From: Candidatus Staskawiczbacteria bacterium
GTDB taxonomy: Bacteria; Patescibacteriota; Minisyncoccia; Minisyncoccales; Staskawiczbacteraceae
NCBI GenBank assembly: GCA_026395175.1
Contig: JAPLZF010000009.1
Span: forward strand, 82,083 to 146,082
Direction of reading: 5' to 3'
Length of the DNA: 64,000 nucleotides
Shown here: in pieces, positions 1 to 64,000 of the stretch
How the letters are laid out: each line of letters opens with the position of its first letter
Numbering within the stretch: position 1 is the stretch's first letter
Made by a program: the position numbers and the translations under genes
The notes under the pieces: model-generated
Database searches by the model: none
Told to the model about the DNA's origin: nothing
Seen by the model: the letters and a program-made list of their open reading frames with translations, nothing else

Positions 1-86
1 GTTCTACGTTGAACACGTTCAGGTTGCCGTTCGAATTGAGAATGTATAAAACGTCATCTGTGCCACTGCCCCTTGAATACTCTCAG
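1..86 (-). pseudogene. 3' fragment of a paralog of the GC-rich family gene at 417-1055. The minus-strand translation ...DDVLYILNSNGNLNVFNVE matches ...ILDSYGDLLVFSVEH of that gene, and the fragment runs off the window edge
   Basis: DNA 1-45 is about 80% identical to 515-560. In that frame a TGA lies just upstream with no Met before it. The flank at 60-100 is homologous to the flank at 17975-18015 of the second cassette. Confidence 0.35.
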
Positions 87-416
87 AGCTGTATATTATT
101 CGGCATCTTTATGCCTTAACGTTTTACACCAAGTAATCTTTATTTTTAGCAAATCAGGAGCGACTCTCACAAAAGCCTTGACCATTGTGACTCTGCGCTT
201 TCCTGAAATTCAGAATTCGGCAGCCTGAAGCCGTAACCGCAGACATATTCGCCTACTATCCTAAACATATTCTATCATATTGAAATAAAAAAAGAACCCC
301 TCGATACAAGTTGCAAACTTTGCAAAATGCGCCGAGAGGCCTGTGTCGCCAAGGGTTCAAGAAACCATGTGTCCGATGAAGGACAAGGGTTCCAAGTGCC
401 CAGAGGCAACTTGAGA

Positions 417-1055
417 TTACTTGCGGGGACGGCGGAAGACGAGCTGAGCGCCTGGACTCCAGAGATAGCCGGGATTAGCATAGTCGCTGCCGAGATACAC
501 GCCATCGCCCCCGTGCTCTACGCTGAACACGAGCAGGTCGCCGTACGAATCGAGAATGGGTTCAGAGCAAATTCTGAGCCATTCACCTTTGGGCTGATCC
601 TTGTACTGCCGACGCAGTTGCGGTCCGTCTTCCGTTCCGCACAACTCCAGTCCGAACCCGAGGGCTCGCTCGTAAATCCTGTCACGGCGAGTGGCTTCCG
701 TGAAGCCGAGTTCTGCGACGCTGGTTCGGACCAGGTCAACTTCCATTTCCGTGGCCGAGACGACGAAAGCATCCTTGTTAAGCATGTCGTCAGCCCAGTC
801 GCTGATATTCATACCGGCCTTCTTCATGGCTTCGCGGAAACCGTTGGCGTCCTTGAACCCGACACCGAGCTTGATGGTCCGCCAAACGGGAAACTCCCGT
901 GGCTCAATGAACATTCCTTCAACTGCCCGCTGGAGAAACTTATTCAGTCCCTCCGGATCATACGGATAGCCTCCGGGTTGCCTCATCTGCCGCTTGATCT
1001 CCGCTAACTTCCCATCAACATTGAAATACTGATCGCCAGTGAGTACAATACCCAT
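417..1055 (-). CDS. Hypothetical protein, member 1 of a GC-rich paralogous family (about 212 aa), C-terminal motif LLVFSVEHGGDGVYLGSDYANPGYLWSPGAQLV
   Basis: Long minus ORF in a visibly GC-rich segment. The internal ATG at 1055 is preceded by AAAGGAG-N7; the ORF-track start at 1121 lies inside the leader hairpin and is probably spurious. The antisense ORF 327-1007 has a low-complexity R/L/P composition. Confidence 0.55.
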   Translation of the reverse strand: MGIVLTGDQYFNVDGKLAEIKRQMRQPGGYPYDPEGLNKFLQRAVEGMFIEPREFPVWRTIKLGVGFKDANGFREAMKKAGMNISDWADDMLNKDAFVVSATEMEVDLVRTSVAELGFTEATRRDRIYERALGFGLELCGTEDGPQLRRQYKDQPKGEWLRICSEPILDSYGDLLVFSVEHGGDGVYLGSDYANPGYLWSPGAQLVFRRPRK

Positions 1056-1245
1056 GACAATCTCCTTTCTATTTTGCCCGCCGTTAGGACAGGCTGTTTG
1101 ACTGCCACTATTAGCAGTCATAGCCAGAAAACACCGAATAACATCAGTATCTTTTGGCTACGACTGCTAGTTTCGCAAGTATTTGATTATAAATGTACAA
1201 TCTTTACCAATTATTAATTATACACCCATAATGAGTCTTTGTCAA
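1056..1245 (-). promoter_or_regulatory. Conserved promoter-leader cassette L1: sigma70-like TTGACA (1240-1245, rc), 17 nt spacer, TATAAT (1217-1222, rc), then a roughly 130 nt 5' UTR with a long hairpin at 1113-1168
   Basis: The -35, 17 nt spacer and -10 are all consensus. The 14-bp stem agcagtcatagcca / tggctacgactgct can extend to about 20 bp. The same element recurs at 18945-19146 and 60205-60345. Confidence 0.6.
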
Positions 1246-1967
1246 GCTCTTACTTTACAATCTTTAAAATATGGAGAAATTTCTTTAACAATTTCTTCTA
1301 AAAATTCTTTTTTGAACGGCTGGATTTTTTCAAAATCAGGGTCAATTGTTTTTTCTGCCCTGAACTTCTGCAAATAATATTTTACGTTTTTTTCTCCAAT
1401 CCATTTTGCAATTTTAACAAAATCTTCTTTTGTATGAATTGTATTCACCACGGTTGTGCGAAATTCAAAATCCAAGCTTCCTCGCTTTAAAAATTCAACA
1501 CTCTCTTTAATATCTTCCATTTTCACACCCTCGCCCATAATTTTTTCGTATACTCCAGCAGGTCCCTTTATATCCATGGCAACATAATCAATCAAACTTG
1601 CCCTAACCAAATCTTTTAACATTGCAGGATTTGATCCGTTTGTGTCTAATTTCACAGAATATCTCTCACCCTGAGCAAGGTCGAAGGGCAAATTTTTAAT
1701 TTTTTCTATAAAGCTCGGCAAATCTTTGTTTATTGTCGGCTCTCCTCCGCAAATTACAACACCGTCCAGCAATCCTTTTCTTTCCCTTAAAAAATCAAAA
1801 AATTGTTTTTCTGAAATTCTTGGTTGCTCTGCAATTTTTAACGGCAAAACCAATTCTGAAGAATAACACCAAGGACATCTAAAATTACATCCTGCCAAAA
1901 AAACAATGCAGGCAATTTTCCCCGGGTAATCAATTAAAGTTGTTTTTTGAAGTCCAGCTATAATCAT
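1242..1967 (-). CDS. nrdG: Anaerobic ribonucleoside-triphosphate reductase activating protein (radical SAM)
   Basis: CNFRCPWC radical-SAM cysteine motif, and it sits directly downstream of nrdD. Confidence 0.85.
   Translation of the reverse strand: MIIAGLQKTTLIDYPGKIACIVFLAGCNFRCPWCYSSELVLPLKIAEQPRISEKQFFDFLRERKGLLDGVVICGGEPTINKDLPSFIEKIKNLPFDLAQGERYSVKLDTNGSNPAMLKDLVRASLIDYVAMDIKGPAGVYEKIMGEGVKMEDIKESVEFLKRGSLDFEFRTTVVNTIHTKEDFVKIAKWIGEKNVKYYLQKFRAEKTIDPDFEKIQPFKKEFLEEIVKEISPYFKDCKVRA
1669..1688 (+). repeat. Dispersed repeat family C copy (ccctgagc-nnn-gtcgaaggg), in frame in nrdG and encoding PFDLAQG
   Basis: A near-identical 19-20 nt motif recurs at seven other loci. Confidence 0.6.
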
Positions 1968-2025
1968 GAATTAATACTAACAAAAAAACTCCCCTGCGTG
2001 CAAGGGAGTTTTTTATATTTTATAA

Positions 2026-4194
2026 TTAAATCTTTTCTGCCATTATTGGGTTAACTTGCTCGTCAACAATTTCTAAAGTTGCAGCTATTGTTTCCATTGG
2101 AAAAGCAAACTCTTTTCTTTGCTGGTATTCTTCTTGTTTACCTTTATGCCATTGTTGAACTGGCCTAATATAGCCCACAACCCTTGAATAAACTTCACAT
2201 GGCTGTTTTATGGTGCATTGCGGGCATTCAAAGTGTTCGCCGGAAATATAACCGTGCGTTGGACAAATTGAAAATGTCGGGGTTAAAGTAATATACGGCA
2301 GGCTGTAATTTTCAAATATTTTTTTGACTAAATTTTTTGCCTGGTTGGGGTCTGAAATATTTTCTCCCAAAAATATGTGCAAAACTGTTCCGCCGGTGTA
2401 TTTTGTCTGAATGTCATTTTGCAAATCCAAAGCTTGGAAAACGTCATCTGTAAATCCAACCGGCAACTGGCTTGAATTGGTGTAAAAAGGAACTTCTTTT
2501 GTGCCGGCTGTAATAATATCTGGGTATTTTTCTCTGTCGGTTTTTGCCTGCCTGTAGCTTGTGCCTTCTGCCGGAGTAGCTTCCAAATTATACAAGTTTC
2601 CTGTTTCTTCTTGAAATTTAATCATGGTATCTCTCATAAAATCCAAAATTTCAATTGCAAATTTTCTTCCCTTTGGAGTTGTAATGTCTTCTTCCAAAAA
2701 GTTAAGCAAAGATTCATTCATTCCGCAAATTCCAATTGTTGAAAAATGATTTCCAAAATAAGTATTTCTCATTTTTTTCATATCTTCCAAATAATGCCTT
2801 GAATACGGGTAAAGCCCTTTTTCCATAAAGTTGTCCAAAGCTTTTCTCTTAATTTCCAAGCTTTCTTTTGCCAATTCCATTAAATGAGCCAGCCTGGCAA
2901 AAAATTCTGTTTTTGTTTTTGATGTATATCCAATTCTCGGCAAGTTGATTGTTACCACTCCAATGCTTCCTGTTTTTGGCGAAGAACCAAACAACCCGCC
3001 TCCTCTTTTGTATAATTCCCTATTGTCCAGGCGCAACCTGCAACACATACTTCTTGCATCATCCGGGCTCATGTCTGAATTAACAAAGTTTGAAAAATAA
3101 TTGATTCCATATTTTGCCGTAGCCTCCCACATTGCTGTCAAATTCGGATTGTCCCATTCAAAATCTTTTCCAACAGAAACCGTCGGAATTGGAAAAGTAA
3201 ACGGCCTTCCCGATGCGTCGCCTTCCATTAAACCCTCGTAAAAAGCTTTTATAAACATATCCATTTCCGGCTGAAATTCCCCATAAGTTTCATTTTGCGC
3301 CTCGCCCCCAATAATTACCGGCTGTTTTGCCAAGTGCGAAGGCGGTTTAATGTCCAAAGAAACATTTATAAACGGAGTTTGGAAGCCAACTCTTGTAGGC
3401 ACCATGCAATTGTACAAAAATTCCTGCATCGACTGCTTTACCTGCTTGTAATTTAAATTATCATATCTGATAAACGGAGCCAGCAAAGTGTCAAAATTTG
3501 AAATGGCGTTTGCCCCTGCTGTTTCGCCCTGCAAAGTAAACAGCGCGTTTACCAATTGCCCCAGCGCAGTTCTAAAATGTTTTGGAGGCCTGCATTCTAT
3601 TTTTCCATAAACCCCGCCAAATCCTTTCACCAAAAAATCATACAAATCCCAACCGGCGCAATAAGGAGCCAGCAATTCCAAATTGTGAATGTGAAAATCT
3701 TCGTTGGCTGCAGCCTCGCGAATTTCTTTTGGATAAATTTTATTCAGCCAATATTTTTTTGAAATATACGAGCCGACATATTGGTTTAACCCCTGCAAAG
3801 AAAAAGTCATATTGGCATTTTCTTTTACCTGCCAATCAATTTCTTTTAAGTAGCTGTCAATTTTTTCTGAAGATTCGTCAACCGCTTGTGACGCTTCCCT
3901 AATTGTTCTTCTTTGCTCTCTGTATAAAATATATGCCTTGGCTGTTTCAACCAAATCTTCCAGCATCAGAGCCTCTTCAACAATATCCTGAATTTGCTCA
4001 ATTGTCGGAATTTCACTTTTTTTGAACCTGCGATTGAGCAAGCTCAAAACTTTTTCTGAAACTCTTTTTGAAACTTCCCCGTCTCCCTGGTTTGCGGCAA
4101 CAACAGCTTTGTGAACTGCTTCTTCAATTTTTTTTATTTCAAAATCAACGACTCTTCCGTCTCTCTTCCTAATTTTTTCTATATTATTTTCCAT
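2026..4194 (-). CDS. nrdD: Anaerobic ribonucleoside-triphosphate reductase (class III)
   Basis: N-terminal ATP cone, C-terminal glycyl-radical region RVVGY, and a Cys-rich zinc ribbon CPQC. Confidence 0.9.
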   Translation of the reverse strand: MENNIEKIRKRDGRVVDFEIKKIEEAVHKAVVAANQGDGEVSKRVSEKVLSLLNRRFKKSEIPTIEQIQDIVEEALMLEDLVETAKAYILYREQRRTIREASQAVDESSEKIDSYLKEIDWQVKENANMTFSLQGLNQYVGSYISKKYWLNKIYPKEIREAAANEDFHIHNLELLAPYCAGWDLYDFLVKGFGGVYGKIECRPPKHFRTALGQLVNALFTLQGETAGANAISNFDTLLAPFIRYDNLNYKQVKQSMQEFLYNCMVPTRVGFQTPFINVSLDIKPPSHLAKQPVIIGGEAQNETYGEFQPEMDMFIKAFYEGLMEGDASGRPFTFPIPTVSVGKDFEWDNPNLTAMWEATAKYGINYFSNFVNSDMSPDDARSMCCRLRLDNRELYKRGGGLFGSSPKTGSIGVVTINLPRIGYTSKTKTEFFARLAHLMELAKESLEIKRKALDNFMEKGLYPYSRHYLEDMKKMRNTYFGNHFSTIGICGMNESLLNFLEEDITTPKGRKFAIEILDFMRDTMIKFQEETGNLYNLEATPAEGTSYRQAKTDREKYPDIITAGTKEVPFYTNSSQLPVGFTDDVFQALDLQNDIQTKYTGGTVLHIFLGENISDPNQAKNLVKKIFENYSLPYITLTPTFSICPTHGYISGEHFECPQCTIKQPCEVYSRVVGYIRPVQQWHKGKQEEYQQRKEFAFPMETIAATLEIVDEQVNPIMAEKI

Positions 4195-4270
4195 ATACTA
4201 CATTTTACTCTAACTAAAAACCCTGTCAAATCCCGTTTTAAGCCTAAAATCTGTGGATAAACTAAAAACG

Positions 4271-5191
4271 TTAAAATTTTGTGGCTATTACGGTAATTTT
4301 TATTTCTCCCTTCTTAAGCGTGCTGTCTTTTACTGCGCCAAAGATTATTTGAGCCTTTGAATCAACATTTTTTGTAATAACGTTTGCCGCTTCCTGAATT
4401 TCATTTAAAGTAACATCATTTCCCGAAGCCGAAAACAAAACTCCTTTTGCCCCCTTAATTGAAAAATCAAGCAACGGCGAGCTGATTGCTTTTTCTGCCG
4501 CCAAAACCGCCCTGTTTTCTCCCATCATTTTTCCTGTGCCAAACAATGCGTGCCCGGAATCTTTCATAATAGACAAAACCGACGCAAAGTCTATGTTTAT
4601 AATTCCCGGCACCAAAATCAAATCGGTAATTGATTGCACAGCCTCGCGCAAAACATCGTCGCAAATTAAAAACGCGTTTGTAACCGTGGTTTTTTCATCA
4701 ACTATTTTCAAAAGCTTGTCATTTGAAATAACCAGCAAAGAATCAACTTTTCCTTTTAAATTTTCCAAAGCAACTTGCGCAACTTTTTTTCTTTCTTCAC
4801 CCTCAAAGAAAAAAGGAGTCGTAACAACAGCAACAGTTAAAATGCCAAGATTTTTTGAAATCTCGGCAATAATTGGCGCAGCTCCGCTTCCGGTGCCTCC
4901 GCCAAGCCCACAAGTGACGAAAACCATATCTGCCCCTCTTAAGTTTTCTAAAATTTCTTGTTTAGATTCTTCGGCTGATTTTCTGCCCAGGTCAGCGTCC
5001 ATTCCGGTTCCAAGACCTTTGGTAAGATTTTTTCCTATTAAAAATTTTTTGTCGGCTCGGCAGATGTGCAAAGCTTGCGCATCTGTATTTACCGCCAGCA
5101 ATTCAACCTCCTGCATTTCCAATTTAGCCATTCGTGAAACCGTGTTAGACCCCGACCCGCCAACTCCAATAACTTTAATTTTTGGATTCAT
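4271..5191 (-). CDS. ftsZ: Cell division GTPase FtsZ
   Basis: GGGTGSGAAP tubulin signature; sits downstream of ftsA. Confidence 0.9.
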   Translation of the reverse strand: MNPKIKVIGVGGSGSNTVSRMAKLEMQEVELLAVNTDAQALHICRADKKFLIGKNLTKGLGTGMDADLGRKSAEESKQEILENLRGADMVFVTCGLGGGTGSGAAPIIAEISKNLGILTVAVVTTPFFFEGEERKKVAQVALENLKGKVDSLLVISNDKLLKIVDEKTTVTNAFLICDDVLREAVQSITDLILVPGIINIDFASVLSIMKDSGHALFGTGKMMGENRAVLAAEKAISSPLLDFSIKGAKGVLFSASGNDVTLNEIQEAANVITKNVDSKAQIIFGAVKDSTLKKGEIKITVIATKF

Positions 5192-5206
5192 AAAAACTTT
5201 ATCCTT

Positions 5207-6427
5207 TTATGGGATGAAGTTTCTGATCCATTTTCTAAATCCAGAGCCCCATCCCTTGGTAAGTCCTAATATACCATCTTTTGAGCCAGAATCAACCCCT
5301 TCCAAAGCCAATCCCGCAACAGTTGCCAACGCCGGGTCTTCTTGAAGCCCTATAATGCCTTTCGGCCTGCCAATTTCGCAGGAAAGATTCAATGTTTCTC
5401 TCACAAGCTCTTTTATTTTTGGAATTTTAGCTCCACCGCCTGTCAAAACAACTCCTCCCGGCAACAACTCCTGCCTGTTAATTTTTTTCAACTCTTTTTG
5501 CACCAAGTCCAAAATTTCAGAAACTCTCGGCTCAATAATGTCCACCAAATTTTTCTTTGTGAAACTCAAAGAATCTGATTTGTCAAAAACTTCTATTCTC
5601 TTTTTCGACTGGTCCAATCCTTTTTCTGTTTTTGAAGACATGCAAGTTCCATGTTGTTTTTTAATTGATTCTGCAATTGCCACGTCTGTTTTCAGACCAA
5701 TAGCAATGTCGTTTGTAATGTTTGCCGAGCCAATTGGAAAAACAGCCAAGTGCATCAGCTCGCCTTCTTCAAAAACTGCCAAAGATGTTGTTGCAGCCCC
5801 AATATCAATTAAAGCCACTCCCAGTTCTTTTTGTTGCGGAGTCAAAACAGCGTTGGCTGCTGCTAAAGGCGAAGGAATTACATCATTTATCTGCAATTTT
5901 GCAGCCAAAACAGCTTGGGTAAGCTTTATAAAATAAGGAGAAAAAACGCACAACAGCAAAACTTTTGCTTCCAATCTTACGCCGGTAAGGTCTTCGGGCT
6001 GTTTTATCCCTTTCTGGTCGTCAATAATAAATTCTCTGGGAATAACGTCTAAAACTTCATCATTTCTGGAAATATTTATTGCTCTTGTCGCCTGCAAAAC
6101 CCTTTCAACATCTTCTTTTGAAATTCTTTGGTCTGCCCTAGAAACAGAAATTATTCCGTCGGAAGGAGTAACATACAAATGGTTTCCGCCAATATTCACA
6201 AAAACAGAATTGATTTTCCTGTTGCAGTCTTTTTCAATTCCCGAAATTATCATCTGCACATTTTTTGCCGTTTCTTCCACAGAAACCACAGCACCCTTTC
6301 TCAGCCCAAACGAAGGAATTTCCGCATACGACAAAACTTCCCAGTCGTTTCCATTTCTTTGAGCCACCAAAGCTTTTATGCTGTGCGTCCCAATATCTAA
6401 ACCTGTGACAATGTCGGCTTTCGCCAT
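5207..6427 (-). CDS. ftsA: Cell division protein FtsA
   Basis: Actin-like ATPase N-terminus LDIGTHSIKALVA; ftsA-ftsZ gene order. Confidence 0.85.
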   Translation of the reverse strand: MAKADIVTGLDIGTHSIKALVAQRNGNDWEVLSYAEIPSFGLRKGAVVSVEETAKNVQMIISGIEKDCNRKINSVFVNIGGNHLYVTPSDGIISVSRADQRISKEDVERVLQATRAINISRNDEVLDVIPREFIIDDQKGIKQPEDLTGVRLEAKVLLLCVFSPYFIKLTQAVLAAKLQINDVIPSPLAAANAVLTPQQKELGVALIDIGAATTSLAVFEEGELMHLAVFPIGSANITNDIAIGLKTDVAIAESIKKQHGTCMSSKTEKGLDQSKKRIEVFDKSDSLSFTKKNLVDIIEPRVSEILDLVQKELKKINRQELLPGGVVLTGGGAKIPKIKELVRETLNLSCEIGRPKGIIGLQEDPALATVAGLALEGVDSGSKDGILGLTKGWGSGFRKWIRNFIP

Positions 6428-6514
6428 AATGCTATTTTTTAATTTCTAATTTTGAATTTCGATTAAATTTTAAAATTCTAATTTCGAAATTCTGGTTTTA
6501 TTCGAAATTCGAAA
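6428..6514. repeat. Degenerate array of the GAAATTC/TTCGAAA heptamer repeat (family A) in the ftsA-ybeY intergenic region
   Basis: aatttctaattttgaatttcga ... ttcgaaattcgaaatt; it shares a roughly 25 nt core with the copy inside polX at 53899-53937. Confidence 0.6.
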
Positions 6515-6901
6515 TTAAAAATTCAAAATTTCTAAATACTTCTCTTCTTTCTCCTGCATTTTTATTTCTTCTGCTCTGCTTTTCTCGTGGTCATATCCGC
6601 ACAAGTGCAAAATGCCATGAACAAAAACTTCCATTATTTTTTCTTTCTTTTCTTTTACAACTTCCGGACAAATCACAATCTCGCCTAAATAATCTTTTTC
6701 GTTAAACAAAAAAGATAAAACGTCGGTAGGTTTATTTTTCCCGCGATATTTTTTATTAAGCTTTGCAATCTCGGCTTTTTCCACAAAAGCCAAAGATAGC
6801 GTTTCCGTTTCTCTATTTTCGCCTAATAAAACTTTTTTTGCAACCTGTGAAAAACTTTTCTTATCCACAGAAAACTTGGTGAGGTTATTTATCTCTATCA
6901 T
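6515..6901 (-). CDS. ybeY: rRNA maturation endoribonuclease YbeY
   Basis: HGILHLCGYDH metal-binding motif. Confidence 0.85.
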   Translation of the reverse strand: MIEINNLTKFSVDKKSFSQVAKKVLLGENRETETLSLAFVEKAEIAKLNKKYRGKNKPTDVLSFLFNEKDYLGEIVICPEVVKEKKEKIMEVFVHGILHLCGYDHEKSRAEEIKMQEKEEKYLEILNF

Positions 6902-6995
6902 TCTGTCAATTATACCAAATATTCCACAATAAACAAAACAATAAAAAAGCGCTCATTTCACTGAGCGCCATGGCAAACCGAAAAGTTCGGCTATT

Positions 6996-7829
6996 TTACC
7001 CTTGCAAAACTTCGGCCATTGTAAAGATGTCTTTTTCAACTTTGTGTCTGGCGAGAAACCGAATCGCCCGCAACACGCCGTCCACATAGACGTTTCTGCC
7101 CAACACATTGTATGTGAATTGCAGTTTCACGGTGCCGTCCGGAGACATCATTGTGTAGGTATGATACGCGTGGCCACCAATATATTTCTTTGGAACGCCA
7201 AGCTTCACTTCTTGGACCACAGGGTCTCGCACCATGTTGTCTGCAATCTGTTCTTTTGTGTACGGCATTCCAAGCGCCGCGAAGAATTCCAGCAGGCTCA
7301 CCGCCGTCCCACTGGGGTCTTTTTTCCCAGCCTGGTGGCTTTCTTCAATGAGCAACTGCCAGCCTTCAAGCACATTCGGAAAATTCTTGGCAGCGTATTC
7401 CAACATCGCCTGAAACATCACAACTGGCGAGGCCATATTTGGAGCAATAACAGCCGAGACACAGGACTTCTTAACCGTTTCCTCCAGCTTTTGTCTGTCT
7501 CCGCCGGTTGTCCCCATAACAAAGGGAACTCCCGCTTGGCAATACAGCTCGGCATTGCGGTTGACCGCTTTCGGTTGTGTGAAATCAACAACCATGTCAA
7601 TATCTTTACGACTCCGTAAGAAGTCTGTATGTTCATCGGTTGGAATCAAACGCACTGCTTCCGGCGACCTCTCATCTGCGATGAGCGTAACTCCTTTCTC
7701 TTCGGAAAGCGCATAAGGATACAACTCCATGTCTTCCTGAGACACAATGGCTTCCGCGACAAGCCTGGCCATTTTCCCCATTTCTTGTTGTGCTGACAAT
7801 CCTGCTACCATCGCCATAATCTTTTTCAT
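6996..7829 (-). CDS. dapB: Dihydrodipicolinate reductase (DapB)-like oxidoreductase, visibly GC-richer than its neighbours
   Basis: ESHQAGKKDPSGTA matches the DapB E-HH-K-D-PSGTA signature. Its own promoter TTGACA-16-TAGTAT lies about 100 nt upstream. Confidence 0.6.
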   Translation of the reverse strand: MKKIMAMVAGLSAQQEMGKMARLVAEAIVSQEDMELYPYALSEEKGVTLIADERSPEAVRLIPTDEHTDFLRSRKDIDMVVDFTQPKAVNRNAELYCQAGVPFVMGTTGGDRQKLEETVKKSCVSAVIAPNMASPVVMFQAMLEYAAKNFPNVLEGWQLLIEESHQAGKKDPSGTAVSLLEFFAALGMPYTKEQIADNMVRDPVVQEVKLGVPKKYIGGHAYHTYTMMSPDGTVKLQFTYNVLGRNVYVDGVLRAIRFLARHKVEKDIFTMAEVLQG

Positions 7830-8131
7830 GACTTTCCCTTTCTATGTTGGCTCATTGAGCCGTTGTGAACGAACAGAACGAAACAAAACTTAACTTATTT
7901 ATATACTAATACTAATTATCATTTTGTCAAACAAAAAACCTGCCTGCCGGCAGTTTCTCACTTTCAGGGGGTAAAACGGCCCCAGCCCCTCCTGGCGCTC
8001 CAGGCGTAGTTCCTTGTCCCGCCGAAGCCTTTGGCGAAGACTGGTCCTGCCAAAAAATTATTTCTCAATTAATCTTTATTAAAAGGCTCCTACCCCTTTT
8101 TACCCCCTTTTACTCGAATCCAAAAAAAATA

Positions 8132-8863
8132 CTAATAAGTTTGAGGACTTAAATTTTCAACTATATTTTCAGATTTTTCTTTATAATCTTGGGACTGCAA
8201 ATATTCTTCTAATGTTGTATCTTGCCATTTTAGGTAGTATGCTTCTTTATTCCAACTCTTGAACAGTTCTTTGAGATATTTTTTCATTTCAATAAAAGTG
8301 TTTTCAACTAATGACCCACTACCATCTGATACAGATAACATTGTTGCGAATGCCTGCGATAGCATCATAATATTAATTGATATTTGGTCAGATTTATTCA
8401 TAACTTTTCTAATTGTTTGATCGCAATGATAAAAACTTATTAATAAAGCAAATTTATTCTTTACAACCACGATTCGATTTGAATGGATCAATGAGTAAAA
8501 AATATCATTTGAAATATAGCAAAACCCATGGACATCCTGATGGGTTTCTCTCCAATCTTTTATTTTTTTTAAATTACTATTTATACAGAGTAAATTATTG
8601 AATAATTCAGTTATAAGAAGTTTTTCCAATTCATTGTTTATTTGTTTTTCCCTTTGGACGCTAACACAATAAATCCCAAAAGCAACAATAATTGCTATAA
8701 CGTTAACGAATACAGAAATAGTATCTGCTACAAAACTCCATTCAATTTGTGGCATAACAAATAATTTATTTTCTAAAAAATAATCTGATAATATAAACAA
8801 TCCTCCAAAACCCATAAAAATAAAATGGTACCAGTTTAATTTTTCGAGCAAGCCATAATCCAT
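8132..8863 (-). CDS. Hypothetical membrane protein (two N-terminal TM helices), last gene of the defence-island operon
   Basis: ORF plus hydrophobic segments; no recognisable motif. Confidence 0.5.
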   Translation of the reverse strand: MDYGLLEKLNWYHFIFMGFGGLFILSDYFLENKLFVMPQIEWSFVADTISVFVNVIAIIVAFGIYCVSVQREKQINNELEKLLITELFNNLLCINSNLKKIKDWRETHQDVHGFCYISNDIFYSLIHSNRIVVVKNKFALLISFYHCDQTIRKVMNKSDQISINIMMLSQAFATMLSVSDGSGSLVENTFIEMKKYLKELFKSWNKEAYYLKWQDTTLEEYLQSQDYKEKSENIVENLSPQTY

Positions 8864-8894
8864 AATAGAGGTAAATCCACTATTTTTTTATTTC

Positions 8895-9125
8895 TCAATC
8901 AATTTTTGTCAACATTTTAAATTTATTCTCTAAATAAAAATTCTTTGTTTTTAAATAAATCATCTGATAAAACGGTGCCATTTTAATATTTTCGGGGTTT
9001 ACGCAATCAACCATCACGGCTTGCGCTACTTTTAGTAATTCAAATTGAGTGCTTTTTTTATCTAAAATTTTATTTTTTTCGAAGCTAATAAATTTTAACT
9101 CTTTTTCAAAATTAAATTTTTTCAT
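8895..9125 (-). CDS. Hypothetical small protein (76 aa)
   Basis: ORF tightly packed between the REase candidate and the membrane protein. Confidence 0.4.
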   Translation of the reverse strand: MKKFNFEKELKFISFEKNKILDKKSTQFELLKVAQAVMVDCVNPENIKMAPFYQMIYLKTKNFYLENKFKMLTKID

Positions 9126-9129
9126 ATTT

Positions 9130-10191
9130 TTATTTAAATAAAACTTTAAAATTATTGGTGCTCGCCTCCTCTTTTAATAATTCTATGATTTCTTTCTGTG
9201 ATTTTGTCATATTACTTTCATCAAATTTTGATCCAATGGTAAGTTTCAAAGCTGAAATTGAGTTATATTTTTTATCTTTAAATTTCACATCTTCAAGGTT
9301 GGTGAATAAAATCATTTTTAACAAACCATCTTTGATATCCTCTATGGATGGTAATGTGCCATCTTTGCTATGTTTCCCCTCTACTAAAAATAATTTATCA
9401 TCCTTAATCTTCGCTTCATCAACAGTGAAAAAATAATATCCACCTAAATAATTTTTTATAGTAATTATTGCTTTTTCCCCAGATAAGTTTTCTTTTGGTT
9501 GTATGATTAAACGCTCTCGCCCTTGGGCTTTTTTTGCCAACATCCGAGATAATTCCATAAAATTATTTTTACCTTTTAAAAGTTCGTTTATTCTTTTTTC
9601 GGCAGTTTGACGTGAGTGCATTTCTATTTTTAATTTTTTAGAAATTCCAGCATAGGATTCCAATGCCTTTTTTCCGATTTGCCCAATTTTGTCGATATGA
9701 GCAAGATTCCAGTGTAGAGCATCTGATTGATAAGATAAAATATTTTCAAGCTGTGTTTTAATATAGTCAATATCGAAACGTTGATTTGTAATTTTTTGCT
9801 TATATCTTTTACTCTTTTCTGCTGTATTATAATAAGCGATGATTACATAAATTCCCAATAAACTCATCAGTGAAATTGTATCCCATTGTAAAAAATCTCT
9901 ATCGCCTTCCAGCCCCTCGTCTTTAAAAACAGGTATAACCGTAATTTTTTTCCCAGAAAACCCTAAAGTATCATAGACTCTCGCGTAAGGATAGGAACGG
10001 GTTCGTTTTGCTGAAACCCACCAGCTCATCGCAACTTGATTCTCTTTATCAATTTTTAAAATAAAAGAAGAAAAAGAGGACATTCCTTTTCGTAAATCTT
10101 TTAAATCTAAAATCTCTAACTTACGGCAAAGTAGTGGCTTATATTTTATTCCTTTAATTTTAGCTAATATATCCATATTTGTCTGCTTCAC
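9130..10191 (-). CDS. Candidate Type II restriction endonuclease with a C-terminal PD-(D/E)xK-like motif TVDE...LVEGK
   Basis: Overlaps the downstream end of the adjacent DNA MTase gene. The D...ExK spacing is consistent with the nuclease fold. Confidence 0.5.
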   Translation of the reverse strand: MKQTNMDILAKIKGIKYKPLLCRKLEILDLKDLRKGMSSFSSFILKIDKENQVAMSWWVSAKRTRSYPYARVYDTLGFSGKKITVIPVFKDEGLEGDRDFLQWDTISLMSLLGIYVIIAYYNTAEKSKRYKQKITNQRFDIDYIKTQLENILSYQSDALHWNLAHIDKIGQIGKKALESYAGISKKLKIEMHSRQTAEKRINELLKGKNNFMELSRMLAKKAQGRERLIIQPKENLSGEKAIITIKNYLGGYYFFTVDEAKIKDDKLFLVEGKHSKDGTLPSIEDIKDGLLKMILFTNLEDVKFKDKKYNSISALKLTIGSKFDESNMTKSQKEIIELLKEEASTNNFKVLFK

Positions 10192-11266
10192 GATAAATAA
10201 TTTCTAATTTGTCGTTTTGGTTAGCAAAAAAAGTTTTTTGTGCATCACCAAAACCCAATTTTGTTTTTATGGTTGAAACGAGTGACTTTTTTATTTCAAA
10301 ACCAATACTATTTCTTCCTAATTCGCGAGCTTTTTTCATCGTCGTACCGCTACCAGCGAAAGGATCTAACACTGTTTCGTTTTTGTAAGAAAAAAGTTTA
10401 ATCGCACGATAAGGTAATTCTTCGGGAAAAGCCGCAATATCTTTTTCCAATGATGAACCAGGCATTACATTGTTCATTTCCCAAAGAGTCATATACCATC
10501 TATTTTTTTGAATCTCTTTCGTGTCCACTTTTGATTTTTCTCGGACATCTTTAGATATTGAACGATAATCAAATCTACCTTTTTGAAAAATTACTATACT
10601 TTCCAATAAATTGTCAGGATAAAAATACATAGGATAAGGATTCTGTAAAATAACTCCACTCCGACGACTAATTCTTAAATAACCATCGGGTTTCTTCCAG
10701 ACGATTTTATCTCTATATCTAAAACCTGCTTGTTGAAAAATTTTAACCGCGTCAGCGGCGATAGGATATTTCTCGCCATCAATCAACATATCATCAATAT
10801 TCAAAACGGCGATTCTCCCATCTTGTAAGACTCTATATGTTTCTTCGGCAAAACTTTTCAGCACTCCTAGATATTGTTCATAACTCTTAAATAAGCCCTT
10901 ATAATCAAAGGGAGCATTAAAATAAGGCGGCGAGGTTATCATTAGGTGAACACTACCATCTGGTATTTCTGCCATACTCATACAGTTGCCTACTATTAAT
11001 TTGTGGTTTGTTGCGGTAACATCGGGTTGTGTATGTTTTTTGGTTTCAACTAGTTCTTCCAAAACCGCATCTTTCACTCCTTGATTTTTAGATAGTTTGC
11101 TTTTAATTATTTCTTTCTGGATTTCATATAAAGCTTTTTTTGATTTTTTCCTTGGCCATTTTTTGGCTATAATTCCGTGTTTTGTTTTGCTAAGACTAAC
11201 AACCCCACGAAGTTTTTCTTTTGCCAATCTTAAAGCTTTTTTATTTTTAACTTTTACTTTTGCCAT
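10160..11266 (-). CDS. DNA methyltransferase, beta-class N6-adenine/N4-cytosine (motif IV SPPY before motif I DPFAGSGTT)
   Basis: The SPPY and FxGxG motifs occur in the order typical of PF01555-type MTases. Confidence 0.8.
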   Translation of the reverse strand: MAKVKVKNKKALRLAKEKLRGVVSLSKTKHGIIAKKWPRKKSKKALYEIQKEIIKSKLSKNQGVKDAVLEELVETKKHTQPDVTATNHKLIVGNCMSMAEIPDGSVHLMITSPPYFNAPFDYKGLFKSYEQYLGVLKSFAEETYRVLQDGRIAVLNIDDMLIDGEKYPIAADAVKIFQQAGFRYRDKIVWKKPDGYLRISRRSGVILQNPYPMYFYPDNLLESIVIFQKGRFDYRSISKDVREKSKVDTKEIQKNRWYMTLWEMNNVMPGSSLEKDIAAFPEELPYRAIKLFSYKNETVLDPFAGSGTTMKKARELGRNSIGFEIKKSLVSTIKTKLGFGDAQKTFFANQNDKLEIIYREADKYGYIS

Positions 11267-11269
11267 ATT

Positions 11270-11941
11270 TTATATTAATTTATTTTCCGAAAAACTAAAT
11301 GGTTTTTTACCCTTAGCTATTATAACATGATCTAGAACATCTACCCCCATAATTTTGCCGGCTCCAATAATTCTTTTTGTAATTTCTAAATCGTCTTCTG
11401 ACGGCTCGTTATCCCCCGACGGATGGTTGTGGGCTAAAATTACAGAGCAGGCATTTTGTTTTAGCGCTTCCTGAAAAATTTCTCGCGGATGTATTAAGCT
11501 TGCATTTAACGTGCCAATAAACATTGGTTTTTTATGTAAAAGTTCGTTTCTTGCATTAAGAAAAAGCGCCATCAAATGCTCTCTTGTTTTGTCTCGCATA
11601 TAAACAACTTGAGCCAAAACATCTTCAACTGAATTAATTTTTGGCAGACTTTCATCCCTAACATCCAAAGCTCTTTTTACCAATTCTTGGCTTGCCAAAA
11701 TTATACAGGCTTTAGCCGAGTTTATTCCTTTTATTTTTGTTAAATCTTCGTATTTTAATTGTAAAAAATTTTTAATAGGATATTTTGCCAAAATCTGTTC
11801 TGCAACTTCAATTACATTTTTACCTTCCACGCCCGTGCCAAGCAAAATTGCCAAAAGCTCTTTATCTTTCAAATTTTCTTCGCCTTTCGCAATCAACTTC
11901 TCTCTTGGTCTTTCAATTTTCGGCAAATCTTTTATCTTCAT
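11270..11941 (-). CDS. radC: RadC-like JAB/MPN domain protein
   Basis: HNHPSG JAMM motif plus an N-terminal HhH region. Confidence 0.8.
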   Translation of the reverse strand: MKIKDLPKIERPREKLIAKGEENLKDKELLAILLGTGVEGKNVIEVAEQILAKYPIKNFLQLKYEDLTKIKGINSAKACIILASQELVKRALDVRDESLPKINSVEDVLAQVVYMRDKTREHLMALFLNARNELLHKKPMFIGTLNASLIHPREIFQEALKQNACSVILAHNHPSGDNEPSEDDLEITKRIIGAGKIMGVDVLDHVIIAKGKKPFSFSENKLI

Positions 11942-11970
11942 ATTATAGCGACTTTCAGCTTTTACTTTTC

Positions 11971-12261
11971 TTACTTTCTATTAAAGTTTTTACCAACAAT
12001 TTTTTGCAGAATTTCTAAGGTGGCCTGCACAGAAGGATTTTCTGTATTTTCCAAGGTTAATCTATCCCCATAAGTGTTTAACAGAGGAGTTAAAAATTCA
12101 TCTCCCCAAGAAGGAGAAAAAGTTAACACGCCGTAAAAATCAATTTCAATACTTTCGGTTTCTTTCACGTCTCTTAAGAGTGATTGCAATGCAGAAAAAG
12201 CTTCCCTACCCGTTTGTCGGGAGATAAGTGTTGTGCCAAATTTTTTTAATTCTATTTTCAT
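11971..12261 (-). CDS. STAS-like (DUF4325-type) small protein, putative partner of the upstream GHKL kinase
   Basis: ISRQTGREAF ... IDFYGVLTFSPSWGDEF matches the DUF4325/STAS-like pattern; 4-nt gap to the kinase gene. Confidence 0.55.
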   Translation of the reverse strand: MKIELKKFGTTLISRQTGREAFSALQSLLRDVKETESIEIDFYGVLTFSPSWGDEFLTPLLNTYGDRLTLENTENPSVQATLEILQKIVGKNFNRK

Positions 12262-12265
12262 AATT

Positions 12266-12994
12266 TTAATAAGTTATTAAGGCAAGACATCCACGGACAG
12301 TTTCTGATGCATCTTCACTAACAATATCCGCGCTATTGCCTTTTAATAATAATTTTGCGTCGCCCGATTGGAATATCAAACTAATTGGATTCTTTGAAAT
12401 AACGCTTTTAACATATTTTAATCCATTACCTCTTGATTCGGGTTTCCTACCGGAGATTATCTCGGTAAATGCAGTTTGCAATGCATGAGCATGGTCTTTT
12501 AATTCTGGTTTTACTTTTCTTAATGTTTCTAAAATTCCCACTCCTCTGTCCGCCAATACAATCTGTTTTTTATTCAAATCATACGCAAAGAAAATTCCGG
12601 GAATATCTGGCCACTGACCAAGATTATGGTCATATGAATTATTTCCTATCTCTCCGGCAATAGATGTCAATAAAGAGAACAATGGTTTTGCATCTTTATT
12701 TTCAATCATCAGCGTTTCCATCTTTGTTATGCGAGCTTGAAAAACTCCGCTGTTTTGGCAATAAAATTGCTCGGGTATTTCTTTTTCTAAAACTGCCCAG
12801 TCTTTAGCAAGCTGGAATAAATCATTTAAGAAAACATCAATATCTTCTTTGCGATAATAACGATGACCGCCCGGTTTATCTCTAACTGAAAGCAAACGAC
12901 CGCTTTCATCCCAGCGACGCAATGTCATAATTGTAACTCCCAGCAATTCGGCTGCTTCACCTATTGTTATTAAATTTTTGTCTTTTTCTTCCAT
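12266..12994 (-). CDS. MerR-type HTH fused to a GHKL (HATPase_c, RsbW/anti-sigma-like) ATPase/kinase domain
   Basis: HTH ITIGEAAELLGVTIMTLRRWDESG; N-box EIGNNSYDH; G1 DRGVGI; G2 GRKPESRGNGLKYV. Start chosen at MEEKDK, downstream of a TATAAT; the ORF-track start at 13063 is probably too long. Confidence 0.65.
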   Translation of the reverse strand: MEEKDKNLITIGEAAELLGVTIMTLRRWDESGRLLSVRDKPGGHRYYRKEDIDVFLNDLFQLAKDWAVLEKEIPEQFYCQNSGVFQARITKMETLMIENKDAKPLFSLLTSIAGEIGNNSYDHNLGQWPDIPGIFFAYDLNKKQIVLADRGVGILETLRKVKPELKDHAHALQTAFTEIISGRKPESRGNGLKYVKSVISKNPISLIFQSGDAKLLLKGNSADIVSEDASETVRGCLALITY

Positions 12995-13093
12995 AGTTTT
13001 AATCTTTATTTGTATTATATCATAGTTTTTAAACCTATACAAGGTGCCAATAAACCTATACATTTACCCTAATTTTCAGCCAAACAAAAACCG

Positions 13094-13113
13094 TCCTGAG
13101 CGAAGTCGAAGGG
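13094..13113 (+). repeat. Repeat family C copy (intergenic), part of a hairpin plus T-run downstream of the 13139-13828 gene
   Basis: tcctgagcgaagtcgaaggg followed by cggttttt. Confidence 0.5.
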
Positions 13114-13138
13114 CGGTTTTTGGCCTTAACTTTTTTGG

Positions 13139-13828
13139 TTAGGATTTTACGCGTTTGAGGTCTTGGTATAAAGCATATAAAAATACAATGGTAAACGGAG
13201 CAACAAAGAATATGTTTATAATTGTGCCAAAGAATTTAATCCACGAAAGCAAAATTGCCACCACAAAAATTACCACCAGTCTGCCAAATATTGGCCACCA
13301 ATACCCTTGCACTAATTGTTTGCTTCTCTTTAAGGCACTTGTTCCTTTTGCGCCTTCGTCAATGTAAACAAACATAGAAAAGCAAAACCAAATGGCAAAA
13401 ATGATGCCGGGGATTATAAGCAAAATCAACCCGCCCAATGTTGCCAAGCCCACCAAAAGTGAAATCCAAAAAAATGATGCAATTTTTTGCCATCCAACTT
13501 CCAACGACGCTTTAAATTTTAATGCTGTGTCTTTAACCGCGCAGTACAATGCCGTTTTCGACCACAATGAAAAAATTATGCAAATTAAAATTCCAACCAG
13601 CCCCAAAAGCACATCAACCAAAATTATGGTTATGTTAAAGTCGCGCCTTTGAAACGGCCAGTAGCTTATTAAAAATCCAATCAAGCCGGCTGGCAACAAA
13701 ACCAAAGCGCCAATAAATCCAAACAATATTATGCCAGCATATGTCCAGATTTTTTTGTAATAAGCATCAAAACTTTTTTTAAATAATTCTACAACCGGCA
13801 AAAGCATTTTTGTTTGTGTTTCTTCCAT
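13139..13828 (-). CDS. Hypothetical polytopic membrane protein
   Basis: Multiple hydrophobic helices; no motif recognised. Confidence 0.5.
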   Translation of the reverse strand: MEETQTKMLLPVVELFKKSFDAYYKKIWTYAGIILFGFIGALVLLPAGLIGFLISYWPFQRRDFNITIILVDVLLGLVGILICIIFSLWSKTALYCAVKDTALKFKASLEVGWQKIASFFWISLLVGLATLGGLILLIIPGIIFAIWFCFSMFVYIDEGAKGTSALKRSKQLVQGYWWPIFGRLVVIFVVAILLSWIKFFGTIINIFFVAPFTIVFLYALYQDLKRVKS

Positions 13829-13833
13829 ATTTT

Positions 13834-14301
13834 TTATTTGCTTAACAGTTCTTTTATAATTTTAGAAATTTCCGAGTTGTCGGCTTTGCCTTTTACCTGT
13901 GGCATCAGGTCTGCCATTATTTTCCCTGTGTCTTTAATTTCTACAGCTCCTGTTTTTGCAATTGATTCTGCCACCAGCTTTCTTAATTCTTCGTCAGACA
14001 ATTGTTCTGGCAAATATTTTTTTATAATATCAATTTCTTTCTGCTCTTTTTCGGCCAATTCCGGCCTGTTGCCTTGCACGTATAAAGCAATGGCATCTTT
14101 TCTTTTTTTAATTTCCGAAGCCAAAACACTTATTATTTCCTCGTCAGAAAGCTGAATTTCTGTTTCAGACTTTTCCTTAAACTTTTTGTCTTTTTCTTTT
14201 GTAAGAATCACAGCCGACATCATACGCAAAACACCGGTAGTAAAGCTATCTTTGCTTTTCATTGCTTCTATAGTTTCTTTTTGTATTTTCTCTTTTAACA
14301 T
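13834..14301 (-). CDS. yqeY: GatB/YqeY domain protein
   Basis: GKIMADLMPQVKGKADNSEISKIIKELL, typical of the YqeY C-terminus. Confidence 0.7.
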   Translation of the reverse strand: MLKEKIQKETIEAMKSKDSFTTGVLRMMSAVILTKEKDKKFKEKSETEIQLSDEEIISVLASEIKKRKDAIALYVQGNRPELAEKEQKEIDIIKKYLPEQLSDEELRKLVAESIAKTGAVEIKDTGKIMADLMPQVKGKADNSEISKIIKELLSK

Positions 14302-14520
14302 TTACTTAGGCTTTGCGAGTTTTTCTGCTTTGATTTTTGCAATTTTTCTCTCAACTCTTTTCAAAGCAGACCTCTTTTTAACCAAATCAGATTTTGCTCT
14401 TTTAAAAAACTTTGTTTTTCTTAACTGAAGCAAAACACCCGATTGTCTCACAGTTTTTGTAAAACGGTGTCCCAAGTTTTGAGAAGTCTCTTTGTCTTTT
14501 TTTGTAACTTGTACTGGCAT
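14302..14520 (-). CDS. rpsU: 30S ribosomal protein S21
   Basis: RFTKTVRQSGVLLQLRKTKFFKRAKSDLVKKRSALKR resembles the S21 pattern RFKRSVSKTG...ARKREFYEKP. Confidence 0.7.
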   Translation of the reverse strand: MPVQVTKKDKETSQNLGHRFTKTVRQSGVLLQLRKTKFFKRAKSDLVKKRSALKRVERKIAKIKAEKLAKPK

Positions 14521-14595
14521 GATTTATGAACGAAGTGAATAAATCACCCTGACACTGAGGCATTTATGCCGAAATGGAAGGGTATACATTTATTT

Positions 14596-15879
14596 CTATT
14601 TTTTAATTTTAGCTTTCATTTCGCTTACGACCTTGTCAAGTTTTATTTCTTTTTGGACTCCTGTTTCCATATCCCTTAAAGTAATAAAATCTTCTAATGC
14701 TTCTTTTTGCCCAAAAATCAGCACCCACCTAATGTTTAATTTGTTGGCGTTTCTTAATTGGGTTTTTAAAGAATCTTTTGAAAATGATTCAGCCACCGGA
14801 ATTTTTGCGGCCCTAAATTCTTCAAACAATTTCATACTTTTCCTTTTTGCCAAAATTCCCAGCTGAGCCAAATATATTTTTGGATTTTCTTCCTGTTTTC
14901 CGGTTTTCATTTCTCTGGCTTTCATCAAGCTGATAATTCTTTCAATTCCGGCAGCCGACCCGCAGCCGGCTGTATCTCTGCCTCCCATAATTTTTGCCAA
15001 GTTGTCATATCTTCCTCCGCCGGACAACGTGCCCAGGGCTTTGCCATCTTCAGAAGTTTCCACAATTTCAAAAACCGTTTTTGTATAATAATCTAAGCCT
15101 CGCACCAAATACGGGTTTAAAGTATATGGCAATTCCAGCTCATCTAAAAATTCCAAAACTTCTTTAAAGTGCGCGTGGCATTTTTCGCAAAGGTGGTCAA
15201 TTATCTGCGGGGCATTGGCTTTTACTCTTTGGCATTTTTCTTCTTTGCAGTCTAAAATTCTCAAAGGGTTTTCCTTCAGCCTGCGTTGGCAGTCTGCGCA
15301 CAAAGACGATTTGCGCGATTTAAAATAGTTTGTCAAAATCTTTTTAAAATACGGCCTGCATTCAGAATCTCCAATTGAATTCACTTCAATTGTTAAATTT
15401 TTAAATCCCAATTCTTTCAAAACGTCATAACTCATTTGAATTATTTGGCTGTCAATTGAAGGAGTTGCGTCGCCAATTGCCTCAAATCCAAACTGGTGGA
15501 ATTGTCGAAATCTTCCTGCCTGCGGTCTTTCATACCTAAAAAATGGCCCCAAATACCAAAGCTTTACGGGCTGTGGCAAGTTGTGCATTCCGTGTTCCAA
15601 ATATGCGCGCATCACGGGGGCTGTGCCTTCGGGTCGCAAAGAAACCATGTCCCCGCCTTTTGTGCGAAATGTGTACATTTCTTTTCCAACAATGTCTGTG
15701 TCGTCTCCCACTGCCTTTTGAAAAACTTCCGCGTATTCCAAAATTGGAGTTTCAATTTTATCAAAGGTGTAAGAATTGGCAACCGCTTCAACAACTTTTT
15801 GCACGCGCTTAAAATACAATTGGTCTTCTGGCAAGACGTCATGCATTCCTGTTAGATTCTGATATCTTAATTTGCTCAT
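14596..15879 (-). CDS. hisS: Histidyl-tRNA synthetase
   Basis: Class II aaRS motifs, GMHDVLPED N-terminus, anticodon-binding C-terminus. Confidence 0.85.
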   Translation of the reverse strand: MSKLRYQNLTGMHDVLPEDQLYFKRVQKVVEAVANSYTFDKIETPILEYAEVFQKAVGDDTDIVGKEMYTFRTKGGDMVSLRPEGTAPVMRAYLEHGMHNLPQPVKLWYLGPFFRYERPQAGRFRQFHQFGFEAIGDATPSIDSQIIQMSYDVLKELGFKNLTIEVNSIGDSECRPYFKKILTNYFKSRKSSLCADCQRRLKENPLRILDCKEEKCQRVKANAPQIIDHLCEKCHAHFKEVLEFLDELELPYTLNPYLVRGLDYYTKTVFEIVETSEDGKALGTLSGGGRYDNLAKIMGGRDTAGCGSAAGIERIISLMKAREMKTGKQEENPKIYLAQLGILAKRKSMKLFEEFRAAKIPVAESFSKDSLKTQLRNANKLNIRWVLIFGQKEALEDFITLRDMETGVQKEIKLDKVVSEMKAKIKK

Positions 15880-15887
15880 ATTTTTTA

Positions 15888-16496
15888 TTAGTATGTTGGC
15901 CGATTAATTTCTGATATGGTTGTTATTGGAAAAATTCTCAAAGCTGCCTTGCCAATTATATATTGCCTTGAAACAACTCCCCACATTCTTGAATCATAAG
16001 AATATTCCCTGTTGTCTCCCAAAACAAAATATTGTCCGGGCATTAAGGTGACATTTACATATCCGTAAGTTTTTAAAATGTCTCCTCCGATTTGCGATAA
16101 ATATTTTTCATTTAGAATAGTTGTTTTTCCGTCTTGAATTATTTCAACCTTGCCGTTTGTTATGTTAATTGTTTCGCCGGGCAGCCCGACAACTCTTTTG
16201 ATAAAGCGCTGGCCTTCATAGCCTTTTATAAAACTGGCATCAAAAACAACTACATCTCCCCGTTGCGGTTCGGCAAATCTGTAAGAAATTTCATCAATAA
16301 TTAAATAATCTCCTGTTGCAAAATTCGGCGCCATTGATGCTCCGCTGACTATAAACGGCTGAAACAAAAAATATCTTATTGGAGCCACAATAACAAAAGC
16401 AATAATGGCAATTTTAACCAATTCCAAAACAAACGGCGAATATTTCCTTACAAATTTCCTTACCTTGCCAGCTTCTTGTTTAGTTTCACTATCCAT
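15888..16496 (-). CDS. lepB: Signal peptidase I
   Basis: GASMAPNF and GDNREYSYDSR motifs. Confidence 0.85.
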   Translation of the reverse strand: MDSETKQEAGKVRKFVRKYSPFVLELVKIAIIAFVIVAPIRYFLFQPFIVSGASMAPNFATGDYLIIDEISYRFAEPQRGDVVVFDASFIKGYEGQRFIKRVVGLPGETINITNGKVEIIQDGKTTILNEKYLSQIGGDILKTYGYVNVTLMPGQYFVLGDNREYSYDSRMWGVVSRQYIIGKAALRIFPITTISEINRPTY

Positions 16497-16564
16497 AAAT
16501 TTGTTTTATTTTATCACACTTTTTAGGCAATTACAACCCCTTTATAAATAGTCCAAATATAGAA

Positions 16565-16598
16565 AAAAAGTCGGGCTCCAGCATGTGCTAGAGCCCCT
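16565..16598 (-). terminator. Intrinsic terminator (GGGCTC-loop-GAGCCC then a T-run on the minus strand)
   Basis: Hairpin plus TTTTTTT seen in the minus-sense sequence. Confidence 0.5.
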
Positions 16599-16627
16599 CA
16601 AACTTGAAACAGGTACAACAAATGCAA

Positions 16628-16897
16628 CTACCGCCGCAAGCGCAGGGACTGCTTCCTGCACTTGGGCTTATGATGCCCATTGCCATTGCCGTTTTTGCCG
16701 TTGCCGGGGGATTGATCCCTAAAAACCTGCAGGAGCAACTTCCGCATTCCCTTCCGTCCGATGTGTTCCCCGCCATAGCGAGCGTTGAAGATTCTCGCCA
16801 GTTTTGCGATGGCGTCAGAATGCGCATTCGGGGGAACTTGAAATTTCCGTAGAAACCGTACTTGGTCCTCTGGCAACTGCATTGTCGCGTTAAGCAT
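16628..16897 (-). CDS. Hypothetical small basic protein in a GC-rich island (MLNATMQLPEDQVRFLRKF...); gene model uncertain
   Basis: This frame stops about 30 nt before the terminator. The alternative overlapping frame 16588-16968 is Cys-rich and stops inside the terminator hairpin. Confidence 0.3.
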   Translation of the reverse strand: MLNATMQLPEDQVRFLRKFQVPPNAHSDAIAKLARIFNARYGGEHIGRKGMRKLLLQVFRDQSPGNGKNGNGNGHHKPKCRKQSLRLRR

Positions 16898-17061
16898 ACT
16901 CTTTTCCCTCTTCGTTTTTGTTGTGTTTTCCCTGTTTCTACAAACAAAATTGGAAATGAGCTGACCATTCAACCGCCTTTCTCTCGGTTCTTGAATGGGT
17001 TGTTGACAACTAATATCATAGCTCTTTCATAAATTGATGTCAAATGCTATAATTACAAAAT

Positions 17062-17625
17062 ATGATAATTATTATTGGCCTGGGAAATCCGGGCAAACAA
17101 TATAAAAATACCCGCCACAATGTTGGATTTATGGCAGTTGACAGCTTTGCAGAGAAAAATAATTTCCCGGAGTTTAAGTTAAACAAAAAATTTAATTCTT
17201 TAGTTTCAGAAGGAATTATTGAAGAAGAAAAAATATTGCTCGCCAAACCTCAAACGTTTATGAATAACAGCGGTTCTGCAGTAAAATCCTTAATTCGAAA
17301 TTCGAAATTCGAAATTAGAAATTCTATCGTCGTGGTACACGACGATATAGATCTTCCTGTTGGAAAAATCAAAATCGTGCAAGAACGCGGTTCTGCCGGC
17401 CACAAAGGCGTTGAGTCAATAATTAAAAGCATTGGCAACAACGGCTTAGTAAGATTTCGCATAGGAATTGCAGGCAATAAAAAAACCGACGCCATGAAAG
17501 TTGTCTTAAAAAACTTTTCAGCAGAAGAGAAAAAAACATTGGATGAAACGATAGAAAAAATAACAGAAGCTTTAGACATGTTTATAAAAGAGGGTTTAGA
17601 AAAAACAATGAACAAATTTAATTAA
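17062..17625 (+). CDS. pth: Peptidyl-tRNA hydrolase
   Basis: MIIIIGLGNPGKQY...HNVGF motifs. It carries an in-frame heptamer-repeat insert encoding RNSKFEIRNS. Confidence 0.85.
   Translation: MIIIIGLGNPGKQYKNTRHNVGFMAVDSFAEKNNFPEFKLNKKFNSLVSEGIIEEEKILLAKPQTFMNNSGSAVKSLIRNSKFEIRNSIVVVHDDIDLPVGKIKIVQERGSAGHKGVESIIKSIGNNGLVRFRIGIAGNKKTDAMKVVLKNFSAEEKKTLDETIEKITEALDMFIKEGLEKTMNKFN
17291..17325 (+). repeat. (TTCGAAA)n heptamer tandem repeat (family A), in frame inside pth
   Basis: ttcgaaattcgaaattcgaaattagaaattc. Confidence 0.7.
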
Positions 17626-17841
17626 AAATTTGCGCTTGAATTTTTCTCGTATTCCCGTTTTTTATCAAACCTTATGATTCAAAATACTTTTCATAGTCAA
17701 AATATAAATAATAAAAGCCAGCTTTTAAGCCCCCCCCCCTAAACTTTTGCCTGTTTTAGAAAAATGTAAAGTGATGTACAAAAAGTGGATTGAAATGCAC
17801 CGCAATATTGAAAGAACTGCAAGATTTAGCAAAAGAAAACA

Positions 17842-17949
17842 TTAGCTGGAGATCACCTGGTTGCCGGCATTCCATTCGTTCGGATTCTCAACAGAGTTGG
17901 CGTTCACGTTCCAATAGCGATTGTCAGAGTTCCAGTTCGCGTTCACAGC
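17842..17949 (-). pseudogene. 3' fragment paralogous to the C-terminus of gene 18282-18944 (AVNANWNSDNRYWNVNANSVENPNEWNAGNQVISS*)
   Basis: About 85% DNA identity to 18295-18405. An in-frame TAA lies immediately upstream, so only about 35 codons are intact. Confidence 0.5.
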
Positions 17950-18281
17950 CCAGACCGATTATATGCAACACGCCATCACAACCACTGTCCTTTGAATACT
18001 CTTGGGACTGTATCTTATTTGGGACATAAAAGTCCTCCAGCGCGCTACACCGATTCTTTTCTTTTTTAGAAACTTGCATAATGACGCTTGTTGAAGACTT
18101 GTCCGCAACAATTCTGCAATATACAATTTCAAGGCGCTACGCAAAAGCCTTAACCTCCACGTTCAGCTATCCTTAGATTTATTTTACATTTTTTTGTGAA
18201 AATAAAAAGACTCTCCTTTACTTTTCAAAGTTTCAGAGAGCCATAGATTCTGAGAGTCCAAAGTCCCGAAGGGCTTTAGAG

Positions 18282-18944
18282 TCAAGAATCGCAAGAGAGG
18301 ACCTGGCTGCCAGCAAACCACACGTCCGGATTCTCAACAGAGTAGGCGTGCACGCTCCAATAGCGATTGACAGAGTTCCAGTTCGCGATCACAGCCCAGA
18401 CATTGCCGTCTTTTCCTGAGATATGCATGACGTTCGCACGCCCATTAACGAGCAATTTGCCCTCTTCTCCATGTGCCTGTTTTTTAATCAGGCAAAATAG
18501 GTAAGCGAGGTAAGCTCTGGCAAGATCGCCTAACTCAGCGATGATTTGTGGGTCTTTGGAGTCCAACTCCAACCGATGAATCGCGAGCGTGGCGTCAGGA
18601 ACGTTTTCTTCCACAAGATTGAGGAATTGTTCCTTGAAGACGTCGTTAGTCCAACCGACGTTAGCTTCTGCGAGATGGTCTTTGGCGATAAACTTCTTCG
18701 CGCCATCGACCGACGCCGTCGCAATCTTCATGAGAATACCGCCAACACGCCCACCTTTGGCCAGAAACTGAAGGAAACGTCCAAAGAAATCATCCTGGCT
18801 GTCGTTCACGATTTGTTGAGCAGTGGCACAGGATACGTCCCAATCCATCTTCCCTGTTACCACCTCAACACTCATCTTGATGAATGCCTTGAAAAGCATC
18901 ATCAAAATTTCTCCCAATTGCTCAACACTCATCCTGTCCTTCAT
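18282..18944 (-). CDS. Hypothetical protein, member 2 of the GC-rich paralogous family (C-terminal ...NRYWSVHAYSVENPDVWFAGSQVL)
   Basis: GC-rich ORF with the conserved promoter-leader upstream. Its C-terminal motif NP..W..G.QVL and internal AELG segment are shared with gene 417-1055. Start uncertain (MKDR or MSVEQ); the track start uses TTG. Confidence 0.55.
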   Translation of the reverse strand: MKDRMSVEQLGEILMMLFKAFIKMSVEVVTGKMDWDVSCATAQQIVNDSQDDFFGRFLQFLAKGGRVGGILMKIATASVDGAKKFIAKDHLAEANVGWTNDVFKEQFLNLVEENVPDATLAIHRLELDSKDPQIIAELGDLARAYLAYLFCLIKKQAHGEEGKLLVNGRANVMHISGKDGNVWAVIANWNSVNRYWSVHAYSVENPDVWFAGSQVLSCDS

Positions 18945-19146
18945 TGTATGAACCTTTTTTGCGGCTACTGTTGCTCTCGCCACAAGGCAGAGCAAGCTCA
19001 ACGCATACTGTGGCAACCCTTTGCCACACCAGAAAATTATCTGTTTCTCAAATCTCTTTCTGGCATGGCAAAAACAAGTATTTTTAAATTATAAATGTGC
19101 CAATTTACTATTTATTAATTATACACCCTCTATCAATTATTGTCAA
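18945..19146 (-). promoter_or_regulatory. Conserved promoter-leader cassette L3: perfect TTGACA (19141-19146, rc), 17 nt, TATAAT (19118-19123, rc), plus the leader hairpin (about 19021-19073)
   Basis: caagtatttttaaattataaatgtgccaatttactatttattaattatacaccc aligns to 1170-1235. The hairpin sequence differs from L1 but pairing is preserved. Confidence 0.6.
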
Positions 19147-19188
19147 TGTTTTGACTTTTACGTTACACTATTGTATTTTTAGTTAAAG

Positions 19189-21153
19189 ATGGACGATAAA
19201 AATTTAAATCAGCTATTAATCGTTGGCATCACACCCTACTTTTTGGAAAAGGAGGGTTTTTGGTTTCAAAAAAATCTACAAGGAATATTAGAAGCAAGAC
19301 ATACTCAAAATTTTTTTGAAGACAATATAATTTTTTTGCAAAAAGATCACAGCTTTCAATTTTCGCAATTTTTAAGAAAGCTGGACGAAATGGGTTATGA
19401 AAGAGTTTTTAAGGTTTCAGAGCCAGGAGAGTTTTCACAACGCGGAGGAATTGTTGACGTCTTCCCCATCAACACAACAAATGCCGTAAGGCTGGATTTT
19501 TTGGGAAACGAAGTAGACCAAATAAAAATTTTAGACATAAAAGTTGCCGACGAAAAAAAATCAAAAAATATTCTAATAAAAAGATTAAAATCTCAAAAAA
19601 TATATTCTGAATTAAAGGGATTAAAAGAAGGAGATTATTTAGTTCACTTAGACCACGGAATTGGCAAATTTATAGGCATTGAAAAATTTAATACCACAAT
19701 AGAAGAATCCCAAAGTTATTATGTTTTAGAGTACGCGCAGGAAGATAAGTTATATGTTCCTTTAGGACTTGAAAGAAAGCTGTCTCGGTATTTTGGCTTT
19801 CAAGACCCAAAGGTTTCCAGGCTTGGTTCTTCTTTGTGGCAAAAAACAAAAAAAGCAGTAAAAGAAGAAGTTGAAAAATTAGCCAAAGAGCTTCTGCAGT
19901 TATATGCCCAGAAAGAAACCGCGCAAAGACCTCCTTATATAGAAGATTCAGAAATGGAGTCTAAGTTAAAAGACGGTTTTAATTTTCAAGAAACTCCAGA
20001 CCAAATCCAAACAATAGAAGACATAAAAAACGACTTATCAAAAACAAAACCAATGGACCGCATTGTTTGCGGAGATGTTGGCTTTGGCAAAACCGAAGTT
20101 GCAATGCGAACCGCTTTGTTGGCTGTTGCCAACAACAGGCAGACAGCTTTAATTTGCCCAACCACAATTTTGGCAAACCAGCATTATAATAACTTTAAAA
20201 AGCGGTTTGAAAATTTACCCGTAAGAATTGCCGAGCTTTCAAGGCTTCAATCAAAAAAAGAAGAAATAAAAGTTATAAAAGATTTAGAAGACGGCAGAAT
20301 AGACATTGTAATAGGCACGCACAAGCTTTTGTCAAAAAATATAAAGTTTAAAAACCTGCAACTTTTAATAATTGATGACGAGCAAAAATTTGGCGTAAAA
20401 CAAAAAGAAAGGTTAAGAAGCATAAAAGCCAGCCTAGATGTTTTGAGCTTGTCGGCCACTCCAATTCCCCGCACAATTTATTTGGCGCTTTCATCTTTAA
20501 AAAACATCAGCTTAATGCAAACTCCGCCGGTTGGCAGGCAGGCAATAAAAACAGAAATTTTGCCATATTCAGAAAAAGCAATAAAAAAAATAATTAACGA
20601 AGAGTTAAACAGAAAAGGCCAAGTTTATTTTTTGCACAACAGAGTTGAAAGCATAGATAAAAGGGCGCATGAATTAAAAAAACTTTGTAAAAATGCAAAA
20701 ATTAGCCTAATCCACGGCAGAATGCCAGAAGGTAAACTGATAAAAATAATGGATGATTTTCAAAAAGAAAAAACAAATGTGCTGGTTGCCACAACAATAA
20801 TAGAGAACGGATTGGACTTTCCAAACGTAAATACTATTATAATAGAAGACGCCACCAGGCTTGGGTTGTCTCAGGCTCACCAAATAAGAGGCAGAGTTGG
20901 AAGGTCCGGCACAAAAAGTTATGCCTATTTTATGTATTTAGAAAAAAACCTAACTCCTTTGGTTAAAGAAAGATTAAAAGCTTTGGAAGACTCGCAAGAA
21001 TTGGGTTCAGGCTACAGGCTTGCCATAAGAGACTTAGAATTGCGGGGAGCTGGCAATATTTTAGGCCGTGAACAATCTGGCGCCATAAACAAAATCGGTT
21101 TAAATTTATACAGCCAAATGATTTCTGAAGCCATCGAAAAATTCAAACAATAA
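19189..21153 (+). CDS. mfd: Transcription-repair coupling factor (short form lacking the N-terminal UvrB-homology domains)
   Basis: CarD-like RNAP-interacting domain, DEAD/H helicase motifs GFGKTEVA and LIIDDEQKFG, TRCF C-terminus. Confidence 0.8.
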   Translation: MDDKNLNQLLIVGITPYFLEKEGFWFQKNLQGILEARHTQNFFEDNIIFLQKDHSFQFSQFLRKLDEMGYERVFKVSEPGEFSQRGGIVDVFPINTTNAVRLDFLGNEVDQIKILDIKVADEKKSKNILIKRLKSQKIYSELKGLKEGDYLVHLDHGIGKFIGIEKFNTTIEESQSYYVLEYAQEDKLYVPLGLERKLSRYFGFQDPKVSRLGSSLWQKTKKAVKEEVEKLAKELLQLYAQKETAQRPPYIEDSEMESKLKDGFNFQETPDQIQTIEDIKNDLSKTKPMDRIVCGDVGFGKTEVAMRTALLAVANNRQTALICPTTILANQHYNNFKKRFENLPVRIAELSRLQSKKEEIKVIKDLEDGRIDIVIGTHKLLSKNIKFKNLQLLIIDDEQKFGVKQKERLRSIKASLDVLSLSATPIPRTIYLALSSLKNISLMQTPPVGRQAIKTEILPYSEKAIKKIINEELNRKGQVYFLHNRVESIDKRAHELKKLCKNAKISLIHGRMPEGKLIKIMDDFQKEKTNVLVATTIIENGLDFPNVNTIIIEDATRLGLSQAHQIRGRVGRSGTKSYAYFMYLEKNLTPLVKERLKALEDSQELGSGYRLAIRDLELRGAGNILGREQSGAINKIGLNLYSQMISEAIEKFKQ

Positions 21154-21202
21154 AATTTTATGTTATTATAAGGTAAGCTAAAAAAATTAAAAAACAGAAC
21201 CA

Positions 21203-23254
21203 ATGAAAAAAAGTTTAGTTATAGTTGAGTCACCTACAAAGGCCCGCACAATACAAAAATTTTTAGGAAGCGACTTTATAATTAAGTCGTCTTTTGGTCA
21301 TGTAAGAGATTTGCCAAGAAGAGAGCTTGGAGTAGATGTTGAAAAAAACTTTTTGCCAAAATATGTCATTCCTCCAAAAGCCAAAAAAGTTATTGCCGAA
21401 TTAAAAAAGGATATGGCAAAAGTTGAAAACACCATACTGGCTACCGACGAAGACCGCGAAGGTGAATCAATTGCCTGGCACTTGCAGGAAGCCTTAAAAT
21501 TAAAAGACCCGCAAAGAATTGTATTCCACGAAATTACAGAATCTGCAATTAACCATGCCTTAAAATCTCCAAGAAAAATTGATATGAATTTGGTTGATGC
21601 CCAGCAGGCAAGGCGCGTTTTAGACAGAATTGTAGGCTACAAACTTTCGCCATTTTTGTGGAAAAAAGTTGCCAAAGGACTTTCAGCCGGCAGAGTGCAA
21701 TCGGTTGCGGTAAAACTAATTGTGGAAAAAGAAAGAGAAATTGAAAAATTTATTGCAGTGGAATATTGGGGCGTTGAAGCTTTGCTGAAAAAACCTGCCT
21801 CGCCGAGTCAAGGCGGGTCTGACAAAGAATTTCCTGCTTCTTTAATTAAAAAAGGCGACAAAGCAATTGAGAAGCTGGAAATAAAAAATAAAGTAGAGGC
21901 AGATAAAATTTTGCAGGATTTAAACAATGCAGATTATATTGTTGAGTCAATAGAAAAAAAGGAAACAAAAAGAAACCCTGCTCCCCCATTTACAACCAGC
22001 ACCCTGCAACAGGCCGCGTCCCAAAGATTTGGCTGGCCGGCAAAAATGACAATGTCGATTGCTCAAAGGCTTTACGAAGAAGGAAATATAACTTACCACA
22101 GAACAGATTCTTTAAATTTATCTGAAACATCTTTGGAGTCTGCTAAAAATTTTATAACCAAAGAATATGGCAAAAATTATTGGGCCGGCAAAGCGGTAAA
22201 ATATATTACAAAAAGCAAAGGAGCTCAAGAAGCTCACGAAGCCATAAGACCTGCTTACGCAGACAGAACTCCAGAATCATTAAAGGGCATAGACGCAAGG
22301 CAATTAAAACTTTACACCTTAATTTGGCAGAGATTTATTGCCTGCCAAATGACTCAAGCAATTTTTGACTCTGTTTCAGCCGACATAAGCGCAAATGATT
22401 ACACATTCCGAGCCAACGGGCTTACAATGAAATTTGACGGATTTTTAAAAGTCTACCCAACAAAATTTGAAGATAAAGACCTGCCGGACCTGGAAAAAAA
22501 TGACAAATTAGATTTTGTAAAACTTGATTCTATTCAGCATTTTACAGAACCTCCGGCAAGATACAACGAAGCCAGCTTAATAAAAACTTTAGAAAAAAAT
22601 GGCGTAGGAAGGCCGTCAACTTATGCGCCAACCATATCTACCATACAAGACAGGAATTATGTTTCAAAAAATGAACAAAAAAGATTTTTTCCAAGCGAAA
22701 TGGGGTTTATAGTCAATGATGTTTTAGTGGAAAATTTTTCGGAAATTGTCGACATTGGATTTACCGCAAAAATGGAAGAAGAACTGGACGGAGTAGCCGA
22801 AGGCAAAGACAAATGGGAAAAAGTCTGCAAAGATTTTTATGGTCCTTTTGCCAAAATTTTAGCGGAAAAATATAAAGACGTGGTAAAAACCGACCTAACT
22901 CAGGAAACAGATAAAATATGCCCGAAATGTGGCTCTAAAATTATTGAAAGAATGGGCCGATTTGGAAGATTTTATGCCTGCTCTCGTTTCCCAGAATGCA
23001 AGCACACAGAATCAATAGAAGACAAAAAAAATGATTTGGGAATAAAATGTCCAAAATGCAAAGAAGGAGATATTGTTGCCAGGAAAAGCAAACGTGGAAA
23101 AATATTTTACGGGTGCAATAGCTTTCCAAAATGTGACTTTGCTTTGTGGGACAAGCCCGTAAATGAGTTTTGCCCAAAATGCGATTCCATATTAGTTCAA
23201 AAAAATAAAAGCACAATCAAATGCTCAAACAAAGAGTGCGACTATGCCAAGTGA
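21203..23254 (+). CDS. topA: DNA topoisomerase I
   Basis: TOPRIM N-terminus, type IA core, C-terminal C4 zinc ribbons. Confidence 0.9.
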   Translation: MKKSLVIVESPTKARTIQKFLGSDFIIKSSFGHVRDLPRRELGVDVEKNFLPKYVIPPKAKKVIAELKKDMAKVENTILATDEDREGESIAWHLQEALKLKDPQRIVFHEITESAINHALKSPRKIDMNLVDAQQARRVLDRIVGYKLSPFLWKKVAKGLSAGRVQSVAVKLIVEKEREIEKFIAVEYWGVEALLKKPASPSQGGSDKEFPASLIKKGDKAIEKLEIKNKVEADKILQDLNNADYIVESIEKKETKRNPAPPFTTSTLQQAASQRFGWPAKMTMSIAQRLYEEGNITYHRTDSLNLSETSLESAKNFITKEYGKNYWAGKAVKYITKSKGAQEAHEAIRPAYADRTPESLKGIDARQLKLYTLIWQRFIACQMTQAIFDSVSADISANDYTFRANGLTMKFDGFLKVYPTKFEDKDLPDLEKNDKLDFVKLDSIQHFTEPPARYNEASLIKTLEKNGVGRPSTYAPTISTIQDRNYVSKNEQKRFFPSEMGFIVNDVLVENFSEIVDIGFTAKMEEELDGVAEGKDKWEKVCKDFYGPFAKILAEKYKDVVKTDLTQETDKICPKCGSKIIERMGRFGRFYACSRFPECKHTESIEDKKNDLGIKCPKCKEGDIVARKSKRGKIFYGCNSFPKCDFALWDKPVNEFCPKCDSILVQKNKSTIKCSNKECDYAK

Positions 23255-24986
23255 TACGCAAAAAATAATTCGCCAAATATCAGACAAAAGCTCAGACCCA
23301 CAATTAATTGAGTCGGCTTTCGAATTTGCAAAAGAAGCCTACAAAGACAAATACAGAATTTCCGGAGAAAATTATATTGTTCACGCCACAAGAGTGGCTT
23401 TAGAACTTGGCAAAATGGACCTCGACCCCTCAACAATCGCTCTGGGGTTGCTTCATGATGTGCTTGATGACACTCCCGGATTTACAAAAAAAGTTGAATT
23501 AAAGGAAATTGAAAAAAAATTCGGCAAAGACCTAAGCCAAATGATAGAAAAAATTTCAAACATCAGCAAGGTACAATATTCTTTGTCACTTGGGCTAAAA
23601 GATAAAAAAACTTTAACTAAAGAAAAAATTGAAAATTTAAGGAGAATGTTTTTAGCCCTGGCCGGAGATTTAAGGGTAGTGCTGGTAGAACTTGTTTCAC
23701 GACAAGATGGATTAAATTTTCTGGATAGCTTGCCCGAAGACCAGCAAAAATTGTTTGCCCTTGAAACCTTGCAAATTTTTGTGCCCGTTGCCAGCAGATT
23801 AGGATTGTCAGGAATAAGGAGAAACCTTGAAGATACGGCTTTTTCTTTTTTATTTCCTGCCAAATTCAAATGGCTGAAAGAAAACATTAAAGAGCAATTT
23901 GAAGAAAGAGAAAAATACTTAAAAAAATTCATACCCCATCTAAAAAAAATATTCAAAAAAGAAAGAGTAAAAGTTTTAGATATAAACTATCGGGCAAAGT
24001 CGTATTGGAGTACTTATCAAAAATTGCTGCGGCACGGAATGAATTTTGATGAAATATACGACCTGCTTGCTTTAAGAATAATCACATCAGACATTGAAAG
24101 TTGCTACAAAATTTTGGGCGTGGTGCACAAACATTTCAAACCAATCTCTGACGAAATAAACGATTACATAGCGCATCCAAAATTAAATGGTTACAGATCG
24201 TTACACACCACCATTTTTTCAGAAGGAAACAAAACAACAGAAGTGCAGATAAGAACCGAGGAAATGCACAAAGAAGCCGAATACGGAGTGTGCGCCCACT
24301 GGTCTTACAAAGAAAAAATTGACCTCAAAAAAGAAGGAGAAAACTTTGAATGGGTAAAAGACGTTTCTGATTTTTGGAAAAACTTCAAAATAGATTTTTT
24401 CCCAAGCAAGGTTTTTTGCTTCACCCCAATGGGAGATGTTATTGTTTTGCCAAAAGATTCAACTCCTGTTGATTTTGCGTACGCTGTGCATTCAGATGTT
24501 GGAAATCATTGCGAGTCAGCAAAAATTGGCGGTAAAATTGTGCAGCTTAACCACATTTTAGAAAATGGAGACACGGTGGAAATTGTCACAAGTAAAAATA
24601 AAATTCCTTCAAAAGACTGGCTAAGATTTGTAAAAACTTCTCTGGCGCGGTCTCACATAAACAGACTAACCGACCAAAAATCCAATTTCCAATTTCCTTT
24701 GCCAAACTTTATAAAAAGGAAAATTGCAGAAATTTCCGAGGCCTCAAAAAAAAGGCAGGAAGAAAAACAAAATGTAAAAAAAGGAAATGTTAAACAAATT
24801 TATCTTTCCGGTCAACAGGGAATGCTAATTCACATTGCAAAATGCTGTAATCCAAAGCCGGGAGATAAGGTTTCAGCCTATCTTGCCCAGAGCAGGTCTG
24901 CTGTTTTGCATAAAATTTCCTGCAATAATTTCAAAAAAATATCAGAAAAATATCCTGAAAAAGTAATTGATGCTTCTTGGGAATAG
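23244..24986 (+). CDS. rel: Bifunctional (p)ppGpp synthetase/hydrolase
   Basis: HD hydrolase motif HDVLDDT, synthetase motif YRSLHTTIF...IRTEEMH, TGS domain. Confidence 0.85.
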   Translation: MPSDTQKIIRQISDKSSDPQLIESAFEFAKEAYKDKYRISGENYIVHATRVALELGKMDLDPSTIALGLLHDVLDDTPGFTKKVELKEIEKKFGKDLSQMIEKISNISKVQYSLSLGLKDKKTLTKEKIENLRRMFLALAGDLRVVLVELVSRQDGLNFLDSLPEDQQKLFALETLQIFVPVASRLGLSGIRRNLEDTAFSFLFPAKFKWLKENIKEQFEEREKYLKKFIPHLKKIFKKERVKVLDINYRAKSYWSTYQKLLRHGMNFDEIYDLLALRIITSDIESCYKILGVVHKHFKPISDEINDYIAHPKLNGYRSLHTTIFSEGNKTTEVQIRTEEMHKEAEYGVCAHWSYKEKIDLKKEGENFEWVKDVSDFWKNFKIDFFPSKVFCFTPMGDVIVLPKDSTPVDFAYAVHSDVGNHCESAKIGGKIVQLNHILENGDTVEIVTSKNKIPSKDWLRFVKTSLARSHINRLTDQKSNFQFPLPNFIKRKIAEISEASKKRQEEKQNVKKGNVKQIYLSGQQGMLIHIAKCCNPKPGDKVSAYLAQSRSAVLHKISCNNFKKISEKYPEKVIDASWE

Positions 24987-25025
24987 CCTTGAAATTTATC
25001 ACAAAACGTGCTAAAAATATAAAAT

Positions 25026-25109
25026 GCCGAGGTGGTGAAATTGGCAAACACGCCGGACTCAAAATCCGGTGCCCTTAAAAGCTTGAGGGTTCAAGTCCCT
25101 CCCTCGGCA
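25026..25109 (+). tRNA. tRNA-Leu (anticodon CAA), long variable arm, CCA not encoded
   Basis: Acceptor stem GCCGAGG/CCTCGGC, anticodon loop CTCAAAA, T arm GAGGGTTCAAGTCCCTC. Confidence 0.8.
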
Positions 25110-25137
25110 CACTTCACTTTGTTCAGTGTGAACAACT

Positions 25138-25166
25138 AAAAAGCCCCAGATCGGGGCTTTTTTATT
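25138..25166. terminator. Bidirectional intrinsic terminator (aaagccccagatcggggcttttttatt)
   Basis: A-run, GC hairpin, T-run between the tRNA and glyA. Confidence 0.7.
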
Positions 25167-26412
25167 AACTTGGCAATGGGAATTTTTTGCAGAACTTTTT
25201 AATTTCTTCTCTAACTTTTTTAACAGACTTTGGGTTCAAAATAACTTCATTTATCCAGCCTGCTACCTGCTTCATATCTTTTTCTTTCATTCCCCTTGTT
25301 GTAATTGCAGGGGTACCCATTCTTATTCCCGAAGGCTTAAACGGCGGAGCCGGGTCATAAGGAATAGTATTTTTATTGATTGTAATTCCTGCAGCTTCCA
25401 GCAAGTCTTGAGCTTCGGGACCCGAAACATTTTTGTTCCTTAAATCCACCAAAAGCAAATGGTTGTCGGTTCCGCCGGAAACCAAATTAAATCCGTGTTT
25501 TTTTAATTCTTCAGCCAAAGCTTTTGCATTTTTCACAATTTGCTTTGCATATTTTTTAAATGCCGGAGTTGAAGCTTCTTTCAGGCAAACTGCAATGGCG
25601 GCAACTTGGTGCATATGAGGCCCGCCTTGAAACCCCGGAAAAATTGCTTTATCAATTTTTTTGGCAAGTTCTGCGTCCTTTTCCAATCCTTTTTGAGTAA
25701 CCATAATCATTCCGCCCCTTGGCCCTCTCAAGGTTTTATGCGTTGTTGTTGTAATAATATGCACATAAGGAGCCGGGCTTGGATGCGCGCCACCTGCCAC
25801 AAGCCCTGCAATATGCGCAATATCAGAAACCAAATATGCTCCCACAGAGTCTGCAATTTCTCCCAATCTTTTCCAATCAAACAATCTTGGATAAGCTGTG
25901 GCGCCCACAAATATAAGTTTTGGTTTGTTTTCTTTCACCAACTTTTCCATCCCTTCATAATCCAGCAACCCTGTTTTCTCGTCCACTCCATACTGAACAG
26001 AATTATAAAACTTGGCAGAAAAGTTAACCTTCCACCCATGCGTTAAATGTCCGCCCATTGGCAAAGCCATTCCCATTATTGTGTCTCCCGGCTCGCAAGT
26101 TGCCAAATACACCGCAGCATTTGCCGGGCTTCCAGAATATGGCTGGACATTGGCATGAGCAACTTTAAACAACTTTTTTGCACGGTCTCTGCACAAATCT
26201 TCCAAAATGTCATAATATTTCAAGCCAGCATAATATCTTTTGCCGGGGTAACCTTCAGCATATTTGTCAGTTAAAATTGACCCCAAGGCTTCCCTGACAG
26301 CCGGCGAAGAATGGTTTTCAGAAGGAATCATTTCCAAAGATGTCTTCTGCCTTTCTGTTTCCAAATTTATTAATTTATCAATTTGCGGATCCTGTTTTTT
26401 TAATTTTGCCAT
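25165..26412 (-). CDS. glyA: Serine hydroxymethyltransferase
   Basis: PLP-lysine region TTTTHKTLRGPRGG. Confidence 0.9.
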   Translation of the reverse strand: MAKLKKQDPQIDKLINLETERQKTSLEMIPSENHSSPAVREALGSILTDKYAEGYPGKRYYAGLKYYDILEDLCRDRAKKLFKVAHANVQPYSGSPANAAVYLATCEPGDTIMGMALPMGGHLTHGWKVNFSAKFYNSVQYGVDEKTGLLDYEGMEKLVKENKPKLIFVGATAYPRLFDWKRLGEIADSVGAYLVSDIAHIAGLVAGGAHPSPAPYVHIITTTTHKTLRGPRGGMIMVTQKGLEKDAELAKKIDKAIFPGFQGGPHMHQVAAIAVCLKEASTPAFKKYAKQIVKNAKALAEELKKHGFNLVSGGTDNHLLLVDLRNKNVSGPEAQDLLEAAGITINKNTIPYDPAPPFKPSGIRMGTPAITTRGMKEKDMKQVAGWINEVILNPKSVKKVREEIKKFCKKFPLPS

Positions 26413-26429
26413 AACGAAAATTTTTAATG

Positions 26430-26993
26430 TTAATTTCTTATTATTTTATTATTATTTGTTAAATCTATTATTTTTGATGGTTTGCTTTTCTTTAAATTCC
26501 CTGCATCTATTATTATAATATCATACTTGCCGAATTGTTCTATTATATCACTAATTTTTGCCAGTGTAGAATTTCCTGAAATATTAACCGAAGTTTGAAC
26601 CAAGGGTTTATTAATCTTTTTTAACAAATCATTCAAAAATTTATATTTTGGAATTCTTAAGGCAATTGTATTTTTATCTGTGCCATAAAGCTTTACCTTT
26701 TTCTTATTTAATATAAATGTGTATTTTCCCGGCCATTTACTTTTTAAAGCTTTAGCGTGCTTTTCATCAATTTCTGCCAATTCTTTTGCCATTTTAAAAT
26801 CTTTTACAAAAACCGGTAATGGTTTTGTTTTGCTTCTTTTTTTTATTTTATATATTCTATCAACTGCTTTTTTATTTGTCGCATCTGCCAAAAAACCATA
26901 AACCGTATCTGTGGGGCAGACAACTACTGCCCCATTTTCTAGGGCAGTAACAATTTTTTTTATATTTGCATTTTTTTTCTTAAGTATTTCCAT
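26430..26993 (-). CDS. tsaC: L-threonylcarbamoyladenylate synthase (YrdC/Sua5 family)
   Basis: YrdC fold motifs VVCPTDTVYGF and KIKKRSKTKPL. Confidence 0.75.
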   Translation of the reverse strand: MEILKKKNANIKKIVTALENGAVVVCPTDTVYGFLADATNKKAVDRIYKIKKRSKTKPLPVFVKDFKMAKELAEIDEKHAKALKSKWPGKYTFILNKKKVKLYGTDKNTIALRIPKYKFLNDLLKKINKPLVQTSVNISGNSTLAKISDIIEQFGKYDIIIIDAGNLKKSKPSKIIDLTNNNKIIRN

Positions 26994-27729
26994 TTAAAAA
27001 TTTAGATATTTTTTGAATGTCATTTGGATTTCCAAAGTCGTGCCAGCAATCTTTAATTTTTTTAATTTTTACTTTTTTTTCTTTTGCCAAAAGTGAGATA
27101 GCATCTGTAACTTCATACTCTCCCCTGACAGATTTTTCTATTTTTAAAACTTTTTCAAAAATGTCTTTTGTAAATTTATAAAGCCCGGCGTTTACCAGGT
27201 TTCCCACAAACTCTGTTGGTTTTTCAATAATTTTTTCCAAAAAGTCATCTCCATCTTCAATCAAAACTCCATATTTTTCAGGGTGTTCTTGCTTTAACCC
27301 CGCAATATAACAAAACTCATCATCTATGTTCATAGACTTTAAATCTTCAACAGAAAATAAATTATCTCCATAAACATAAAGAAAATTTTCGTCTCCAACA
27401 ATATCTTTTACGCATTTTATAGGGCAGGCAGTTCCATACTCTTTTTCTTTGGGGCCTAAAATATCGCACTGGTTCACAAGAGAAACTTTAAAATCATCTT
27501 TGCTAATTCCTTTTGGGGGCAAATAGCTTTCTACAAAGTCATTCATTAATTCAACCTTAAAGCCAACAACTAAAATTATTTCTTTGTATTGGGCAAGCAA
27601 AAGGCTGTCAATCAAATATGCCAAAAACGGCCTGTTATTAACCTCTATTAAGTGTTTTGACTTGTCCTTAGATAATTCAAGCATACGAGTCCCCTGACCC
27701 GCAGCGGCTATAACAACTTTTTTAACTGC
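26980..27729 (-). CDS. Sugar-phosphate nucleotidyltransferase
   Basis: N-terminal VIAAAGQGTRM glycine-rich NTP-transferase motif. Confidence 0.7.
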   Translation of the reverse strand, partial: AVKKVVIAAAGQGTRMLELSKDKSKHLIEVNNRPFLAYLIDSLLLAQYKEIILVVGFKVELMNDFVESYLPPKGISKDDFKVSLVNQCDILGPKEKEYGTACPIKCVKDIVGDENFLYVYGDNLFSVEDLKSMNIDDEFCYIAGLKQEHPEKYGVLIEDGDDFLEKIIEKPTEFVGNLVNAGLYKFTKDIFEKVLKIEKSVRGEYEVTDAISLLAKEKKVKIKKIKDCWHDFGNPNDIQKISKFLNGNT

Positions 27730-28294
27730 CATAACCCAAGTTGAATGCATTAATATTTAATTCTTTATATTTTTCCGGTACCATTTGGTCAATTGCTTTC
27801 AGCACAGATTCTTTTTTCATTGGAATTAAATTTTTGGCAACAGCATACCCCAAAGAATAAAGCGTGCAAACAATTTCATTCTGCAGTTTTTCTTTGCAGT
27901 CTTTTGAGGCTGGAATTATATAAGTTTCATTTTTAATCAAACCAAGCTGTTTTTTAATTTCCTCTGCCGTCAAAGACCCTAAAAACGGCAAAAAATAATC
28001 ATTAACCAAAAATTTTGTCTGCTTTCCAGATTTCTCTGTTTCGCGCAAGCCCTCCAGTATTTCCAAAGAAAGTATCAAGTCTGCCTTGCCGTTTGCAATC
28101 AAAGGAGAATTTACTTTTTTGCCAAACCTAATATGCGTTTCCACGCTTCCCCCTCTTTGCGAAAGTCCGTGCAATTCTGAAGACCTCACGTCATATCCTT
28201 CATTCATAGCTACCTGGTCAATCAAAATTAACAGCGTAATAACTCCCTGGCCGCCAACTCCATTAATTATCAAATTAAATATTTTATTGGTCAT
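27722..28294 (-). CDS. iorB: Indolepyruvate/2-oxoacid:ferredoxin oxidoreductase, beta (gamma-like) subunit
   Basis: NGVGGQGV motif; adjacent to iorA. Confidence 0.7.
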   Translation of the reverse strand: MTNKIFNLIINGVGGQGVITLLILIDQVAMNEGYDVRSSELHGLSQRGGSVETHIRFGKKVNSPLIANGKADLILSLEILEGLRETEKSGKQTKFLVNDYFLPFLGSLTAEEIKKQLGLIKNETYIIPASKDCKEKLQNEIVCTLYSLGYAVAKNLIPMKKESVLKAIDQMVPEKYKELNINAFNLGYGS

Positions 28295-29939
28295 GTTTTT
28301 CTGCTGTTTGTTTTTTTAATAATAGAGCGCAGATTTTTTTGCAAACAATCAAAGAAATTTCTTCTTTTTCTAAAAATTCTTTAACAACGTCTTCCAGTTC
28401 TTTTTGATTTATCGGGTCTAAAACTTTTATGTTTTTTACTCCGCAAGCCTTTGCAATTTCTTCAATTGAAAGTTCTGGGGCTTCTTCTCCCATCAAATTT
28501 TTTCCCATCCCGGGATTTGGCTGGTGCCCGGTCATTGCTGTAATTCTGTTATCCATTACAATCATCAAAGGGTTTGATTTGTTGTAAACAGCATTAACCA
28601 TTCCTGCAATTCCGGAATGAAAAAATGTGCCATCCCCCATAAAAGATATAACCTTTCGGCTTCGCTCAGGGCCTTCGGCCTTTAAAATGCCGTGGGCAAC
28701 ACCTATAGACGCGCCCATGCAAAACAAATAATCATACATTGAATGAGGAGGCAAAGCTCCAATCATGTTGCACCCAATATCTCCACCAAAAATTGTGCCT
28801 TCCGGGGCAATTCTTTTTATGGTTGGTAAAATATACCAATATGGGCAACCCTCACAAAGCCTTGCTGTTCTCTTTGGCAAATTCAAATTCTTTGTTTTAA
28901 ATTCGGCAAATTTCATTCCCACTACTTTTGACAAAGCGCCACAAACTTTTTCAGCGCTCAATTCTCCAATAATTGGCAAAACATTTTTGCCAAAAATTTC
29001 CATTTTTGCGTTTGCGTCTTTTGCCAACACAGCAATTTCTTTTTCAACATATCCTTCCAACTCCTCAACAACTAAAACTTTTTTTAATGGTTTTATAAAC
29101 TTTATAATTTTTTCTTTTGGTAAAGGATAAAAAGATCCAAGTTGCAAAACCGGCAAATCCAATTTCAATTCTTCCAAAGCCTCCATAACATGCAAACCTG
29201 CAACTCCCGAAGCTATTATTCCAACCTTCAAATTGTAGGACTTCGGGAGTCCTACAATTTTGTTGATTTTAGACTTTTCTGCATATGCCTGTATTTTTTT
29301 TATTTTTTCCAAAAGCTCTTTTTTCATTTCCAAGGTTCTTGGTGGCATTGTAGAATACTGATGCGGATTTTTGACGAAGTCACCCCGCGGAGTTTCAACG
29401 GAGTGGGGCTCATCCACCTCAACAACTGCCCGCTGGTGCGCGCATCTTGTAACAGTTCGTAAAATTACCGGCATATTAAATTTTTCAGAAATTTCAAAAC
29501 CAATTTTTGTAAAGTCGTAGCATTCCTGCGGATCTGCGGGCTCTAACATTGGAATATGGCCCAAATAAGCATACATTCTGGAATTTTGCTCAGATTGAGC
29601 CGAACTCCAGCAGGAAGGGTCGTCTGCCACCACAATCACCATTCCGCCTTTTGTGCCGGTGTAGGCCAATGGCAACAAAACGTCCGAGCACACATTAATT
29701 CCAAAGCTCTTCATATTCACCAAAACTTTCAAACCGGAAAAACTTGCTCCAATGGCAGATTCCAAAGCTGTTTTTTCGTTTGTAGCGTACTCTGCATAAA
29801 CCCCGTTTTCTTTGGCAATCTTGCCAAATTCGTCTCCAATTTCAGCCGATGGGCATCCGGGATATCCGGTAACATAAGAAACGCCCGATGCCAACGCCGC
29901 CCTAACTATTGCCTCATTCCCCAATAAAATTTTCTTCAT
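28284..29939 (-). CDS. iorA: Indolepyruvate:ferredoxin oxidoreductase alpha subunit (TPP-dependent)
   Basis: TPP-binding and CEGCPYW Fe-S motifs. Carries an in-frame 31-nt palindromic insert. Confidence 0.75.
   Translation of the reverse strand: MKKILLGNEAIVRAALASGVSYVTGYPGCPSAEIGDEFGKIAKENGVYAEYATNEKTALESAIGASFSGLKVLVNMKSFGINVCSDVLLPLAYTGTKGGMVIVVADDPSCWSSAQSEQNSRMYAYLGHIPMLEPADPQECYDFTKIGFEISEKFNMPVILRTVTRCAHQRAVVEVDEPHSVETPRGDFVKNPHQYSTMPPRTLEMKKELLEKIKKIQAYAEKSKINKIVGLPKSYNLKVGIIASGVAGLHVMEALEELKLDLPVLQLGSFYPLPKEKIIKFIKPLKKVLVVEELEGYVEKEIAVLAKDANAKMEIFGKNVLPIIGELSAEKVCGALSKVVGMKFAEFKTKNLNLPKRTARLCEGCPYWYILPTIKRIAPEGTIFGGDIGCNMIGALPPHSMYDYLFCMGASIGVAHGILKAEGPERSRKVISFMGDGTFFHSGIAGMVNAVYNKSNPLMIVMDNRITAMTGHQPNPGMGKNLMGEEAPELSIEEIAKACGVKNIKVLDPINQKELEDVVKEFLEKEEISLIVCKKICALLLKKQTAEKHDQ
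29230..29260. repeat. 31-nt palindromic element (family B), in frame inside iorA and encoding KIVGLPKSYNL
   Basis: aaattgtaggacttcgggagtcctacaattt, identical to 49235-49266. Confidence 0.7.
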
Positions 29940-29967
29940 AAATTTATTTTTATTTACTAAACTATTT

Positions 29968-30453
29968 TCAGTCCTCTTTTCCAGGGTTATCTAAATGTTT
30001 AATGATTTCGAAAGTTTTTCTCCCTCTATCATTATCTGCTTCATAAGCTAATTTCTCAGCCAATCTTTTTAAATCTTCCTTAGTTGATTGTTCATCGGGC
30101 ACCCACCCTTCTCTTGACCCCTGCCTTAAGATTTCTTCTGTTATTTTATGTATCCTGTTATCTTCAGCAAGTTGTTCTGGAGACATATTTTTGCGTCTTT
30201 TCTCATTAAATCTTCTTGTTTGTTCTCCCATTTCAGCATAATGTCGCGCCAACTCTACTTCTGATAATTCACCAAGTGTCTTTGACCTTCCTTTCCTATT
30301 TTCTTTAGCAAGGTCTTTTGGAGATAATCTTGCCCGTCTTTCATCGTCTTGTTTTAGCAACTCGTCCCATCTACGTTGCCTATCTGCATCTGATTCTTCA
30401 CCAACTTGTTTTGGCTCTGAATCTTTTTCAAAACCTGGATTTTCTATTGACAT
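29968..30453 (-). CDS. Hypothetical highly charged protein
   Basis: ORF only; K/E/R/D-rich. Confidence 0.45.
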   Translation of the reverse strand: MSIENPGFEKDSEPKQVGEESDADRQRRWDELLKQDDERRARLSPKDLAKENRKGRSKTLGELSEVELARHYAEMGEQTRRFNEKRRKNMSPEQLAEDNRIHKITEEILRQGSREGWVPDEQSTKEDLKRLAEKLAYEADNDRGRKTFEIIKHLDNPGKED

Positions 30454-30551
30454 GATTTTTCCTTTCTAATTACGATGGGTTAAATTTAATTTAACACAAA
30501 TTAATAAAAAGTATTATATAATAATATTGATTAATTTATTTATAACGAAAA

Positions 30552-31406
30552 TTATTTTAATTTTTTTATAGCTTCAGGCGTTTGTAAAAAATTATGTCCG
30601 TTGACAACCTTTTTGCCGGTTTTGGTTTCTAATTCTAATCGCGCATTTTTGGCGATACGTCCGCCTTTTTGGGCTGGAATCTTATTTTCTTCAAATCCTT
30701 TTGCTTTTTCGGTCTCAGCAATTTCTCGTGTGGAAAGCTCTGCTAAAGCTGTGAAAACCAATTCGGCATCTGTCATATGGTCTCGCAAATTTTGTGTTTT
30801 TAAATTTTTCAATTTTTTATGTTCTTTAACCGATAAGTCGCTCCATTCTTGATGGATAATATTTGTTAAAATGGCATACTCATCTTTTTCTTTGACTTCG
30901 TTGTCTTTCCAATAATCAGTTAATTTATTTCTAATTTCCTGGCCCATCATTCTTTGCTGAATCCATTTTTGGCTTCTGCCCATTCTTTGCCAATTTTTTC
31001 TTCCTCTGTCAATTGATTTTTCAGGGTCGGCTGTTTCCTGAATTCTTTCATAGCCAACCCGAGCCAGCCAAAGTTTTATTGGTTCGGCTTTTGGGCTTGG
31101 CACCGATTGAATCAAACGAAATAATGTTTCTGCATCAGCAGAATCGGTTAAATACAATTTTCCATCAGAGGCCGGCATTTTGAGTTGGTTACATTTTGTA
31201 ACCAAATGAAACCCTTCTTTTTTATGGCGATTTTTCAATACCTTCCAATAATTTCTTGCCAACTTAAAATCTGTTTGATCAGTCAAAACTTGGATAATAT
31301 CTACTACTGAAAAATACCATTTCTCTTTTTTCTCATCCCAAAGCCTGCGTATTTTTTGACCTTCAAATATCGCAAGTTGTTTATTTTTTAATTTTTTGCT
31401 TTTCAT
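30552..31406 (-). CDS. Bro-N / DinD-like (DNA-damage-inducible protein D family) protein
   Basis: N-terminal LAIFEGQKIRRLWDEKKEKWYFSVVDIIQVL resembles Bro-N. Confidence 0.5.
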   Translation of the reverse strand: MKSKKLKNKQLAIFEGQKIRRLWDEKKEKWYFSVVDIIQVLTDQTDFKLARNYWKVLKNRHKKEGFHLVTKCNQLKMPASDGKLYLTDSADAETLFRLIQSVPSPKAEPIKLWLARVGYERIQETADPEKSIDRGRKNWQRMGRSQKWIQQRMMGQEIRNKLTDYWKDNEVKEKDEYAILTNIIHQEWSDLSVKEHKKLKNLKTQNLRDHMTDAELVFTALAELSTREIAETEKAKGFEENKIPAQKGGRIAKNARLELETKTGKKVVNGHNFLQTPEAIKKLK

Positions 31407-31413
31407 ACAAAAC

Positions 31414-33864
31414 TCAAATAACTATATTAATTAATTTGTTTTGCACGTAAATTGTTTTTACAGATTTTTTATCGCCAATTAAGGCTTTTATTTTTTCAGA
31501 TTTCAAAACTAATTTTTCTGCATCTTTTTGTGCAATGCCGGCTTTAGCTTCAATCTTATCTCTTACCTTGCCGTTTACCTGCACAATCAAAAGCACATTT
31601 TCTTCTTCAATTAATTTTTCATCATATTTTGGCCATTTTTGTTCACAACACATTTCTTTAAATCCCATTCCGCTCCAAATTTCTTCTGCCAAATGCGGAG
31701 CAAAAGGAGATAAAATTTTCAAAAAGTCTGCCAAACCTTTCTTGTCCAGCCCTTCCTCTGAAACTTGCCATGCGTTCACAAATTCCATCATAGAGCTTAC
31801 AGCTGTGTTAAACTTCATCAGCTCAATATCTCCAGAAACTTTTTTAATTGTTTTATGTAAAATCTTTTCCAAGCTCTCACTGGTTTTAACAGCAACTTTT
31901 TTGCCGGCCAGGTTATAAATTTTTTCAACAAATCTGCGCGAGCCCACAACTCCTTTTGTATCCCAAGGAATCATTTGCTCAAAAGGCCCCATAAACATTT
32001 CATAAATGCGCAAAGTGTCGGCTCCCCATTGCTTTACAATTGTATCCGGGTTTATAACATTTCCCTTAGATTTTGACATCTTAATTCCGCCCTCGCCCAA
32101 AACCATTCCATGTGAAGTGCGTTTTTTATAAGGCTCTGGCCCCACAATTGTGGGAACGGCTTTAATATCCCACAAAAATTTAAAAATAAATCTTGAATAT
32201 AATAAGTGCAAAGTTGTGTGCTCCATTCCGCCATTATACCAATCAACCGGCATCCAATATTTTGTTATCGCGCCATCTGCCAATTCCTTGTTATTTTTTG
32301 GGTCTAAATATCTTAAATAATACCAATTACTGCCTGCCCAATTTGGCATTGTGTCTGTTTCTCGTTTGGCTTGGCCTTTGCATTTTTCGCATTTTACATT
32401 TACCCATTTATCAATTAAAGCTAAGGGCGACTCTCCTGTGTCTGTTGGCTTATATTTTTTTACATTTGGCAATTCAATTGGCAAATCTTTTTCAGCAACT
32501 GCCTGCCACCCGCATTTCTTGCAAAAAATCATTGGAATTGGCTCGCCCCAATAATGCTGTCGTGAAAATACCCAGTCACGCAATTTATAACTTACTTTTG
32601 GTTGGGCTAAACCCTTACCAGCCAGCCACATAATTATCTTTGGCCTGGCTTCTGCAGATTTTAAATCATCAAACTGCTGTGAATTATAAAGTGTTCCCTC
32701 TTCTTCAAAACATTCCTCTAAATTTTTAACTTTCTGCATTAATAATTCATCATCTGGCTTAATAGAAGTTCTCAAAGGTATGCCATATTTTTTTGCCATC
32801 TTAAAATCTCTTTTATCATGCGCATCGGCAAAAACAGCTCCCGTGCCATAATGCTCCAAAACAAAGTCAGCAGTCCACACCGGCATTTCTTCATTGGTTG
32901 CAGGGTTTCTTACCACAATTCCCTTCAACTGCACTCCTGTAATTTCTTTGTCCTGGTTGGTCCTGTCCATGTCAGAAACATTTTTTGCATCTTCCCTGTA
33001 TTTTAAAACTTCGTCAATGTTTTCAATTCTGCTTTTATATTTATCAATAAAATTATGACCTGGTGCCACAATTAAAAATGTTACGGAAAATATTGTGTCC
33101 ACTCTGGTTGTAAAAACATCAATATGTTCTTCAACTCCTTCAACAAAAAATTTAATCAAAGCTCCGTGGCTTTCCCCAATCCAATCTTTCTGCTGAGTTT
33201 TAATTTTTTCCAAATAATCTACATTATCCAAATCTTTAATCAGCCTGTCTGCATATTTTGTAATTTTTATCATCCATTGTTCTTTTTCTCTTTTTTCAAC
33301 TTTTGTTCCGCACCTTTCACATTTTCCATCAATGACTTCTTCGTTTGCCAAACCAATTTTATCTTTAGGACACCAATTAATATCAATTTTAGATTTATAA
33401 GCCAATCCATTATTAAACAGCTGAATAAAAATCCACTGCGTCCATTTATAATATTTGGGGTCTGTTGTGTTAATTTCACGGCTCCAGTCAAAAGACCAGC
33501 CCAAGCTTTTCATTTGCCTGCGGAATGTATCTGTATTCTTTTTTGTAACCACAGCCGGGTGTACTTTCTTTTTAATGGCATAGTTTTCTGTGGGCAAACC
33601 AAAAGCATCCCAGCCCATTGGGTACAAAACATTAAATCCCTGCATCCTGCGTTTCCTGGCAACCACATCTAAGGCAGTATAGCTTCTGCAATGGCCCACA
33701 TGAAGCCCAACTCCCGAAGGGTATGGAAACTCCACCAAAAGGTAGCATTTCTTCTTTTTAGAGCCATTTTTCGCCTTAAAAACACTTGATTTATACCAAG
33801 CATCCTGCCACTTCTGCTCTATTTTTTTAGGATTATATTTAATCATATTATTACATAATAACAC
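31414..33864 (-). CDS. leuS: Leucyl-tRNA synthetase
   Basis: HIGH (GLHVGH) and KMSKS motifs; editing and anticodon-binding domains. Confidence 0.9.
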   Translation of the reverse strand: MLLCNNMIKYNPKKIEQKWQDAWYKSSVFKAKNGSKKKKCYLLVEFPYPSGVGLHVGHCRSYTALDVVARKRRMQGFNVLYPMGWDAFGLPTENYAIKKKVHPAVVTKKNTDTFRRQMKSLGWSFDWSREINTTDPKYYKWTQWIFIQLFNNGLAYKSKIDINWCPKDKIGLANEEVIDGKCERCGTKVEKREKEQWMIKITKYADRLIKDLDNVDYLEKIKTQQKDWIGESHGALIKFFVEGVEEHIDVFTTRVDTIFSVTFLIVAPGHNFIDKYKSRIENIDEVLKYREDAKNVSDMDRTNQDKEITGVQLKGIVVRNPATNEEMPVWTADFVLEHYGTGAVFADAHDKRDFKMAKKYGIPLRTSIKPDDELLMQKVKNLEECFEEEGTLYNSQQFDDLKSAEARPKIIMWLAGKGLAQPKVSYKLRDWVFSRQHYWGEPIPMIFCKKCGWQAVAEKDLPIELPNVKKYKPTDTGESPLALIDKWVNVKCEKCKGQAKRETDTMPNWAGSNWYYLRYLDPKNNKELADGAITKYWMPVDWYNGGMEHTTLHLLYSRFIFKFLWDIKAVPTIVGPEPYKKRTSHGMVLGEGGIKMSKSKGNVINPDTIVKQWGADTLRIYEMFMGPFEQMIPWDTKGVVGSRRFVEKIYNLAGKKVAVKTSESLEKILHKTIKKVSGDIELMKFNTAVSSMMEFVNAWQVSEEGLDKKGLADFLKILSPFAPHLAEEIWSGMGFKEMCCEQKWPKYDEKLIEEENVLLIVQVNGKVRDKIEAKAGIAQKDAEKLVLKSEKIKALIGDKKSVKTIYVQNKLINIVI

Positions 33865-33886
33865 CGCTTTAACCTGTTTTAAAGTC

Positions 33887-33915
33887 TTGACATAATCAAC
33901 AAATATGATAATATT
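33887..33915 (+). promoter_or_regulatory. Sigma70-like promoter (TTGACA-17-AATATT) for the small GC-rich gene
   Basis: Consensus -35 with correct spacing, followed by AAGGGAGG-N7-ATG. Confidence 0.55.
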
Positions 33916-33943
33916 CAGTCAACACAACTAAGGGAGGTAACAC

Positions 33944-34153
33944 ATGAAAGCGAACGAAGCTGTTGACGCCTTGAAAAAAGGCACTGGACTGGTCGCTTTT
34001 CGACCAAGCTGGGAAAAGGGCGAGTATCTATTTGTTACGGGAGGAAACGGAAGTGCGTGGGACGTCCACGATACGTTCAAAAAACCTCGTACACAAAAGC
34101 AAATGCTCGCCGACGCAGAGGCCAATGACTGGAGGGTTCAACTACTTGTATAA
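33944..34153 (+). CDS. DUF2829-like small protein (Tad2-like fold family), GC-rich self-contained module
   Basis: EAVDALKKGTGLVAFRPSW...YLFV...SAW...MLADAEANDWRV fits the DUF2829 pattern; strong RBS. Confidence 0.55.
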   Translation: MKANEAVDALKKGTGLVAFRPSWEKGEYLFVTGGNGSAWDVHDTFKKPRTQKQMLADAEANDWRVQLLV

Positions 34154-34204
34154 TGGAGCCCCCTCCCAAACAGAACCGCCGAGGTTTCGACCCGGCGGTG
34201 AACA

Positions 34205-34237
34205 AAGCGCGAGACTTCGGTCCCGCGCTGTTTTATT
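34205..34237 (+). terminator. Intrinsic terminator (agcgcgagacttcggtcccgcgct then gttttattg)
   Basis: GC hairpin plus T-run, preceded by a second hairpin ccgccg...cggcgg. Confidence 0.6.
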
Positions 34238-34345
34238 GCACATTTAACTGCCATCACATTTCCAGCGATAGCATAAAATCTGACACCACCTATTTTACAT
34301 ACTTTTTAAAAATATTTCGGGTTAATGAGTATTAACCTGCGCGAA

Positions 34346-35182
34346 TTAAATATTAAATAATTTTTTAGCGTTTTGGGTGGTGGCATCTGCAACTTCGTCA
34401 AAACTCATGCCTCGTAAGTCTGCAATTTTCTGGATAACATGTTTTACAAAAATTGGCTCGTTTCTTTTTTCTCCAGCTTCAGGTGGAGCAAGGTAAGGAC
34501 AATCTGTTTCAGTTAAAAGTCGGTCCAAAGGAGCTTTTTTAATAACCTCATCAATATCAAATTTAAATATAATTCCATTGATACCAAGATAAAATCCCAA
34601 ATCCATATATTTTTGCGCCTGCTCCCAGCTTCCAGTAAAACAATGAATCACTCCGCGCAATTCGTTAACACTAGCAAGCCCTTTAAATCTACCCAAAATA
34701 TCAAGCACATCTTCGTGCGCCATTCTGCAATGAATAATAATAGGTAAATCTCGTTTAACTGCAAGATCAATCTGCTCAATAAAAACCTCTCTTTGCTTTT
34801 GCTTAAATTTTTCCTGCTTTGTAGCTCCTTTTGGTTTGTAATAATAATCCAAACCAATTTCTCCAATTGCCACAACTTTCGGCGATTTCAAAAGCTCTTT
34901 ATATTTTTGCCTATCAAATTCCTCGCCAAGCGGTTCAAATGCGCCCTCTTCCTCGTCCATTTTTAACTTCATCAAATCTGTTTTTATATGAATCGGATGC
35001 ATTCCAATTGCAGCATAAATTCCCTCATTCTTTTCAGCCAACTCAATTGCCAATTTTGAAGTTTCATATTTTGTTCCAACATCAATACAAACCACCCCCG
35101 CTTCTTTCGTGCGTTTTACAACCTCCTCCCTATCTGCATCATAGGCTTTAAAGCTTAAATGTGAGTGCGTATCAGTTATCAT
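34346..35182 (-). CDS. tatD: TatD-family metal-dependent hydrolase/DNase
   Basis: ITDTHSHL N-terminus; TIM-barrel metal ligands. Confidence 0.8.
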   Translation of the reverse strand: MITDTHSHLSFKAYDADREEVVKRTKEAGVVCIDVGTKYETSKLAIELAEKNEGIYAAIGMHPIHIKTDLMKLKMDEEEGAFEPLGEEFDRQKYKELLKSPKVVAIGEIGLDYYYKPKGATKQEKFKQKQREVFIEQIDLAVKRDLPIIIHCRMAHEDVLDILGRFKGLASVNELRGVIHCFTGSWEQAQKYMDLGFYLGINGIIFKFDIDEVIKKAPLDRLLTETDCPYLAPPEAGEKRNEPIFVKHVIQKIADLRGMSFDEVADATTQNAKKLFNI

Positions 35183-36672
35183 TTTTTGTTTTCTAGTCTC
35201 GGAAATAAAATTTCTGACCTGCCCTGAGCGGAGTCGAAGGGTTTTTCAACTACTTTTTTTATTTTTTCTGAAGTTTGTGGCAAAAATGGTTCCAGCAAAA
35301 TTCCAATTTCTTTTATAGCAAAAAATAAGTCATTAATAACTTCCATTTTTTTTGCCTGCCCAGAGCTGGTCGAAGGGGTTTCCCAAAGTTTTTCTTCATT
35401 TATATATTTGTCGCAAAAACTTATTATTTCCCAAACAGAAATTAAAGCTTCGTTAAATTTAAAACTTTCAATGGCTAATTTATAATTTTTTTGCGTTTTT
35501 TCAATTTGTTTTTTTAATTCTAAATTTGAAAATTTATTCGAAATTCGAAATTCAAAATTCGAAATTTTGTCTGATATTCCCAATGTTCTTGCTACCAGAT
35601 TGCCAATACCGCCGGCTAAATCGGCGTTGTATCTTTGCTCAAATTTTTCGTATGTAAAATCACCATCCTCTGCAGAGACGATTTCTCTTAACAAATAATA
35701 TCTAACTGCATCAACTCCATATTTGTTTACCAGCTCAAAAGGGTCAACTACATTTCCCAAAGATTTTGACATTTTTTGCCCGCCAACATTTATAAATCCA
35801 TGAACAAAAATCTTTTTAGGGAGAGCAAGCTTAGCCGACAAAAGCATTGCTGGCCAAAATATGGTATGAAACTTCATTATATCTTTGCCTAAACAATGAA
35901 CGTCTGCTGGCCAATATTTTTTGAATTGCTCTGTTTCATTGTCATATCCAATAGCCGAAATATAATTTGGCAAAGCGTCGCACCAAACATACATTACCTG
36001 TTCTGGGTCTCCCGGAACTTCAAACCCCCAATATTTATCTTTTGTTCTGGAAAAGCTTACATCTTCCATACCTTGCTTCAACATTGATAAAGTTTCATTC
36101 TTTCTAGACTCGGGAATAATTTCTATTTCGCCACTCCTAATTTTTTCTTCCACTTCTTTAGTATATTTTGAAAGCCTAAAAAAATAATTTTCTTCTTCAA
36201 CAAATTCCAGCTCTTTCAAATGTATAGGACACTTGCCATCAACTATTTCTTTTTCTGTTTTAAATGCCTCGCATCCTGGGCAATAATAACCTTTATATTT
36301 TTTCTTATAAATATCGCCTGCTTCATCTAATTTTTTCCAAAGCTTTTCTACTGCTGGCTTGTGCTTTGTTTCATCTGTGGTTCTTATAAAGTCATTATTT
36401 GATATATTTAAAATTTTTGTCAGCTCTCTAAATTTGCCAGAAATTCCATCGGCAAAATCTTTTGGGTCACGGCCCGCTTCTCTCGCCACCCTTAAGGTTT
36501 TAATGCCGTGTTCATCTGTGCCGGTCAGGAAAAAAACATCTTCACCTAAACACTTATGATATCTTGCCAAAACATCTGCCTGAATTGCCTCCAACGCAAA
36601 GCCAATGTGCGGAGGCGCATTTGTGTAGGGAATGCTGGTGGTGATATAGAATTTTTTGTTTTTATTTGTCAT
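35179..36672 (-). CDS. metG: Methionyl-tRNA synthetase
   Basis: PYTNAPPHIGH and KMSKS motifs. Start moved to MTNKNKK. Carries in-frame repeat inserts from families A and C. Confidence 0.85.
   Translation of the reverse strand: MTNKNKKFYITTSIPYTNAPPHIGFALEAIQADVLARYHKCLGEDVFFLTGTDEHGIKTLRVAREAGRDPKDFADGISGKFRELTKILNISNNDFIRTTDETKHKPAVEKLWKKLDEAGDIYKKKYKGYYCPGCEAFKTEKEIVDGKCPIHLKELEFVEEENYFFRLSKYTKEVEEKIRSGEIEIIPESRKNETLSMLKQGMEDVSFSRTKDKYWGFEVPGDPEQVMYVWCDALPNYISAIGYDNETEQFKKYWPADVHCLGKDIMKFHTIFWPAMLLSAKLALPKKIFVHGFINVGGQKMSKSLGNVVDPFELVNKYGVDAVRYYLLREIVSAEDGDFTYEKFEQRYNADLAGGIGNLVARTLGISDKISNFEFRISNKFSNLELKKQIEKTQKNYKLAIESFKFNEALISVWEIISFCDKYINEEKLWETPSTSSGQAKKMEVINDLFFAIKEIGILLEPFLPQTSEKIKKVVEKPFDSAQGRSEILFPRLENKK
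35222..35241 (+). repeat. Repeat family C copy in the metG C-terminus (KPFDSAQGRS)
   Basis: ccctgagcggagtcgaaggg. Confidence 0.6.
35359..35377 (+). repeat. Repeat family C copy in metG (PSTSSGQ)
   Basis: cccagagctggtcgaaggg. Confidence 0.6.
35523..35568. repeat. Heptamer repeat family A array, in frame in metG (ISNFEFRISNKFSN)
   Basis: aatttgaaaatttattcgaaattcgaaattcaaaattcgaaatttt. Confidence 0.65.
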
Positions 36673-36706
36673 AATGTATAAATTATATAATCTTAACACT
36701 TTTTTT

Positions 36707-37180
36707 ATGATTCTGTTAGTCCATCTTTTATTTGGAACGGCAATCGGGTCTGCGGTAAACAACGTTTGGCTGGCTATTATTTTAGCCTTTATAAGCCATT
36801 ACCTTTTAGACCTCCTCCCCCATATTGAGTATAATATCCAAAATATAGAACAAAAACAATGGCACAAAGCCCTACCGGACATTTTAAGAGTAATTTTAGA
36901 TTTTTGTCTGGGAATTTTACTTATATTTATCTTATCTAAGAATAATCCTATTATTTATATTTGCGCCTTTTTTGCCTTACTGCCGGACGGCTTAACTGTT
37001 TTTAATACTCTTTTTCCAAACAAAATTTTAGAACCTCTCCAAAAATTTCACATAGAAAAAATCCATTTCCTAAAAGAAAACCCTTCGACAAGCTCAGGGC
37101 AAGAAAAAATCTCCACTTTCTGGAGAATTTCAACTCAAGTCGTAGTAATTATAATTTCTATAGTTTTATTTAGAATATAG
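36707..37180 (+). CDS. Membrane-bound metal-dependent hydrolase-like protein (DUF457/YdjM-like)
   Basis: LVHLLFGTAIG...SHYLLDLLPH pattern in a polytopic membrane protein; start moved to the internal ATG. Confidence 0.5.
   Translation: MILLVHLLFGTAIGSAVNNVWLAIILAFISHYLLDLLPHIEYNIQNIEQKQWHKALPDILRVILDFCLGILLIFILSKNNPIIYICAFFALLPDGLTVFNTLFPNKILEPLQKFHIEKIHFLKENPSTSSGQEKISTFWRISTQVVVIIISIVLFRI
37091..37109 (+). repeat. Repeat family C copy, in coding orientation (NPSTSSGQ)
   Basis: cccttcgacaagctcaggg. Confidence 0.6.
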
Positions 37181-37186
37181 CGAGCG

Positions 37187-38221
37187 CTATTCTTCTTCTA
37201 TTTCCCCAACTCTCCTCTTTTCTAAAAACTCTTTTGTAAACTCATAAATAATTCCAAAAACAGGCACGGCAAAAATCATTCCCAAAAATCCAAAAATTTC
37301 GGCTCCCAAAAATAAAGAAACCAAAACCAAAACCGGCGGAATGTCGGTCATTTTTTTCATTAAAAGCGGAGTTAAAAGCTTATTTTCTACCTCCTGAACC
37401 AATGTTACTGAAATCAAAACATAAAGCACCATCATCCAAGAGCCGGAAGAAACAGCAACTAGCACAATCAACAAAATGCTGGTTATCCATGGCCCAATAT
37501 ATGGCACAAAATTCAAAAACCCGGAAATTAAAGCCAAAATAAAAGCATATTTTATCCCAAATATAAAAAACACAATGTACGAGGCAACTCCAACAAACAA
37601 GCACGCCAGTAACCTTGCTCCAAACCAGCCGGCAACTTTTTTCTGGACTCTTTCAAAAATGTTTTTTATCTGGTCTTCATATCTTTGCGGGAATAATAGC
37701 AACAAAACTTTTTCTGGTGCGTTTTCTTCCAAAGAAAGAAAAAATGCCATGGTTAAAATAGATATTGTAGAAGCCAAACCGCCAAAAAATATCATAAGCG
37801 CCTTCAAAATACCCTGAGAATTTTGTTGCACGTATCCCGTAAGCACTTCTGACAAATCACTAAAATTTTGCGCAGTATCTATCCCAACCTGGTTTAAAAC
37901 CGGGCTAATTTGGCTGAAATAATTTGGTAAATTTTGGGAAAACTGGCCCATTTCAGAAATAAAAACTGGAGCTGAAAGGTAAATTAAAAGCCCTAAAATT
38001 CCAAAAATAGAAAGGTAAACAATAAGTATGGAAATAATTTTTGGTATGTGCCTTTTCCTTAAAGCGCTTATTGCCGGGTCCAGCAAAATAGAAATTGCTA
38101 CAGCAAAAAACAGCCAAAGTGCTATGTTCCGGGCCAAATAAATAATGTAAAAAATAAAAATCGCTATAAATATTTTTATAATAGTTTCCCAAGAAATATC
38201 TAATGTTTGTTCTTTGCTCAT
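37187..38221 (-). CDS. AI-2E family transporter (UPF0118/PerM-like)
   Basis: Eight-TM topology and the typical conserved C-terminal helix pattern. Confidence 0.7.
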   Translation of the reverse strand: MSKEQTLDISWETIIKIFIAIFIFYIIYLARNIALWLFFAVAISILLDPAISALRKRHIPKIISILIVYLSIFGILGLLIYLSAPVFISEMGQFSQNLPNYFSQISPVLNQVGIDTAQNFSDLSEVLTGYVQQNSQGILKALMIFFGGLASTISILTMAFFLSLEENAPEKVLLLLFPQRYEDQIKNIFERVQKKVAGWFGARLLACLFVGVASYIVFFIFGIKYAFILALISGFLNFVPYIGPWITSILLIVLVAVSSGSWMMVLYVLISVTLVQEVENKLLTPLLMKKMTDIPPVLVLVSLFLGAEIFGFLGMIFAVPVFGIIYEFTKEFLEKRRVGEIEEE

Positions 38222-38224
38222 TTA

Positions 38225-39496
38225 TTAAATCTTTAATAATTGTCTTAATCTTTCGTTCTCCTTTTCTTCAAACGGACCAATAATGGCTAAATTAAGCTTT
38301 TCGGGCAAAAATATGTCTTCTGCAATTTTCTGGATGTCATCAACCGAAACCTCGTCAATTTTTTTAAACTTTTCTTCCGGAGTCAGAATATTTTTTTCCA
38401 ATAATTCCTGCACTGCGTAAAAAGATGCCTGGCTGTCTGAAGAATCCAAAGACAAAGATGTAATGCCCTTTAAATAATCTTTTGCCTTCTGCAATTCTTT
38501 TTGCGTGATCTTTTTATCTTTCATACTTTTATATTCCTGCAATATTAATTTTACAGATTTTTCCAAATTTTTGTGGTCAATTCCGGCCTGCGTTACCAAA
38601 TATCCGGTGTCGGTGGAGCTATCGGCTGAAGTATGAATTGAATATGCCAAACCGTTCCTTTCCCTTACTTTTATAAAAAGCCGAGAACTCATATTTCCTC
38701 CCAAAATTATAGACAACAAAGCTAAAGCATATTTTCTTTTATCAAACAAATCATAAGCCCTGACTCCCAAACAAAAATGCGTCTGGTCTGTCTTTTTGTG
38801 ATGCAATAAAACTTCAGGTTTTAACTGGCTTTCTTTTACTTTAATTTTTTGCCCAGTTTTGCTGTCCTTTGAATTTTTAAAATAATTTTTTATTTTTTCT
38901 TCCATTTTATCTGAATTCACAGCTCCCGAAACACAGACAATTATATTAGATGGAGAATAATGAGCGTTATAATAATCCAAAACCTTTTTCCTGTTAAAGC
39001 CCAAAATGTTTTCTTTCTCGCCTATAACTCGCCAGCCGGCAGGAGTGTCGCCGTATAAAAGTTTTTCAAAAAGTTCTCCAACGTAAGCCATCGGCGTATC
39101 CAAATACATGTTTACCTCTTCAACTATTACTCCTTTTTCTCTTTCCATCTCTTTTTCATCAAACTTAGAATTCAAAAATATATCGCATATCCAATCTAAA
39201 GCAATGTCAGAATGCAATTTATCAACTTTTGCCCAAAATCCGGTAATTTCTTTTGAAGTAAAAGCATTGTATTCTCCGCCAACCGAATCCAAGGTTTCTG
39301 AAATTTTCAAAGTATTCGGCCGTTTTTGAGTGCCTTTAAAAAACATATGCTCTAAAAAATGAGAAATCCCATTTATGTCTTTTGTCTCATATTTTGACCC
39401 TGTGCCAACCAAAATTAAAGCCGTGACAGAATTGGCGTTTTCCATCGGGATTGTGATAACCCTTAGTCCGTTGCTTAAAGTTGTTTTTTTATACAT
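38225..39496 (-). CDS. M16 family (insulinase-like) zinc peptidase
   Basis: HFLEHMFFKGT inverted zinc-binding motif HxxEH. Confidence 0.8.
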   Translation of the reverse strand: MYKKTTLSNGLRVITIPMENANSVTALILVGTGSKYETKDINGISHFLEHMFFKGTQKRPNTLKISETLDSVGGEYNAFTSKEITGFWAKVDKLHSDIALDWICDIFLNSKFDEKEMEREKGVIVEEVNMYLDTPMAYVGELFEKLLYGDTPAGWRVIGEKENILGFNRKKVLDYYNAHYSPSNIIVCVSGAVNSDKMEEKIKNYFKNSKDSKTGQKIKVKESQLKPEVLLHHKKTDQTHFCLGVRAYDLFDKRKYALALLSIILGGNMSSRLFIKVRERNGLAYSIHTSADSSTDTGYLVTQAGIDHKNLEKSVKLILQEYKSMKDKKITQKELQKAKDYLKGITSLSLDSSDSQASFYAVQELLEKNILTPEEKFKKIDEVSVDDIQKIAEDIFLPEKLNLAIIGPFEEKENERLRQLLKI

Positions 39497-40170
39497 AGTT
39501 GTAATCTTATTTTTATTATTTGCCCAACCATTTTTACACGGCTTATAAAGCCTTTGCAAAACCCGTATTTTTTTTCTTTAATTATTATTGAGAGCTTGGG
39601 CAATTTTACATATTTTACGAGCAACTTTTTATTTATGCAATAATGGTTTAACGCCAGCTCCACTGCAAATTTTTGAATAAATTTTTCCGGAATGTCTTCT
39701 AATATAGCCCGCTTAATTGCCCGCTCTCCTCCAATTGCCAACAAAGGATCAATTTTTACAACCAGTTTAGGAAACCCAAAAAACCTGTCTCTTATTCCAA
39801 CACACATATCAGCATTATCTTTTACCATTGGCTCCAAAAGCAAATAAATATGTTTTTGTGATAAACCAATCAAATCTGCGTCAAAGAAAACAATAATTTC
39901 AGCATTGGTTGCATTCAAGCCTTGTTTCATTGCGTTTCCCTTGCCTTTGTTTTCAGATAACTTCAAAACTTTAACTCCCAGGTTTTTTCCAATTTCTGCG
40001 GTTTTGTCAGTCGAGCCATCATCAACCAAAATTACCTCATCCAAATCTTTCGAGCTTAAAAGAACTTTCAAAACATTCCCGACATTTTTTTCTTCGTTAT
40101 ATGCCGGCACAATCGCCGCAATCCTTCGACGTGGCTCAGGACCTTCGGTTTTTTCAACAAAGTTTATCAT
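39475..40170 (-). CDS. Family 2 glycosyltransferase (dolichol-phosphate mannosyltransferase-like)
   Basis: IVPAYNEE ... VDDGSTD GT-A motifs. Confidence 0.75.
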   Translation of the reverse strand: MINFVEKTEGPEPRRRIAAIVPAYNEEKNVGNVLKVLLSSKDLDEVILVDDGSTDKTAEIGKNLGVKVLKLSENKGKGNAMKQGLNATNAEIIVFFDADLIGLSQKHIYLLLEPMVKDNADMCVGIRDRFFGFPKLVVKIDPLLAIGGERAIKRAILEDIPEKFIQKFAVELALNHYCINKKLLVKYVKLPKLSIIIKEKKYGFCKGFISRVKMVGQIIKIRLQLCIKKQL

Positions 40171-41470
40171 TTAAATAATCTATCAAATCCTTTATCTTTA
40201 TTCTCTCCTGTTTCATTGTGTCGCGGTCTCTCACGGTCACGTCGTCATTTTCCAAAGTATCAAAATCAATTGTCACGCAAAACGGAGTTCCAATTTCATC
40301 CTGGCTGTAATAACGTTTCCCAATATTTCCCCTGTCGTCAAAGGCTACATTAAACCCTGAGCCTATCGAAGGGTTCCTCAACTGGATGTACACTTCTTTT
40401 GCTTTTGCAACTAATTCAGGCTTGTTTTTTAAAAGCGGAAACACAGCCACCTTATATGGAGCCAAACTTGGTTTTAGCTTTAAAACAACTCTATCTTTTT
40501 CTTCTACATAAGAATCGCAAAGCACCGCCAAAACCGACCTATCCACTCCAAAAGTCGGTTCAATAACATGCGGATAAAATTTTTCGCCGGATTCTGCGTC
40601 CTCGTATGGCGGTTCCTCAAAATGATTTTTTAAATCAAAATCTGTTCTATAGGCCAAACCATACAACTCGCTTTTTTCAAAAGGAAAGTCATATTCAATA
40701 TCTATAGTTTTTTTGGAATAATGAGCCCTATTCTCTGGCTCGCATTCGCAGTCATGAATATGTTCTTTTTTTAAGCCAAGATCATTTACCGTCCAATCCC
40801 ACATTTCTTTTTGCCAATAATCAAATACTTTTTCCCAATCAGCATCTTTTTTAGGAACTGGAATAAAATATTCAATTTCCATTTGCTCAAATTCACGAGT
40901 TCTAAAAATAAAATTTCCTGGAGTAACTTCATTTCTGAAAGCTTTTCCTGTTTGGGCGATACCAAAAGGAATTTTCCTTCTTGTTGTATCCAAAACATTT
41001 TTAAAATCAACAAACATCGACTGCGCAGTTTCAGGACGAAAATACACGGTGCTTGCGCTGTCTTCGGTTACGCCCAAAAAAGTTTTTAGCATTAAATTAA
41101 ATTGTCTCGGTTCGCCCAATTTTCCCCCGCAGTCAGGGCATTTCTTTGAATTTACATGGTCAGCTCTAAATCTCCTTTTGCATTTTTCGCATTCAACCAA
41201 TGGGTCAGCAAACTCTTTCAAATGGCCTGACGAGGCCCAAACTTTTGGATTCATAATTAAAGCCGCATCAATTCCAACCATGTCATCTCTTTTATGCACA
41301 AAACGCTTCCACCAAATATTTTTTATATTATTTTTCAACTCAACTCCCAGGGGCCCATAGTCAAACGAGTTTGCCAAACCGCCATAAATTTCAGAGCCGG
41401 GGAATATAAAACCCCGTCGCTTGCACAAAGATACAATTTTTTCCATTGAATTATTTTCTTCTTTTTTCAT
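40154..41470 (-). CDS. glyQS: Glycyl-tRNA synthetase (dimeric alpha2 type)
   Basis: Class II motifs with a GlyRS-specific N-terminus. Confidence 0.85.
   Translation of the reverse strand: MKKEENNSMEKIVSLCKRRGFIFPGSEIYGGLANSFDYGPLGVELKNNIKNIWWKRFVHKRDDMVGIDAALIMNPKVWASSGHLKEFADPLVECEKCKRRFRADHVNSKKCPDCGGKLGEPRQFNLMLKTFLGVTEDSASTVYFRPETAQSMFVDFKNVLDTTRRKIPFGIAQTGKAFRNEVTPGNFIFRTREFEQMEIEYFIPVPKKDADWEKVFDYWQKEMWDWTVNDLGLKKEHIHDCECEPENRAHYSKKTIDIEYDFPFEKSELYGLAYRTDFDLKNHFEEPPYEDAESGEKFYPHVIEPTFGVDRSVLAVLCDSYVEEKDRVVLKLKPSLAPYKVAVFPLLKNKPELVAKAKEVYIQLRNPSIGSGFNVAFDDRGNIGKRYYSQDEIGTPFCVTIDFDTLENDDVTVRDRDTMKQERIKIKDLIDYLNDKLC
40365..40383 (+). repeat. Repeat family C copy in glyQS (NPSIGSGF)
   Basis: ccctgagcctatcgaaggg. 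Confidence 0.6.
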
Positions 41471-41482
41471 AAATATATTATT

Positions 41483-42040
41483 CTAAGGATTTCCCACAGG
41501 CGGTATAAAAACAGCCAATGCCAATACTGTTGTCCACAAGCCGTCTTCGTTGCCTTGAGCTGACTGCGTTATGCTTGTTGTCGTGACAATCTTGTCTGAC
41601 ATTTTAAAAACTTTTTCCTTCTCATCCCAAGCTGAGTTAGGGTCAAACGCAACGCCTAAAGTCGTCGCCAGCATTGTCGCCGCCAAATCTTCAGCCATAT
41701 CCGATGCTTTTCCTTCGGTTTCTCCAAAAGGGTGATGCTCTGATAAATATCCATGCTGATTTTCTTCTGCAGGAACCGCGCATCCTACCGAAGCTGCAAT
41801 TAATCTGTTTGGCTCATTTGTCGCGTTTCTTGCCATAACACAAAAAACAACTTCTCCTGGCTTTAAGTATTCAATGCCTTCCTCTTTTTTAATTCTTTCG
41901 CATCTTGGAGGCAAAATGCTTGAAACCGAAACCAAATTAAATTTTTCAATTCCGGCATCTCGCAAAGCCATCTCAAAAGACATAAGTTGCTCTTTGGCGA
42001 CTCCTACGCCTTTTGTAAAAAACATTTTACACGGTATCAT
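41483..42040 (-). CDS. pdaD: Pyruvoyl-dependent arginine decarboxylase
   Basis: MIPxxxFFTKGVG N-terminus and LVSVSSILP conserved block. Confidence 0.65.
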
Positions 42041-42088
42041 ATTTTTATTGGTTAAAATTTTTAATAATTTATTTTACTTTATTTTTTA

Positions 42089-43750
42089 TCATTGGACAAT
42101 ACCTCCGCCAGAATTGGAAAAATCATCGGGTAGGCTTGTATTTATTCCAGAATCTTGAGATGTAACCGTTGTATTTGTAAACTGGTTTTCTCCCGAAATT
42201 TGAGCCGGGCCAATAAGAGAAGCAACAGATCCTTTTTGCGAACTGTCCGGAGTTAAGGAAACCTGGAAAGAAAGAGTTACCGGGTCTCCATTCACTCCTG
42301 TGCCGGCTAGGATGTCGCCAGAGGACCAAACAATCTCACGGCTGGCCGAGTCATAAGAAAAGTTCGACGACTCATCCTGGGGCATAATTTGTCCGGTCAA
42401 GCTAACATTTTTCGGCAAAGTTGCTTTTACTTTTACATTTTTTGCATCATTAAAATAATTTTTTATTTCCCAATTTATAGTGTACGTGGTTGCCTGACCG
42501 GCTTTTGGCGGGGTAGGTCCCGAATTTGGAATATCAGAATCTTGGTAATATCCTTTTTGAGAAATCACCAGTCCGGAACTCACTTTTATTGAAAACTTCT
42601 GGGTAATTTGCGAAACATTAATTTCATCGGTTATGGTTGTATTGCTTGCATCCGAGCCGGAAGGATTCCAATTGCTTTTCACTTTTACCGAAAAATCAAC
42701 CTCTCCTTCCTGTTGCACATCCAAATGCGCCAATTGCGGAACTTGGCTGTGGTCCCAAACAATCATGTTGTCATCCGGTTGAGCTTTACCATTTTCGTCT
42801 GGTTGAATTGTAGACATATCCAATGCCGGACTATCAAGCTTTGCCACCAAAAATAAATTATCAAACGGGGTAGAACCTATATTGGTGAAAAAAATTTTAT
42901 AATGCAAGGTTTCGCCAGGTAAAGCAACATAAGAGGCCGAACCGTTAACCTGCTGAGAAATAAACAGCAACGGCTGTATAACCTGAACCTCAACGCTGGC
43001 TTGTTTTATCACAATAAAATTTCCCTTTTGCCACATTCCAAGCGAAGCTGAAAAAGTCAAATTCTGATTGGTAGTGGCGGAAACTTTTCCCGTAATATTT
43101 ATTCTTCCCCCTTGCGCTTTATTCAAAGTCTGCAATTTCCATTCTGAATTATCCAAAGATTTAGGGTCTGAAGAAACAAAATCAAAACCGGGCGTAGGAT
43201 CAATTTTAACGCTTAAGTTTTCCAGCGGGTAATCCACATTTGAAAAATAATTTATTGAATACTGCAAACTTTTTTCCTGCTCCACCTTAGTTGGCAAATC
43301 AAAATCCAAAGTAATCGGGCTTGCGTCAATTTTGGTTATAAAAGTGGTATTTGATTCATAAGTAGCTGTTATGTTTTTTGGTATATAGGAAATAGATGCC
43401 TTGGCGGTTTTCAAATCTCCGTCTTTGCCCAAAAGCCGAGCTTTGAATTTTACAGATTCCTGGTCTCCAGGATATATGTCGTTTAGACTTTGGACAATTA
43501 TTGTTTTGCCGTCTTCAGTCAAAGAATTATCCGGCAAAACAAAAGTCAGCTTTGGATTCTGCAAAACAAAATTTCCGTTGTTTTTATATTGCACAGTATA
43601 TTCTATTTCATCTCCTATTTTGGCATTGTCTGGCCCCAAAATTTCAACTTTTAAAATTTCCTTTGAAAACATCCCTTCCCTGTAAAACAAAAAGACGACA
43701 AAAATCACCACTATAACCCCAAATATTATAAAAAATGTTTTTTTGTTCAT
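42089..43750 (-). CDS. Cell-surface protein with an N-terminal TM anchor and repeated beta-rich (DUF11/CARDB-like) domains
   Basis: N-terminal hydrophobic helix followed by S/T/N-rich repetitive segments. Confidence 0.5.
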   Translation of the reverse strand: MNKKTFFIIFGVIVVIFVVFLFYREGMFSKEILKVEILGPDNAKIGDEIEYTVQYKNNGNFVLQNPKLTFVLPDNSLTEDGKTIIVQSLNDIYPGDQESVKFKARLLGKDGDLKTAKASISYIPKNITATYESNTTFITKIDASPITLDFDLPTKVEQEKSLQYSINYFSNVDYPLENLSVKIDPTPGFDFVSSDPKSLDNSEWKLQTLNKAQGGRINITGKVSATTNQNLTFSASLGMWQKGNFIVIKQASVEVQVIQPLLFISQQVNGSASYVALPGETLHYKIFFTNIGSTPFDNLFLVAKLDSPALDMSTIQPDENGKAQPDDNMIVWDHSQVPQLAHLDVQQEGEVDFSVKVKSNWNPSGSDASNTTITDEINVSQITQKFSIKVSSGLVISQKGYYQDSDIPNSGPTPPKAGQATTYTINWEIKNYFNDAKNVKVKATLPKNVSLTGQIMPQDESSNFSYDSASREIVWSSGDILAGTGVNGDPVTLSFQVSLTPDSSQKGSVASLIGPAQISGENQFTNTTVTSQDSGINTSLPDDFSNSGGGIVQ

Positions 43751-43786
43751 ATTTTTTATTAGTTTATTATATCACTAAAATTAGAA

Positions 43787-44500
43787 TTAAGATGGACAAA
43801 ACGAATTAAAAGCATTTTCTGAAATTTCTGACAGCATTTTCTGATAAGCCGGTTCAACTTTTAATTTAGACAATGTCTGCCAATCTTTTGATAAAATAAT
43901 CCTTAATATTTTTACAATGTCTGAATTCACTATTTTTGCTGATTTGTCGTTGCTAAAACATTTTTCGCAAATAATGCCGCCTTCTTTAGCAGAAAAATAA
44001 ATACTGCGCGGGTTTAATTTTTCATGGCAATTTGCGCAATTCTGGACTTCGCAATGGTACCCCAGCAAAGAAAAAACATTCCACAAAAAATAATAATAAA
44101 CTAATTGCTTGTTCTTAACCTGCCCATTTAATCTTTCAATTGTTTCGTCTAATAAATTAAAAATATCTTTGTCTTTTTGTTCGCCTTTTACAAAATTATC
44201 CAAAACTTCTGCTATTTTGTTGGCAATTTCAAACTTCTCCAAGTCACAATAAACATTGCCAAACTTTTTAGTTGCCACGGCATCCGTGAGGGTTTTCTTT
44301 ATTTTGCCCTGTATAAATTCTATTTCCGACACAAAAAAAATATCAATTCCGCTTCTTAATTTTGAAGCATTTTTTCTTATGGCTTTGGCAAAAATATCCA
44401 ATCTTCCAAAGTCGTCTGTAAAAACAGAAAAAACCCTGTCTGATTCATTTGCATCATTCTTTTTAAAAACAAAAGCTCTTGTTTTATAGCGAGTCGTCAT
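43787..44500 (-). CDS. recO: DNA repair protein RecO
   Basis: OB-fold N-terminus and C-terminal zinc finger CANCHEKL...CEKC. Confidence 0.75.
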   Translation of the reverse strand: MTTRYKTRAFVFKKNDANESDRVFSVFTDDFGRLDIFAKAIRKNASKLRSGIDIFFVSEIEFIQGKIKKTLTDAVATKKFGNVYCDLEKFEIANKIAEVLDNFVKGEQKDKDIFNLLDETIERLNGQVKNKQLVYYYFLWNVFSLLGYHCEVQNCANCHEKLNPRSIYFSAKEGGIICEKCFSNDKSAKIVNSDIVKILRIILSKDWQTLSKLKVEPAYQKMLSEISENAFNSFCPS

Positions 44501-44874
44501 TTTATCCCGCCAATTTTTTTGAAAAAACTTATTTCTTTCCTGATGTCTGCATGCTCTTTTGGAGTTTTGGCGCCAAGCAATTTTTTATTGAGCCCTGCAA
44601 TGCTTCTGTTCAAATCTGTCTTAGAAACATTAGAGCCATAAACTTGAGGAATATCTTTTTTTATCAATTCTGCTCTTTGCGCCGGACTCAAGTTAAGCCC
44701 CGCACTTCTCTCAGCCTGCCAAACTCCGGCATCTGTTCTCATTTTTTGCTCCAATGCCTTTCTTGAAATTTCCGGCTTTCCACCGAAGATTGAGCCGTCC
44801 TGCTTTGCCGGCTGGCTTGGCATTGATTTTTGCGGAGTTTGCGGTATTTTTGATCCCATTTTTTGATTATCCAT
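44497..44874 (-). CDS. Hypothetical protein
   Basis: ORF overlapping the recO start by 4 nt; Pro/Gln-rich N-terminus. Confidence 0.4.
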   Translation of the reverse strand: MDNQKMGSKIPQTPQKSMPSQPAKQDGSIFGGKPEISRKALEQKMRTDAGVWQAERSAGLNLSPAQRAELIKKDIPQVYGSNVSKTDLNRSIAGLNKKLLGAKTPKEHADIRKEISFFKKIGGIK

Positions 44875-44879
44875 ATTTT

Positions 44880-47672
44880 TTATTTTTTAATAATATTTAT
44901 TTTTGTTTTGTCGGCTTCAACGTTTTCATCTTTTACAAAAATTTCCACTGCTCTGAATTCTTTCAGCAAAAATTCCTTATTCTTTTCTATAATCAATTTC
45001 TCTTTTTCAGAGACAAACATTTCAACAGAAATTTTATCTTGCGGAACCAATTTTTGTTCTTTTCTTTGGTTTTGTACTGCCCTTATAATTTCCCGCAATG
45101 TTCCCTCTTCTTTTAATTCTTCTGTAAGATTTATGTCCAGCTCAACTTCGCCTGCAATTTTGTCATCAAAAATAATTTCTTTTACATTCACTTCATCTTT
45201 TACCAATCCCAACAAATCATTTTCATTTTTTATTTTAGCTTTTATATTTTTTATTTTCAGTAAAGCCAACGGCTGTTTTACTTTAACTCCTTTTGCAATT
45301 CTTTCGGCCAAAGCTAAGTTAACAACCGTTCTCACTTCATTCATTTTTTCTTCCAGGTCATTATTAATTTTCTTTTTGTCCACATCTGGCCAGATGCATA
45401 AATGCACTGACTCTGGTGTATCATTTGTTTTTACCTGCTGATAAATTTCCTCTGCAAAAAATGGCATTGCCGGAGACATCAATAAAGATACATAATTTAA
45501 AACATATCGCAGGGTAGCCAATGCGTCTTTTTTGTCTTGCCCGTCTTCCTTAAAGCGTTCTCGGCTTCTCCTTAAATACCAGACAGAAAAGTCATCAATA
45601 AAGTCAGTCAATGGTCGTGTAGCCAAATCTAATCTGTAACTTTCATAACCCTCTGTAATATTTTTTATCAACCCGTTAAGTCGAGATATTATCCATTGGT
45701 CAAGCAAATTTTTGCTTTTATTGCTTGCCGGAGTGCCGTCTGCATAAAGCTGATAAAAAGATAAAACGTTGTAAAGCCTGCTGATATTTTTGTTTGCAAT
45801 TTCGGCAACACCTTTTTCAGAAAACGCCAGATTGTCTGCCTGCACCACAGGCGAGCTCAACATATAAAACCTCATTGCATCTGCTCCATACTTTTCCATT
45901 ACTTCTTTTGGATCTGGATAGTTTTTTAACTTTTTAGACATTTTTTTGCCGTCTTCAGCCAAAACAATTCCGGTTACAATGCAATTTTTAAATGCTTCCT
46001 TGCCAAATAAAGCTCCAACCAAAACATGCTGGTAATAAAACCAAGCCCTTGTTTGGTCTTGAGCTTCTCCAATAAAATCTGCCGGAATATGCTTTTTGGT
46101 GGCAAATGGCACCGACCCAGAATCAAACCAAGTGTCCAAAACATCGGGCACCCTTTTCATTTTGTCGCCACAACTGCAATCAAAAACCACTTCATCAACA
46201 ACATCTTTATGCAAATCAACAACTTTTATTCCGCTGGCTTTCTCAAGTTCTTCTGCCGACGCAAAAACAATTTCTTTTTTGCATTTTTGGCATCTCCACA
46301 CAGGAATTGTATTTGCCCAAAAACGCTGGCGTGAAATAGACCAGTCTCTGGCTCCTTCTAACCACTGGCCAAATCTTCCTTCTTTTATATGCGTTGGCAC
46401 CCAGTGTATTTTTTTTGCGGTCTTCAACAATATTGATTTTATTTTCTCAACTGCAACAAACCACGAACTTGTAGCATAATTCAACAAAGCAGTATCACAC
46501 CTCCAGCAATGCGGGTAGCTGTGCTCATATTTTTCATATTTAAATAACAATCCTTTTTCTTCCAAATATTTTACTATTGTCAAATCTGCTTCGCGAATTT
46601 CTTCGGGCTTATCTTTTGCCCGAGGCTTTAAATCAAGCCCGGCAAACTCGCCAGTCTCCTCTTTAAATGTGCCGTCCATTTTTACGTGCTGGACAAATGG
46701 CAAGCTTTCTTTTTTGCCAAGTATCATATCGTCTGTTCCAAATGCTGGTGCTATATGAACAATTCCTGTTCCATCTTGTGTATTCACAAAATCAGCAGAA
46801 TAAACCTTTCCACTTTTTATATAATAATCAAACAATGGCTCATATTCCAGCCCAACCAAATCTTTCCCTAAAATATTTTTTACAATTTTATATTCCTTCT
46901 CATTAAAAATATCTTTTACTCTTTCTTCTGCTAAAATATAATTATTATTTTCAAATTCCACAACTACATAATTTATTTTCTCGCCAACTGCCAATGCAAC
47001 GTTGCCGGGCAAAGTCCAAGGAGTTGTAGTCCAAGCCAAAAAATAACCATCTTTTGTTTTAAACTTTAATGTTGCCGACAAATCTTTTATGTCTTTATAG
47101 CCTTCTGCAACTTCACCCTGGCTTAATGTTGTTTCGCACCGTGGACAAATATGAAGCGACCGGTAATCTTCATAAATAAGCCCCTTCTTATATAATTCTT
47201 TAAATGCCCACCATTCTGCCTGCATATACTCAAAATCCATAGTGCGATATGGGTTTTTCATATCAGCCCATCTGCCGAATCGTGGTATTATAGTCTCCCA
47301 CTCGTGAATAAAAGTAAAAATTTGTTCACGGCACAAATCATTAAATTTTTTGACTCCCATGGCTACAATATCCTTTTTGGATTTTGTGCCAAGGCTTTTT
47401 TCAACAATGTTTTCAATTGGCAAACCATGGCAATCCCAGCCCCATTGCCTTTCAACATAAAAACCCTGCATCGTTTTATACCGGGGAATTGCGTCTTTAA
47501 CCACGCTTTGAAGCAAGTGGCCATAATGCGGAGTTCCTGTGGCAAATGGCGGACCATCATAAAACACAAAAGCTTTTTTGTTTTTTGTCTGTTCTAAAGA
47601 TTTCTCAAAAATCTTATTCTCCTGCCAAAATTTTAATATTTTATTTTCCTCCTCAGAATAATTATACGGCAT
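44880..47672 (-). CDS. ileS: Isoleucyl-tRNA synthetase
   Basis: HIGH (PHYGH) and KMSKK motifs; CP1 editing domain. Confidence 0.9.
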   Translation of the reverse strand: MPYNYSEEENKILKFWQENKIFEKSLEQTKNKKAFVFYDGPPFATGTPHYGHLLQSVVKDAIPRYKTMQGFYVERQWGWDCHGLPIENIVEKSLGTKSKKDIVAMGVKKFNDLCREQIFTFIHEWETIIPRFGRWADMKNPYRTMDFEYMQAEWWAFKELYKKGLIYEDYRSLHICPRCETTLSQGEVAEGYKDIKDLSATLKFKTKDGYFLAWTTTPWTLPGNVALAVGEKINYVVVEFENNNYILAEERVKDIFNEKEYKIVKNILGKDLVGLEYEPLFDYYIKSGKVYSADFVNTQDGTGIVHIAPAFGTDDMILGKKESLPFVQHVKMDGTFKEETGEFAGLDLKPRAKDKPEEIREADLTIVKYLEEKGLLFKYEKYEHSYPHCWRCDTALLNYATSSWFVAVEKIKSILLKTAKKIHWVPTHIKEGRFGQWLEGARDWSISRQRFWANTIPVWRCQKCKKEIVFASAEELEKASGIKVVDLHKDVVDEVVFDCSCGDKMKRVPDVLDTWFDSGSVPFATKKHIPADFIGEAQDQTRAWFYYQHVLVGALFGKEAFKNCIVTGIVLAEDGKKMSKKLKNYPDPKEVMEKYGADAMRFYMLSSPVVQADNLAFSEKGVAEIANKNISRLYNVLSFYQLYADGTPASNKSKNLLDQWIISRLNGLIKNITEGYESYRLDLATRPLTDFIDDFSVWYLRRSRERFKEDGQDKKDALATLRYVLNYVSLLMSPAMPFFAEEIYQQVKTNDTPESVHLCIWPDVDKKKINNDLEEKMNEVRTVVNLALAERIAKGVKVKQPLALLKIKNIKAKIKNENDLLGLVKDEVNVKEIIFDDKIAGEVELDINLTEELKEEGTLREIIRAVQNQRKEQKLVPQDKISVEMFVSEKEKLIIEKNKEFLLKEFRAVEIFVKDENVEADKTKINIIKK

Positions 47673-47676
47673 ATGT

Positions 47677-48258
47677 TTAATTTAGTTGTCTTAGTTCTGC
47701 TGTGCCAATTTCCTCTCTTTTTAAATAAAAATCTTTGTTTGGTATTCCTTTGACCGTGCAACTTAAAAAAAGAATTGGAAGCTCGTGGCTGATTATTAAA
47801 ATATTTTTACCTTTGTATTTTTTGTCTGTGTCTTTCAAAAAATCTACCATTCGTTTTTTAATCTCAATGTATGTTTCGCCGTTTTTCGGCCTTATCTTAA
47901 ACCTTCTCAAACCTCTTTCGCCAAAAAAAATACTCATCCCCATAAAAGGCAACCCGTTAAAATCTCCTGCCCCTTGCTCTCTCAGCCTTTTATCAATTTT
48001 TGGCTTTATATGCAAAATTTTTCCCACAATTTCAGCTGTCATTTTTGTTCTCAGCAACGGAGAACAAAAAATTAAATCAATGCTTCGACCCTGCTCAGCA
48101 CAGGTGTTTTTAAGCTTTTTGGCTGTTTCTTTTGCTTTCTGCCTGCCAATTTTTGTTAAAGGATTATAAAATTTTTCCGGCCAGCAGGATACAAGCTCTT
48201 TTACGTTTGAAATTGCCTGCCCGTGCCGCATTATATAATATTTGTTATTTAGCTTCAT
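47677..48258 (-). CDS. Histidine phosphatase (phosphoglycerate mutase-like) family protein
   Basis: IMRHGQAISN RHG catalytic motif. Confidence 0.7.
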   Translation of the reverse strand: MKLNNKYYIMRHGQAISNVKELVSCWPEKFYNPLTKIGRQKAKETAKKLKNTCAEQGRSIDLIFCSPLLRTKMTAEIVGKILHIKPKIDKRLREQGAGDFNGLPFMGMSIFFGERGLRRFKIRPKNGETYIEIKKRMVDFLKDTDKKYKGKNILIISHELPILFLSCTVKGIPNKDFYLKREEIGTAELRQLN

Positions 48259-49825
48259 TTCTTTTTAGTTCTTTAGGGGTTGATATTCCCATTAATTTCA
48301 GCGCATTCTCCAAAACAATTTTTGTTGCCAATATTAAAGACAAGCGGGCTTCTGTTAATTTTTTATCTTCAGTAACAACTCTGCATTTTTCATAAAACTT
48401 ATGGAATGAATCTGCCAGTTCAATTGCATAATTTGGCAGACGTTGCAGTTGATAATCATTTGCGCTGTCTCCAATAATTTCCGGAAATCTTATTAATTGT
48501 TTTATCAATTCTAATTCACTTTGCTCTTTCAACAAATCCAAATTATTTGTTTTTGCTTTAATTTTAGATTTTGCAAAAATGCTGTTTATTCTGGCATAAG
48601 CATATTGCACTTTAAAAACCGGGTTTTTGTCTGACTTTTCTTTTGCCAAGTCCATATCAAAATTAAAATGCGTGTTTAAAGACCTTTGCAAAAAGAAAAA
48701 ACGCGCAACATCCAGGCCAACCTCGTCAATTAATTCGTCAATGGTTACATAAATTCCTGTTCTTTTAGACATGCGCACTTCTTTGCCGTTTTCAAAAAGC
48801 TTTACCAATTGCAAAACAATTGCATCAACATTTTCTTTGTTATAACCCAACGCTTGGCAAGCAGCTTTCAACCTTGCCACATAGCCGTAATGGTCTGCTC
48901 CTAAAAATATTATTAATTTGTCAAAGCCTCGCTCAAATTTATTTCTTAAATAGGCAATGTCTGAGGCAAAATAGGTTTTAACCCCATCCTCTCTTATCAA
49001 AACCCTGTCTTTGTCGTCTCCTAGTTCAGATGATTTAAACCACAAAGCGCCTTCGCTTTCGTAAGCAAAACCCTTTTTTGTGAGTTCTGCGATTGTTTTG
49101 TCCACTACGCCATTTTTATACAAAGTTGTTTCAGAAAACCAGGTATCAAATTTAATGCCCATCCTTTTCACAGACGGCTTTATCATTTTTTCTAAAATTA
49201 TCTTTCCTGCCTTTTCACCAATTTCTTCAGCTTTAAAATTGTAGGACTTCGGGAGTCCTACAATTTCTTTTCTTAAATCCTCAATATACTTTCCGGAATA
49301 AACCGCTTCTTCGTCTCCAATTACTGAATGTCCCAGCTTTGTAATTTGAGCGCCAATATCATTTATGTAATATTCTCTTGAAACTTTATATCCGGCTTTT
49401 TCTAAAACCTTTGCCAAAACATCTCCACCAAATCCGCCTCTTCCATTGCCCAGTGTCAAAGGCCCCGTGGGATTTGCAGAAATAAACTCCACATTTATTT
49501 TTTGTTTTTTCCCAATATTTGAGCTCCCAAATTTTTCCTTTCCTTTTAAAACTTTCTGCACCTGCTCTTTTAAATATTTTTCTGAAAGATAAAAATTAAT
49601 AAACCCATTTACAACTTCTATTTTAGAAAATAATTTATTTTTTTGTTTTTCTATTTCTGTTTTTATCAGCTCTGCCGTTTCGCGAGGATTTTTATTTTCT
49701 TTTTTCGCCAAAATCAACGCAACGTTGCTTGAATAATCTGCATGGCTTGAAGTTTCAACAGAAAAGTTCAGGACTTCTCCTTTAATAACTTTCTCAATTA
49801 TTTTTTTGATTTCTTCTTTTATCAT
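48245..49825 (-). CDS. argS: Arginyl-tRNA synthetase
   Basis: Class I HIGH-like SANPTGPLTLG motif and DALR anticodon-binding domain. Carries the in-frame 31-nt palindrome. Confidence 0.85.
   Translation of the reverse strand: MIKEEIKKIIEKVIKGEVLNFSVETSSHADYSSNVALILAKKENKNPRETAELIKTEIEKQKNKLFSKIEVVNGFINFYLSEKYLKEQVQKVLKGKEKFGSSNIGKKQKINVEFISANPTGPLTLGNGRGGFGGDVLAKVLEKAGYKVSREYYINDIGAQITKLGHSVIGDEEAVYSGKYIEDLRKEIVGLPKSYNFKAEEIGEKAGKIILEKMIKPSVKRMGIKFDTWFSETTLYKNGVVDKTIAELTKKGFAYESEGALWFKSSELGDDKDRVLIREDGVKTYFASDIAYLRNKFERGFDKLIIFLGADHYGYVARLKAACQALGYNKENVDAIVLQLVKLFENGKEVRMSKRTGIYVTIDELIDEVGLDVARFFFLQRSLNTHFNFDMDLAKEKSDKNPVFKVQYAYARINSIFAKSKIKAKTNNLDLLKEQSELELIKQLIRFPEIIGDSANDYQLQRLPNYAIELADSFHKFYEKCRVVTEDKKLTEARLSLILATKIVLENALKLMGISTPKELKRNEAK
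49235..49266. repeat. 31-nt palindromic element (family B), in frame in argS and encoding EIVGLPKSYNF
   Basis: aaaattgtaggacttcgggagtcctacaattt. Confidence 0.7.
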
Positions 49826-50520
49826 TGGATAATAGTGCCTACAAATGGCTTGTTATTTAAGCAATCTTCAAGGCGGTCTAAATTTTTTCCGTTAATTATA
49901 ACAACTTTCAGCTTTAATTTTGAAGCCAGCTTTGAAGCCCTTGGATCAAACGGCATTGAAAGCCCGGGGTTCCATTTGTCTCCAACAATTCTTTCAAAAC
50001 TTTTCCAATCAATTTCTTTTAATGCTTTGGCATCGGGAAACTGATTTGGGTCTTTATCATAAACATAATCAATGTTTGAAAGATTTATTATGGTTTTTAC
50101 ATTATGATTTTTTGCAATTAGCACAGCGTCGTAGTCTGTTGACCAGCCGGGTTTCCAGCCGGCTCCCACAATAACATCTTTGTTGGTTTTTACTTTTATA
50201 TTTGGGTCGGTGATAACTTTTGGATAAGCATTACCAACAAACATTTGCTTTATAACTTCAGCATTAAGCCTTGTAATGTTAATTCCAATCCAATCTCGGT
50301 CTTTGCTTTGCCCGCCAAACTCCAAAAGAGCATTTTGATAATTCCTGGCAACTTTCCCTCCCCCAACTATAATAAAAAATTTAAATCCTGAGCCTGTCGA
50401 AGGGCCGTTTCCGATATATTTTTGAAGAGTATGCTTAAAACTTTTCAAAAATCCCAGGTCAATATTATCTGGAACCACCAACGACCCACCCAATGAAATT
50501 ATAATAGTTTCTTTATTCAT
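49822..50520 (-). CDS. pyrH: UMP kinase (amino-acid kinase family, archaeal-like)
   Basis: ISLGGS ... IVGGGK.AR amino-acid-kinase motifs. Contains a family C insert (NGPSTGSGFK). Confidence 0.6.
   Translation of the reverse strand: MNKETIIISLGGSLVVPDNIDLGFLKSFKHTLQKYIGNGPSTGSGFKFFIIVGGGKVARNYQNALLEFGGQSKDRDWIGINITRLNAEVIKQMFVGNAYPKVITDPNIKVKTNKDVIVGAGWKPGWSTDYDAVLIAKNHNVKTIINLSNIDYVYDKDPNQFPDAKALKEIDWKSFERIVGDKWNPGLSMPFDPRASKLASKLKLKVVIINGKNLDRLEDCLNNKPFVGTIIQ
50387..50404 (+). repeat. Repeat family C copy in pyrH
   Basis: cctgagcctgtcgaaggg. Confidence 0.6.
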
Positions 50521-50568
50521 TATTTATAGTTTAGCTTATTTTACTCAAAATTTAAAGAGCTGAAAGCA

Positions 50569-50606
50569 ATAAAAAAGCCGACAGAGGTCTTTCGACATGT
50601 CGGTAT
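50569..50606 (-). terminator. Intrinsic terminator for the 91-aa gene (CCGACA-loop-TGTCGG then a T-run on the minus strand)
   Basis: Hairpin plus CTTTTTTATT in the minus-sense sequence. Confidence 0.6.
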
Positions 50607-50632
50607 AAAAGCAGTAGGTCTACTTAGTCCTA

Positions 50633-50908
50633 TTACGAGTGATGTTCTTGGCCAGCTTTGAAGGCCGCGGTCACTGCCTCATCGATGAGTCTGAATATGC
50701 TGACTTCAGGACAAGCGATAACTTCATCAAGGGCCCGTATCGCCTTGTAGGTTTTCTCGAGCTCTTCATCAAGTTCGACTTCGACAAAGCCGACGATTTT
50801 TTCGTCTGGCATTACTGCACCAAGCTCAAGCTCGGGGCTTAAACCACCCTCTCCCGTAACAATTGAAACGTAGAATTTCCCTTGAGTTTGTACTAAAGCG
50901 AGTCGCAT
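50633..50908 (-). CDS. Hypothetical 91-aa acidic protein, GC-rich self-contained module (MRLALVQTQGKFYVSIVTGEGG...)
   Basis: Perfect RBS AAAGGAGG-N5-ATG, its own promoter TTGACA-17-TACTAT, and its own terminator. Confidence 0.55.
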   Translation of the reverse strand: MRLALVQTQGKFYVSIVTGEGGLSPELELGAVMPDEKIVGFVEVELDEELEKTYKAIRALDEVIACPEVSIFRLIDEAVTAAFKAGQEHHS

Positions 50909-50962
50909 ATATCCTCCTTTGCTACTTTTTGGCGTAGCGACCTTAGTTGAAGAACTATAAAT

Positions 50963-50991
50963 ATAGTAGCATATTTTATACACCTTGTCAA
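50963..50991 (-). promoter_or_regulatory. Sigma70-like promoter (TTGACA-17-TACTAT) for the 91-aa gene
   Basis: Consensus hexamers with 17 nt spacing. Confidence 0.55.
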
Positions 50992-51034
50992 TGATAAATT
51001 TTTATGTTAGTATGATAGTATAAAAGTATAGATT

Positions 51035-51481
51035 ATGAAGATATTCAGTGAAAACAAAAAGGCGGGGTTTAACTATGAAATCCTAGAGAAGTTTGAAGCC
51101 GGGATGGTTTTGTTTGGCCAGGAAGTTAAATCAATAAAAACCGGGCACATCAATTTGTCCGGGTCTTATGTTGTTTTTAACAGGTCAGAGCCCTATTTAA
51201 CCGGCGTAAAAGTGCCTCCATACCAGCCAAACAACATTGGAGCCGACTATAATGAAGAAAGGCAAAGAAAACTTCTTTTAAACAAAAAAGAGATAGATTA
51301 TTTGGCGGGCAAGACCAAAACCAAGGGTTTTAGCTTAATACCCTTGAAAATTTATGAGAACAATGGTAGAATAAAACTCGAATTCGGGTTAGCCCGCGGA
51401 AAGAAGAAATTCGACAAAAAGGAGAAAATTAAAAAACGGGATGTCGACCGAGAGGTTAATCGCGAATTATCACGGGGATGA
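51035..51481 (+). CDS. smpB: SsrA-binding protein
   Basis: GFNYEILEKFEAGMVL..EVKS SmpB signature. Confidence 0.85.
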   Translation: MKIFSENKKAGFNYEILEKFEAGMVLFGQEVKSIKTGHINLSGSYVVFNRSEPYLTGVKVPPYQPNNIGADYNEERQRKLLLNKKEIDYLAGKTKTKGFSLIPLKIYENNGRIKLEFGLARGKKKFDKKEKIKKRDVDREVNRELSRG

Positions 51482-51827
51482 TTGTTTCGATGACTAGTTC
51501 TTTAAAACAAGGCAAGTTAAGCTTTCTCAGGGCTTATAAATCTTCTGGGAAAAAACATAATTGCTACTAATTTATTTAATAGACAACCAGCATTAGCTTT
51601 CGCTTAATGCGGCATCTCAACCATTGACTCCTAATAAATGGACCTGAGGTGTTATATTATTAGGATAGGAATTCTGAGTCCTTGGCAGATTTCCAAAATA
51701 AAAAGGATAAGATGTTAAAAATTTTGCTATTTCTTTATTTGACATCCTAAAAAACAGAACTAGCTAAACTTGTAGAATTGCTTTAGAAAACTTTTCAGAC
51801 GCGATTTCAACATCGCCATCTCCACCA
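51474..51827 (+). ncRNA. ssrA: tmRNA (SsrA); its 5' GGGGATG pairs with 3' CATCTCC-A-CCA; predicted tag ATNLFNRQPALAFA
   Basis: tRNA-like 3' end GACGCGATTTCAACATCGCCATCTCCACCA and 5' GGGGATGATTGTTTCGATGAC resemble E. coli tmRNA; the candidate tag reading frame ends in TAA; sits downstream of smpB. Confidence 0.75.
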
Positions 51828-51848
51828 TTAAATTATTAAAATAAATCA

Positions 51849-52355
51849 TTGGACAAAATATTAATCAACAATTTCATAAGGGCAAAAGAGGTTAGGGTAA
51901 TTTCTGAAACTGGAGAACAGCTGGGAGTTATGAATATATTTTCGGCAATTGATTTGGCAAAGTCAAAGGGTTTGGACTTAATTCAGGTCACAGAAAAAGT
52001 TGAGCCTCCTGTTTGCAGAATTGCAAACTACGGAAAATTTCTTTACCAGCAACAGAAAAAAGAAAAAAAAATGTCCAAACCCAGGGGTGGAGAATTAAAA
52101 GAAATAAGATTAACCTTTAAAATTTCACCGCACGACATGGAAACAAGGGCAAAACAGGCGGAAAAATTTTTAAACGAAGGAGATAAAGTAAAAATTAATA
52201 TGGCGCTTAGGGGCAGAGAAAAAGCAATGGGGCAATTTGCCACAGACAAAGTAAAATTATTTTTAGAAAAATTAAATTTATTAATACCAATTAAAACCGA
52301 GAGAGAATTAAAGCGTGAGCCCCGAGGATTCACAATGATTGTCTCTAAGCAATAA
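51849..52355 (+). CDS. infC: Translation initiation factor IF-3
   Basis: IF3 N- and C-domain pattern; infC-rpmI-rplT operon. Confidence 0.8.
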   Translation: MDKILINNFIRAKEVRVISETGEQLGVMNIFSAIDLAKSKGLDLIQVTEKVEPPVCRIANYGKFLYQQQKKEKKMSKPRGGELKEIRLTFKISPHDMETRAKQAEKFLNEGDKVKINMALRGREKAMGQFATDKVKLFLEKLNLLIPIKTERELKREPRGFTMIVSKQ

Positions 52356-52551
52356 TAAAGACATGAACAAGACAAAAAAAGCTTTAGTTAAAAGGTTCAA
52401 AATAACCAAAAACGGAAAAATTTTAAGAAGGGCAACCGGGCAAAACCATAACCGGGCAAAAAAAACCGGCGAAGCAAAAAGAAAGGGCCGAAAATGGGTT
52501 GCCTTGGCTCCAAACGAAGCAAAAAGATTAAAAAAATTCTTAACAAAATAA
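52339..52551 (+). CDS. rpmI: 50S ribosomal protein L35
   Basis: KTKKALVKRFKITKNGKILRR L35 pattern. Confidence 0.75.
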   Translation: MSLSNNKDMNKTKKALVKRFKITKNGKILRRATGQNHNRAKKTGEAKRKGRKWVALAPNEAKRLKKFLTK

Positions 52552-52552
52552 C

Positions 52553-52903
52553 ATGAGCAGAATAAAACGAGCCGTACAAGCAAGAAAACACAGAAAGCAT
52601 TTAATGAAACATGCCAAGGGTTTTCAAAACGGCAGAAAAACAAAATTCAAATTAGCAAAAGACGCGCTAAGGCATGCTTGGACTTATGCATACAGAGACA
52701 GAAAGGTAAAAAAACGAACATACAGAAATTTGTGGAACCTGCAAATAAACGCCCTATCCCGAGCAAACGGAATCACTTACAGCAGGCTGATAAACGGATT
52801 AAAAATTAAAAAAATTGAACTGGACAGGAAGGTTTTGTCAGAATTGGCAAAAGAGCACCCAGAAATTTTCATAAAAATTGTAGAAGAAGTTAAAGCCAAG
52901 TAA
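52553..52903 (+). CDS. rplT: 50S ribosomal protein L20
   Basis: MSRIKRAVQARKHRK... L20 signature. Confidence 0.85.
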   Translation: MSRIKRAVQARKHRKHLMKHAKGFQNGRKTKFKLAKDALRHAWTYAYRDRKVKKRTYRNLWNLQINALSRANGITYSRLINGLKIKKIELDRKVLSELAKEHPEIFIKIVEEVKAK

Positions 52904-52906
52904 TTT

Positions 52907-52936
52907 AAAAAACACCCGAAAGGGTGTTTTTGTTTT
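52907..52936. terminator. Intrinsic terminator (aacacccgaaagggtgtttttgtttt)
   Basis: GC hairpin plus T-run after rplT. Confidence 0.7.
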
Positions 52937-52940
52937 GTAA

Positions 52941-53408
52941 TTATTTTATAGATAAAACAAACTCATTTGCTTTTTCTAATAATTTTTTTGAATTTTTAAA
53001 TGTTGTTTTTTTAATTGCCTCTTTAATGGGCAACCACACAAAATCAATATGTTCGTCGGAAATTTTAACATCTTTTGTTTTTGTTTCTGCCAAGAAAAAA
53101 ACAACCAGTTTAAAAACCCATGGAGCTTTTTTTCTGGCTTCACCCGCCAGACCATAATTTCTCCTAAAGAAATATTTTTCCAATTCCTTAAATCCCAAAA
53201 TTATTTTTAAGTCTTTAATTCCTGTTTCCTCAAAAATCTCGCGCTTTGCGGTTTCTGTTTCGGTTTCTCCTTGTTCAACATGGCCTTTGGCAAAACCCCA
53301 TTGCCCCCTTTTCCCCTTTTCAGCCGGTGCATAATGCAAAAGTAAATAGTGCGGCACACCATTTTCCATTCTATATATTATAGCTCCTGCAGATTTTTCT
53401 TTCGGCAT
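52941..53408 (-). CDS. NUDIX hydrolase
   Basis: Nudix box GHVEQGETETETAKREIFEETG. Confidence 0.8.
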   Translation of the reverse strand: MPKEKSAGAIIYRMENGVPHYLLLHYAPAEKGKRGQWGFAKGHVEQGETETETAKREIFEETGIKDLKIILGFKELEKYFFRRNYGLAGEARKKAPWVFKLVVFFLAETKTKDVKISDEHIDFVWLPIKEAIKKTTFKNSKKLLEKANEFVLSIK

Positions 53409-55132
53409 TACTTAAAATACTTTAATAATTTTTCTACTGAATTCGTGTTTATAATATCTTCTTTCTCGGACCAGCCTCTTCGTGCTTGCGCAATTCCATA
53501 TTCCATAAAATTTAATTGCTCTTTTTGGTGAGCGTCTGTGTTTATTATCATTTTTATTCCGGCCTCTTTTGCTCTTCTAATGTAAAAACCATTCAAATCA
53601 AGCCTTTCCGGGGCAGAGTCAATTTCCAAAATTGTTCCTGTTTTTTTGGCAACTTCCAAAATTTTATCAAAGTCCATTTGGTACTCATCTCTTTTCCCAA
53701 TCAGTCTTCCTGTTGGATGCCCAAATATATCAACATTTTTATTTTGCATTGCTTTTACTATTCTTTGGGTCATTTCTTTCTTTTCCATTTTCATATTTGA
53801 ATGCACGCTGGCAATTGCATAATCCAGTTTTTCTAAAACTTCATCTTTAATATCAAGACTGCCATCTGCCATTATATTAACTTCACATCCATGCAATATG
53901 CGAAATTTCGAATTTCTAATTTTGAATTTCGAATTTAATTGTTCTATTTTTTTATTCTGGGCTAAAAGTTGTTTTTCGTTTAAGCCATGCGTTATTCCTA
54001 AAGATTTCGTATGGTCTGAAATGCCAACATATTCATATCCCATATTTATTGCCGCTTTAACCATTTCTTCAATTGAATTCTCTCCATCGGAAGCTGTTGT
54101 GTGGCAGTGCAAGTCACCTTTAATATCTTTATATCCTATTATTTTTGGCAATTCATTTTTTAAACCAGCCTCAATTTCTCCTTCATTTTCGCGAAGCTCG
54201 GGCTCAATATACGGAAGCCCAATTGCCTTATAAACGCCTTCTTCTGTCTCGCCTGCAATCTGCTTTTTCCCTTTAAATATTCCATATTCAGAAAGCTTTA
54301 AACCTTTTGAAATAGCAATTTTCCTTGTAATAATGTTATGGTCTTTGTTGCCGGTAAAATATTGCAAAGCAGACCCATAGCTTTCTTTTTTTACAACTCT
54401 CAAATCCATATCAAATCCTTCTCTTATCCTAACCGAAGCTTTTGTTCCGCCCTTGCCCCAAACTTTTTCTACTCCGTCCAACTTCACAAAAAAATCCATA
54501 ACTTTGGCAGGATTTTTAGAAACAACTAGAATGTCCACGTCCCCAATTGTTTCTTTTCTTCTTCTTACAGATCCCGCCAAGCTAATCTGGTCAACTTCTT
54601 CCAAGCTTTTTAATTTTTCCAAAACATTTCTGGCAGTAGGCAAAATTTGCCCAATTGGAAACCTGCCTTTATCTCTTTTTAAAAATTCCAAACCCTGCAA
54701 AATATTTTTTTCTGTTTTTTCTCCAAAACCAAATAGGGGAGCCACTTTGTGGGCATTAGCAACTTTTTCCAAATCCTTTAAATTTTTAACTCCCAATTTT
54801 TGATATAATATTTTTGCCTTTTTCACTCCCATCCCTTCAACCCTAACCAGCTCATCCAATTTCAACGGTAATTTTTTCTTAAAATCTTCATAATGTTTTA
54901 TTTTTCCAGTTTTTAAATATTCTTCTATGTGGTCAGCAATTGCTTTGCCAACTCCGGGAATTTCCAGCAAAGCTTTAACTCCTCCTTTTTTATAAATGTC
55001 GCCCACGTCCTCGCTCAGGCCTTCTAAAGACAAAGCTGCCCTTTGGTACGCATAGGGCTTAAAAGCCACGCCGTCGGCTTCCAAAAATCTTGCCATATCA
55101 TTGAAAACTTTAGCCAATTCCTGATTTCTCAT
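53408..55132 (-). CDS. polX: DNA polymerase X family protein with a C-terminal PHP domain
   Basis: N-terminal HhH/pol-beta-like domain, nucleotidyltransferase GDVD region, PHP histidines. Carries an in-frame heptamer-repeat insert. Confidence 0.8.
   Translation of the reverse strand: MRNQELAKVFNDMARFLEADGVAFKPYAYQRAALSLEGLSEDVGDIYKKGGVKALLEIPGVGKAIADHIEEYLKTGKIKHYEDFKKKLPLKLDELVRVEGMGVKKAKILYQKLGVKNLKDLEKVANAHKVAPLFGFGEKTEKNILQGLEFLKRDKGRFPIGQILPTARNVLEKLKSLEEVDQISLAGSVRRRKETIGDVDILVVSKNPAKVMDFFVKLDGVEKVWGKGGTKASVRIREGFDMDLRVVKKESYGSALQYFTGNKDHNIITRKIAISKGLKLSEYGIFKGKKQIAGETEEGVYKAIGLPYIEPELRENEGEIEAGLKNELPKIIGYKDIKGDLHCHTTASDGENSIEEMVKAAINMGYEYVGISDHTKSLGITHGLNEKQLLAQNKKIEQLNSKFKIRNSKFRILHGCEVNIMADGSLDIKDEVLEKLDYAIASVHSNMKMEKKEMTQRIVKAMQNKNVDIFGHPTGRLIGKRDEYQMDFDKILEVAKKTGTILEIDSAPERLDLNGFYIRRAKEAGIKMIINTDAHQKEQLNFMEYGIAQARRGWSEKEDIINTNSVEKLLKYFK
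53899..53937. repeat. Heptamer repeat family A, in frame in polX (NSKFKIRNSKFRI)
   Basis: gaaatttcgaatttctaattttgaatttcgaattt, nearly identical to the core at 6440-6465. Confidence 0.7.
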
Positions 55133-55167
55133 AAAAAAACCCGCCTGGCGGGTTTGAGCATTATATT

Positions 55168-55644
55168 CTAGCTTATTTCGTATTTTATATTCTTTATTTT
55201 GTAGGTTATTTTAGTCGGTGAAGTGACAACAATTTCGTCTCCAACTTTATGTCCCAAAAGAGCTTTACCAACTGGAGACTCATTGCTAATTTTTCCTAAA
55301 GCCGGGTTTGCTTCAAGAGTTCCAACTATGACAAATTCGTCTTTTTGGCCGTTTACAGCCACGTTAACCTTAGCTCCCAATCCAATAAATCCCTGTTTGT
55401 CTTTTGCCGGATTTTTTATTAATTCATGATGGTCTATAACGCTTTTAAGCTCGTCAATTCTTGACCTAAGAAAGCCAACATCTTCCTGAAAGCTTACAAA
55501 TTCCGGATTCAAATCTTCTGATTCCAAAATTTTTGGCGCTTCCTGTTCCAAAGATTTTTTATGCTCAAAAGCAACCAACTCTTCATATTCTTTTTTGAGC
55601 TCATATAATTTTCCCTTAGTTATATAGAAAATTTTTCCATCCAT
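55168..55644 (-). CDS. greA: Transcription elongation factor GreA
   Basis: Coiled-coil N-terminus and FKBP-like C-terminus. Confidence 0.8.
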   Translation of the reverse strand: MDGKIFYITKGKLYELKKEYEELVAFEHKKSLEQEAPKILESEDLNPEFVSFQEDVGFLRSRIDELKSVIDHHELIKNPAKDKQGFIGLGAKVNVAVNGQKDEFVIVGTLEANPALGKISNESPVGKALLGHKVGDEIVVTSPTKITYKIKNIKYEIS

Positions 55645-55694
55645 GTTATTGTTATTGTATAATAATATGCCTCATCATTTGAATTGTCAATTAT

Positions 55695-56924
55695 TTAAAA
55701 TAGAGTATTCTGGTTTTGCCCGGAGAAAATTTTAATTTTCCCATAGACGCCGTCATATCCCGGCTCAATTAAAACCTTGCCCTCGCGCATTTTAATAACC
55801 CCCTCGGCAATTTCCGGCAAAGATTTCTCTTTTATTTCCTTTTCGGTTGATTCCAATAATATTTTGAATTCGTTTCCCAAATTTTTAATTAAGTTATTAT
55901 AATGTTCAACAACTTTTTTTGAAGCAACAGGAGAACCAATTGATTCTGCAATAATTTCATTTAAAGGAATTAAACTTTTAAAGGGAATTGCATTTTTAGG
56001 CGCAAATCCTTCTGGTCTGTCGGCTAATTCTGCAACACGATTTAAAACTCCAATTACCAAAGGCTTTTTGCATATTGGGCAAATATTATTATATTTTTTT
56101 GATTGCTCGGGCTTTAAGCTTAAGTTGCACAAGCGGTGGCCGTCATAATGGTATTTTCCTTCTTCGGGAAAAAATTCAATTGTGCTTAAAAATTTGCTAT
56201 TATCTTTTGTTTTTATCGCATCAAAAACACCCATATAGCTTAACTCTGTATCAAAAACATTTGCTTCTCTGCCAAGCTTTGGAAGGGAATGCGCGTCTGA
56301 ATTTGAAATTAGAGTAATTTTATCAAGTTGCGACAGCCTCCAGTTCATTGCAGGGTCAGAAGACAACCCTGTTTCAATTGCATAAATATGTTTTGTATAT
56401 TCTTCAAAGCATTCTTCCAAAGTATCAAAACCAGATTTTGAGCCAAAAACAGAAAACCAAGGCGTCCAAGCATGAGCCGGCACCACCAAACAATTTTCGT
56501 CTGCCGACAAAACAATTTTTGCCAGTTCTTTTGCGTCTAGTCCTAAAATTGGTCTACCATCTGAGTGCAAATTTCCAATTTTATTCAATTTTTCATTTAT
56601 TTTCTCTACAGCGCTTATAGACGGAGCAAAAACTATTATATGAACCTTCCTGACTTTTCCGCCCTTTGAATAAATACAGCTAATTTCTGCGGTTAAGATA
56701 AATCTGATACCGGAATCACTTTGCGCCAGCATAAAAAGGCCGGGTTCAGCCGGCTCTAACTTTTGCTTTATTTCCTCAAACCATTTAGGATGCGTAAAAT
56801 CTCCCGTGCCCAAAACATTTATTCCTTTTATTGCTCCCCATCTGTCTAAGTTTTCCAAATCCATTAAGGGAGAGGTGGCTCTGGAATATTTTGAGTGTAT
56901 ATGAAAATCTGCAACAAACTTCAT
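55695..56924 (-). CDS. PHP-domain protein with a C4 zinc finger (endonuclease Q-like)
   Basis: N-terminal FHIHSKYSRATSP PHP motif; later Cys cluster CPICKKPL. Confidence 0.55.
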   Translation of the reverse strand: MKFVADFHIHSKYSRATSPLMDLENLDRWGAIKGINVLGTGDFTHPKWFEEIKQKLEPAEPGLFMLAQSDSGIRFILTAEISCIYSKGGKVRKVHIIVFAPSISAVEKINEKLNKIGNLHSDGRPILGLDAKELAKIVLSADENCLVVPAHAWTPWFSVFGSKSGFDTLEECFEEYTKHIYAIETGLSSDPAMNWRLSQLDKITLISNSDAHSLPKLGREANVFDTELSYMGVFDAIKTKDNSKFLSTIEFFPEEGKYHYDGHRLCNLSLKPEQSKKYNNICPICKKPLVIGVLNRVAELADRPEGFAPKNAIPFKSLIPLNEIIAESIGSPVASKKVVEHYNNLIKNLGNEFKILLESTEKEIKEKSLPEIAEGVIKMREGKVLIEPGYDGVYGKIKIFSGQNQNTLF

Positions 56925-57316
56925 TTTTTTTCAAGTTCTTTTATTAAAAAACTGACAAACTCTTTTTTGCTCATTGAAAATTTGAAAAAATCATTTTTAC
57001 CCGCTAGCTCTTTAAATTTTAAAGACGGAACAACCAAAAAATTATCTTCTATATCCTGTTTTACAATGTCAAAAGAAACAACCAATAAATAAAAATTTTC
57101 AACCGGTTTTAAATCTGCTTTTTCTACCAGCTGATTAATTTCGTCTTTTCCAAAAATATCCAGAGCTATTACTTTCTTTTTATAGTCGCCTTTCTTTTCA
57201 ACAACCAAATCATTATCTAAATTTTCGGGCTTAAAAACAACCAATCTTCCCTTGGCGTTCAAAGCAATCAAATCAATTATTTTGTTTTCAATCTTTTCCT
57301 TTGTGTTGTCTGACAT
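56921..57316 (-). CDS. Hypothetical protein
   Basis: ORF only. Confidence 0.4.
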   Translation of the reverse strand: MSDNTKEKIENKIIDLIALNAKGRLVVFKPENLDNDLVVEKKGDYKKKVIALDIFGKDEINQLVEKADLKPVENFYLLVVSFDIVKQDIEDNFLVVPSLKFKELAGKNDFFKFSMSKKEFVSFLIKELEKK

Positions 57317-57317
57317 C

Positions 57318-57623
57318 TTATATTTTATACACCTTATACCCTTCGTGAACTTTTTCATCTATCTTCATCCCCACCGAATCGCCCTTTTTTGCCGACTTCA
57401 CCTCTTTGTGGTCAATTTGCATAGAACCGGCTTTCTGCTCAAAATCAGTTTCTTGCCCACCAATTATCCTAATTTTATCTCCTTTTTTTAATGGAACGGT
57501 TAACTTAATAACTGCCACCTCAATATTGGAAAAATAATGTGTTATTTGGCCAATTAATTTTCCCTGCTTTTTAATTTTTACCATATTTTTTATTGTTTTA
57601 ATACTATTGTTATACTTTATCAA
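57318..57623 (-). CDS. Hypothetical small beta-rich protein
   Basis: ORF only. Confidence 0.4.
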   Translation of the reverse strand: MIKYNNSIKTIKNMVKIKKQGKLIGQITHYFSNIEVAVIKLTVPLKKGDKIRIIGGQETDFEQKAGSMQIDHKEVKSAKKGDSVGMKIDEKVHEGYKVYKI

Positions 57624-57877
57624 AAAATTTGCTGCAGAGCAACAAAAAACACCAGCTTTACAGCTGATGGACTTTGTTGGAGGGGGATAATAATTCCTAA
57701 CAAAAATGGATTATTTCTCGAGATAAATTCGGACAATGAATTTATGTATAATACTTATACCCTCTTCGTTAAAAACTATTATGTCCTTGAGGATAAACCT
57801 CGCACCCCCTCATAATAATTATTTTATTCTATTTTAAGCCGATGTCAAATTTTTATTCACTTTTTATCTGCAAGGGC

Positions 57878-57906
57878 TTGACACAATTTTTAGTTGGGAC
57901 TATGCT
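57878..57906 (+). promoter_or_regulatory. Sigma70-like promoter (TTGACA-17-TATGCT) driving a GC-rich orphan transcript
   Basis: Consensus -35, 17 nt spacer, near-consensus -10. Confidence 0.55.
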
Positions 57907-57912
57907 TAAATA

Positions 57913-58412
57913 ACCTAGTGTTCTTCGCGCTTCGCCACAGAAGAGGAAGTAGTACAATACACTACACACGACAAACAACACGATCAACCTGGCGAAAGGA
58001 GGGCCAATAAGCAAGACCCACGAACACTCTTCTGATGAAGAGGCCGAAGACACGATGAGGTGTAGTATAGCCACCATTGTTGTGGCACGCGACGAAGTCG
58101 GAAGACGACAAGGCAAGGAGAACTTCCATGATGCACCGGACAATGATGAAGCGAATCGTCGGCCTGACGATCGCAACGGCCGAAGTAGTGCGCGGTGTCG
58201 AGAGCAACATCGGCGTAACGGCCGGCTAGGTCCAAGTTGCTGTGACCTTGATGGTTGTGTGGCTGGGCTGCCCGCGGGCGAAATTGCTTGCTTCGGCGAG
58301 CGATATCCGGTGGGCAGCCCGCTCACAACAACAGTTCTTTGACATCAACCAGTCCTATCGCATGATAGGACATAACCCAGGAGCAACAACACACACGTTG
58401 CTCAATTTTTTT
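57913..58412 (+). ncRNA. Candidate structured ncRNA or small-ORF transcript (about 500 nt, GC-rich), delimited by a promoter and a rho-independent terminator; no convincing ORF
   Basis: All three minus frames are open (GC artefact). The plus ORFs are low-complexity. Strong internal hairpin gggctgcccgc...gggcagccc. Terminator gagcaac-loop-gttgctc then ttttttt. Confidence 0.4.
58381..58412 (+). terminator. Intrinsic terminator (gagcaacaacacacacgttgctcaattttttt)
   Basis: 7-bp stem plus T7. Confidence 0.65.
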
Positions 58413-58457
58413 ACAAAAAAACAAGCCTTTTAATAAGACTTGCTTTAAAATTTAAAT

Positions 58458-59429
58458 TTATTTGACTCGCGAGAATCTGGTAAAGCCGGAGCACGGGACA
58501 ATTTCAATTCCCTGTTTTTCCAATTCATCCATAAACAAATTAACTCCCAAAGAATCAGAAGAAATATGTCCGGCAATTACAATGTTAACATGGGCAGACT
58601 CTGCCTCTTTTTTGTGCTCTTCAGAAATATGCATTGCAATTGATGTGCCAATTCCAGCTTGCGCCATTTTTTCATACATTTTTGGCGAGCCCTCTGTGCC
58701 TCCTGTAATCTCAGACATGGCAATTTTTCCGCATCTGTTTTCTGAGCTTCCCACAAATATCTTAGGGCCCACTCCAATTTTCATCGCCTCCTTATATTCC
58801 GGTATTTCTTTTAAAATGTTTATTATTTCTCCAACTGTTTGTGGTTTTTTTGCTTCAAGCAAATCTTTCAAAAATTTTGCAGCTAAGTTGTCGCAAGGAG
58901 TGTGAGAATTCATTAAATTAACTTTCATAAGCCTGGCCGAGTCAACTGTTCTTTGATGGTTTGAGGCATTAAGGCCCCTGGCAACTTCAGAAATTCTTTC
59001 TTTCATCAAGCCCTCGGCAACATTAATTGGCACGCCATAATAGTTGTAAACATCTGCCTGCAATTCCATAACATCGGCCAGTTGGGCCAATCCTTTTCCA
59101 ATTGGATGATGGGCAATAACTAAATCTATCCCTCCTCCGTCGGGACCTGCGGTATCACTCAATTCTTTTGCCATCAAAATTTCTGCAGGAGCGATGTCAA
59201 TTCCAACCAAAACTTTCTTGATTTCTTTGTCATCGGCAATATTATAAATGCCAGAATCCAAGTAAGGGTTTTCCAAGGCGTCCTTATCAAACTCTTCTTT
59301 GTCTTTTTCCGACAATCTATCAAATGCGCGCCTTTTATTATCCAATAATTTCTGCACGCCCTCTTTGCCCCTAAAATCGGACTCAACCCCCATTTTAAGC
59401 GCTAAATTAAAAATATCTTGTATCTTCAT
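58458..59429 (-). CDS. Nif3-family dinuclear metal centre protein
   Basis: IDLVIAHHP and C-terminal IAGHISSD motifs. Confidence 0.65.
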   Translation of the reverse strand: MKIQDIFNLALKMGVESDFRGKEGVQKLLDNKRRAFDRLSEKDKEEFDKDALENPYLDSGIYNIADDKEIKKVLVGIDIAPAEILMAKELSDTAGPDGGGIDLVIAHHPIGKGLAQLADVMELQADVYNYYGVPINVAEGLMKERISEVARGLNASNHQRTVDSARLMKVNLMNSHTPCDNLAAKFLKDLLEAKKPQTVGEIINILKEIPEYKEAMKIGVGPKIFVGSSENRCGKIAMSEITGGTEGSPKMYEKMAQAGIGTSIAMHISEEHKKEAESAHVNIVIAGHISSDSLGVNLFMDELEKQGIEIVPCSGFTRFSRVK

Positions 59430-59682
59430 ATTATTTTACAGGGTTAAGTTTGTTATACATTTCTTTAATCAATTCTTCCTGTTTTTTTATATCCCAAAAC
59501 TGGCGCCTTATTTGCGCTTTTTGGTTGCGGATAAATTTTTTCTCAGATTTTGAATATTTCATAATATATTACCTTAACACAAAATTAAAATTTTTGCAAT
59601 AATAAAAAAGCCCAATGCAAATACGATGAAATGCAAAGGGCAAAAATTCTGGGGAAAAATAGATTGAGGCGATGACCGCAAC

Positions 59683-60204
59683 TCAGTAAAAGTACAGCGT
59701 CACAGAATCTATCTCAATTCCGTAACCATCCCCTCCACTGATGACCAAATAGAGGATACGGTCATCACCACCGCTCTCGACATTGGCCGGGCCGATTTTG
59801 AGGCTTTCAGAAAAAACATTCCAGCCGTTGCCCCCGCTACCGGTACTGCCGGCTGTGAACGAGCCGATAAACTCGGCCCCGACGGCGAGCGTCACCCGTT
59901 CGGATATAGGACTGCCATTATCGTTCGAATACCTGACGCTAACCCACAACTTGGTGGCGCCCGGCGGGACGGAGAAATTCTTATCAATTGACTCGCCGGC
60001 ACGCAGGTGAACCGTCCAATCGTTCTGGGCGTTGCCCCGTTGCTGTTTATAACCGTCTCCTTCAAACTTCTCCGCCGGGATTTGTACCTGTTTGAGCAAG
60101 GGACCGCTTAATAACGGCTGAAGCAGAGAACAGCCCGTCATTACCGGCGCTGTTAACAGCAGCGCCATTGCCAACACCATAAACCACCACTTCGATTTCT
60201 TCAT
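59683..60204 (-). CDS. Lipoprotein, member 3 of the GC-rich paralogous family (C-terminal LYLVISGGDGYGIEIDSVTLY)
   Basis: Signal peptide with a lipobox (VMTGC); RBS AGGAGGG; the conserved leader lies upstream; GGDG C-terminal motif shared with gene 417-1055. Confidence 0.6.
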   Translation of the reverse strand: MKKSKWWFMVLAMALLLTAPVMTGCSLLQPLLSGPLLKQVQIPAEKFEGDGYKQQRGNAQNDWTVHLRAGESIDKNFSVPPGATKLWVSVRYSNDNGSPISERVTLAVGAEFIGSFTAGSTGSGGNGWNVFSESLKIGPANVESGGDDRILYLVISGGDGYGIEIDSVTLYFY

Positions 60205-60345
60205 GACCTTTACCCTCCTGTGTTGCTTAAGCTGCTGCTATAGCAGTCATAGCCAGAAAACACCGACTAATAATATCAGTATCTTTTGGCTACAACTGCT
60301 AATTTCGCAAGTAATTTTTAAGTGTAAATGTGCTGATTTATCAAG
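60205..60345 (-). promoter_or_regulatory. Conserved leader L2 with hairpin (60242-60300); its upstream end overlaps the 3' end of the Mur ligase gene
   Basis: About 90% identity to 1110-1185 over roughly 75 nt; a C-to-T change keeps pairing as G-U. Confidence 0.55.
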
Positions 60346-61588
60346 TTTTCGAATTCAATGCGTCTCTGGCAATTTGGCGGTCATCCCATGGAATTTTTTT
60401 CCCGTTTGCTAAACACATTAAAGGCTCTGAACCTTTTCCGGTTATAATAACCACGTCACTCGGCTTTGCTATTTTTATTGCTTTTCCTATTGCTTCTTTT
60501 CTGTCTAAAATCTTTTCAGCCTTATCTCCTGCAGTTTCTGCAACTTGGTTTATAATTTCCATTGGGTCTTCATCGTAAGGGTCTTCGTTGGTGATTATAA
60601 TTTTATTGCAATATTTTTTTGCAATTTCTCCCAAAACAGGCCTTCTCCATTTGTCTCTGCCTCCTCCTGTTCCACCTAAAACGCAAATTAAATTTTTGCC
60701 TTCAAACGTTTTATACACTTTTTCTAAAGCATCTGGAGTAAATGCGAAATCAACAAAAACTTTAAATGGTTCAGAAACAACTTCTTCCATCCTGCCTGGG
60801 ATCCCTTTTGTCTTTCCCAGGGCTTTTCTGCAGACTTCTAAACTAATACCATAATTTTTCGCAACATTTATTGCGGCCAGAGCATTATAAATATTAAATG
60901 ATCCTAAAATATTAATATTAAATTTTTGTCCCTCCAGCTCAAAACTTGTGCCATTATTAAAACTTATATTTTTTGCATCCTGAACGCTAAAACTTATTAT
61001 TTTACGTGCTTTAATATCTAAAAAGTATCTTGAATTTTCATCATCTCTATTTATAACGTGGATGTTTCTTCCTGCCCGGAATAACTTTAATTTTTCGTTT
61101 CTGTAATTTTCAAAACCTCCGTGGCTTTCAATATGCTCTGGAGTTAAATTTATAAAAACAACTGCATCAAAATTTATAAACTTGTGCCTGAATTGCCTTA
61201 TTCCTTCTGAAGTAACTTCCAAAACAACATAATTGCACCCGGCCTTTTTTGCTTGGCTCAAAAGCTTTTGTATTACAAATCTTCCGGGCATTGTCATTTT
61301 GTATTTATTTTCCCATTCTTTGTCTGCAACTTTAAATCTGATAGAAGACACAGATGCAACTTTGTTTTCAGACCTGCCTTGAGGCATCTCGAAGGGTTCT
61401 TCTAAAATTCTTGTTATAAAATCCGTGGTTGTAGATTTTCCGCTGGTGCCGGTGACTCCAATAATTTTCATATTTTTAGAGTATCCTGGAAACCCAAAAA
61501 TTACAGCTCCCAAAAGCGCCCAACAAAAATGATAGAATCTCAATAAAAACTTCGGTATAATTTTTTTAACAAATTCTTTAAATGTCAT
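60341..61588 (-). CDS. Mur ligase family protein (MurE/MurT-like) with an N-terminal hydrophobic segment
   Basis: GVTGTSGKSTT P-loop, Mur ligase middle and C-terminal domains; contains a family C insert (EEPFEMPQGRS). Confidence 0.65.
   Translation of the reverse strand: MTFKEFVKKIIPKFLLRFYHFCWALLGAVIFGFPGYSKNMKIIGVTGTSGKSTTTDFITRILEEPFEMPQGRSENKVASVSSIRFKVADKEWENKYKMTMPGRFVIQKLLSQAKKAGCNYVVLEVTSEGIRQFRHKFINFDAVVFINLTPEHIESHGGFENYRNEKLKLFRAGRNIHVINRDDENSRYFLDIKARKIISFSVQDAKNISFNNGTSFELEGQKFNINILGSFNIYNALAAINVAKNYGISLEVCRKALGKTKGIPGRMEEVVSEPFKVFVDFAFTPDALEKVYKTFEGKNLICVLGGTGGGRDKWRRPVLGEIAKKYCNKIIITNEDPYDEDPMEIINQVAETAGDKAEKILDRKEAIGKAIKIAKPSDVVIITGKGSEPLMCLANGKKIPWDDRQIARDALNSKT
61377..61396 (+). 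repeat. Repeat family C copy in the Mur ligase gene
   Basis: ccttgaggcatctcgaaggg. Confidence 0.55.
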
Positions 61589-61758
61589 TTTTTCCAGTCT
61601 TTAATAATCAGGTGTCTTCCTTTCAGCTCAACAGAAACTTTCTGATGCTCTTTCCAACCTAGTTTTTCCATAATTTCAATAGGCAAAGTTAAACCCATAC
61701 TAAATCCTGCTCCCATATTAGTAAGTTTTCTTATATTTTTTTCTTTCAAAACTCTCAT
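61585..61758 (-). CDS. AbrB/MazE/SpoVT-type swapped-hairpin small protein (57 aa), stop overlapping the Mur ligase ATG (ATGA)
   Basis: MRVLKEKNIRKLTNMGAGFSMGLTLPIEIMEKLGWKEHQKVSVELKGRHLIIKDWKK; below the 60-aa ORF-track cutoff. Confidence 0.5.
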   Translation of the reverse strand: MRVLKEKNIRKLTNMGAGFSMGLTLPIEIMEKLGWKEHQKVSVELKGRHLIIKDWKK

Positions 61759-61767
61759 ATTATTTTC

Positions 61768-61799
61768 CTACTTACATATTTCAGTAGTGATGTAAGTAG
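61768..61799. promoter_or_regulatory. Perfect 10-bp inverted repeat CTACTTACAT-N12-ATGTAAGTAG immediately upstream of the AbrB-like gene (candidate operator)
   Basis: The exact reverse-complement arms are visible in the sequence. Confidence 0.5.
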
Positions 61800-61809
61800 C
61801 ATTTTTTAT

Positions 61810-61953
61810 TTACTCAATCACTTCTTCAATTTTAGTAGCATAAACAAGTTTATCTTTTATCCATTCAATGAAATTGCTTAATGCCTGCTCCTTATCATCG
61901 GATTCAACCTCCATCTGCTCGTTTATTTTACATTTAATATTATATTTTTTCAT
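61810..61953 (-). CDS. Hypothetical 47-aa ORF upstream of the operator
   Basis: ORF only (MKKYNIKCKINEQMEVESDDKEQALSNFIEWIKDKLVYATKIEEVIE). Confidence 0.25.
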   Translation of the reverse strand: MKKYNIKCKINEQMEVESDDKEQALSNFIEWIKDKLVYATKIEEVIE

Positions 61954-61998
61954 ATTTTTTACTTTGAAATTACAAAAATTATTTTATAAAACAAATAA

Positions 61999-62826
61999 CT
62001 AAAAATTTAATAACTTAATTTGCTGTTCCTCTAATCTTTTTCTATTTTTTACAAACTCTAATTTAAATTCTGTTTTAATTTCTCCATTATTTTCCAATCT
62101 ATCTAAAATCATTTTGTAATACTTCTGATGTATTTCGCAAGAAATAAAATTTCTTTTCAAATCCTTGCATTTTATAATCTCCGAACCGCTTCCACCAAAC
62201 AATACAAAAACATTGTCCCCCTCTTTTGTGCTTGCTTTTATTAGCATTTCAACTAATCCTAAAGGTATTTGACAGGAATGGAAAGTTTTATCTTTGGAAA
62301 CATTTTTAACTAAATCAAAATAAAACCAAGAATATGGCATTCTGCCCAAACTACCATTTTCGATTCTATTTTGAATCCTTCTGTCGTTTGGATTTTGGTA
62401 GGGCAATGCAATTTGATCCTTGTAAAAATTATTATTCTTTGTTTTAGTAGCATGTAAAATAATCCTATGAGCAGTGGTAAATTTTTTATCGCTATGACCA
62501 ATATTCGAATTATAGACCCAAACATAATCATTTACTGAAAAAGCATTGTCATCTAAAAATTTCACTCTTAAATAAGCGTTTTGTTTTGGATAATTCATCA
62601 TAAATAAATTCCCAGTTGGTTTTAATACCCTTATACATTCTTGTGTAAGTTTAATATACCAATCAATATACTTATTCCATTCAGCGGTAAATTTTTTGCC
62701 GGCATAATTTATGCCAACATTATAATCCGGGTCTCCATAAACCATATCAATAGAATTATCTGGCATTCTCTTCAAAACTTCTAAAATGTCCTCATTAAAA
62801 ATTTTATTTGTAAAACTATCTGTCAT
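61999..62826 (-). CDS. DNA methyltransferase, beta-class N6A/N4C (motif IV DPDY, then motif I FGGSGS)
   Basis: GDPDYN ... VLFGGSGSE in beta-class order. Confidence 0.75.
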   Translation of the reverse strand: MTDSFTNKIFNEDILEVLKRMPDNSIDMVYGDPDYNVGINYAGKKFTAEWNKYIDWYIKLTQECIRVLKPTGNLFMMNYPKQNAYLRVKFLDDNAFSVNDYVWVYNSNIGHSDKKFTTAHRIILHATKTKNNNFYKDQIALPYQNPNDRRIQNRIENGSLGRMPYSWFYFDLVKNVSKDKTFHSCQIPLGLVEMLIKASTKEGDNVFVLFGGSGSEIIKCKDLKRNFISCEIHQKYYKMILDRLENNGEIKTEFKLEFVKNRKRLEEQQIKLLNF

Positions 62827-63662
62827 TTTTTGTTTTGATTTATTAAGTTATACCTAACTGACTTTAAAAATTTAATTGAAGTTATATCTTTCGGATTAGC
62901 AAAAGTGTAAGCGTATAAATTAAGCGCATCAAATTCTTTTTGCTTTTCTCTAACCACATAAATACAAATAATTTCTTTTATTTTTGATTTTAATTCTGGT
63001 TTTTGCTTCGCTTGCCAATAATAAAGAAAGGGATGATAAATTTGGTATATCGAAAAATTAGTTGGCTTACCATTTTTTGCCTCAAAAATTCCTATTTTAC
63101 CGTTAAATTCAATGGTTAAATCAATCTCAATTTGGACCTTATTCAATTTTACCCCTATATTATTCCCAAAATTATATTCTAAATTAGCTTTTGTTCTGTG
63201 AGGAAAATATGTTTTGGGTCTGCTGTCAATGTCTGAATTATCAAACTCTTTATCCTGACCAAATAAAAAATGATGCAAAATTCTTTGGTTGTTCGCAACC
63301 GACAAAATATTTGATTCGCTAGTATTATATTGATTCAAAACTGACTTTCTATATTGCCAATCAATTACCTTTTCTATCGGCTCAAAATTATGATAAATCT
63401 TTTCTATATTTTTAATAAACTGATGTTTCCCGCTTCCTAAATGAATAAGGGCAAAATCTTCTTTTTGCAAAGCAACGGGCAATTTTTCTTTAGTATCCAA
63501 TTTCGTAGCATCAAAATGATTTTGGAAGCCAACTCTTTTAGAAACAGCTTTAACTAAATCGTTATTAAAAACAAAATTGTTTTTATCTTTGCAAATTTTA
63601 AAAATTACCGACAAAACTTTTTTCTTTCTATTCTCTCTTTTTAAAATCTTTTTAGCTTTCAC
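62823..63662 (-). CDS. Candidate Type II restriction endonuclease paired with the MTase
   Basis: 4-nt overlap with the MTase gene and a typical REase-MTase arrangement; no motif recognised. Confidence 0.45.
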   Translation of the reverse strand: MKAKKILKRENRKKKVLSVIFKICKDKNNFVFNNDLVKAVSKRVGFQNHFDATKLDTKEKLPVALQKEDFALIHLGSGKHQFIKNIEKIYHNFEPIEKVIDWQYRKSVLNQYNTSESNILSVANNQRILHHFLFGQDKEFDNSDIDSRPKTYFPHRTKANLEYNFGNNIGVKLNKVQIEIDLTIEFNGKIGIFEAKNGKPTNFSIYQIYHPFLYYWQAKQKPELKSKIKEIICIYVVREKQKEFDALNLYAYTFANPKDITSIKFLKSVRYNLINQNKK

Positions 63663-63682
63663 AATTTTTATTTTTAATAATA

Positions 63683-64000
63683 TTATTTGCCTAAATGTTT
63701 TAGAGCAATTTTTATACGTTCTTCCGGGTTTTTTATAGAATCTGAAACTTTGCTCAAGGCGTCTCTTGCCTGTTGTTTTGAAAAGCCAAGTTGAGTCAAA
63801 GCATCTTCGGCTTCGTCTTTAGAACCTTTTTTATTTCCCAGCATTTTTATTTTTCCTGTAAGTTCTAAAATTATTGTCATAGCTTTTTTTGAACCAATAC
63901 CAGGAATGCCCTCAAATATTTTCTCGTCTTGTTTTAAAATTCTGTCTTTTATTTTTTCCAAAGAACCCAAAGCCGAAATATCTAAGGCCGACTTTGGCCC
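63683..64000 (-). CDS. ruvA: Holliday junction helicase subunit RuvA, C-terminal part (gene continues beyond the window end)
   Basis: HhH motif IFEGIPGIGSKKA and the C-terminal domain III; the frame stays open to position 64000. Confidence 0.7.
   Translation of the reverse strand, partial: GPKSALDISALGSLEKIKDRILKQDEKIFEGIPGIGSKKAMTIILELTGKIKMLGNKKGSKDEAEDALTQLGFSKQQARDALSKVSDSIKNPEERIKIALKHLGK

Follow-up and report, generated by a model that had tools for sequence, protein, structure and literature searches.

Bacterial genomes contain heptamer repeats that have defied explanation since STRR repeats were described in 1990 and a survey appeared in 2007; such repeats have been regarded as peculiarities of individual lineages, confined to intergenic DNA. 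The STRR heptanucleotide repeats, a description attributed to Mazel in 1990, are reportedly a feature of heterocystous cyanobacteria. The SDRs of Nostoc, which Elhai is said to have described in 2008, are reportedly dispersed repeats of 21–27 nt that are thought to be mobile without a known enzyme and are associated with tandem heptamers. Rickettsia palindromic elements (RPEs), said to go back to Ogata in 2000, are reportedly palindromic, 100–150 bp long and specific to Rickettsia, and add 30–50 residues to proteins. Direct heptamer repeats of the unit TAACTGA are known from Beggiatoaceae, cyanobacteria, and Bacteroidetes (MacGregor 2015, PMC4679880), where binding of the S1 or Csp type at the leader was proposed (PMC4679880), and GGGAATC or GGGGAYT heptamer repeats are known from Xanthomonas and Nostoc (Rehm 2015, PMC4692102). 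According to both papers, which cite Mrazek 2007, heptamers outnumber every other class of long SSR in bacteria, and a link with polymerase slippage has been proposed (PMC4679880, PMC4692102). REP and REPIN elements come with RAYT transposases (Bertels and Rainey 2011, PMC3116915).

We analyzed a window of 64 kb, the whole stretch of DNA considered here, from a Candidatus Staskawiczbacteria MAG, in which (AATTCGA)n arrays are confined to four loci. One copy sits between ybeY and ftsA, and the others are found in pth, metG, and polX. Pfam upheld the gene names proposed in an initial annotation of the sequence (Pept_tRNA_hydro, tRNA-synt_1g, PolX with PHP, YbeY, and FtsA). The features are as follows.

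5207–6427, minus strand: ftsA (Pfam FtsA); the array forms its 5' leader
About 6432–6535, no strand assigned: spacer copy, an imperfect inverted pair of heptamer arrays
6515–6901, minus strand: ybeY (Pfam YbeY); the array supplies its 3' end
17062–17625, plus strand: pth (Pfam PF01195, E = 7.6e-61); a protein from a Candidatus Staskawiczbacteria MAG matches it with 100% identity
17291–17325, plus strand: pth array, AATTCGA x3, AATTAGA, AATTCTA; IRNSKFEIRNS, residues 77–87
35179–36672, minus strand: metG (Pfam tRNA-synt_1g), start taken as the ATG at 36672, which gives the 497-aa database protein
35516–35568, minus strand: metG array, in the opposite orientation on the coding strand; peptide KISNFEFRISNKFSNLE
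53408–55132, minus strand: polX (Pfam PolX with PHP)
53899–53937, minus strand: polX array, plus strand GAAATTTCGAATTTCTAATTTTGAATTTCGAATTT, AATTCGA-type units on the coding strand; peptide NSKFKIRNSKFRI, in the PHP domain

The four arrays lie where the initial annotation had placed them or extend slightly further; the metG array, which had been given a boundary at 35523, reaches to about 35516. Allowing up to 3 mismatches, (AATTCGA)3 has 11 overlapping matches in the window, all within the four loci, compared with 0.01 in dinucleotide shuffles, and a 28-nt periodic scan recovered these loci alone (0 in 20 shuffles). TRF called period 7 at 6428–6530, 17292–17324, 35536–35566, and 53904–53936, with 4.4–4.7 copies and 84–92% matches. 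Each array comprises 4–7 units, and a perfect (AATTCGA)3 at 17292–17312 in pth gives the head-to-tail run of at least three units seen in heptanucleotide repeats. Like that class, arrays of one unit are dispersed far above chance (4 loci in 64 kb against the 0.01 expected); the mainly intergenic location that is typical of the class, though not strictly defining, is not found, with three of the four arrays inside ORFs. The reading frames stay open across the arrays in pth, metG, and polX, as had been claimed, so that one unit type is dispersed, in frame, and translated. Preservation of frame had been explained by three heptamers making 21 nt, which does not account for it; none of the array lengths (35 nt in pth, about 53 nt in metG, 39 nt in polX) is a multiple of 21.

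Chance, base composition, or an assembly artefact might be suspected in an AT-rich genome (about 36% G+C) from a metagenome assembly. This explanation is refuted by the shuffle results, by frames preserved in three essential genes, by independent assemblies whose arrays occupy identical sites, and by arrays in long-read contigs of >1 Mb and in the complete genome CP012155. We instead interpret the arrays, with a probability of roughly 55%, as heptanucleotide simple-sequence repeats of the STRR/GGGAATC/TAACTGA class that were probably made by 7-nt-register misalignment and short-patch copying and then filtered by selection.

The copy that had been called intergenic does occupy the entire ybeY–ftsA spacer, but it also encodes the end of ybeY (LEILNF*, the last five codons and the stop), and it terminates 8–13 nt upstream of the ftsA start codon. 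Its left arm (6436–6467) consists of TTTCNAA-type units and its right arm (6497–6531) of AATTCGA-type units, with degenerate units between them; over 32 nt, the arms at 6436–6467 and 6497–6528 are 88% complementary. In two syntenic relatives (L125 and L126), only 3–10 nt separate ybeY and ftsA. The spacer copy is thus a true insertion of ~95 nt, the sole clear one among the four, and here the idea of insertion stands.

This clean gain, together with the presence of the same unit at four loci, could point to a small non-autonomous mobile element of the RPE, MITE, or REPIN kind: a heptamer-built unit of 30–100 nt, perhaps an inverted pair, that is moved by a trans-acting transposase and lands in frame, with the ORF copies as half-elements. 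We consider this unlikely. The sequences at 6441–6462 and 53915–53936 are an identical 22-nt run in which two variant units follow one another alike, but this is weaker evidence than it looks because the AATTAGA and AATTCAA variants recur widely. Compared with L125 and L126, the flanks of the spacer insertion (..gtattta / tagcatt ATG) show neither a target duplication nor fixed ends, and no terminal repeats of the MITE or REPIN kind were seen. A Y1 transposase gene (Y1_Tnp) adjoins pth in L126; tblastn found no homolog of it in the 64-kb window or near any other array (L001–L126).

The spacer copy can also be cited for a functional cis-element under selection, which might be an A/U-rich leader or ribosome standby site (S1/Csp-type binding), a paired hairpin serving as terminator or stabiliser, or the site of a DNA-binding protein, with the ORF copies as tolerated by-products. 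The ftsA leader consists entirely of this copy, whose folding is stronger than that of shuffles (RNA z = −3.25, DNA z = −2.6), and TAACTGA repeats just upstream of start codons are a published parallel (PMC4679880). On the other hand, the relatives manage with their 3–10-nt junction, no promoter-like or terminator-like site was predicted in the spacer, and Rfam 15 gave no match at gathering score at any array, yielding only a tmRNA and one tRNA in the window. The inverted pair alone stands out in folding, whereas the three ORF arrays fold no better than shuffles. Three of the four window copies and about a third of those in relatives (about 35 of 103) lie inside ORFs in both orientations, and units turn over quickly between relatives. 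Selection on a cis-element seems quite unlikely to us. Hairpin-driven slippage of single arrays was rejected, a perfect 5-unit array folding at −8.7 kcal/mol with z = −0.4 against dinucleotide shuffles.

Within the ORFs the arrays code for 11–18 aa but add very little length. In Pth the segment with the array is longer by 1 aa than in both 4qt4 and the ortholog mode (30 aa compared with a mode of 29), in MetG by 5 aa than in the ortholog mode (41 vs 36) and by 0 to 3 aa than in the solved MetRS structures 4dlp and 2csx, and in PolX by 4 aa than in both Thermus PolX 3au2 and the mode of 100 representatives. Net changes at arrays elsewhere are 0 in TsaD, −2 in Fmt, and 0 in Mfd. These alignments do not support simple insertion, claimed in the initial annotation, as the origin of the ORF copies in the window, and a net change of 0 to +5 aa in ORF copies also speaks against a mobile element. 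As the initial annotation had expected, the arrays occupy variable loops. Nor are the segments private to one lineage, as it had supposed, since pth arrays have exactly the same boundaries in relatives and the long-form loop occurs in 19 of 120 MetG orthologs.

The metG array, which on the plus strand reads AATTCTA AATTTGA ... ATTCGAA x2 ATTCAAA ATTCGAA, lies in the variable loop that follows the GIGNLVAR helix at the beginning of the anticodon-binding domain, and its frame is open with the peptide ISNFEFRISNKFSN. In PolX, the family-conserved residues LN.K and F.(I/V)L fall within the array-coded stretch. A rival explanation is selection at the peptide level for a low-complexity loop motif rich in K, N, I, and F, with the nucleotide periodicity as a side effect. 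Array peptides do resemble the helix-end and turn sequences that they replace, as in TsaD (LKESRINLEEID compared with TIRNSKFEIRNL) and PolX (LNSKFK..N..FKVL), and the sense orientation is biased toward the more hydrophilic peptide (20 of 23, p = 5e-4), which we count in favor of the heptanucleotide-repeat reading as well. However, the repeats are exact at the nucleotide level without synonymous scatter even at 60–70% G+C, the same DNA also occurs outside genes and in both orientations, and the periodicity is 7 nt rather than 3 or 21. We strongly disfavor this explanation and regard it as highly improbable.

In the AlphaFold model of Pth, the array covers the final turn of helix 67–79 and the loop 80–87, a block that is the second lowest in confidence (pLDDT 74). 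The array boundaries are identical in the window, L124, L125, and L126, with units homogenized in each lineage; the L125 array is of the opposite-orientation unit type. Between relatives, the peptide shifts from IRNSKFEIRNS to IQNSKFKIQNS because CGA has become CAA. The loop is a lag-7-specific hotspot: autocorrelation at lag 7 reached 0.75 there in 14 of 82 orthologs, compared with 3 of 410 control segments from the same pth genes, and the only other lag to reach it was lag 9, in one ortholog. Distant orthologs carry unrelated units in the same loop (AACTACA, AGTTTCA, AATTGAA, GTCAAAT, AATCTNA, and CTAAACC), at a length equal to that of the ancestral-type FYKIKPEN loop (29 aa) and with the ancestral Tyr-Lys and Asn codons kept in phase. 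Unrelated units at equal length point to turnover in place rather than the arrival of one element, and independent conversions of one loop suggest a process that recognizes a 7-nt register, not a sequence.

A preference for this register extends beyond Pth. In 680 kb of close relatives, lag 7 accounted for 103 approximate arrays, whereas lags 6, 8, and 9 gave 12, 11, and 2, respectively; period 7 thus exceeds its neighbors about tenfold, and an excess of this period is a mark of the heptanucleotide class. At 120 loci from other phyla, perfect arrays numbered 213 at period 7, 3–11 at periods 4, 5, 6, and 8, and 0 at periods 9–11. That the excess belongs to the period and not to the sequence is a further argument against a mobile element. 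Array regions diverge much faster than their flanks in relatives that are 91% identical. In L124 and L151, which are 99.8% identical, arrays have the same length and are one substitution apart, and the arrays are thus not visibly unstable on that time scale. Phase-variable contingency SSRs were ruled out, as L124 and L151 show no polymorphism in unit number and the genes that carry the arrays, in mid-ORF, are essential.

The unit itself is widespread. Perfect (AATTCGA)3 was detected at >120 loci in about a dozen phyla, with many array copies per genome in several of them, and in-frame (AATTCGA)n was found in Pfam-verified housekeeping genes for MetRS, ValRS, LeuRS, TsaD, ThiC, and MurF. AT-rich arrays also lie within genes of genomes with 57–60% G+C (ThiC, a formate-dehydrogenase-like protein, and alpha-2-macroglobulin). 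High-GC genomes often carry arrays 0–30 nt upstream of start codons (LpxB, an ABC transporter, TrkA, and a pilin) or right after stops, and this placement and the maintenance of AATTCGA across phyla would suit a cis-element. About 30% of the arrays in other phyla have an inverted partner 16–290 nt away, direct partners being far rarer, and some inverted pairs flank related internal sequence. The inverted partners, the copy numbers, and the AT-rich arrays in GC-rich genes, which must originate elsewhere, speak for a mobile element; start and stop adjacency and inverted partners could also be explained by function. A viral vector was rejected, with (AATTCGA)3 in just 3 of 2.9 million viral contigs, a count that gives no sign of phage spread and also tells against a mobile element.

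AATTCGA contains no stop codon in any of six frames, a property shared by only 15% of AT-rich heptamers and by none of 16 other CPR units tested, all common ones included. Translation can therefore pass through an array, giving (NSKFEIR)n or (SNFEFRI)n. The repeat contains the palindrome TTCGAA, and a link to restriction-modification through this site was rejected, as it is neither avoided nor enriched outside the arrays (7 observed vs 9.1 expected). The window encodes an N6/N4 methyltransferase.

For the favored reading, heptanucleotide repeats produced by misalignment and copying, we propose the following mechanism. A process with a 7-nt register would create and homogenize arrays in place, likely through strand misalignment in replication or repair followed by templated correction, and A/T-rich DNA under weak constraint would thereby become a perfect repeat, in some cases at unchanged length. 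Short-patch recombination, or template switching where microhomologies such as ATTCG or GAAATT occur, may then carry arrays of one unit type from locus to locus; each genome would thus come to have one prevailing unit, and now and then a true insertion would arise, like the ~95-nt inverted pair at ybeY/ftsA. In essential genes, selection would keep only copies that preserve the frame, stay near the original length, and lie in tolerant surface loops. CpG transitions would subsequently erode CGA to CAA, and old arrays may become ordinary loop sequence through selection on the protein. The 7-nt misalignment step is a published conjecture, and we infer both the mechanisms and the absence of a dedicated function from the sequences. 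Homogenization in place cannot by itself explain AT-rich arrays in genes of 57–60% G+C or the same unit at four loci, and some copying between loci must therefore be assumed. Sharing of units within genomes shows a weak trend at other CPR loci (3 observed vs 1.2 expected, p = 0.11).

A more speculative possibility, to which we give little credence, is that (AATTCGA)n is a "mobile microsatellite" spread by a dedicated, sequence- or register-specific process that spans phyla. A trans-acting polymerase, reverse transcriptase, or repair enzyme would overwrite patches of 30–50 nt from a heptamer template, often at neutral length in genes. Were this true, the arrays would represent a type of non-autonomous element not seen before, and they would act quite generally to diversify the loops of essential proteins in bacteria.

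As heptanucleotide repeats, the arrays resemble the TAACTGA repeats in being short arrays of one heptamer (2–6 units for TAACTGA) at many dispersed loci, patchy across phyla and without a known vector, with copies often directly before starts or overlapping the stop of the upstream gene and a few inside ORFs (PMC4679880). TAACTGA has stops in all forward frames, and its ORF copies consequently lie at protein ends, whereas AATTCGA occurs mid-ORF in essential enzymes. Inverted partners also differ, only one indirect repeat having been reported for TAACTGA (PMC4679880). With the STRR and GGGAATC/GGGGAYT repeats, the AATTCGA arrays share tandem 7-nt units in tens to hundreds of dispersed arrays of typically about 4 units, some inverted pairs, variation in sequence and length among close relatives, and the over-representation of heptamers among long SSRs. 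The STRR and GGGAATC repeats differ in being rich in G, with the potential to form G-quadruplexes, in lying almost wholly between genes, and in their restriction to a lineage, whereas AATTCGA is AT-rich, contains the TTCGAA palindrome, undergoes translation within essential genes, and spans about a dozen phyla.

The initial annotation had likened the arrays to RPEs, with which they share a selfish look, in-frame placement inside housekeeping genes, and protein surface positions. The idea of RPE-like insertion is partly supported, but the defining features of RPEs are not found: ORF arrays measure 35–53 nt instead of 100–150 bp, inverted pairing is limited to the spacer copy (104 nt), and we saw no sign of a transposase, of terminal repeats, or of a duplicated target. 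Where RPEs add 30–50 residues, the arrays add a net 1–5 at sites shared by relatives, and the same loops in orthologs carry other heptamer units. Similarity to RPE consensus families is unlikely given the heptamer structure. The SDRs are likewise very small dispersed repeats, set apart by their description as confined to cyanobacteria and not themselves heptamer arrays. REP and REPIN elements are similarly short, often in inverted pairs able to form hairpins, and present in many copies per genome; REPINs are, however, extragenic, species-specific, and tied to RAYT, while the AATTCGA arrays lie mostly in ORFs, cross phyla, and have no associated Y1 transposase in the window or the loci compared with it. 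A search of the literature for the AATTCGA repeat as a DNA string, or for its peptide, found neither.

With one stop-free unit in at least a dozen phyla, translated in aminoacyl-tRNA synthetases, Pth, TsaD, ThiC, MurF, and PolX, the origin of heptamer repeats becomes a testable question. ORF arrays replace loop sequence at almost constant length, and a single Pth loop has been converted independently to unrelated units; the process responsible, if it can be identified, would account for this whole class of repeats and for one way in which loops evolve when genomes are streamlined. In practical terms, the arrays introduce errors into alignments, into trees of orthologs, and into gene prediction for CPR genomes. 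The ORFs recovered in a protein search with (NSKFEIR)6 were all short and looked spurious, and spurious "hypothetical proteins" of 40–70 aa have been annotated on the arrays.

Direct reading showed the heptamer AATTCGA (complement TCGAATT), in tandem or in degenerate form, at all four loci named in the initial annotation, and Tandem Repeats Finder placed period-7 arrays at 6428-6530, 17292-17324, 35536-35566 and 53904-53936 of the window. A search for (AATTCGA)3 with at most three mismatches gave 11 overlapping matches, none outside the four loci, against 0.01 in dinucleotide-preserving shuffles, and a 28-nt periodic scan of the window returned the four loci only and nothing in 20 shuffles. 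The host genes (Pth, MetRS, PolX with a PHP domain, YbeY and FtsA) had been named correctly, and the claim of in-frame copies in pth, metG and polX is borne out. All three ORFs read through the array, as IRNSKFEIRNS in Pth, ISNFEFRISNKFSN in MetRS and NSKFKIRNSKFRI in PolX. Pth and MetRS match, at 100% identity, proteins encoded on a 178,960-nt contig of a Candidatus Staskawiczbacteria MAG, which belongs to the candidate phyla radiation (CPR). Two extents require description:

~35516 to 35568: metG array, extent corrected relative to the initial annotation
~6432-6535: spacer array pair, an imperfect inverted pair with 32-nt arms and 88% complementarity

The spacer copy, described initially as intergenic, does fill the entire spacer between ybeY and ftsA, but it also encodes the last five codons of ybeY and its stop codon. 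The suggestion that the frame is kept because three heptamers make 21 nt does not account for the preserved frame; no array length is a multiple of 21 nt. A weak period-7 array of a different unit type, TTTTTAT (5.4 copies, 77% matches), lies at 45220-45257 within the ORF at 44880-47672.

Judged from alignments, the ORF copies mostly substitute for loop sequence rather than represent simple insertions, since 11-18 array-coded residues correspond to net gains of only 1 (Pth), 5 (MetRS) and 4 aa (PolX). In alignments with solved Pth structures, the array-coded Pth stretch corresponds one-to-one to the end of the helix and the loop, plus one extra residue, and the FMN...HDD segment is 30 aa long against a mode of 29 aa in 82 orthologs. 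In an AlphaFold model (mean pLDDT 88.5), residues 77-87 comprise the last turn of helix 67-79 and loop 80-87, and form the block of second-lowest confidence in the protein. The MetRS array occupies the variable loop after the GIGNLVAR helix, with no gap relative to Brucella MetRS and a +3 gap relative to Aquifex MetRS; orthologs fall into two length classes for this segment (36 aa in 59 sequences, 41 aa in 19), and the window belongs to the 41-aa group. The 4-aa gain in PolX holds whether the reference is Thermus PolX or the mode of 100 representatives, and the family-conserved residues LN.K ... F.(I/V)L fall within the array-encoded stretch. The initial view of the arrays as insertions holds for the spacer copy and, in the simple sense, mostly not for the ORF copies. 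By comparison with two syntenic relatives (loci L125 and L126), where ybeY and ftsA lie 3-10 nt apart and which the window exceeds by ~95 nt, the spacer copy is a true insertion.

Ortholog alignment had been expected to reveal lineage-specific inserts in loops. Loop placement was confirmed for Pth and MetRS, but three relatives (L124, L125 and L126, with Pth 68-76% identical) carry pth arrays with boundaries identical to those of the window. Their homogenised units differ by lineage:

Window pth: AATTCGA
L126 pth: AATTCGA and AATTCAA
L124 pth: AATTCAA
L125 pth: AATTTCA, of the opposite-orientation type

A CpG transition converts CGA to CAA and accounts for the replacement of IRNSKFEIRNS by IQNSKFKIQNS. 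Strong lag-7 autocorrelation was found in the Pth loop of 14 of the 82 orthologs (metagenome sequences), compared with 3 of 410 control segments of the same genes; over the remaining lags from 3 to 12, just one sequence reached this level, at lag 9. Units at this loop are mutually unrelated (AACTACA, AGTTTCA, AATTGAA, GTCAAAT, AATCTNA, CTAAACC). Arrays of these unrelated units match the ancestral-type loop (..FYKIKPEN.., 29 aa) in length and keep the ancestral Tyr-Lys and Asn codons in phase. The pattern looks as would be expected of existing sequence converted in place to 7-nt periodicity rather than of the arrival of one element. A second Pth hotspot was observed ~70-120 nt into pth (codons ~24-40), in the loop after the first long helix, at six loci (L154, L160, L161, L162, L198, L206) with units including AATTGAC, AAAGTTG and AAAATTG; the window's pth has no array at this site.

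Comparisons of mfd and topA point the same way. In relatives, mfd carries in-frame AATTCGA/AATTCAA arrays reading GISKFEIQNSKFTD:

L124 2344-2382: mfd array
L151 2329-2367: mfd array

The Mfd array of L124 is exactly as long as the non-repeat loop of the window (GIEKFNTTIEESQS), and the loop is 10-25 aa longer in two further relatives. In topA, arrays of relatives 91% identical differ by whole units between conserved flanks.

The period-7 preference extends well beyond these genes. In 680 kb from CPR relatives we counted 103 lag-7 arrays (at least 4 units, at least 80% match at the given lag), as against 12, 11 and 2 at lags 6, 8 and 9, respectively, and none at lags 10-12. Long ORFs contain about a third of the lag-7 arrays, and units of the AATTNNA and AAAATNN kinds prevail alongside unrelated ones. 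This excess matches published accounts, which describe heptamers as the commonest long simple-sequence repeats in bacteria and conjecture a link to polymerase slippage (PMC4679880 and PMC4692102, both citing Mrazek 2007). One 8,980-nt CPR contig (L155) has inverted AAATTCT array clusters at both ends (23-100 and 8850-8958), which may reflect a terminal repeat, circularity of the molecule or an assembly broken off at repeats. Many called "hypothetical proteins" of 33-74 aa (P0241-P0293) are largely translated heptamer arrays, and are probably spurious ORFs on intergenic arrays.

Perfect (AATTCGA)3 occurs in at least 120 loci in a scan of one genome per species. The matches listed come from Acidobacteriota, Verrucomicrobiota, Planctomycetota, Chloroflexota, Bacteroidota, Nitrospirota, delta- and gamma-proteobacteria, Omnitrophota and several CPR groups, at a locus G+C of 32-71%; megabase long-read contigs are among them, as is the complete genome CP012155. 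Most of these arrays comprise 4-5 units, copies are numerous in several genomes, and many copies end a few nt before start codons or sit just past stop codons; within 400 nt, ~30% of arrays are accompanied by an inverted partner and only 6% by a direct one. The listed loci contain 213 perfect arrays at period 7 against 3-11 for periods 4, 5, 6 and 8, and 80 of the 213 are not AATTCGA, many of them being one-mismatch neighbours. Many of the copies lie in frame in housekeeping genes, among them those for MetRS, a class I synthetase resembling ValRS, LeuRS, TsaD, Fmt, Der, MurF, transketolase, PBP2, ThiC, a molybdopterin oxidoreductase and an alpha-2-macroglobulin, with eight of these hosts confirmed by Pfam. 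Net length change against solved structures, where there are any, is again small: 0 in TsaD, -2 in Fmt and at most +9 in Der (linker). In Thermoanaerobaculia, Holophagae and one deltaproteobacterium, inverted AATTCGA arrays enclose 80-290 nt (L049 4739-4914, L115 1035-1213, L117 3159-3295, L024, L027); motifs recurring in these spacers, CCCACCCNCCC beside the array and ctcaagtg near the far arm, suggest that the arrays may be parts of larger composite repeats.

Most likely, the arrays belong to the heptanucleotide simple-sequence-repeat class. The STRR repeats of cyanobacteria are among the closest systems. Others are the TAACTGA repeats of Beggiatoaceae, cyanobacteria and Bacteroidetes (PMC4679880) and the GGGAATC and GGGGAYT repeats of Xanthomonas and Nostoc (PMC4692102). 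AATTCGA arrays share the features defining this class (a 7-nt unit, dispersed arrays, a period-7 excess), but differ in having a stop-free unit, in being translated mid-protein in essential proteins and in occurring across about a dozen phyla. Within the searchable literature, the repeat string was not found, nor was its peptide. Membership tests placed the arrays outside the Rickettsia palindromic elements to which they had first been likened, and outside MITE/REPIN elements, with no target duplication seen at the spacer insertion when the window was compared with L125 and L126. Contingency loci were likewise rejected: between genomes 99.8% identical, arrays differ by one substitution with length unchanged, and so are not phase-variable switches. 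Exact nucleotide periodicity, copies outside coding sequence and independent assemblies together exclude peptide-level selection and artefact.

Under the simple-sequence-repeat reading, a process specific to the 7-nt register would make and homogenise arrays, possibly through misalignment and templated correction, a published conjecture that we also infer here. Short-patch copying at microhomologies could spread them between loci, and selection would then retain frame-keeping, roughly length-keeping copies in tolerant loops. Some between-locus copying has to be assumed, given one unit at four window loci, two arrays sharing 22 nt in which the same two variant units occur, and AT-rich arrays inside GC-rich genes of other phyla. 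Within-genome unit sharing is significant with the window included but no more than a trend in the other loci alone (p = 0.11). The same three observations, along with the inverted pairs, keep alive the initial proposal of a mobile element, which is weakened by ORF copies that leave length nearly unchanged, by unrelated units occupying one and the same loop, by a specificity for period and not for sequence, and by neither fixed ends nor an associated transposase having been seen in the loci compared. In L126, a Y1 transposase (PF01797) and an rve integrase lie between pth and mfd (10738-12905), directly 3' of the array-bearing pth; tblastn against the window and loci L001-L126 found no homologs of this transposase near other arrays.

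It is possible that the spacer copy, being the whole ftsA leader, is a functional cis-element. Its folding beats shuffles (z = -3.25 as RNA, -2.6 as DNA), yet relatives manage with no such array, and predictions at this site gave neither promoter-like nor terminator-like sequences, nor any Rfam family.

Properties of the unit explain why AATTCGA could be tolerated, though not its origin. All six of its frames are free of stop codons, a property of only 39 of 265 heptamers with at most two G/C and of none of 16 other CPR units tested, all common ones included. Translation gives (NSKFEIR)n from one strand and (SNFEFRI)n from the opposite strand, with mean hydropathies of -1.27 and -0.31, and the more hydrophilic NSKFEIR reading was used in 20 of 23 ORF cases (two-sided p = 5e-4).

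A second dispersed short repeat in the window is GC-rich and ~24 nt long (consensus CCCTTCGAC-NNN-GCTCAGGGCAGG; 4 matches against 0 expected). It occurs twice in frame in metG, as TPSTSSGQAKK and FDSAQGRSE, and related GTSSSQARAK inserts are found in MetG orthologs in the same loop as the heptamer array. This repeat and other features in and around the window are as follows:

1665-1688, 13090-13113, 35218-35241, ~35345-35375 and 61373-61396, all (-): GC-rich ~24-nt repeat
61999-62826 (-): N6/N4 DNA methyltransferase (PF01555)
62823-63662 (-): adjacent DUF6996/DUF6997 protein
L208 1890-3423, and L209, just past the window's left end: diversity-generating retroelement, bAvd (PF22296) and reverse transcriptase (RVT_1)
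51474-51827 (+): tmRNA gene (Rfam)
25026-25109 (+): tRNA gene (Rfam)

The tmRNA and the one tRNA are the only Rfam matches in the window. The methyltransferase and its neighbour are probably a restriction-modification pair; avoidance of TTCGAA outside the arrays was not found in the window. The retroelement is followed by ComEC and adjoins a 234-aa ORF with no Pfam hits (417-1121, (-)), which may be its target.

Follow-up and report, generated by a model that had tools for sequence, protein, structure and literature searches.

The locus analyzed here raises the question of why a gene should be accompanied by a second, partial copy of its own 3′ end, and whether that copy is debris or a donor of sequence. 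The window, to which all coordinates refer unless another contig is named, is a stretch of 64,000 nt from a Candidatus Staskawiczbacteria contig (JAPLZF010000009.1, positions 82,083 to 146,082). The two copies, termed TR2 and VR2 below, are direct repeats 446 nt apart, and the partial copy lies ~330 nt downstream of the full gene. In the initial annotation the partial copy was called a pseudo-copy, and the arrangement was attributed either to gene conversion of the pilE/pilS type or to a scar of tandem recombination.

Repeat pair of cassette 2

18282-18944, minus strand: target gene 2 of a diversity-generating retroelement (DGR), 220 aa (annotated at NCBI as a Candidatus Staskawiczbacteria hypothetical protein, MCX6718143.1)
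18284-18401, minus strand: variable region VR2, the recipient, which pairs with TR2
17838-17955, minus strand: template repeat TR2, the donor and former 'pseudo-copy', assigned from its adenine pattern and its likeness to the TRs of intact relatives

A repeat search of the window paired 17838-17955 with 18284-18401 over 118 nt at 84% identity. The copy of the gene's 3′ end therefore exists and is slightly wider than the 17842-17949 first claimed; the stop codon reported upstream of it was also found, as an in-frame TAA two codons 5′ of the repeat. TR2 spans the last ~38 codons of the gene (translation VWAVNANWNSDNRYWNVNANSVENPNEWNAGNQVISS*), and VR2 terminates at the stop codon of target gene 2. 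The similarity (blastn within the window, E = 1e-32) is neither low-complexity nor due to chance, and its mismatches are highly non-random, which disposes of the concern that only a short low-complexity stretch was shared.

Mismatches were scored on the coding strand. An adenine in TR2 stood against any base in VR2 at 14 of the 19 differences, and 11 of the 12 core mismatches were at TR2 adenines (hypergeometric P = 4e-6 overall, P = 1.5e-6 for the core); at none of the 19 did VR2 carry an A against a non-A in TR2. The adenines of TR2 fall at codon positions 1 or 2 in 30 of 32 cases, with 11 AAY codons, and the TR2 sequence is nearly the same as that of the TRs of intact relatives. The 100-nt core holds a single non-A mismatch, and complete elements carry 0-6. 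Non-A mismatches were concentrated in the final 18 nt (Fisher P = 0.002), which indicates that the core was overwritten after the tails had diverged. At their 3′ boundary TR2 and VR2 have a common CCAGGT segment followed by diverged tails, an IMH/IMH*-like arrangement with a putative role.

The count of non-A mismatches was rejected as a measure of decay, given the range of 0-6 in complete elements. The spectra of A-to-N substitutions were uninformative as a fingerprint of the writing enzyme: cassettes 1 and 2 differed (p = 0.018), and cassette 2 also differed from cognate-type relatives (p = 0.03).

Target gene transcript

19118-19146, minus strand: promoter of target gene 2, TTGACA-17-TATAAT, matching the sigma-70 consensus at 12/12 positions
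18945-19080, minus strand: 5′ leader of the target mRNA, mainly one long hairpin (MFE -50 kcal/mol)
18260-18277, minus strand: hairpin directly 3′ of VR2 and the stop codon (AAAGCCC-TTC-GGGaCTTT)
18200-18242, minus strand: terminator-like hairpin and T-run closing the target transcript (GGCTCTC...GAGAGTC, then TTTTTATTT)

The perfect promoter and shared leader had been pointed out before and were recovered here: the promoter runs from 19146 to 19118, and both promoter and leader are common to cassettes 1 and 3 (cassette 1 promoter at 1217-1245). Equivalents of the leader hairpin, with a putative role, are present in those two cassettes, and the same leader lies 5′ of the target genes in the family loci L016, L017, L023, L026/L036 and L065. 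For the hairpin at 18260-18277, relatives have an equivalent at the same position with other stem sequences, and the alignment includes compensatory variants; by analogy, its position may be that of the inverted repeat flanking the IMH in other DGRs (Wu et al. 2018). A hairpin and T-run occupy the position aligned to 18200-18242 in all family members; this terminator was missed by a simple terminator scan because its loop exceeds 8 nt. A Foldseek comparison of the target model with the PDB gave no significant match, and the assignment of the C-terminal domain to a C-type-lectin-like (CLec) fold therefore stays tentative.

Cassette 1 and its enzymes

417-1055, minus strand: cassette 1 target gene, 212 aa, with VR1 at 414-558
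50-262, minus strand: 5′ domain of the cassette 1 DGR RNA (nhmmer; pre-TR pattern match at 63-100)
1-44, minus strand: first 44 nt of the 145-nt TR1, the rest of which, followed by the accessory gene avd and a reverse transcriptase gene (RT), lies beyond the window start

The window was extended with L007, a contig that reaches past the window start and on which window position 1 is position 1841; it carries TR1 (1798-1942), avd (1971-2300, minus strand) and RT (2343-3326, plus strand). The Avd scored 86.6 bits against the NCBIfam DivGenRetAVD equivalog (cut-off 80) and also matched Pfam bAvd; the RT matched RVT_1 and has the motifs LGNLTSQ and YADD. In this cassette, 20 of 24 VR1/TR1 mismatches were at TR1 adenines (19 of 20 in the core, P = 1e-11). 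The layout of cassette 1 is the same as that of cassette 2, as the initial annotation had it, and the homology of the two flanks was likewise confirmed (48-103 vs 17967-18022, 75% identical); the fragment placed there at 1-86 did not hold at that length, the repeat within the window being 1-44 only. Targets 1 and 2 have no sequence relation. No further copies or VRs of TR1 or TR2 were found in the window, cassette 3 included. An intact RT-Avd of the same clade lies 17.9 kb from cassette 2.

DGR RNA

18181-18188, minus strand: putative -10 box (TGTAAAAT) of a separate DGR RNA promoter, from the alignment of family loci
17968-18180, minus strand: structured 5′ domain of the DGR RNA, 213 nt (RNAalifold covariation)

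A TAnAAT-like box, often preceded by TG, aligned at 18181-18188 in nearly all of 31 family loci, with a conserved GGATAG motif 7-8 nt downstream; from this conservation the box is predicted to have promoter activity. The 5′ domain was folded from 26 sequences with RNAalifold and comprised six helices and 39 pairs, 27 of which had compensatory changes. Paired cells amounted to 96.4% (39-47% in slid controls), and the covariation score of 0.70 (0.13-0.16 in slid controls) was reached by 0 of 500 shuffles. In cassette 2 the domain is closed by an invariant pre-TR element at 17982-18019; none of its 59 conserved positions was changed and one of its 39 pairs was broken. It was detected by nhmmer at E = 1e-46 (cassette 1, E = 1.5e-49), and these two copies were the only ones in the window. 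At gathering thresholds no Rfam family was assigned to the RNA domain in the window, and cassette 2 together with three intact elements had no Rfam match at E ≤ 1. TR2 is embedded in a conserved, covarying RNA gene, one that adjoins RT genes in many lineages of the Candidate Phyla Radiation (CPR).

Enzyme remnants and post-TR stem-loop

17747-17845, plus strand: avd remnant, a 32-codon ORF with an internal deletion of ~90 codons, from its likeness to the Avd of L016
17730-17739, minus strand: poly-G tract between avd and RT, collinear with L007 2313-2322, between avd and the RT start
17665-17694, minus strand: remnant of the RT gene start, MKSILNHKV*, ~9 codons (blastn to L007)

The avd remnant (LPVLEKCKVMYKKWIEMHRNIERTARF) matches residues 1-27 of the L016 Avd at 81% identity and then jumps to C-terminal residues. 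Further on, window 17738-17662 aligned collinearly with L007 2313-2389 (blastn, 71% identity, 84% in the core, E 1e-3 to 5e-3). For comparison, the RT of cassette 1 (RT1) begins MKILTHKYED. No RT was found in the 64-kb window by a six-frame motif scan or by Pfam searches of GC-rich ORFs. As regards DGR membership, cassette 2 has remnants only of an RT and an Avd of its own; since all that is left of the RT is these few codons, it was filed as a degenerate DGR module and not as a complete DGR.

The deletion in avd also took out the post-TR stem-loop, a GC hairpin with a U-run. All 30 other distinct family loci have this hairpin (the enzyme-less L018 and L020 too), and cassette 2 alone does not. 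No substitute structure was found downstream of TR2 (z = +1.1). In a published survey, a stem-loop just 3′ of the TR with a putative role in Avd binding was present in 207 of 278 Avd-type DGRs, CPR included, and that of the Bordetella element is essential (Handa et al., bioRxiv 10.1101/2023.10.23.563531). By analogy, the family stem-loop appears to match the Avd-binding grapple of the Bordetella element, or it could be a transcription terminator alone. Outside the deletion there is no damage to the target ORF, to either promoter (that of the RNA being putative) or to any of the 11 AAY codons of TR2.

Relatives and population data

Homologues of target 2 on the long contigs examined all had their own Avd and RT; in each of L012-L016 the TR, avd (minus strand) and RT (plus strand) follow directly downstream. 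The TR2-type TR with its AAY pattern is kept beside RT genes across distinct CPR lineages. Enzyme-less modules elsewhere are graded: L020 is pristine, L018 is partly decayed, and L054/L056 have lost the VR or the TR. The L020/L041 module has 12 mismatches, all at A, and an intact stem-loop, with no RT within 6 kb.

The target 2 protein was identical in 15 contigs from several runs, and its 90% cluster had one member. These contigs represent one strain (at least 99.9% identity), in which cassette 1, with intact enzymes, was equally invariant, and the comparison accordingly lacks the power to reveal VR diversification. Among ~15 billion catalogued proteins there were no VR2 variants, and likewise none for cassette 1.

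Interpretation of cassette 2

The one-directional A-to-N mismatches, the Avd and RT of the sister cassette and the embedding RNA gene together point to mutagenic retrohoming by a DGR. In elements of this kind the TR is transcribed within a structured RNA, an RT-Avd complex makes a cDNA from it with misincorporation opposite adenines, and the cDNA takes the place of the VR, so that AAY codons are recoded in a C-terminal domain that binds ligands. Cassette 2 is an ordinary member of a known DGR system and is probably frozen; we read TR2 and VR2 as a DGR pair and lean towards a module that was disabled recently. Cassette 2 is a paralogue of the cassette 1 module, differing from it in its TR and in its target, which is unrelated; a deletion has cost it nearly all of avd, its RT and the post-TR stem-loop. 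TR2 RNA is probably no longer reverse-transcribable, because the missing stem-loop is retained by all other family members examined and resembles a grapple that is essential in Bordetella. In that case VR2 would preserve, in frozen form, the outcome of earlier retrohoming, and the module would have been disabled too recently for other decay to show. The lack of decay outside the deletion fits a very recent loss and continued use equally.

Continued use is a serious though rather unlikely alternative: cassette 2 would be a still active satellite, its RNA made from its own promoter and its 5′ domain recognized by the RT-Avd of cassette 1. This would entail one enzyme pair diversifying two unrelated proteins from two templates, for which we give about one chance in three at best. 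RT1 shares 66-69% identity with the usual RT partners of a TR2-type TR, and the 5′ RNA domain with its invariant motifs is common to both cassettes and to elements whose RTs are 55% identical to RT1. The RNA domain, TR2, promoters and ORF of cassette 2 are undecayed, the repeat core was overwritten after tail divergence (Fisher test above), the pristine enzyme-less L020/L041 exists elsewhere, and DGR enzymes are known to serve remote targets in trans (Wu et al. 2018). Against this, cassette 2 alone is without the post-TR stem-loop, Avd1 is just 35-37% identical to cognate-type Avds, the other enzyme-less modules resemble a decay series and not a maintained class, and the catalogued proteins hold no variants of VR2, the same being true of cassette 1. 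The enzyme remnants show that the module once had its own enzymes, so that service in trans would be a secondary state.

A broader proposal is that enzyme-less satellites, each a target with a self-promoted TR RNA gene, are functional units and not wrecks; this we consider doubtful. Under it, one RT-Avd would read the 213-nt 5′ domain as a recognition and priming handle and so serve several unrelated targets from several templates, with cassette 2 and L020/L041 as examples.

The earlier view is retained that the promoterless copy is not junk and supplies sequence by which the expressed gene is varied at its 3′ end. The mechanism then suggested, antigenic variation by gene conversion at a pilE/pilS-like locus, taken here as RecA-type transfer from a silent, promoterless 3′ cassette, accommodates a full gene with a partial copy ~330 nt downstream, a layout recurring in cassette 1. 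It is nevertheless very improbable: gene conversion would give no base specificity, whereas the changes run in one direction, from A to N, and fall at codon positions 1 and 2; each gene has a single donor and no repertoire; the donor forms part of a conserved, structured RNA gene that has a putative -10 box to itself; and an RT and an Avd accompany the family everywhere else, including the sister cassette. A functionless scar of tandem duplication or repeated recombination, which would at least yield two direct repeats 446 nt apart, can be set aside almost entirely, since neutral divergence would not restrict the differences to one copy's adenines at the first two codon positions, and the TR with its AAY pattern is conserved in distinct CPR lineages beside RT genes.

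Comparison with known systems

Antigenic variation at Neisseria pilE/pilS draws on several silent copies through homologous recombination and involves no base-specific mutagenesis. Cassette 2 is like it in the one-way flow of sequence from a silent partial copy into the 3′ part of a gene that is expressed, and unlike it in having one donor, adenine-specific changes and, by the DGR reading, an RNA intermediate with an RT.

The closest known arrangement is that of the CPR DGRs of architecture B3, 'TR-(avd)-RT' (DGR clade 2 of Roux et al. 2021, PMC8144416), to which Wu et al. 2018 (PMC5758913) assign 90% of the DGRs of CPR bacteria. These have the same order (target, TR, avd on the opposite strand, RT), the same A-to-N signature between TR and VR, an AAY-rich TR, a Patescibacteria/CPR host, and small targets without a recognizable Pfam domain or signal peptide. 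Unlike them, cassette 2 has only remnants of avd and RT and no post-TR stem-loop, and in the DNA examined its genome has two different TRs, for two targets unrelated to each other, but a single set of enzymes.

With the mechanistic prototype, the mtd-avd-TR-brt DGR of Bordetella phage BPP-1 (Handa et al. 2018, PMC6182149; 2024 preprint), the family shares adenine mutagenesis from TR to VR, an Avd with an RT, TR and VR 3′ ends that are rich in GC, poor in adenine and succeeded by diverged tails, a hairpin directly behind the VR and, in intact members, a stem-loop just after the TR. In BPP-1 avd precedes the TR on the same strand, whereas here it runs antisense and directly adjoins the TR at its 3′ end; the essential structured RNA of BPP-1 (Sp) is downstream of the TR, whereas the 213-nt six-helix domain is upstream of it, after its own putative -10 box; and the target fold here is only tentatively C-type-lectin-like.

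Remote targets served in trans (Wu et al. 2018) are similar in that target 2 lies ~18 kb from the only RT seen; those targets are read as using the RT-adjacent TR, whereas cassette 2 has a different TR and an RNA gene of its own. A limited literature search found no descriptions of enzyme-less target-plus-TR modules; on multiple or orphan TRs its one result was a comment, from metagenomic work, that Treponema has several TRs per individual.

The outcome is mostly a correction of annotation, two 'hypothetical proteins' being DGR targets and the 'pseudo-copy' a template repeat. If frozen, cassette 2 would be a natural example of the death of a DGR, with one deletion removing avd, RT and the post-TR stem-loop while all else stays pristine. 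Modules of a target and a TR without enzymes are no rarity among CPR genomes, and this is relevant to the question of one RT serving several templates. The six-helix 5′ domain of CPR B3-type DGR RNAs could guide work on RT priming and could aid the detection of DGRs in dark-matter genomes, RT-less modules overlooked by RT-centred pipelines among them. The domain is situated outside the 40 nt of upstream sequence that Handa et al. analyzed.

The repeat and the target gene of cassette 2

The window segment was of low GC content (~35%) and carried the housekeeping genes hisS, lepB, pth, mfd and topA. The cassette 2 protein was identical to MCX6718143.1 (NCBI), encoded by a MAG of Candidatus Staskawiczbacteria, which belongs to the Candidate Phyla Radiation (CPR). 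The initial annotation had described a partial 3' copy beside its gene; this was confirmed, with 84% identity over 118 nt (17838-17955 vs. 18284-18401).

Features of cassettes 1 and 2 (window positions unless stated)
19146 to 19118, minus strand: cassette 2 target promoter, TTGACA-17-TATAAT, 12/12
18282-18944, minus strand: cassette 2 target gene, carrying a long hairpin leader
18284-18401, minus strand: final ~38 codons of that gene, variable region (VR2)
17838-17955: fragment, template repeat (TR2), with an in-frame stop 2 codons upstream
17747-17845, plus strand: avd (accessory protein) remnant, ORF reading LPVLEKCKVMYKKWIEMHRNIERTARF, 81% identical to residues 1-27 of the Avd of related contig L016
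17730-17739: poly-G tract, counterpart of the poly-G between avd and RT on L007
17665-17694: reverse transcriptase (RT) remnant, MKSILNHKV*, collinear with the start of RT1, the cassette 1 RT
Just beyond the window start, on L007: avd (opposite strand) and RT of cassette 1, downstream of TR1, placed by contig overlap

Mismatches between fragment and gene were read on the coding (minus) strand. In 14 of 19, the fragment had A and the gene another base (8 T, 4 G, 2 C); no site with A in the gene and another base in the fragment was found across the repeat. Within the first 100 nt this applied to 11 of 12 mismatches (hypergeometric, P = 1.5e-6). The fragment's adenines were at codon positions 1 or 2 in 30 of 32 cases, and there were 11 AAY codons. 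The remaining non-A mismatches clustered in the last 18 nt (Fisher, P = 0.002), the 3'-terminal position in which diversity-generating retroelements (DGRs) have non-identical IMH/IMH* (“initiation of mutagenic homing”) tails (Wu et al. 2018, PMC5758913). Judged from sequence, the pattern is a DGR signature, with the fragment as donor (TR2) and the gene's 3' end as recipient (VR2). DGRs are an already known kind of element, and that cassette 2 belongs to them is close to certain. Of the pilE/pilS-like analogy first proposed, the one-way logic from donor to recipient held but the mechanism did not; cassette 2 would instead work by mutagenic retrohoming, from TR to VR.

Cassette 1 and its enzymes

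Cassette 1 shared the layout of cassette 2, as initially proposed, but its repeat covered only window positions 1-44, and 48-103 was conserved flank. The full TR1 (145 nt) was recovered from L007, a Logan contig overlapping the window start (window position 1 = L007 position 1841). Of its 24 differences from VR1, 20 fell at TR adenines; the core count was 19 of 20 (P = 1e-11). Cassette 1 behaved identically to cassette 2 in mismatch pattern, and the TR/VR, codon-position and boundary features of DGRs were found in both.

No RT was found inside the 64-kb window. The Avd of L007 matched Pfam bAvd and the NCBIfam equivalog DivGenRetAVD (86.6 bits, cut-off 80). The L007 RT (327 aa, RVT_1, motifs LGNLTSQ and YADD) scored below the cut-offs of group II, retron and Drt models. 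Wu et al. (2018, PMC5758913) classify the order target-TR-(avd)-RT as architecture B3 and report it for 90% of their CPR set. Identity to the enzymes usually accompanying a TR2-type TR was 66-69% for the cassette 1 RT and only 35-37% for its Avd, and the target proteins of the two cassettes were unrelated in sequence. The DGR target genes and RNA domain (417-1055, 18282-18944, 17968-18180) had 44-57% GC, whereas avd and RT of the same element (L007 1971-3326) were AT-rich like the host (about 30-35% GC).

The conserved RNA domain

The 56-nt flank seen initially was part of a larger conserved unit. A pattern derived from it, AATAANATACAGNNCNNAGANTN{1,2}TTCAANGGNCAGTGG, matched both cassettes. 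In GTDB genomes it matched 14 loci (among them Saccharibacteria, Doudnabacteria, Sungiibacteriota, Vogelbacteria and Staskawiczbacteria), and JGI metagenomes contained a further 36. The spacer from target stop codon to TR was aligned across 31 loci. A hairpin and T-run ending the target transcript came first, then a TAnAAT-like -10 box (TG often before it), ~213 nt of conserved sequence and the TR, with a GC-rich hairpin and U-run 10-25 nt after it.

RNAalifold (26 sequences) predicted 39 pairs in six helices, with compensatory changes in 27. In this 5' domain 96.4% of cells were paired, vs. 39-47% when partners were shifted 1-3 columns; covariation scored 0.70, vs. 0.13-0.16 in the shifted controls, a value reached by 0 of 500 shuffles. 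The domain comprised a pair of hairpins with a conserved GGYTAMGGCTT motif as cap, a long-range stem with its 3' strand ending beside the TR, and a junction with an invariant pre-TR element. Cassette 2 and three intact elements had no match to this domain in Rfam 15 at E ≤ 1, and the Weinberg RT-10 motif, which corresponds to the Bordetella spacer, is distinct from it. A profile search of the window returned exactly two copies (262 to 50 and 18177 to 17970).

Loss of enzymes in cassette 2 and elsewhere

Of 26 homologues of the cassette 2 protein, the 4 placed on longer contigs (L012, L014/L015, L016) all had a 110-117-nt TR with A-biased mismatches, and in each avd (minus) abutted the TR and was followed by RT (plus). 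The interval from TR2 to the convergent pth gene contained only remnants; in that of avd, ~90 internal codons are deleted between residues 1-27 and the final few residues. Cassette 2 lacked an RT, an Avd and a post-TR stem-loop of its own, and is therefore an incomplete, degenerate module of a B3-type CPR DGR. The remnants show that its enzymes have been lost. The poly-G tract (17730-17739; L007 2313-2322) is 9-10 nt on the element's strand, between the avd and RT starts; it persists in the cassette 2 remnant and could be slippage-prone or regulatory.

Among ~40 assessable loci, several more lacked the enzymes or part of them, in a graded series recurring in other CPR genomes.

Loci of the graded series (by contig)
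L020/L041/L057: pristine; 12 A-only mismatches, ORF and stem-loop intact, unrelated genes directly after (L020, no RT within 6 kb)
L018: 3 non-A mismatches, 10 RNA pairs broken
L054: VR barely recognisable
L056: TR lost
L024/L045: deletion from mid-avd to the RT C-terminus

The series resembles successive steps of loss more closely than it does a maintained class. These recurrent enzyme-less modules and the covarying 5' RNA domain might be worth specialist follow-up. On another contig, L061 (1001-3414), a TR-matching VR was located downstream of the RT (3262-3414), with a hairpin leader (2667-2734) before that target, a variant arrangement of genes in one and the same RNA/RT family.

Activity of cassette 2

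Cassette 2 was probably disabled recently, leaving its VR frozen. This reading was favoured because of the loss of the post-TR hairpin and the stages-of-loss series, weighed against the intact remainder. The avd deletion also took the hairpin, which was found in 30 of 30 other distinct loci (enzyme-less L018 and L020 included), with widely differing stem sequences, and was absent only from cassette 2. No substitute fold was found 3' of TR2, where 210 nt had a less stable fold than their shuffled versions (z = +1.1). Handa et al. (bioRxiv 10.1101/2023.10.23.563531) report that 207 of 278 Avd-type DGRs, CPR members among them, have a putative Avd-binding stem-loop immediately 3' of the TR, and show that the Bordetella element requires it as a grapple for Avd.

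The cassette 2 protein was found exactly on 15 contigs (several runs) and that of cassette 1 on 6. Clusters of both at 90% identity held no VR variants, a comparison without discriminating power because the contigs were of one strain (≥99.9% identity) and VR1, whose cassette has intact enzymes, was as invariant as VR2.

Continued diversification of VR2 in trans by RT1 and Avd1 was considered rather unlikely. It would agree with the undamaged target ORF, both promoters, all TR2 AAY codons and the RNA 5' domain (none of 59 conserved positions altered and 1 of 39 pairs disrupted, as in intact elements), but not with a hairpin missing from this cassette alone or with enzyme-less modules that resemble decay. 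The TR2/VR2 core had one non-A mismatch; complete elements had 0-6 in all.

Target proteins and leaders

The cassette 2 target protein had no match in Pfam or NCBIfam. The family alignment contained an invariant W/A/S scaffold with interleaved hypervariable columns in the last ~35 residues. Fold assignment is tentative, in line with the remark of Roux et al. (2021, PMC8144416) that CPR targets have no recognisable domains and might contain new C-Lec variants. At its N-terminus the L012 target (6001-6642; VVTGDQY...GGSPLDPDWL...VEG) resembled the cassette 1 target (417-1055), and their VR-bearing C-terminal domains were unrelated, which suggests domain shuffling among DGR targets.

The target leaders (18945-19080 and 1056-1181, minus strand) formed a near-perfect ~25-bp stem at the mRNA 5' end (MFE -40 to -53 kcal/mol). 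The same leader was present upstream of DGR targets in other CPR lineages (L016, L017, L023, L026/L036, L061, L065) at 75-88% nucleotide identity; mRNA stabilisation and regulation are possible roles. Cassette 3 (59683-60204, minus strand) encodes a lipoprotein-like product of 173 aa, is GC-rich (~52%) and has a long-hairpin leader (60205-60313, minus strand) that shares 85% identity with the cassette 1 leader. It had no TR, VR or DGR RNA domain, so in this genome neither the promoter nor the leader is confined to DGR targets.

Other features of the window

Between lepB and pth, a small GC-rich gene (16563-17030, minus strand; ~89 aa, MLNATMQLPEDQ...) had its own promoter (TTGACA-17-TATGAT), hairpin leader and terminator; its only Rfam match was sub-threshold, to BjrC68, on the terminator hairpin. 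An island of 51% GC (57850-58400, plus strand), with a promoter-like TTGACA at ~57881, contained no credible ORF and no Rfam family (sole chance-level match at E = 0.5), and may be an undescribed structured RNA. The only Rfam/ARAGORN matches in the window were as follows.

51474-51827, plus strand: tmRNA (95.8 bits)
25026-25110, plus strand: tRNA-Leu(CAA)

Follow-up and report, generated by a model that had tools for sequence, protein, structure and literature searches.

Two unrelated housekeeping genes in the 64-kb window (the whole stretch of DNA analysed here, from an uncultured Staskawiczbacteria bacterium of the CPR) contain the same 31-nt hairpin sequence. On balance, we interpret it as a very small REP/RPE-like palindromic module that was copied between chromosomal sites and is tolerated in flexible loops of the encoded proteins. 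The 31-mer, AAATTGTAGGACTTCGGGAGTCCTACAATTT, occurs with 0 mismatches at positions 29230-29260 and 49236-49266, about 20 kb apart, and the number of matches expected by chance was 0 in 100 dinucleotide-preserving shuffles even when up to 3 mismatches were tolerated. The identity of the two copies had been recognized in a sequence-only reading of this DNA, which placed the start of the second copy one base too early, at 49235; this base is an extra A, and copy 2 begins at 49236. No degenerate or half copies of the 31-mer were found elsewhere in the 64-kb window.

Both copies lie within genes of the minus strand, in one shared orientation and frame, where they were located by exact match and translation. 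Copy 1 (29230..29260, minus strand) encodes residues 228-236, IVGLPKSYN, of an IorA-like TPP enzyme of 551 amino acids (ORF 28284..29939, minus strand; POR_N and TPP_enzyme_C domains). The product of this gene is 100% identical to P0121, which carries PF01855 and PF02775, and is named indolepyruvate ferredoxin oxidoreductase alpha by the sources. Copy 2 (49236..49266, minus strand) encodes the same peptide as residues 188-196 of arginine--tRNA ligase (ArgS, 526 amino acids; ORF 48245..49825, minus strand), which is 100% identical to P0001 and has 3fnr as its best solved relative (E 2e-82). In mRNA sense, copy 1 is AAATTGTAGGACT-CCCGA-AGTCCTACAATTT, and the reading across the element is K-IVGLPKSYN-L-K in the IorA-like protein and E-IVGLPKSYN-F-K in ArgS. 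Indeed, the two unrelated coding sequences read IVGLPKSYN in the same frame, as had been noticed before.

The 31-mer consists of a 13-bp perfect stem and a 5-nt non-palindromic loop (TCGGG on the plus strand, CCCGA in mRNA sense), and its stem is the longest perfect hairpin of the window. The earlier description as a perfect palindrome with an 11-bp hairpin has to be corrected in both respects: the stem measures 13 bp, and its complementary 13-nt arms flank a loop that is not palindromic. The ability to form a hairpin was confirmed, as a strong RNA fold was predicted in mRNA sense for copy 1 in IorA (-18.2 kcal/mol, z -4.3) and for copy 2 in ArgS (-17.8 kcal/mol, z -6.7). The hairpin had no match in Rfam 15, which matched only tmRNA and one tRNA in the window. 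An intrinsic terminator on the sense strand was dropped as a candidate, because no T tract follows the stem on its 3' side and the site is in the middle of the coding sequence; a CRISPR repeat was rejected, as no array was found. Translational bypassing as in T4 gene 60 was rejected for ArgS, where neither a stop codon nor a matching pair of take-off and landing codons occurs. We also rejected a mimic of the tRNA-Arg anticodon arm serving ArgS autoregulation: the loop contains CCG, but position 33 is C, related hairpins at the ArgS site show CAG or CGG in the loop, and IorA carries the 31-nt hairpin as well.

The sequence-only reading had assumed a clean insert of 31 nt and nine residues. The proteins gained less than that: the element encodes 10-11 amino acids, and the net gain is about 4-5 amino acids in IorA and 6 in ArgS. 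The product of the left arm, K/E-I-V-G, is native in relatives of both proteins. Since N-K-I-V-G is present in many element-free IorA relatives (e.g. P0140, P0158, P0166, P0179, P0192), the left arm of copy 1 (29250..29260, minus strand; AAATTGTAGGA in gene sense, codons K-I-V-G) is probably older in IorA than the element. The apparent addition in IorA would then be the 21 nt of loop and distal arm, CT-CCCGA-AG-TCCTACAATTT-G (29229..29249, minus strand), encoding L-P-K-S-Y-N-L, and the corresponding 21 nt in ArgS would be CT-CCCGA-AG-TCCTACAATTT-T (49235..49255, minus strand), encoding L-P-K-S-Y-N-F. Without these 7 codons, IorA reads N-K-I-V-G-K-V-G-I-I and has the same length as the IorA of lineage L008 without its own insert (N-K-I-S-G-K-V-G-I-V). 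ArgS without 49235..49255 reads R-K-E-I-V-G-K-A-E-E-I-G, which is within one residue of the empty relatives (x-K-E-I-K-G-R-T-P-E-E-V-G). These alignments suggest that only the loop and the distal arm (~21 nt) are new in each host gene. No target-site duplication was present at the 31-mer, the plus-strand flanks being C...T (29229/29261) and A...C (49235/49267).

In the AF2 model of ArgS, the insert forms a loop (residues 189-198) between helices 179-188 and 199-221, with a pLDDT of about 62 at residues 191-200; in the IorA model it forms a linker (residues 228-238), with a pLDDT of about 67 at residues 231-240. Both dips in pLDDT are local, and the models are otherwise confident. Because the 31-mer is read in frame and its residues fall in a surface loop that is flexible (ArgS) or in a linker between domains (IorA), we regard it as tolerated. 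In both models the site is at the surface and compatible with the fold, as in the hosts of RPEs, and there is no evident benefit of the element to either enzyme.

Comparison of IorA and ArgS orthologues bore out the expectation that the insert is lineage-specific extra material, as 118 of the 119 ArgS relatives and every one of the 119 IorA relatives lack it. The 31-mer therefore behaves like an RPE in being in frame in unrelated genes and missing from their orthologues. One closely related MAG is empty at both sites (P0003 and P0127, a single assembly). The only carrier among the ArgS relatives is L002 (P0002, 83% amino acid identity), an independent JGI metagenome contig in which the element occupies the same site and is identical at 31/31 nt. 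The ArgS genes of the window and of L002 are 80% identical in nucleotide sequence overall and 62% at third positions, and their longest identical run, 38 nt, contains the element; given the third-position identity, the probability of a 31/31 match over 10 codons is about 0.013. In L002 the palindrome is one pair longer (14 bp) and continues into the ArgS-specific flank, which indicates ArgS as the source. The ArgS copy appears to be the older one, since a second lineage has it, and the IorA copy, seen in this genome only, appears to be recent and secondary.

As the source is a metagenome-assembled genome and the copies are only two, an assembly chimera was considered, together with independent convergence of the two loops. 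We judge such an origin extremely improbable. The independent contig L002 has the same 31-mer at the same ArgS site amid diverged sequence, which effectively refutes an artefact for ArgS; both host ORFs are open and full-length, and the chance expectation is 0. It is not credible that two loops converged on 31 identical bases, among them an apical part of 9 nt that has no relation to either flank.

In other lineages, the two protein sites of the 31-mer are occupied by different hairpins, a recurrence on which the sequence-only reading was silent. The ArgS site is occupied by different hairpins in L008, L009, L015 and L016. In these sister hairpins 5/11 stem pairs differ in both partners, pairing is kept in 95.5% of cells and 0/500 shuffles match this; the stem is thus kept by compensatory changes across lineages down to about 65% protein identity. 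In addition, the sister hairpins differ by a symmetric TA indel. The closest relatives of a hairpin-bearing ArgS are almost always empty. At the IorA site, L008 has a different hairpin as a clean 24-nt insertion. A match of about 28 nt to the L009 ArgS hairpin is present in an intergenic spacer of a different Patescibacteria MAG (L011), and a genome scan with the sister hairpin ATTGGGNNGTCAGACNNCCCAAT gave 4 matches, about the number expected by chance, of which only this intergenic one in L011 looks related. A further, GC-rich hairpin of 33 nt is shared, with 29/33 positions identical, by the IorA gene of L010 and the Sua5 gene of L004, which carry it in opposite orientations. Overall, hairpin stems of at least 6 bp were found in 27% of the lineage-specific inserts at these loci and in 12% of control windows (p = 8e-4). 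A possible hairpin in the IorA insert of P0205 (GNTPAQSGK) was rejected, as it was a back-translation guess contradicted by the DNA of this insert. A DGR adjoins ArgS in L015; a link of the 31-mer to it was dropped, since the window contains no RT or Avd.

The perfect conservation in L002 and the compensatory changes of the sister hairpins could equally well reflect a hairpin that is selected for its function. Such a cis-acting element might be an RNA processing or stability site, an antisense terminator or a palindromic DNA-binding site, with the extra residues as its cost. In line with this, the identity of 31/31 in the L002 orthologue exceeds what 62% third-position identity would lead one to expect, the stem at the ArgS site outlasts sequence change, both copies are in one orientation, and on the plus strand, which is antisense to both genes, both copies look terminator-like, as a stem of 14 pairs is followed by a T-rich tail. 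However, with coding strands as A-rich as these, a T-rich tail on the antisense strand is to be expected everywhere, most close relatives have no hairpin at either site, the host genes are functionally unrelated with the hairpin at different positions in them, Rfam offers no match, and among GTDB species genomes and JGI contigs the element was found in one narrow lineage only. We therefore consider selection for a cis-acting function unlikely.

For the palindromic module that we favour, the steps of copying may be pictured as follows. A single-stranded hairpin intermediate would be copied into sites with a pre-existing likeness to its basal arm, which is A/T-rich and contains TTG, so that only the loop and the distal arm (about 21 nt) would be gained at the target, and arm-to-arm correction would then keep the hairpin perfect. 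The copying could be performed by a hairpin-recognising transposase acting in trans or result from replication template switching between microhomologous sites; for this ArgS/IorA pair we slightly favour template switching.

Template switching might also account for the pair with no mobile element at all. In such a scenario, a fold-back switch would have made the ArgS hairpin once, with the native E-I-V-G codons as the template of a reverse-complement copy; an 11-nt microhomology in IorA, AAATTGTAGGA, would then have primed an inter-locus switch that pasted the loop and distal arm there, and the arms would have been homogenised later. The native K/E-I-V-G of the left arm in relatives of both proteins, the addition of only ~21 nt, made up of the loop and a reverse-complement copy of the left arm, the extension of the L002 palindrome into the ArgS-specific flank and the lack of a transposase among the 50 window ORFs scanned all fit this scenario, and the compensatory double changes and the symmetric TA indel fit arm homogenisation. 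Moreover, there are documented cases in which template switching gave rise to hairpins, preserved them and changed coding sequence (PMC8794818, PMC8604942). As with hairpins of this origin (PMC8794818, PMC8604942, PMC5453318), the new arm would be a reverse-complement copy of older sequence next to it, the gene grows by less than the length of the hairpin, the two arms evolve together and the coding change is multinucleotide. However, products of template switching are local and unique to a locus, whereas the 31-mer is present at two loci, including its 9-nt apical part that is not derived from the flanks; a rare inter-locus switch is required. The L008 IorA hairpin and the GC-rich family of L010 and L004, in which both arms are foreign to the host gene, are poorly explained, all the more as the GC-rich 33-mer is found in different genes, genomes and orientations. 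We regard this origin as less probable than a palindromic module copied between sites.

Searches for further copies of the 31-mer gave none beyond the L002 orthologue in GTDB species genomes, JGI contigs and IMG/VR, so the wider occurrence that a search of genomes and related metagenomes might have revealed was not seen. There were 0 further copies in 185,579 GTDB species-representative genomes (pattern TTGTAGGACTN5AGTCCTACAA) and 0 hairpin matches in IMG/VR. The JGI metagenome contigs gave one match to the hairpin pattern, which lies between genes of a phage-like contig, has another loop and is unrelated, and phage and plasmid collections gave only weak chance matches (E >= 0.8). A profile of the insert as found in the window only had no match among 1.84 billion representatives, in which clustering at 50% identity hides lineage-specific inserts. 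A Pfam scan of 50 of the 67 called window ORFs detected no transposase, HUH/Y1 enzyme, integrase or reverse transcriptase. The proposal of an in-frame element family is thus upheld for the shared frame, hairpin and loop location, but not for abundance: only two copies are present in 64 kb, plus one orthologous metagenome copy.

We compared the 31-mer with known repeat systems. REPs are stem-loops of 20-40 bp with a stem of 5-13 bp and a loop of 2-20 nt (Di Nocera et al. 2013, PMC3733652, Table 1); their defining feature is a GTAG or CGTC tag left unpaired at one end, and they are present in tens to thousands of copies, mostly extragenic (PMC3733652). The elements treated there include intragenic REPs and the short RPE-4 and RPE-6 of Rickettsia; some units located within genes are translated and have been argued to occupy linkers or loops (PMC3733652). 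The 31-mer is within the size range of REPs (31 nt, 13-bp stem, 5-nt loop), and it resembles the intragenic ones in being translated, sited in a loop or linker and variably present between close relatives. However, its GTAG (positions 6-9) pairs with CTAC inside the stem and its ends are AAATT/AATTT, which rules out a canonical GTAG-REP. It also differs from REPs in having two copies in 64 kb, both genic, in the absence of a RAYT (IS200/IS605-type Y1 transposase) among the 50 window ORFs scanned, and in its host, a CPR bacterium, as the phyla listed in PMC3733652 exclude CPR. RPEs, as far as they are summarized from Ogata et al. in PMC10969869, are about 100-150 bp long and encode a conserved peptide of tens of residues, with 44 copies in R. 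conorii. Going by that summary, the 31-mer resembles RPE-1 type repeats as a palindromic repeat in frame in unrelated housekeeping genes that adds the same, fold-compatible peptide in each copy; it is much shorter, only 31 nt encoding 9-11 residues (~4-6 net), and it overlaps native codons and has no sequence similarity to RPEs. Membership in either family as defined thus fails, on size for RPEs and on the tag for REPs. This genome also contains other short in-frame repeat families, which makes RPE-like behaviour a fair analogy. Like a MITE, the element is short, repeated and non-autonomous, has inverted-repeat ends and is able to form in-frame fusions with host ORFs, but it is far below the usual MITE size, without internal sequence, target-site duplication or an identified parent IS.

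Palindromic repeats in frame are known from textbooks as a peculiarity of Rickettsia, and intragenic REPs are scattered over a few phyla. RPE/REP-like behaviour in a CPR bacterium, at a far smaller size, is to our knowledge new, and literature searches found no report of it. We tentatively propose, at somewhat less than even confidence, that Staskawiczbacteria and related Parcubacteria carry a new group of ultra-short (about 25-45 nt) palindromic elements, often with (A/T)TTG...CAA(A/T) ends in any frame, that enter essential genes in frame, recur at the ArgS loop and IorA linker and keep their stems perfect by paired arm changes. If this is true, ultra-short palindromes would steadily supply these reduced genomes with loops of varying length, and they would allow hairpin-based copying to be studied in a system without an obvious transposase. 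Many small insertions are typical of CPR proteins. The addition of a loop and one arm to native codons, the recurrent hairpins at the same loops and the compensatory arm changes suggest that hairpin-forming DNA, and not ordinary indels, may be the origin of part of these insertions. The 31-mer thus offers a test case for transposase-driven versus template-switch spread of short palindromes, and it calls for caution in annotation, since in these genomes a repeat can be the source of a short, lineage-specific insert in a loop.

The 31-mer AAATTGTAGGACTTCGGGAGTCCTACAATTT occurs with 0 mismatches at 29230-29260 and 49236-49266, as the sequence-only reading had proposed apart from a start of 49235 for the second copy. 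The first copy lies in the ORF of an IorA-like protein (28284-29939, minus strand; 551 aa, POR_N and TPP_enzyme_C domains, JGI name indolepyruvate ferredoxin oxidoreductase alpha) and the second in that of the arginine--tRNA ligase ArgS (48245-49825, minus strand; 526 aa); for each protein, NCBI has a 100% identical counterpart from a Candidatus Staskawiczbacteria MAG, on a contig of 178,960 bp. The copies share orientation and reading frame, and IVGLPKSYN is indeed read inside two unrelated coding sequences (K-IVGLPKSYN-L-K in IorA, E-IVGLPKSYN-F-K in ArgS). What had been taken for a perfect palindrome with an 11-bp stem is a hairpin, but two complementary 13-nt arms flank a 5-nt loop without self-complementarity, which gives the 31-mer a defined orientation. 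Its centre is the second base of a CCG codon, so that codons of the opposing arms are mutually reverse-complementary (I/N, V/Y, G/S). Dinucleotide-preserving shuffles gave 0 matches with 3 mismatches tolerated. The 31-mer is the longest perfect hairpin of the 64-kb window, and no degenerate or half copies were found in these 64 kb. Folding of the mRNA-sense RNA with 10-nt flanks gave -17.8 kcal/mol (z -6.7) for the ArgS copy and -18.2 kcal/mol (z -4.3) for the IorA copy. Both copies score as terminator-like on the antisense strand, which probably just follows from how A-rich the coding strand is. The IorA-like gene also contains a palindrome with a 9-bp stem (TTGGCAAAA CAT TTTTGCCAA, 28973-28993, plus strand) that encodes the conserved motif F-G-K-N-V-L-P; a similar sequence lies at 43950-43970 in RecO.

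Comparison with orthologues found IVGLPKSYN in one of 119 ArgS relatives and none of 119 IorA relatives. Among the best 120 ArgS sequences, it is confined to the window protein (P0001) and P0002, an 83% identical ArgS of JGI metagenome origin; most others read x-K-(I/V)-K-G-K-(D/N)-P-E and are 6 residues shorter at the site. The window protein is its only carrier among 120 IorA sequences, the nearest relatives (84-86%) reading N-K-I-(S/I)-G-K-(N/Q)-N-K, 4-5 residues shorter. Both sites are empty in a close MAG (P0003 and P0127, neighbouring accessions of one assembly). Outside the insert, the filled P0001 and P0002 and the empty P0003 make an unresolved trio (83-85%), and almost every hairpin-bearing ArgS has empty nearest relatives, with filled/empty neighbour pairs such as P0113 with P0119 (81%) and P0068 with P0063 (83%). 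This patchiness may come from repeated gain, repeated loss, or recombinational exchange of a short segment.

Both sites look permissive in the protein models, because they occupy a coil or linker with a dip in pLDDT. In the AlphaFold2 model of ArgS (mean pLDDT 92.8), helices 179-188 and 199-221 are joined by a coil of residues 189-198, and pLDDT falls to 62 in the 191-200 block. The closest solved ArgS, 3fnr from Campylobacter jejuni, aligns without gaps through the insert region, showing that the length of this region varies among ArgS proteins generally. In the IorA model (mean pLDDT 86.7; 67 for 231-240), residues 228-236 link helix 201-222 to the domain that follows, whose first strand is 239-244.

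At the DNA level, the locus of P0002 (L002) has the identical ArgS site with 31/31 nt unchanged and synonymous differences in the adjacent codons. Overall identity of the two argS genes is 80%, falling to 62% at third positions; their longest identical run, 38 nt, includes the 31-mer, and the probability that 10 amino-acid-identical codons all match is ~0.013. A synonymous TTT to TTC change in L002 extends the stem to 14 bp, pairing the ArgS-specific G of GAA. Since a second lineage shares the 31-mer and the palindrome reaches into the ArgS flank, the ArgS site appears to be the older and the IorA site the recent one.

The 31-mer encodes 10-11 residues, whereas the host proteins exceed their relatives by only 4-6 residues, and excising 30 or 33 nt would leave loops ~5 residues below any of the 119 relatives in either protein. 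The left arm, AAA/GAA ATT GTA GGA, provides the K/E-I-V-G codons; N-K-I-V-G is native in many IorA relatives (e.g. P0140, P0158, P0166, P0179, P0192), and (K/V)-(I/V)-V-G is present in some ArgS relatives (P0011, P0022, P0056). After removal of the candidate 21 nt CT-CCCGA-AG-TCCTACAATTT-N, coding L-P-K-S-Y-N-L/F, IorA reads N-K-I-V-G-K-V-G-I-I, which is as long as the L008 orthologue minus its insert, and ArgS reads R-K-E-I-V-G-K-A-E-E-I-G, at most 1 residue off the length of empty relatives. Because this removal restores about the relatives' length in both proteins, the added part looks like the loop plus the distal arm, the latter a reverse complement of pre-existing codons, as judged from relatives rather than ancestor sequences. 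Replication template switching, a documented process (PMC8794818, PMC8604942, PMC5453318), agrees with this geometry, with the left arm being native and with the co-evolution of the arms: a fold-back event during replication would create the hairpin, and a switch between sites sharing AAATTGTAGGA would copy it. It is strained by sister families in which both arms are foreign to the host gene.

Sister hairpins occupy the same two sites in other lineages. About 12 scattered lineages have an ArgS-site variant 5 residues longer (K-K-L-L-G-G-Q-T-P-Q-Y-S-A-E and relatives), and in all four lineages with available DNA the variant is a hairpin built on the pattern TATTG + 6 nt + C(A/G)G + 6 nt + CAATA, with the 6-nt segments GGGGGT/ACTCCC (L008), GGACGT/ACGTCC (L009), GAGAGT/ACCCTC (L015) and CAAGGC/GCCTTG (L016). 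Across these four, both partners change in 5 of 11 pairs, and pairing holds in 95.5% of cells; 0 of 500 shuffles reached that level, which was lost when the partner was shifted by 1-3 columns. The window hairpin and that of L009 have ATTG..GGAC/GTCC..CAAT in common; the window hairpin has an extra symmetric TA step and another codon phase. At the window's exact IorA site, L008 carries a clean insertion of 24 nt, TAC AGA CGT CGG ACG TCT GAA ATA, flanked by AAA ATT and TCT GGA; it separates N-K-I from S-G-K, and its core GACGTCGGACGTC is similar to the L009 ArgS hairpin. Compensatory changes in the sister hairpins and the perfect conservation in L002 would suit a selected RNA or DNA function of the hairpin, which we nevertheless consider improbable given the patchy distribution and the unrelated host genes.

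A spacer of L008 (Licking1014_1) holds identical 23-nt palindromes TGTTTAACCCCAGGGGTTAAACA at 20698-20720 and 20784-20806, 86 nt apart, adjoined by a 30-nt perfect palindrome at 20595-20624. In L015, a diversity-generating retroelement core (bAvd and RVT_1 reverse transcriptase, 1189-2587) lies immediately upstream of the AA-kinase-ArgS operon; the window has nothing like it.

Another Patescibacteria MAG (L011) matches the L009 ArgS hairpin over ~28 nt, in a spacer between genes; the remaining 3 matches of this genome scan are at chance level. A GC-rich 33-nt hairpin (AGGATCCNCGACGGCTNTGCCGTCGGGAC...) lies in IorA of L010 (2120-2152, residue 43 region) and in Sua5 of L004 (13416-13448). The two are in opposite orientations, the former being identical at 29/33 positions to the reverse complement of the latter, and each lies within a clean in-frame insert of 14-15 residues that is missing from four orthologues. 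Three of four hairpin types start with (A/T)(A/T)TTG and end with CAA(A/T)(A/T), in differing codon phases; the window has 12 hairpins with TTG...CAA ends, versus 2.6 in mononucleotide shuffles, a crude null. In a survey of syntenic loci, 63 lineage-specific insert windows were compared with 6300 control windows drawn from the same genes: perfect stems of at least 6 bp were present in 27% and 11.8%, respectively (p = 8e-4), and stems of at least 7 bp in 12.7% and 5.0% (p = 0.013). Hairpin enrichment in lineage-specific inserts is real and modest.

A hairpin-recognising transposase acting in trans could copy the module, and would agree with the spread of the sister families, which include intergenic and inverted copies and clean insertions. 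However, it leaves the partial-insertion geometry of the 31-mer unexplained, and the 50 ORFs scanned against Pfam (67 were called in the window) include no transposase, HUH/Y1 enzyme, integrase or reverse transcriptase; they comprise housekeeping genes and DNA methylases, the rest having no match. Adjoining the IorA copy, a small inserted island between LeuS and IorA (29968-31406) encodes a 161-aa protein without a Pfam match and a 284-aa Bro-N protein; in the syntenic L004 and L017 both genes are missing and LeuS directly adjoins IorA. The tmRNA at 51474-51827, immediately after smpB, and the one tRNA gene at 25026-25109 are ordinary.

REPs that lie within genes and are translated have been described before, among them the short RPE-4 and RPE-6 of Rickettsia (PMC3733652). 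The 31-mer is within the REP structural range, but lacks the defining unpaired GTAG/CGTC tag, and has 2 copies and no RAYT (the REP-linked transposase) among the 50 scanned ORFs, where copy number and enzyme scan cover 64 kb of the genome. It behaves like an RPE, in line with its earlier description as a second RPE-like in-frame family, but is five times shorter than classical RPEs (PMC10969869). It lacks the hallmarks of MITEs and has no Rfam family, and our literature searches, of incomplete coverage, turned up no report of such elements from Patescibacteria/CPR.

Other short repeats are dispersed in the window. A 7-nt unit, AATTCGA with its variants, is presumably the first in-frame family of the earlier reading; it forms runs that are translated in frame in Pth (17279-17328, peptide IRNSKFEIRNS), MetS (35512-35571, ISNFEFRISNKFSN) and PolX (53902-53948, NSKFKIRNSKFRI), and a run between FtsA and YbeY that reaches into the YbeY 3' end (6433-6538); similar peptides, KIKNSFQISNFKFQI and SKFQIP, are found in IorA and IleS of L008. 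A third element, consensus CCTTCGAC-NNN-GCTCAGGGCA, was found 7 times at a tolerance of 3 mismatches (0 expected) and further in looser form; the sites are 1667-1687, 13092-13112, 28653-28673, 35220-35240, 35353-35373, 37088-37099, 40123-40143, 48082-48102, 50383-50400 and 61375-61395. It is located in radical-SAM, histidine phosphatase and Mur ligase genes, in spacers, in IorA (antisense, AEGPERSRK), twice in MetS (PSTSSGQA, DSAQGRS) and in the AA-kinase gene (PSTGSGF), and outside the window in IleS of L002 and Sua5 of L017. In the histidine-phosphatase gene, an 11-bp hairpin (TTTTTGTTCTC AGCAACG GAGAACAAAAA, 48042-48070) lies 12 nt away from an CCTTCGAC...GCTCAGG copy. Direct repeats of 43-56 nt with 75-92% identity connect distant spacers (1137-1184 and 60269-60316; 48-103 and 17967-18022; 1203-1245 and 19104-19146).

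As for the 31-mer itself, the reading that we favour, by a small margin, is a short palindromic module that spread by copying from one locus to another and that its host genes carry as a translated passenger.
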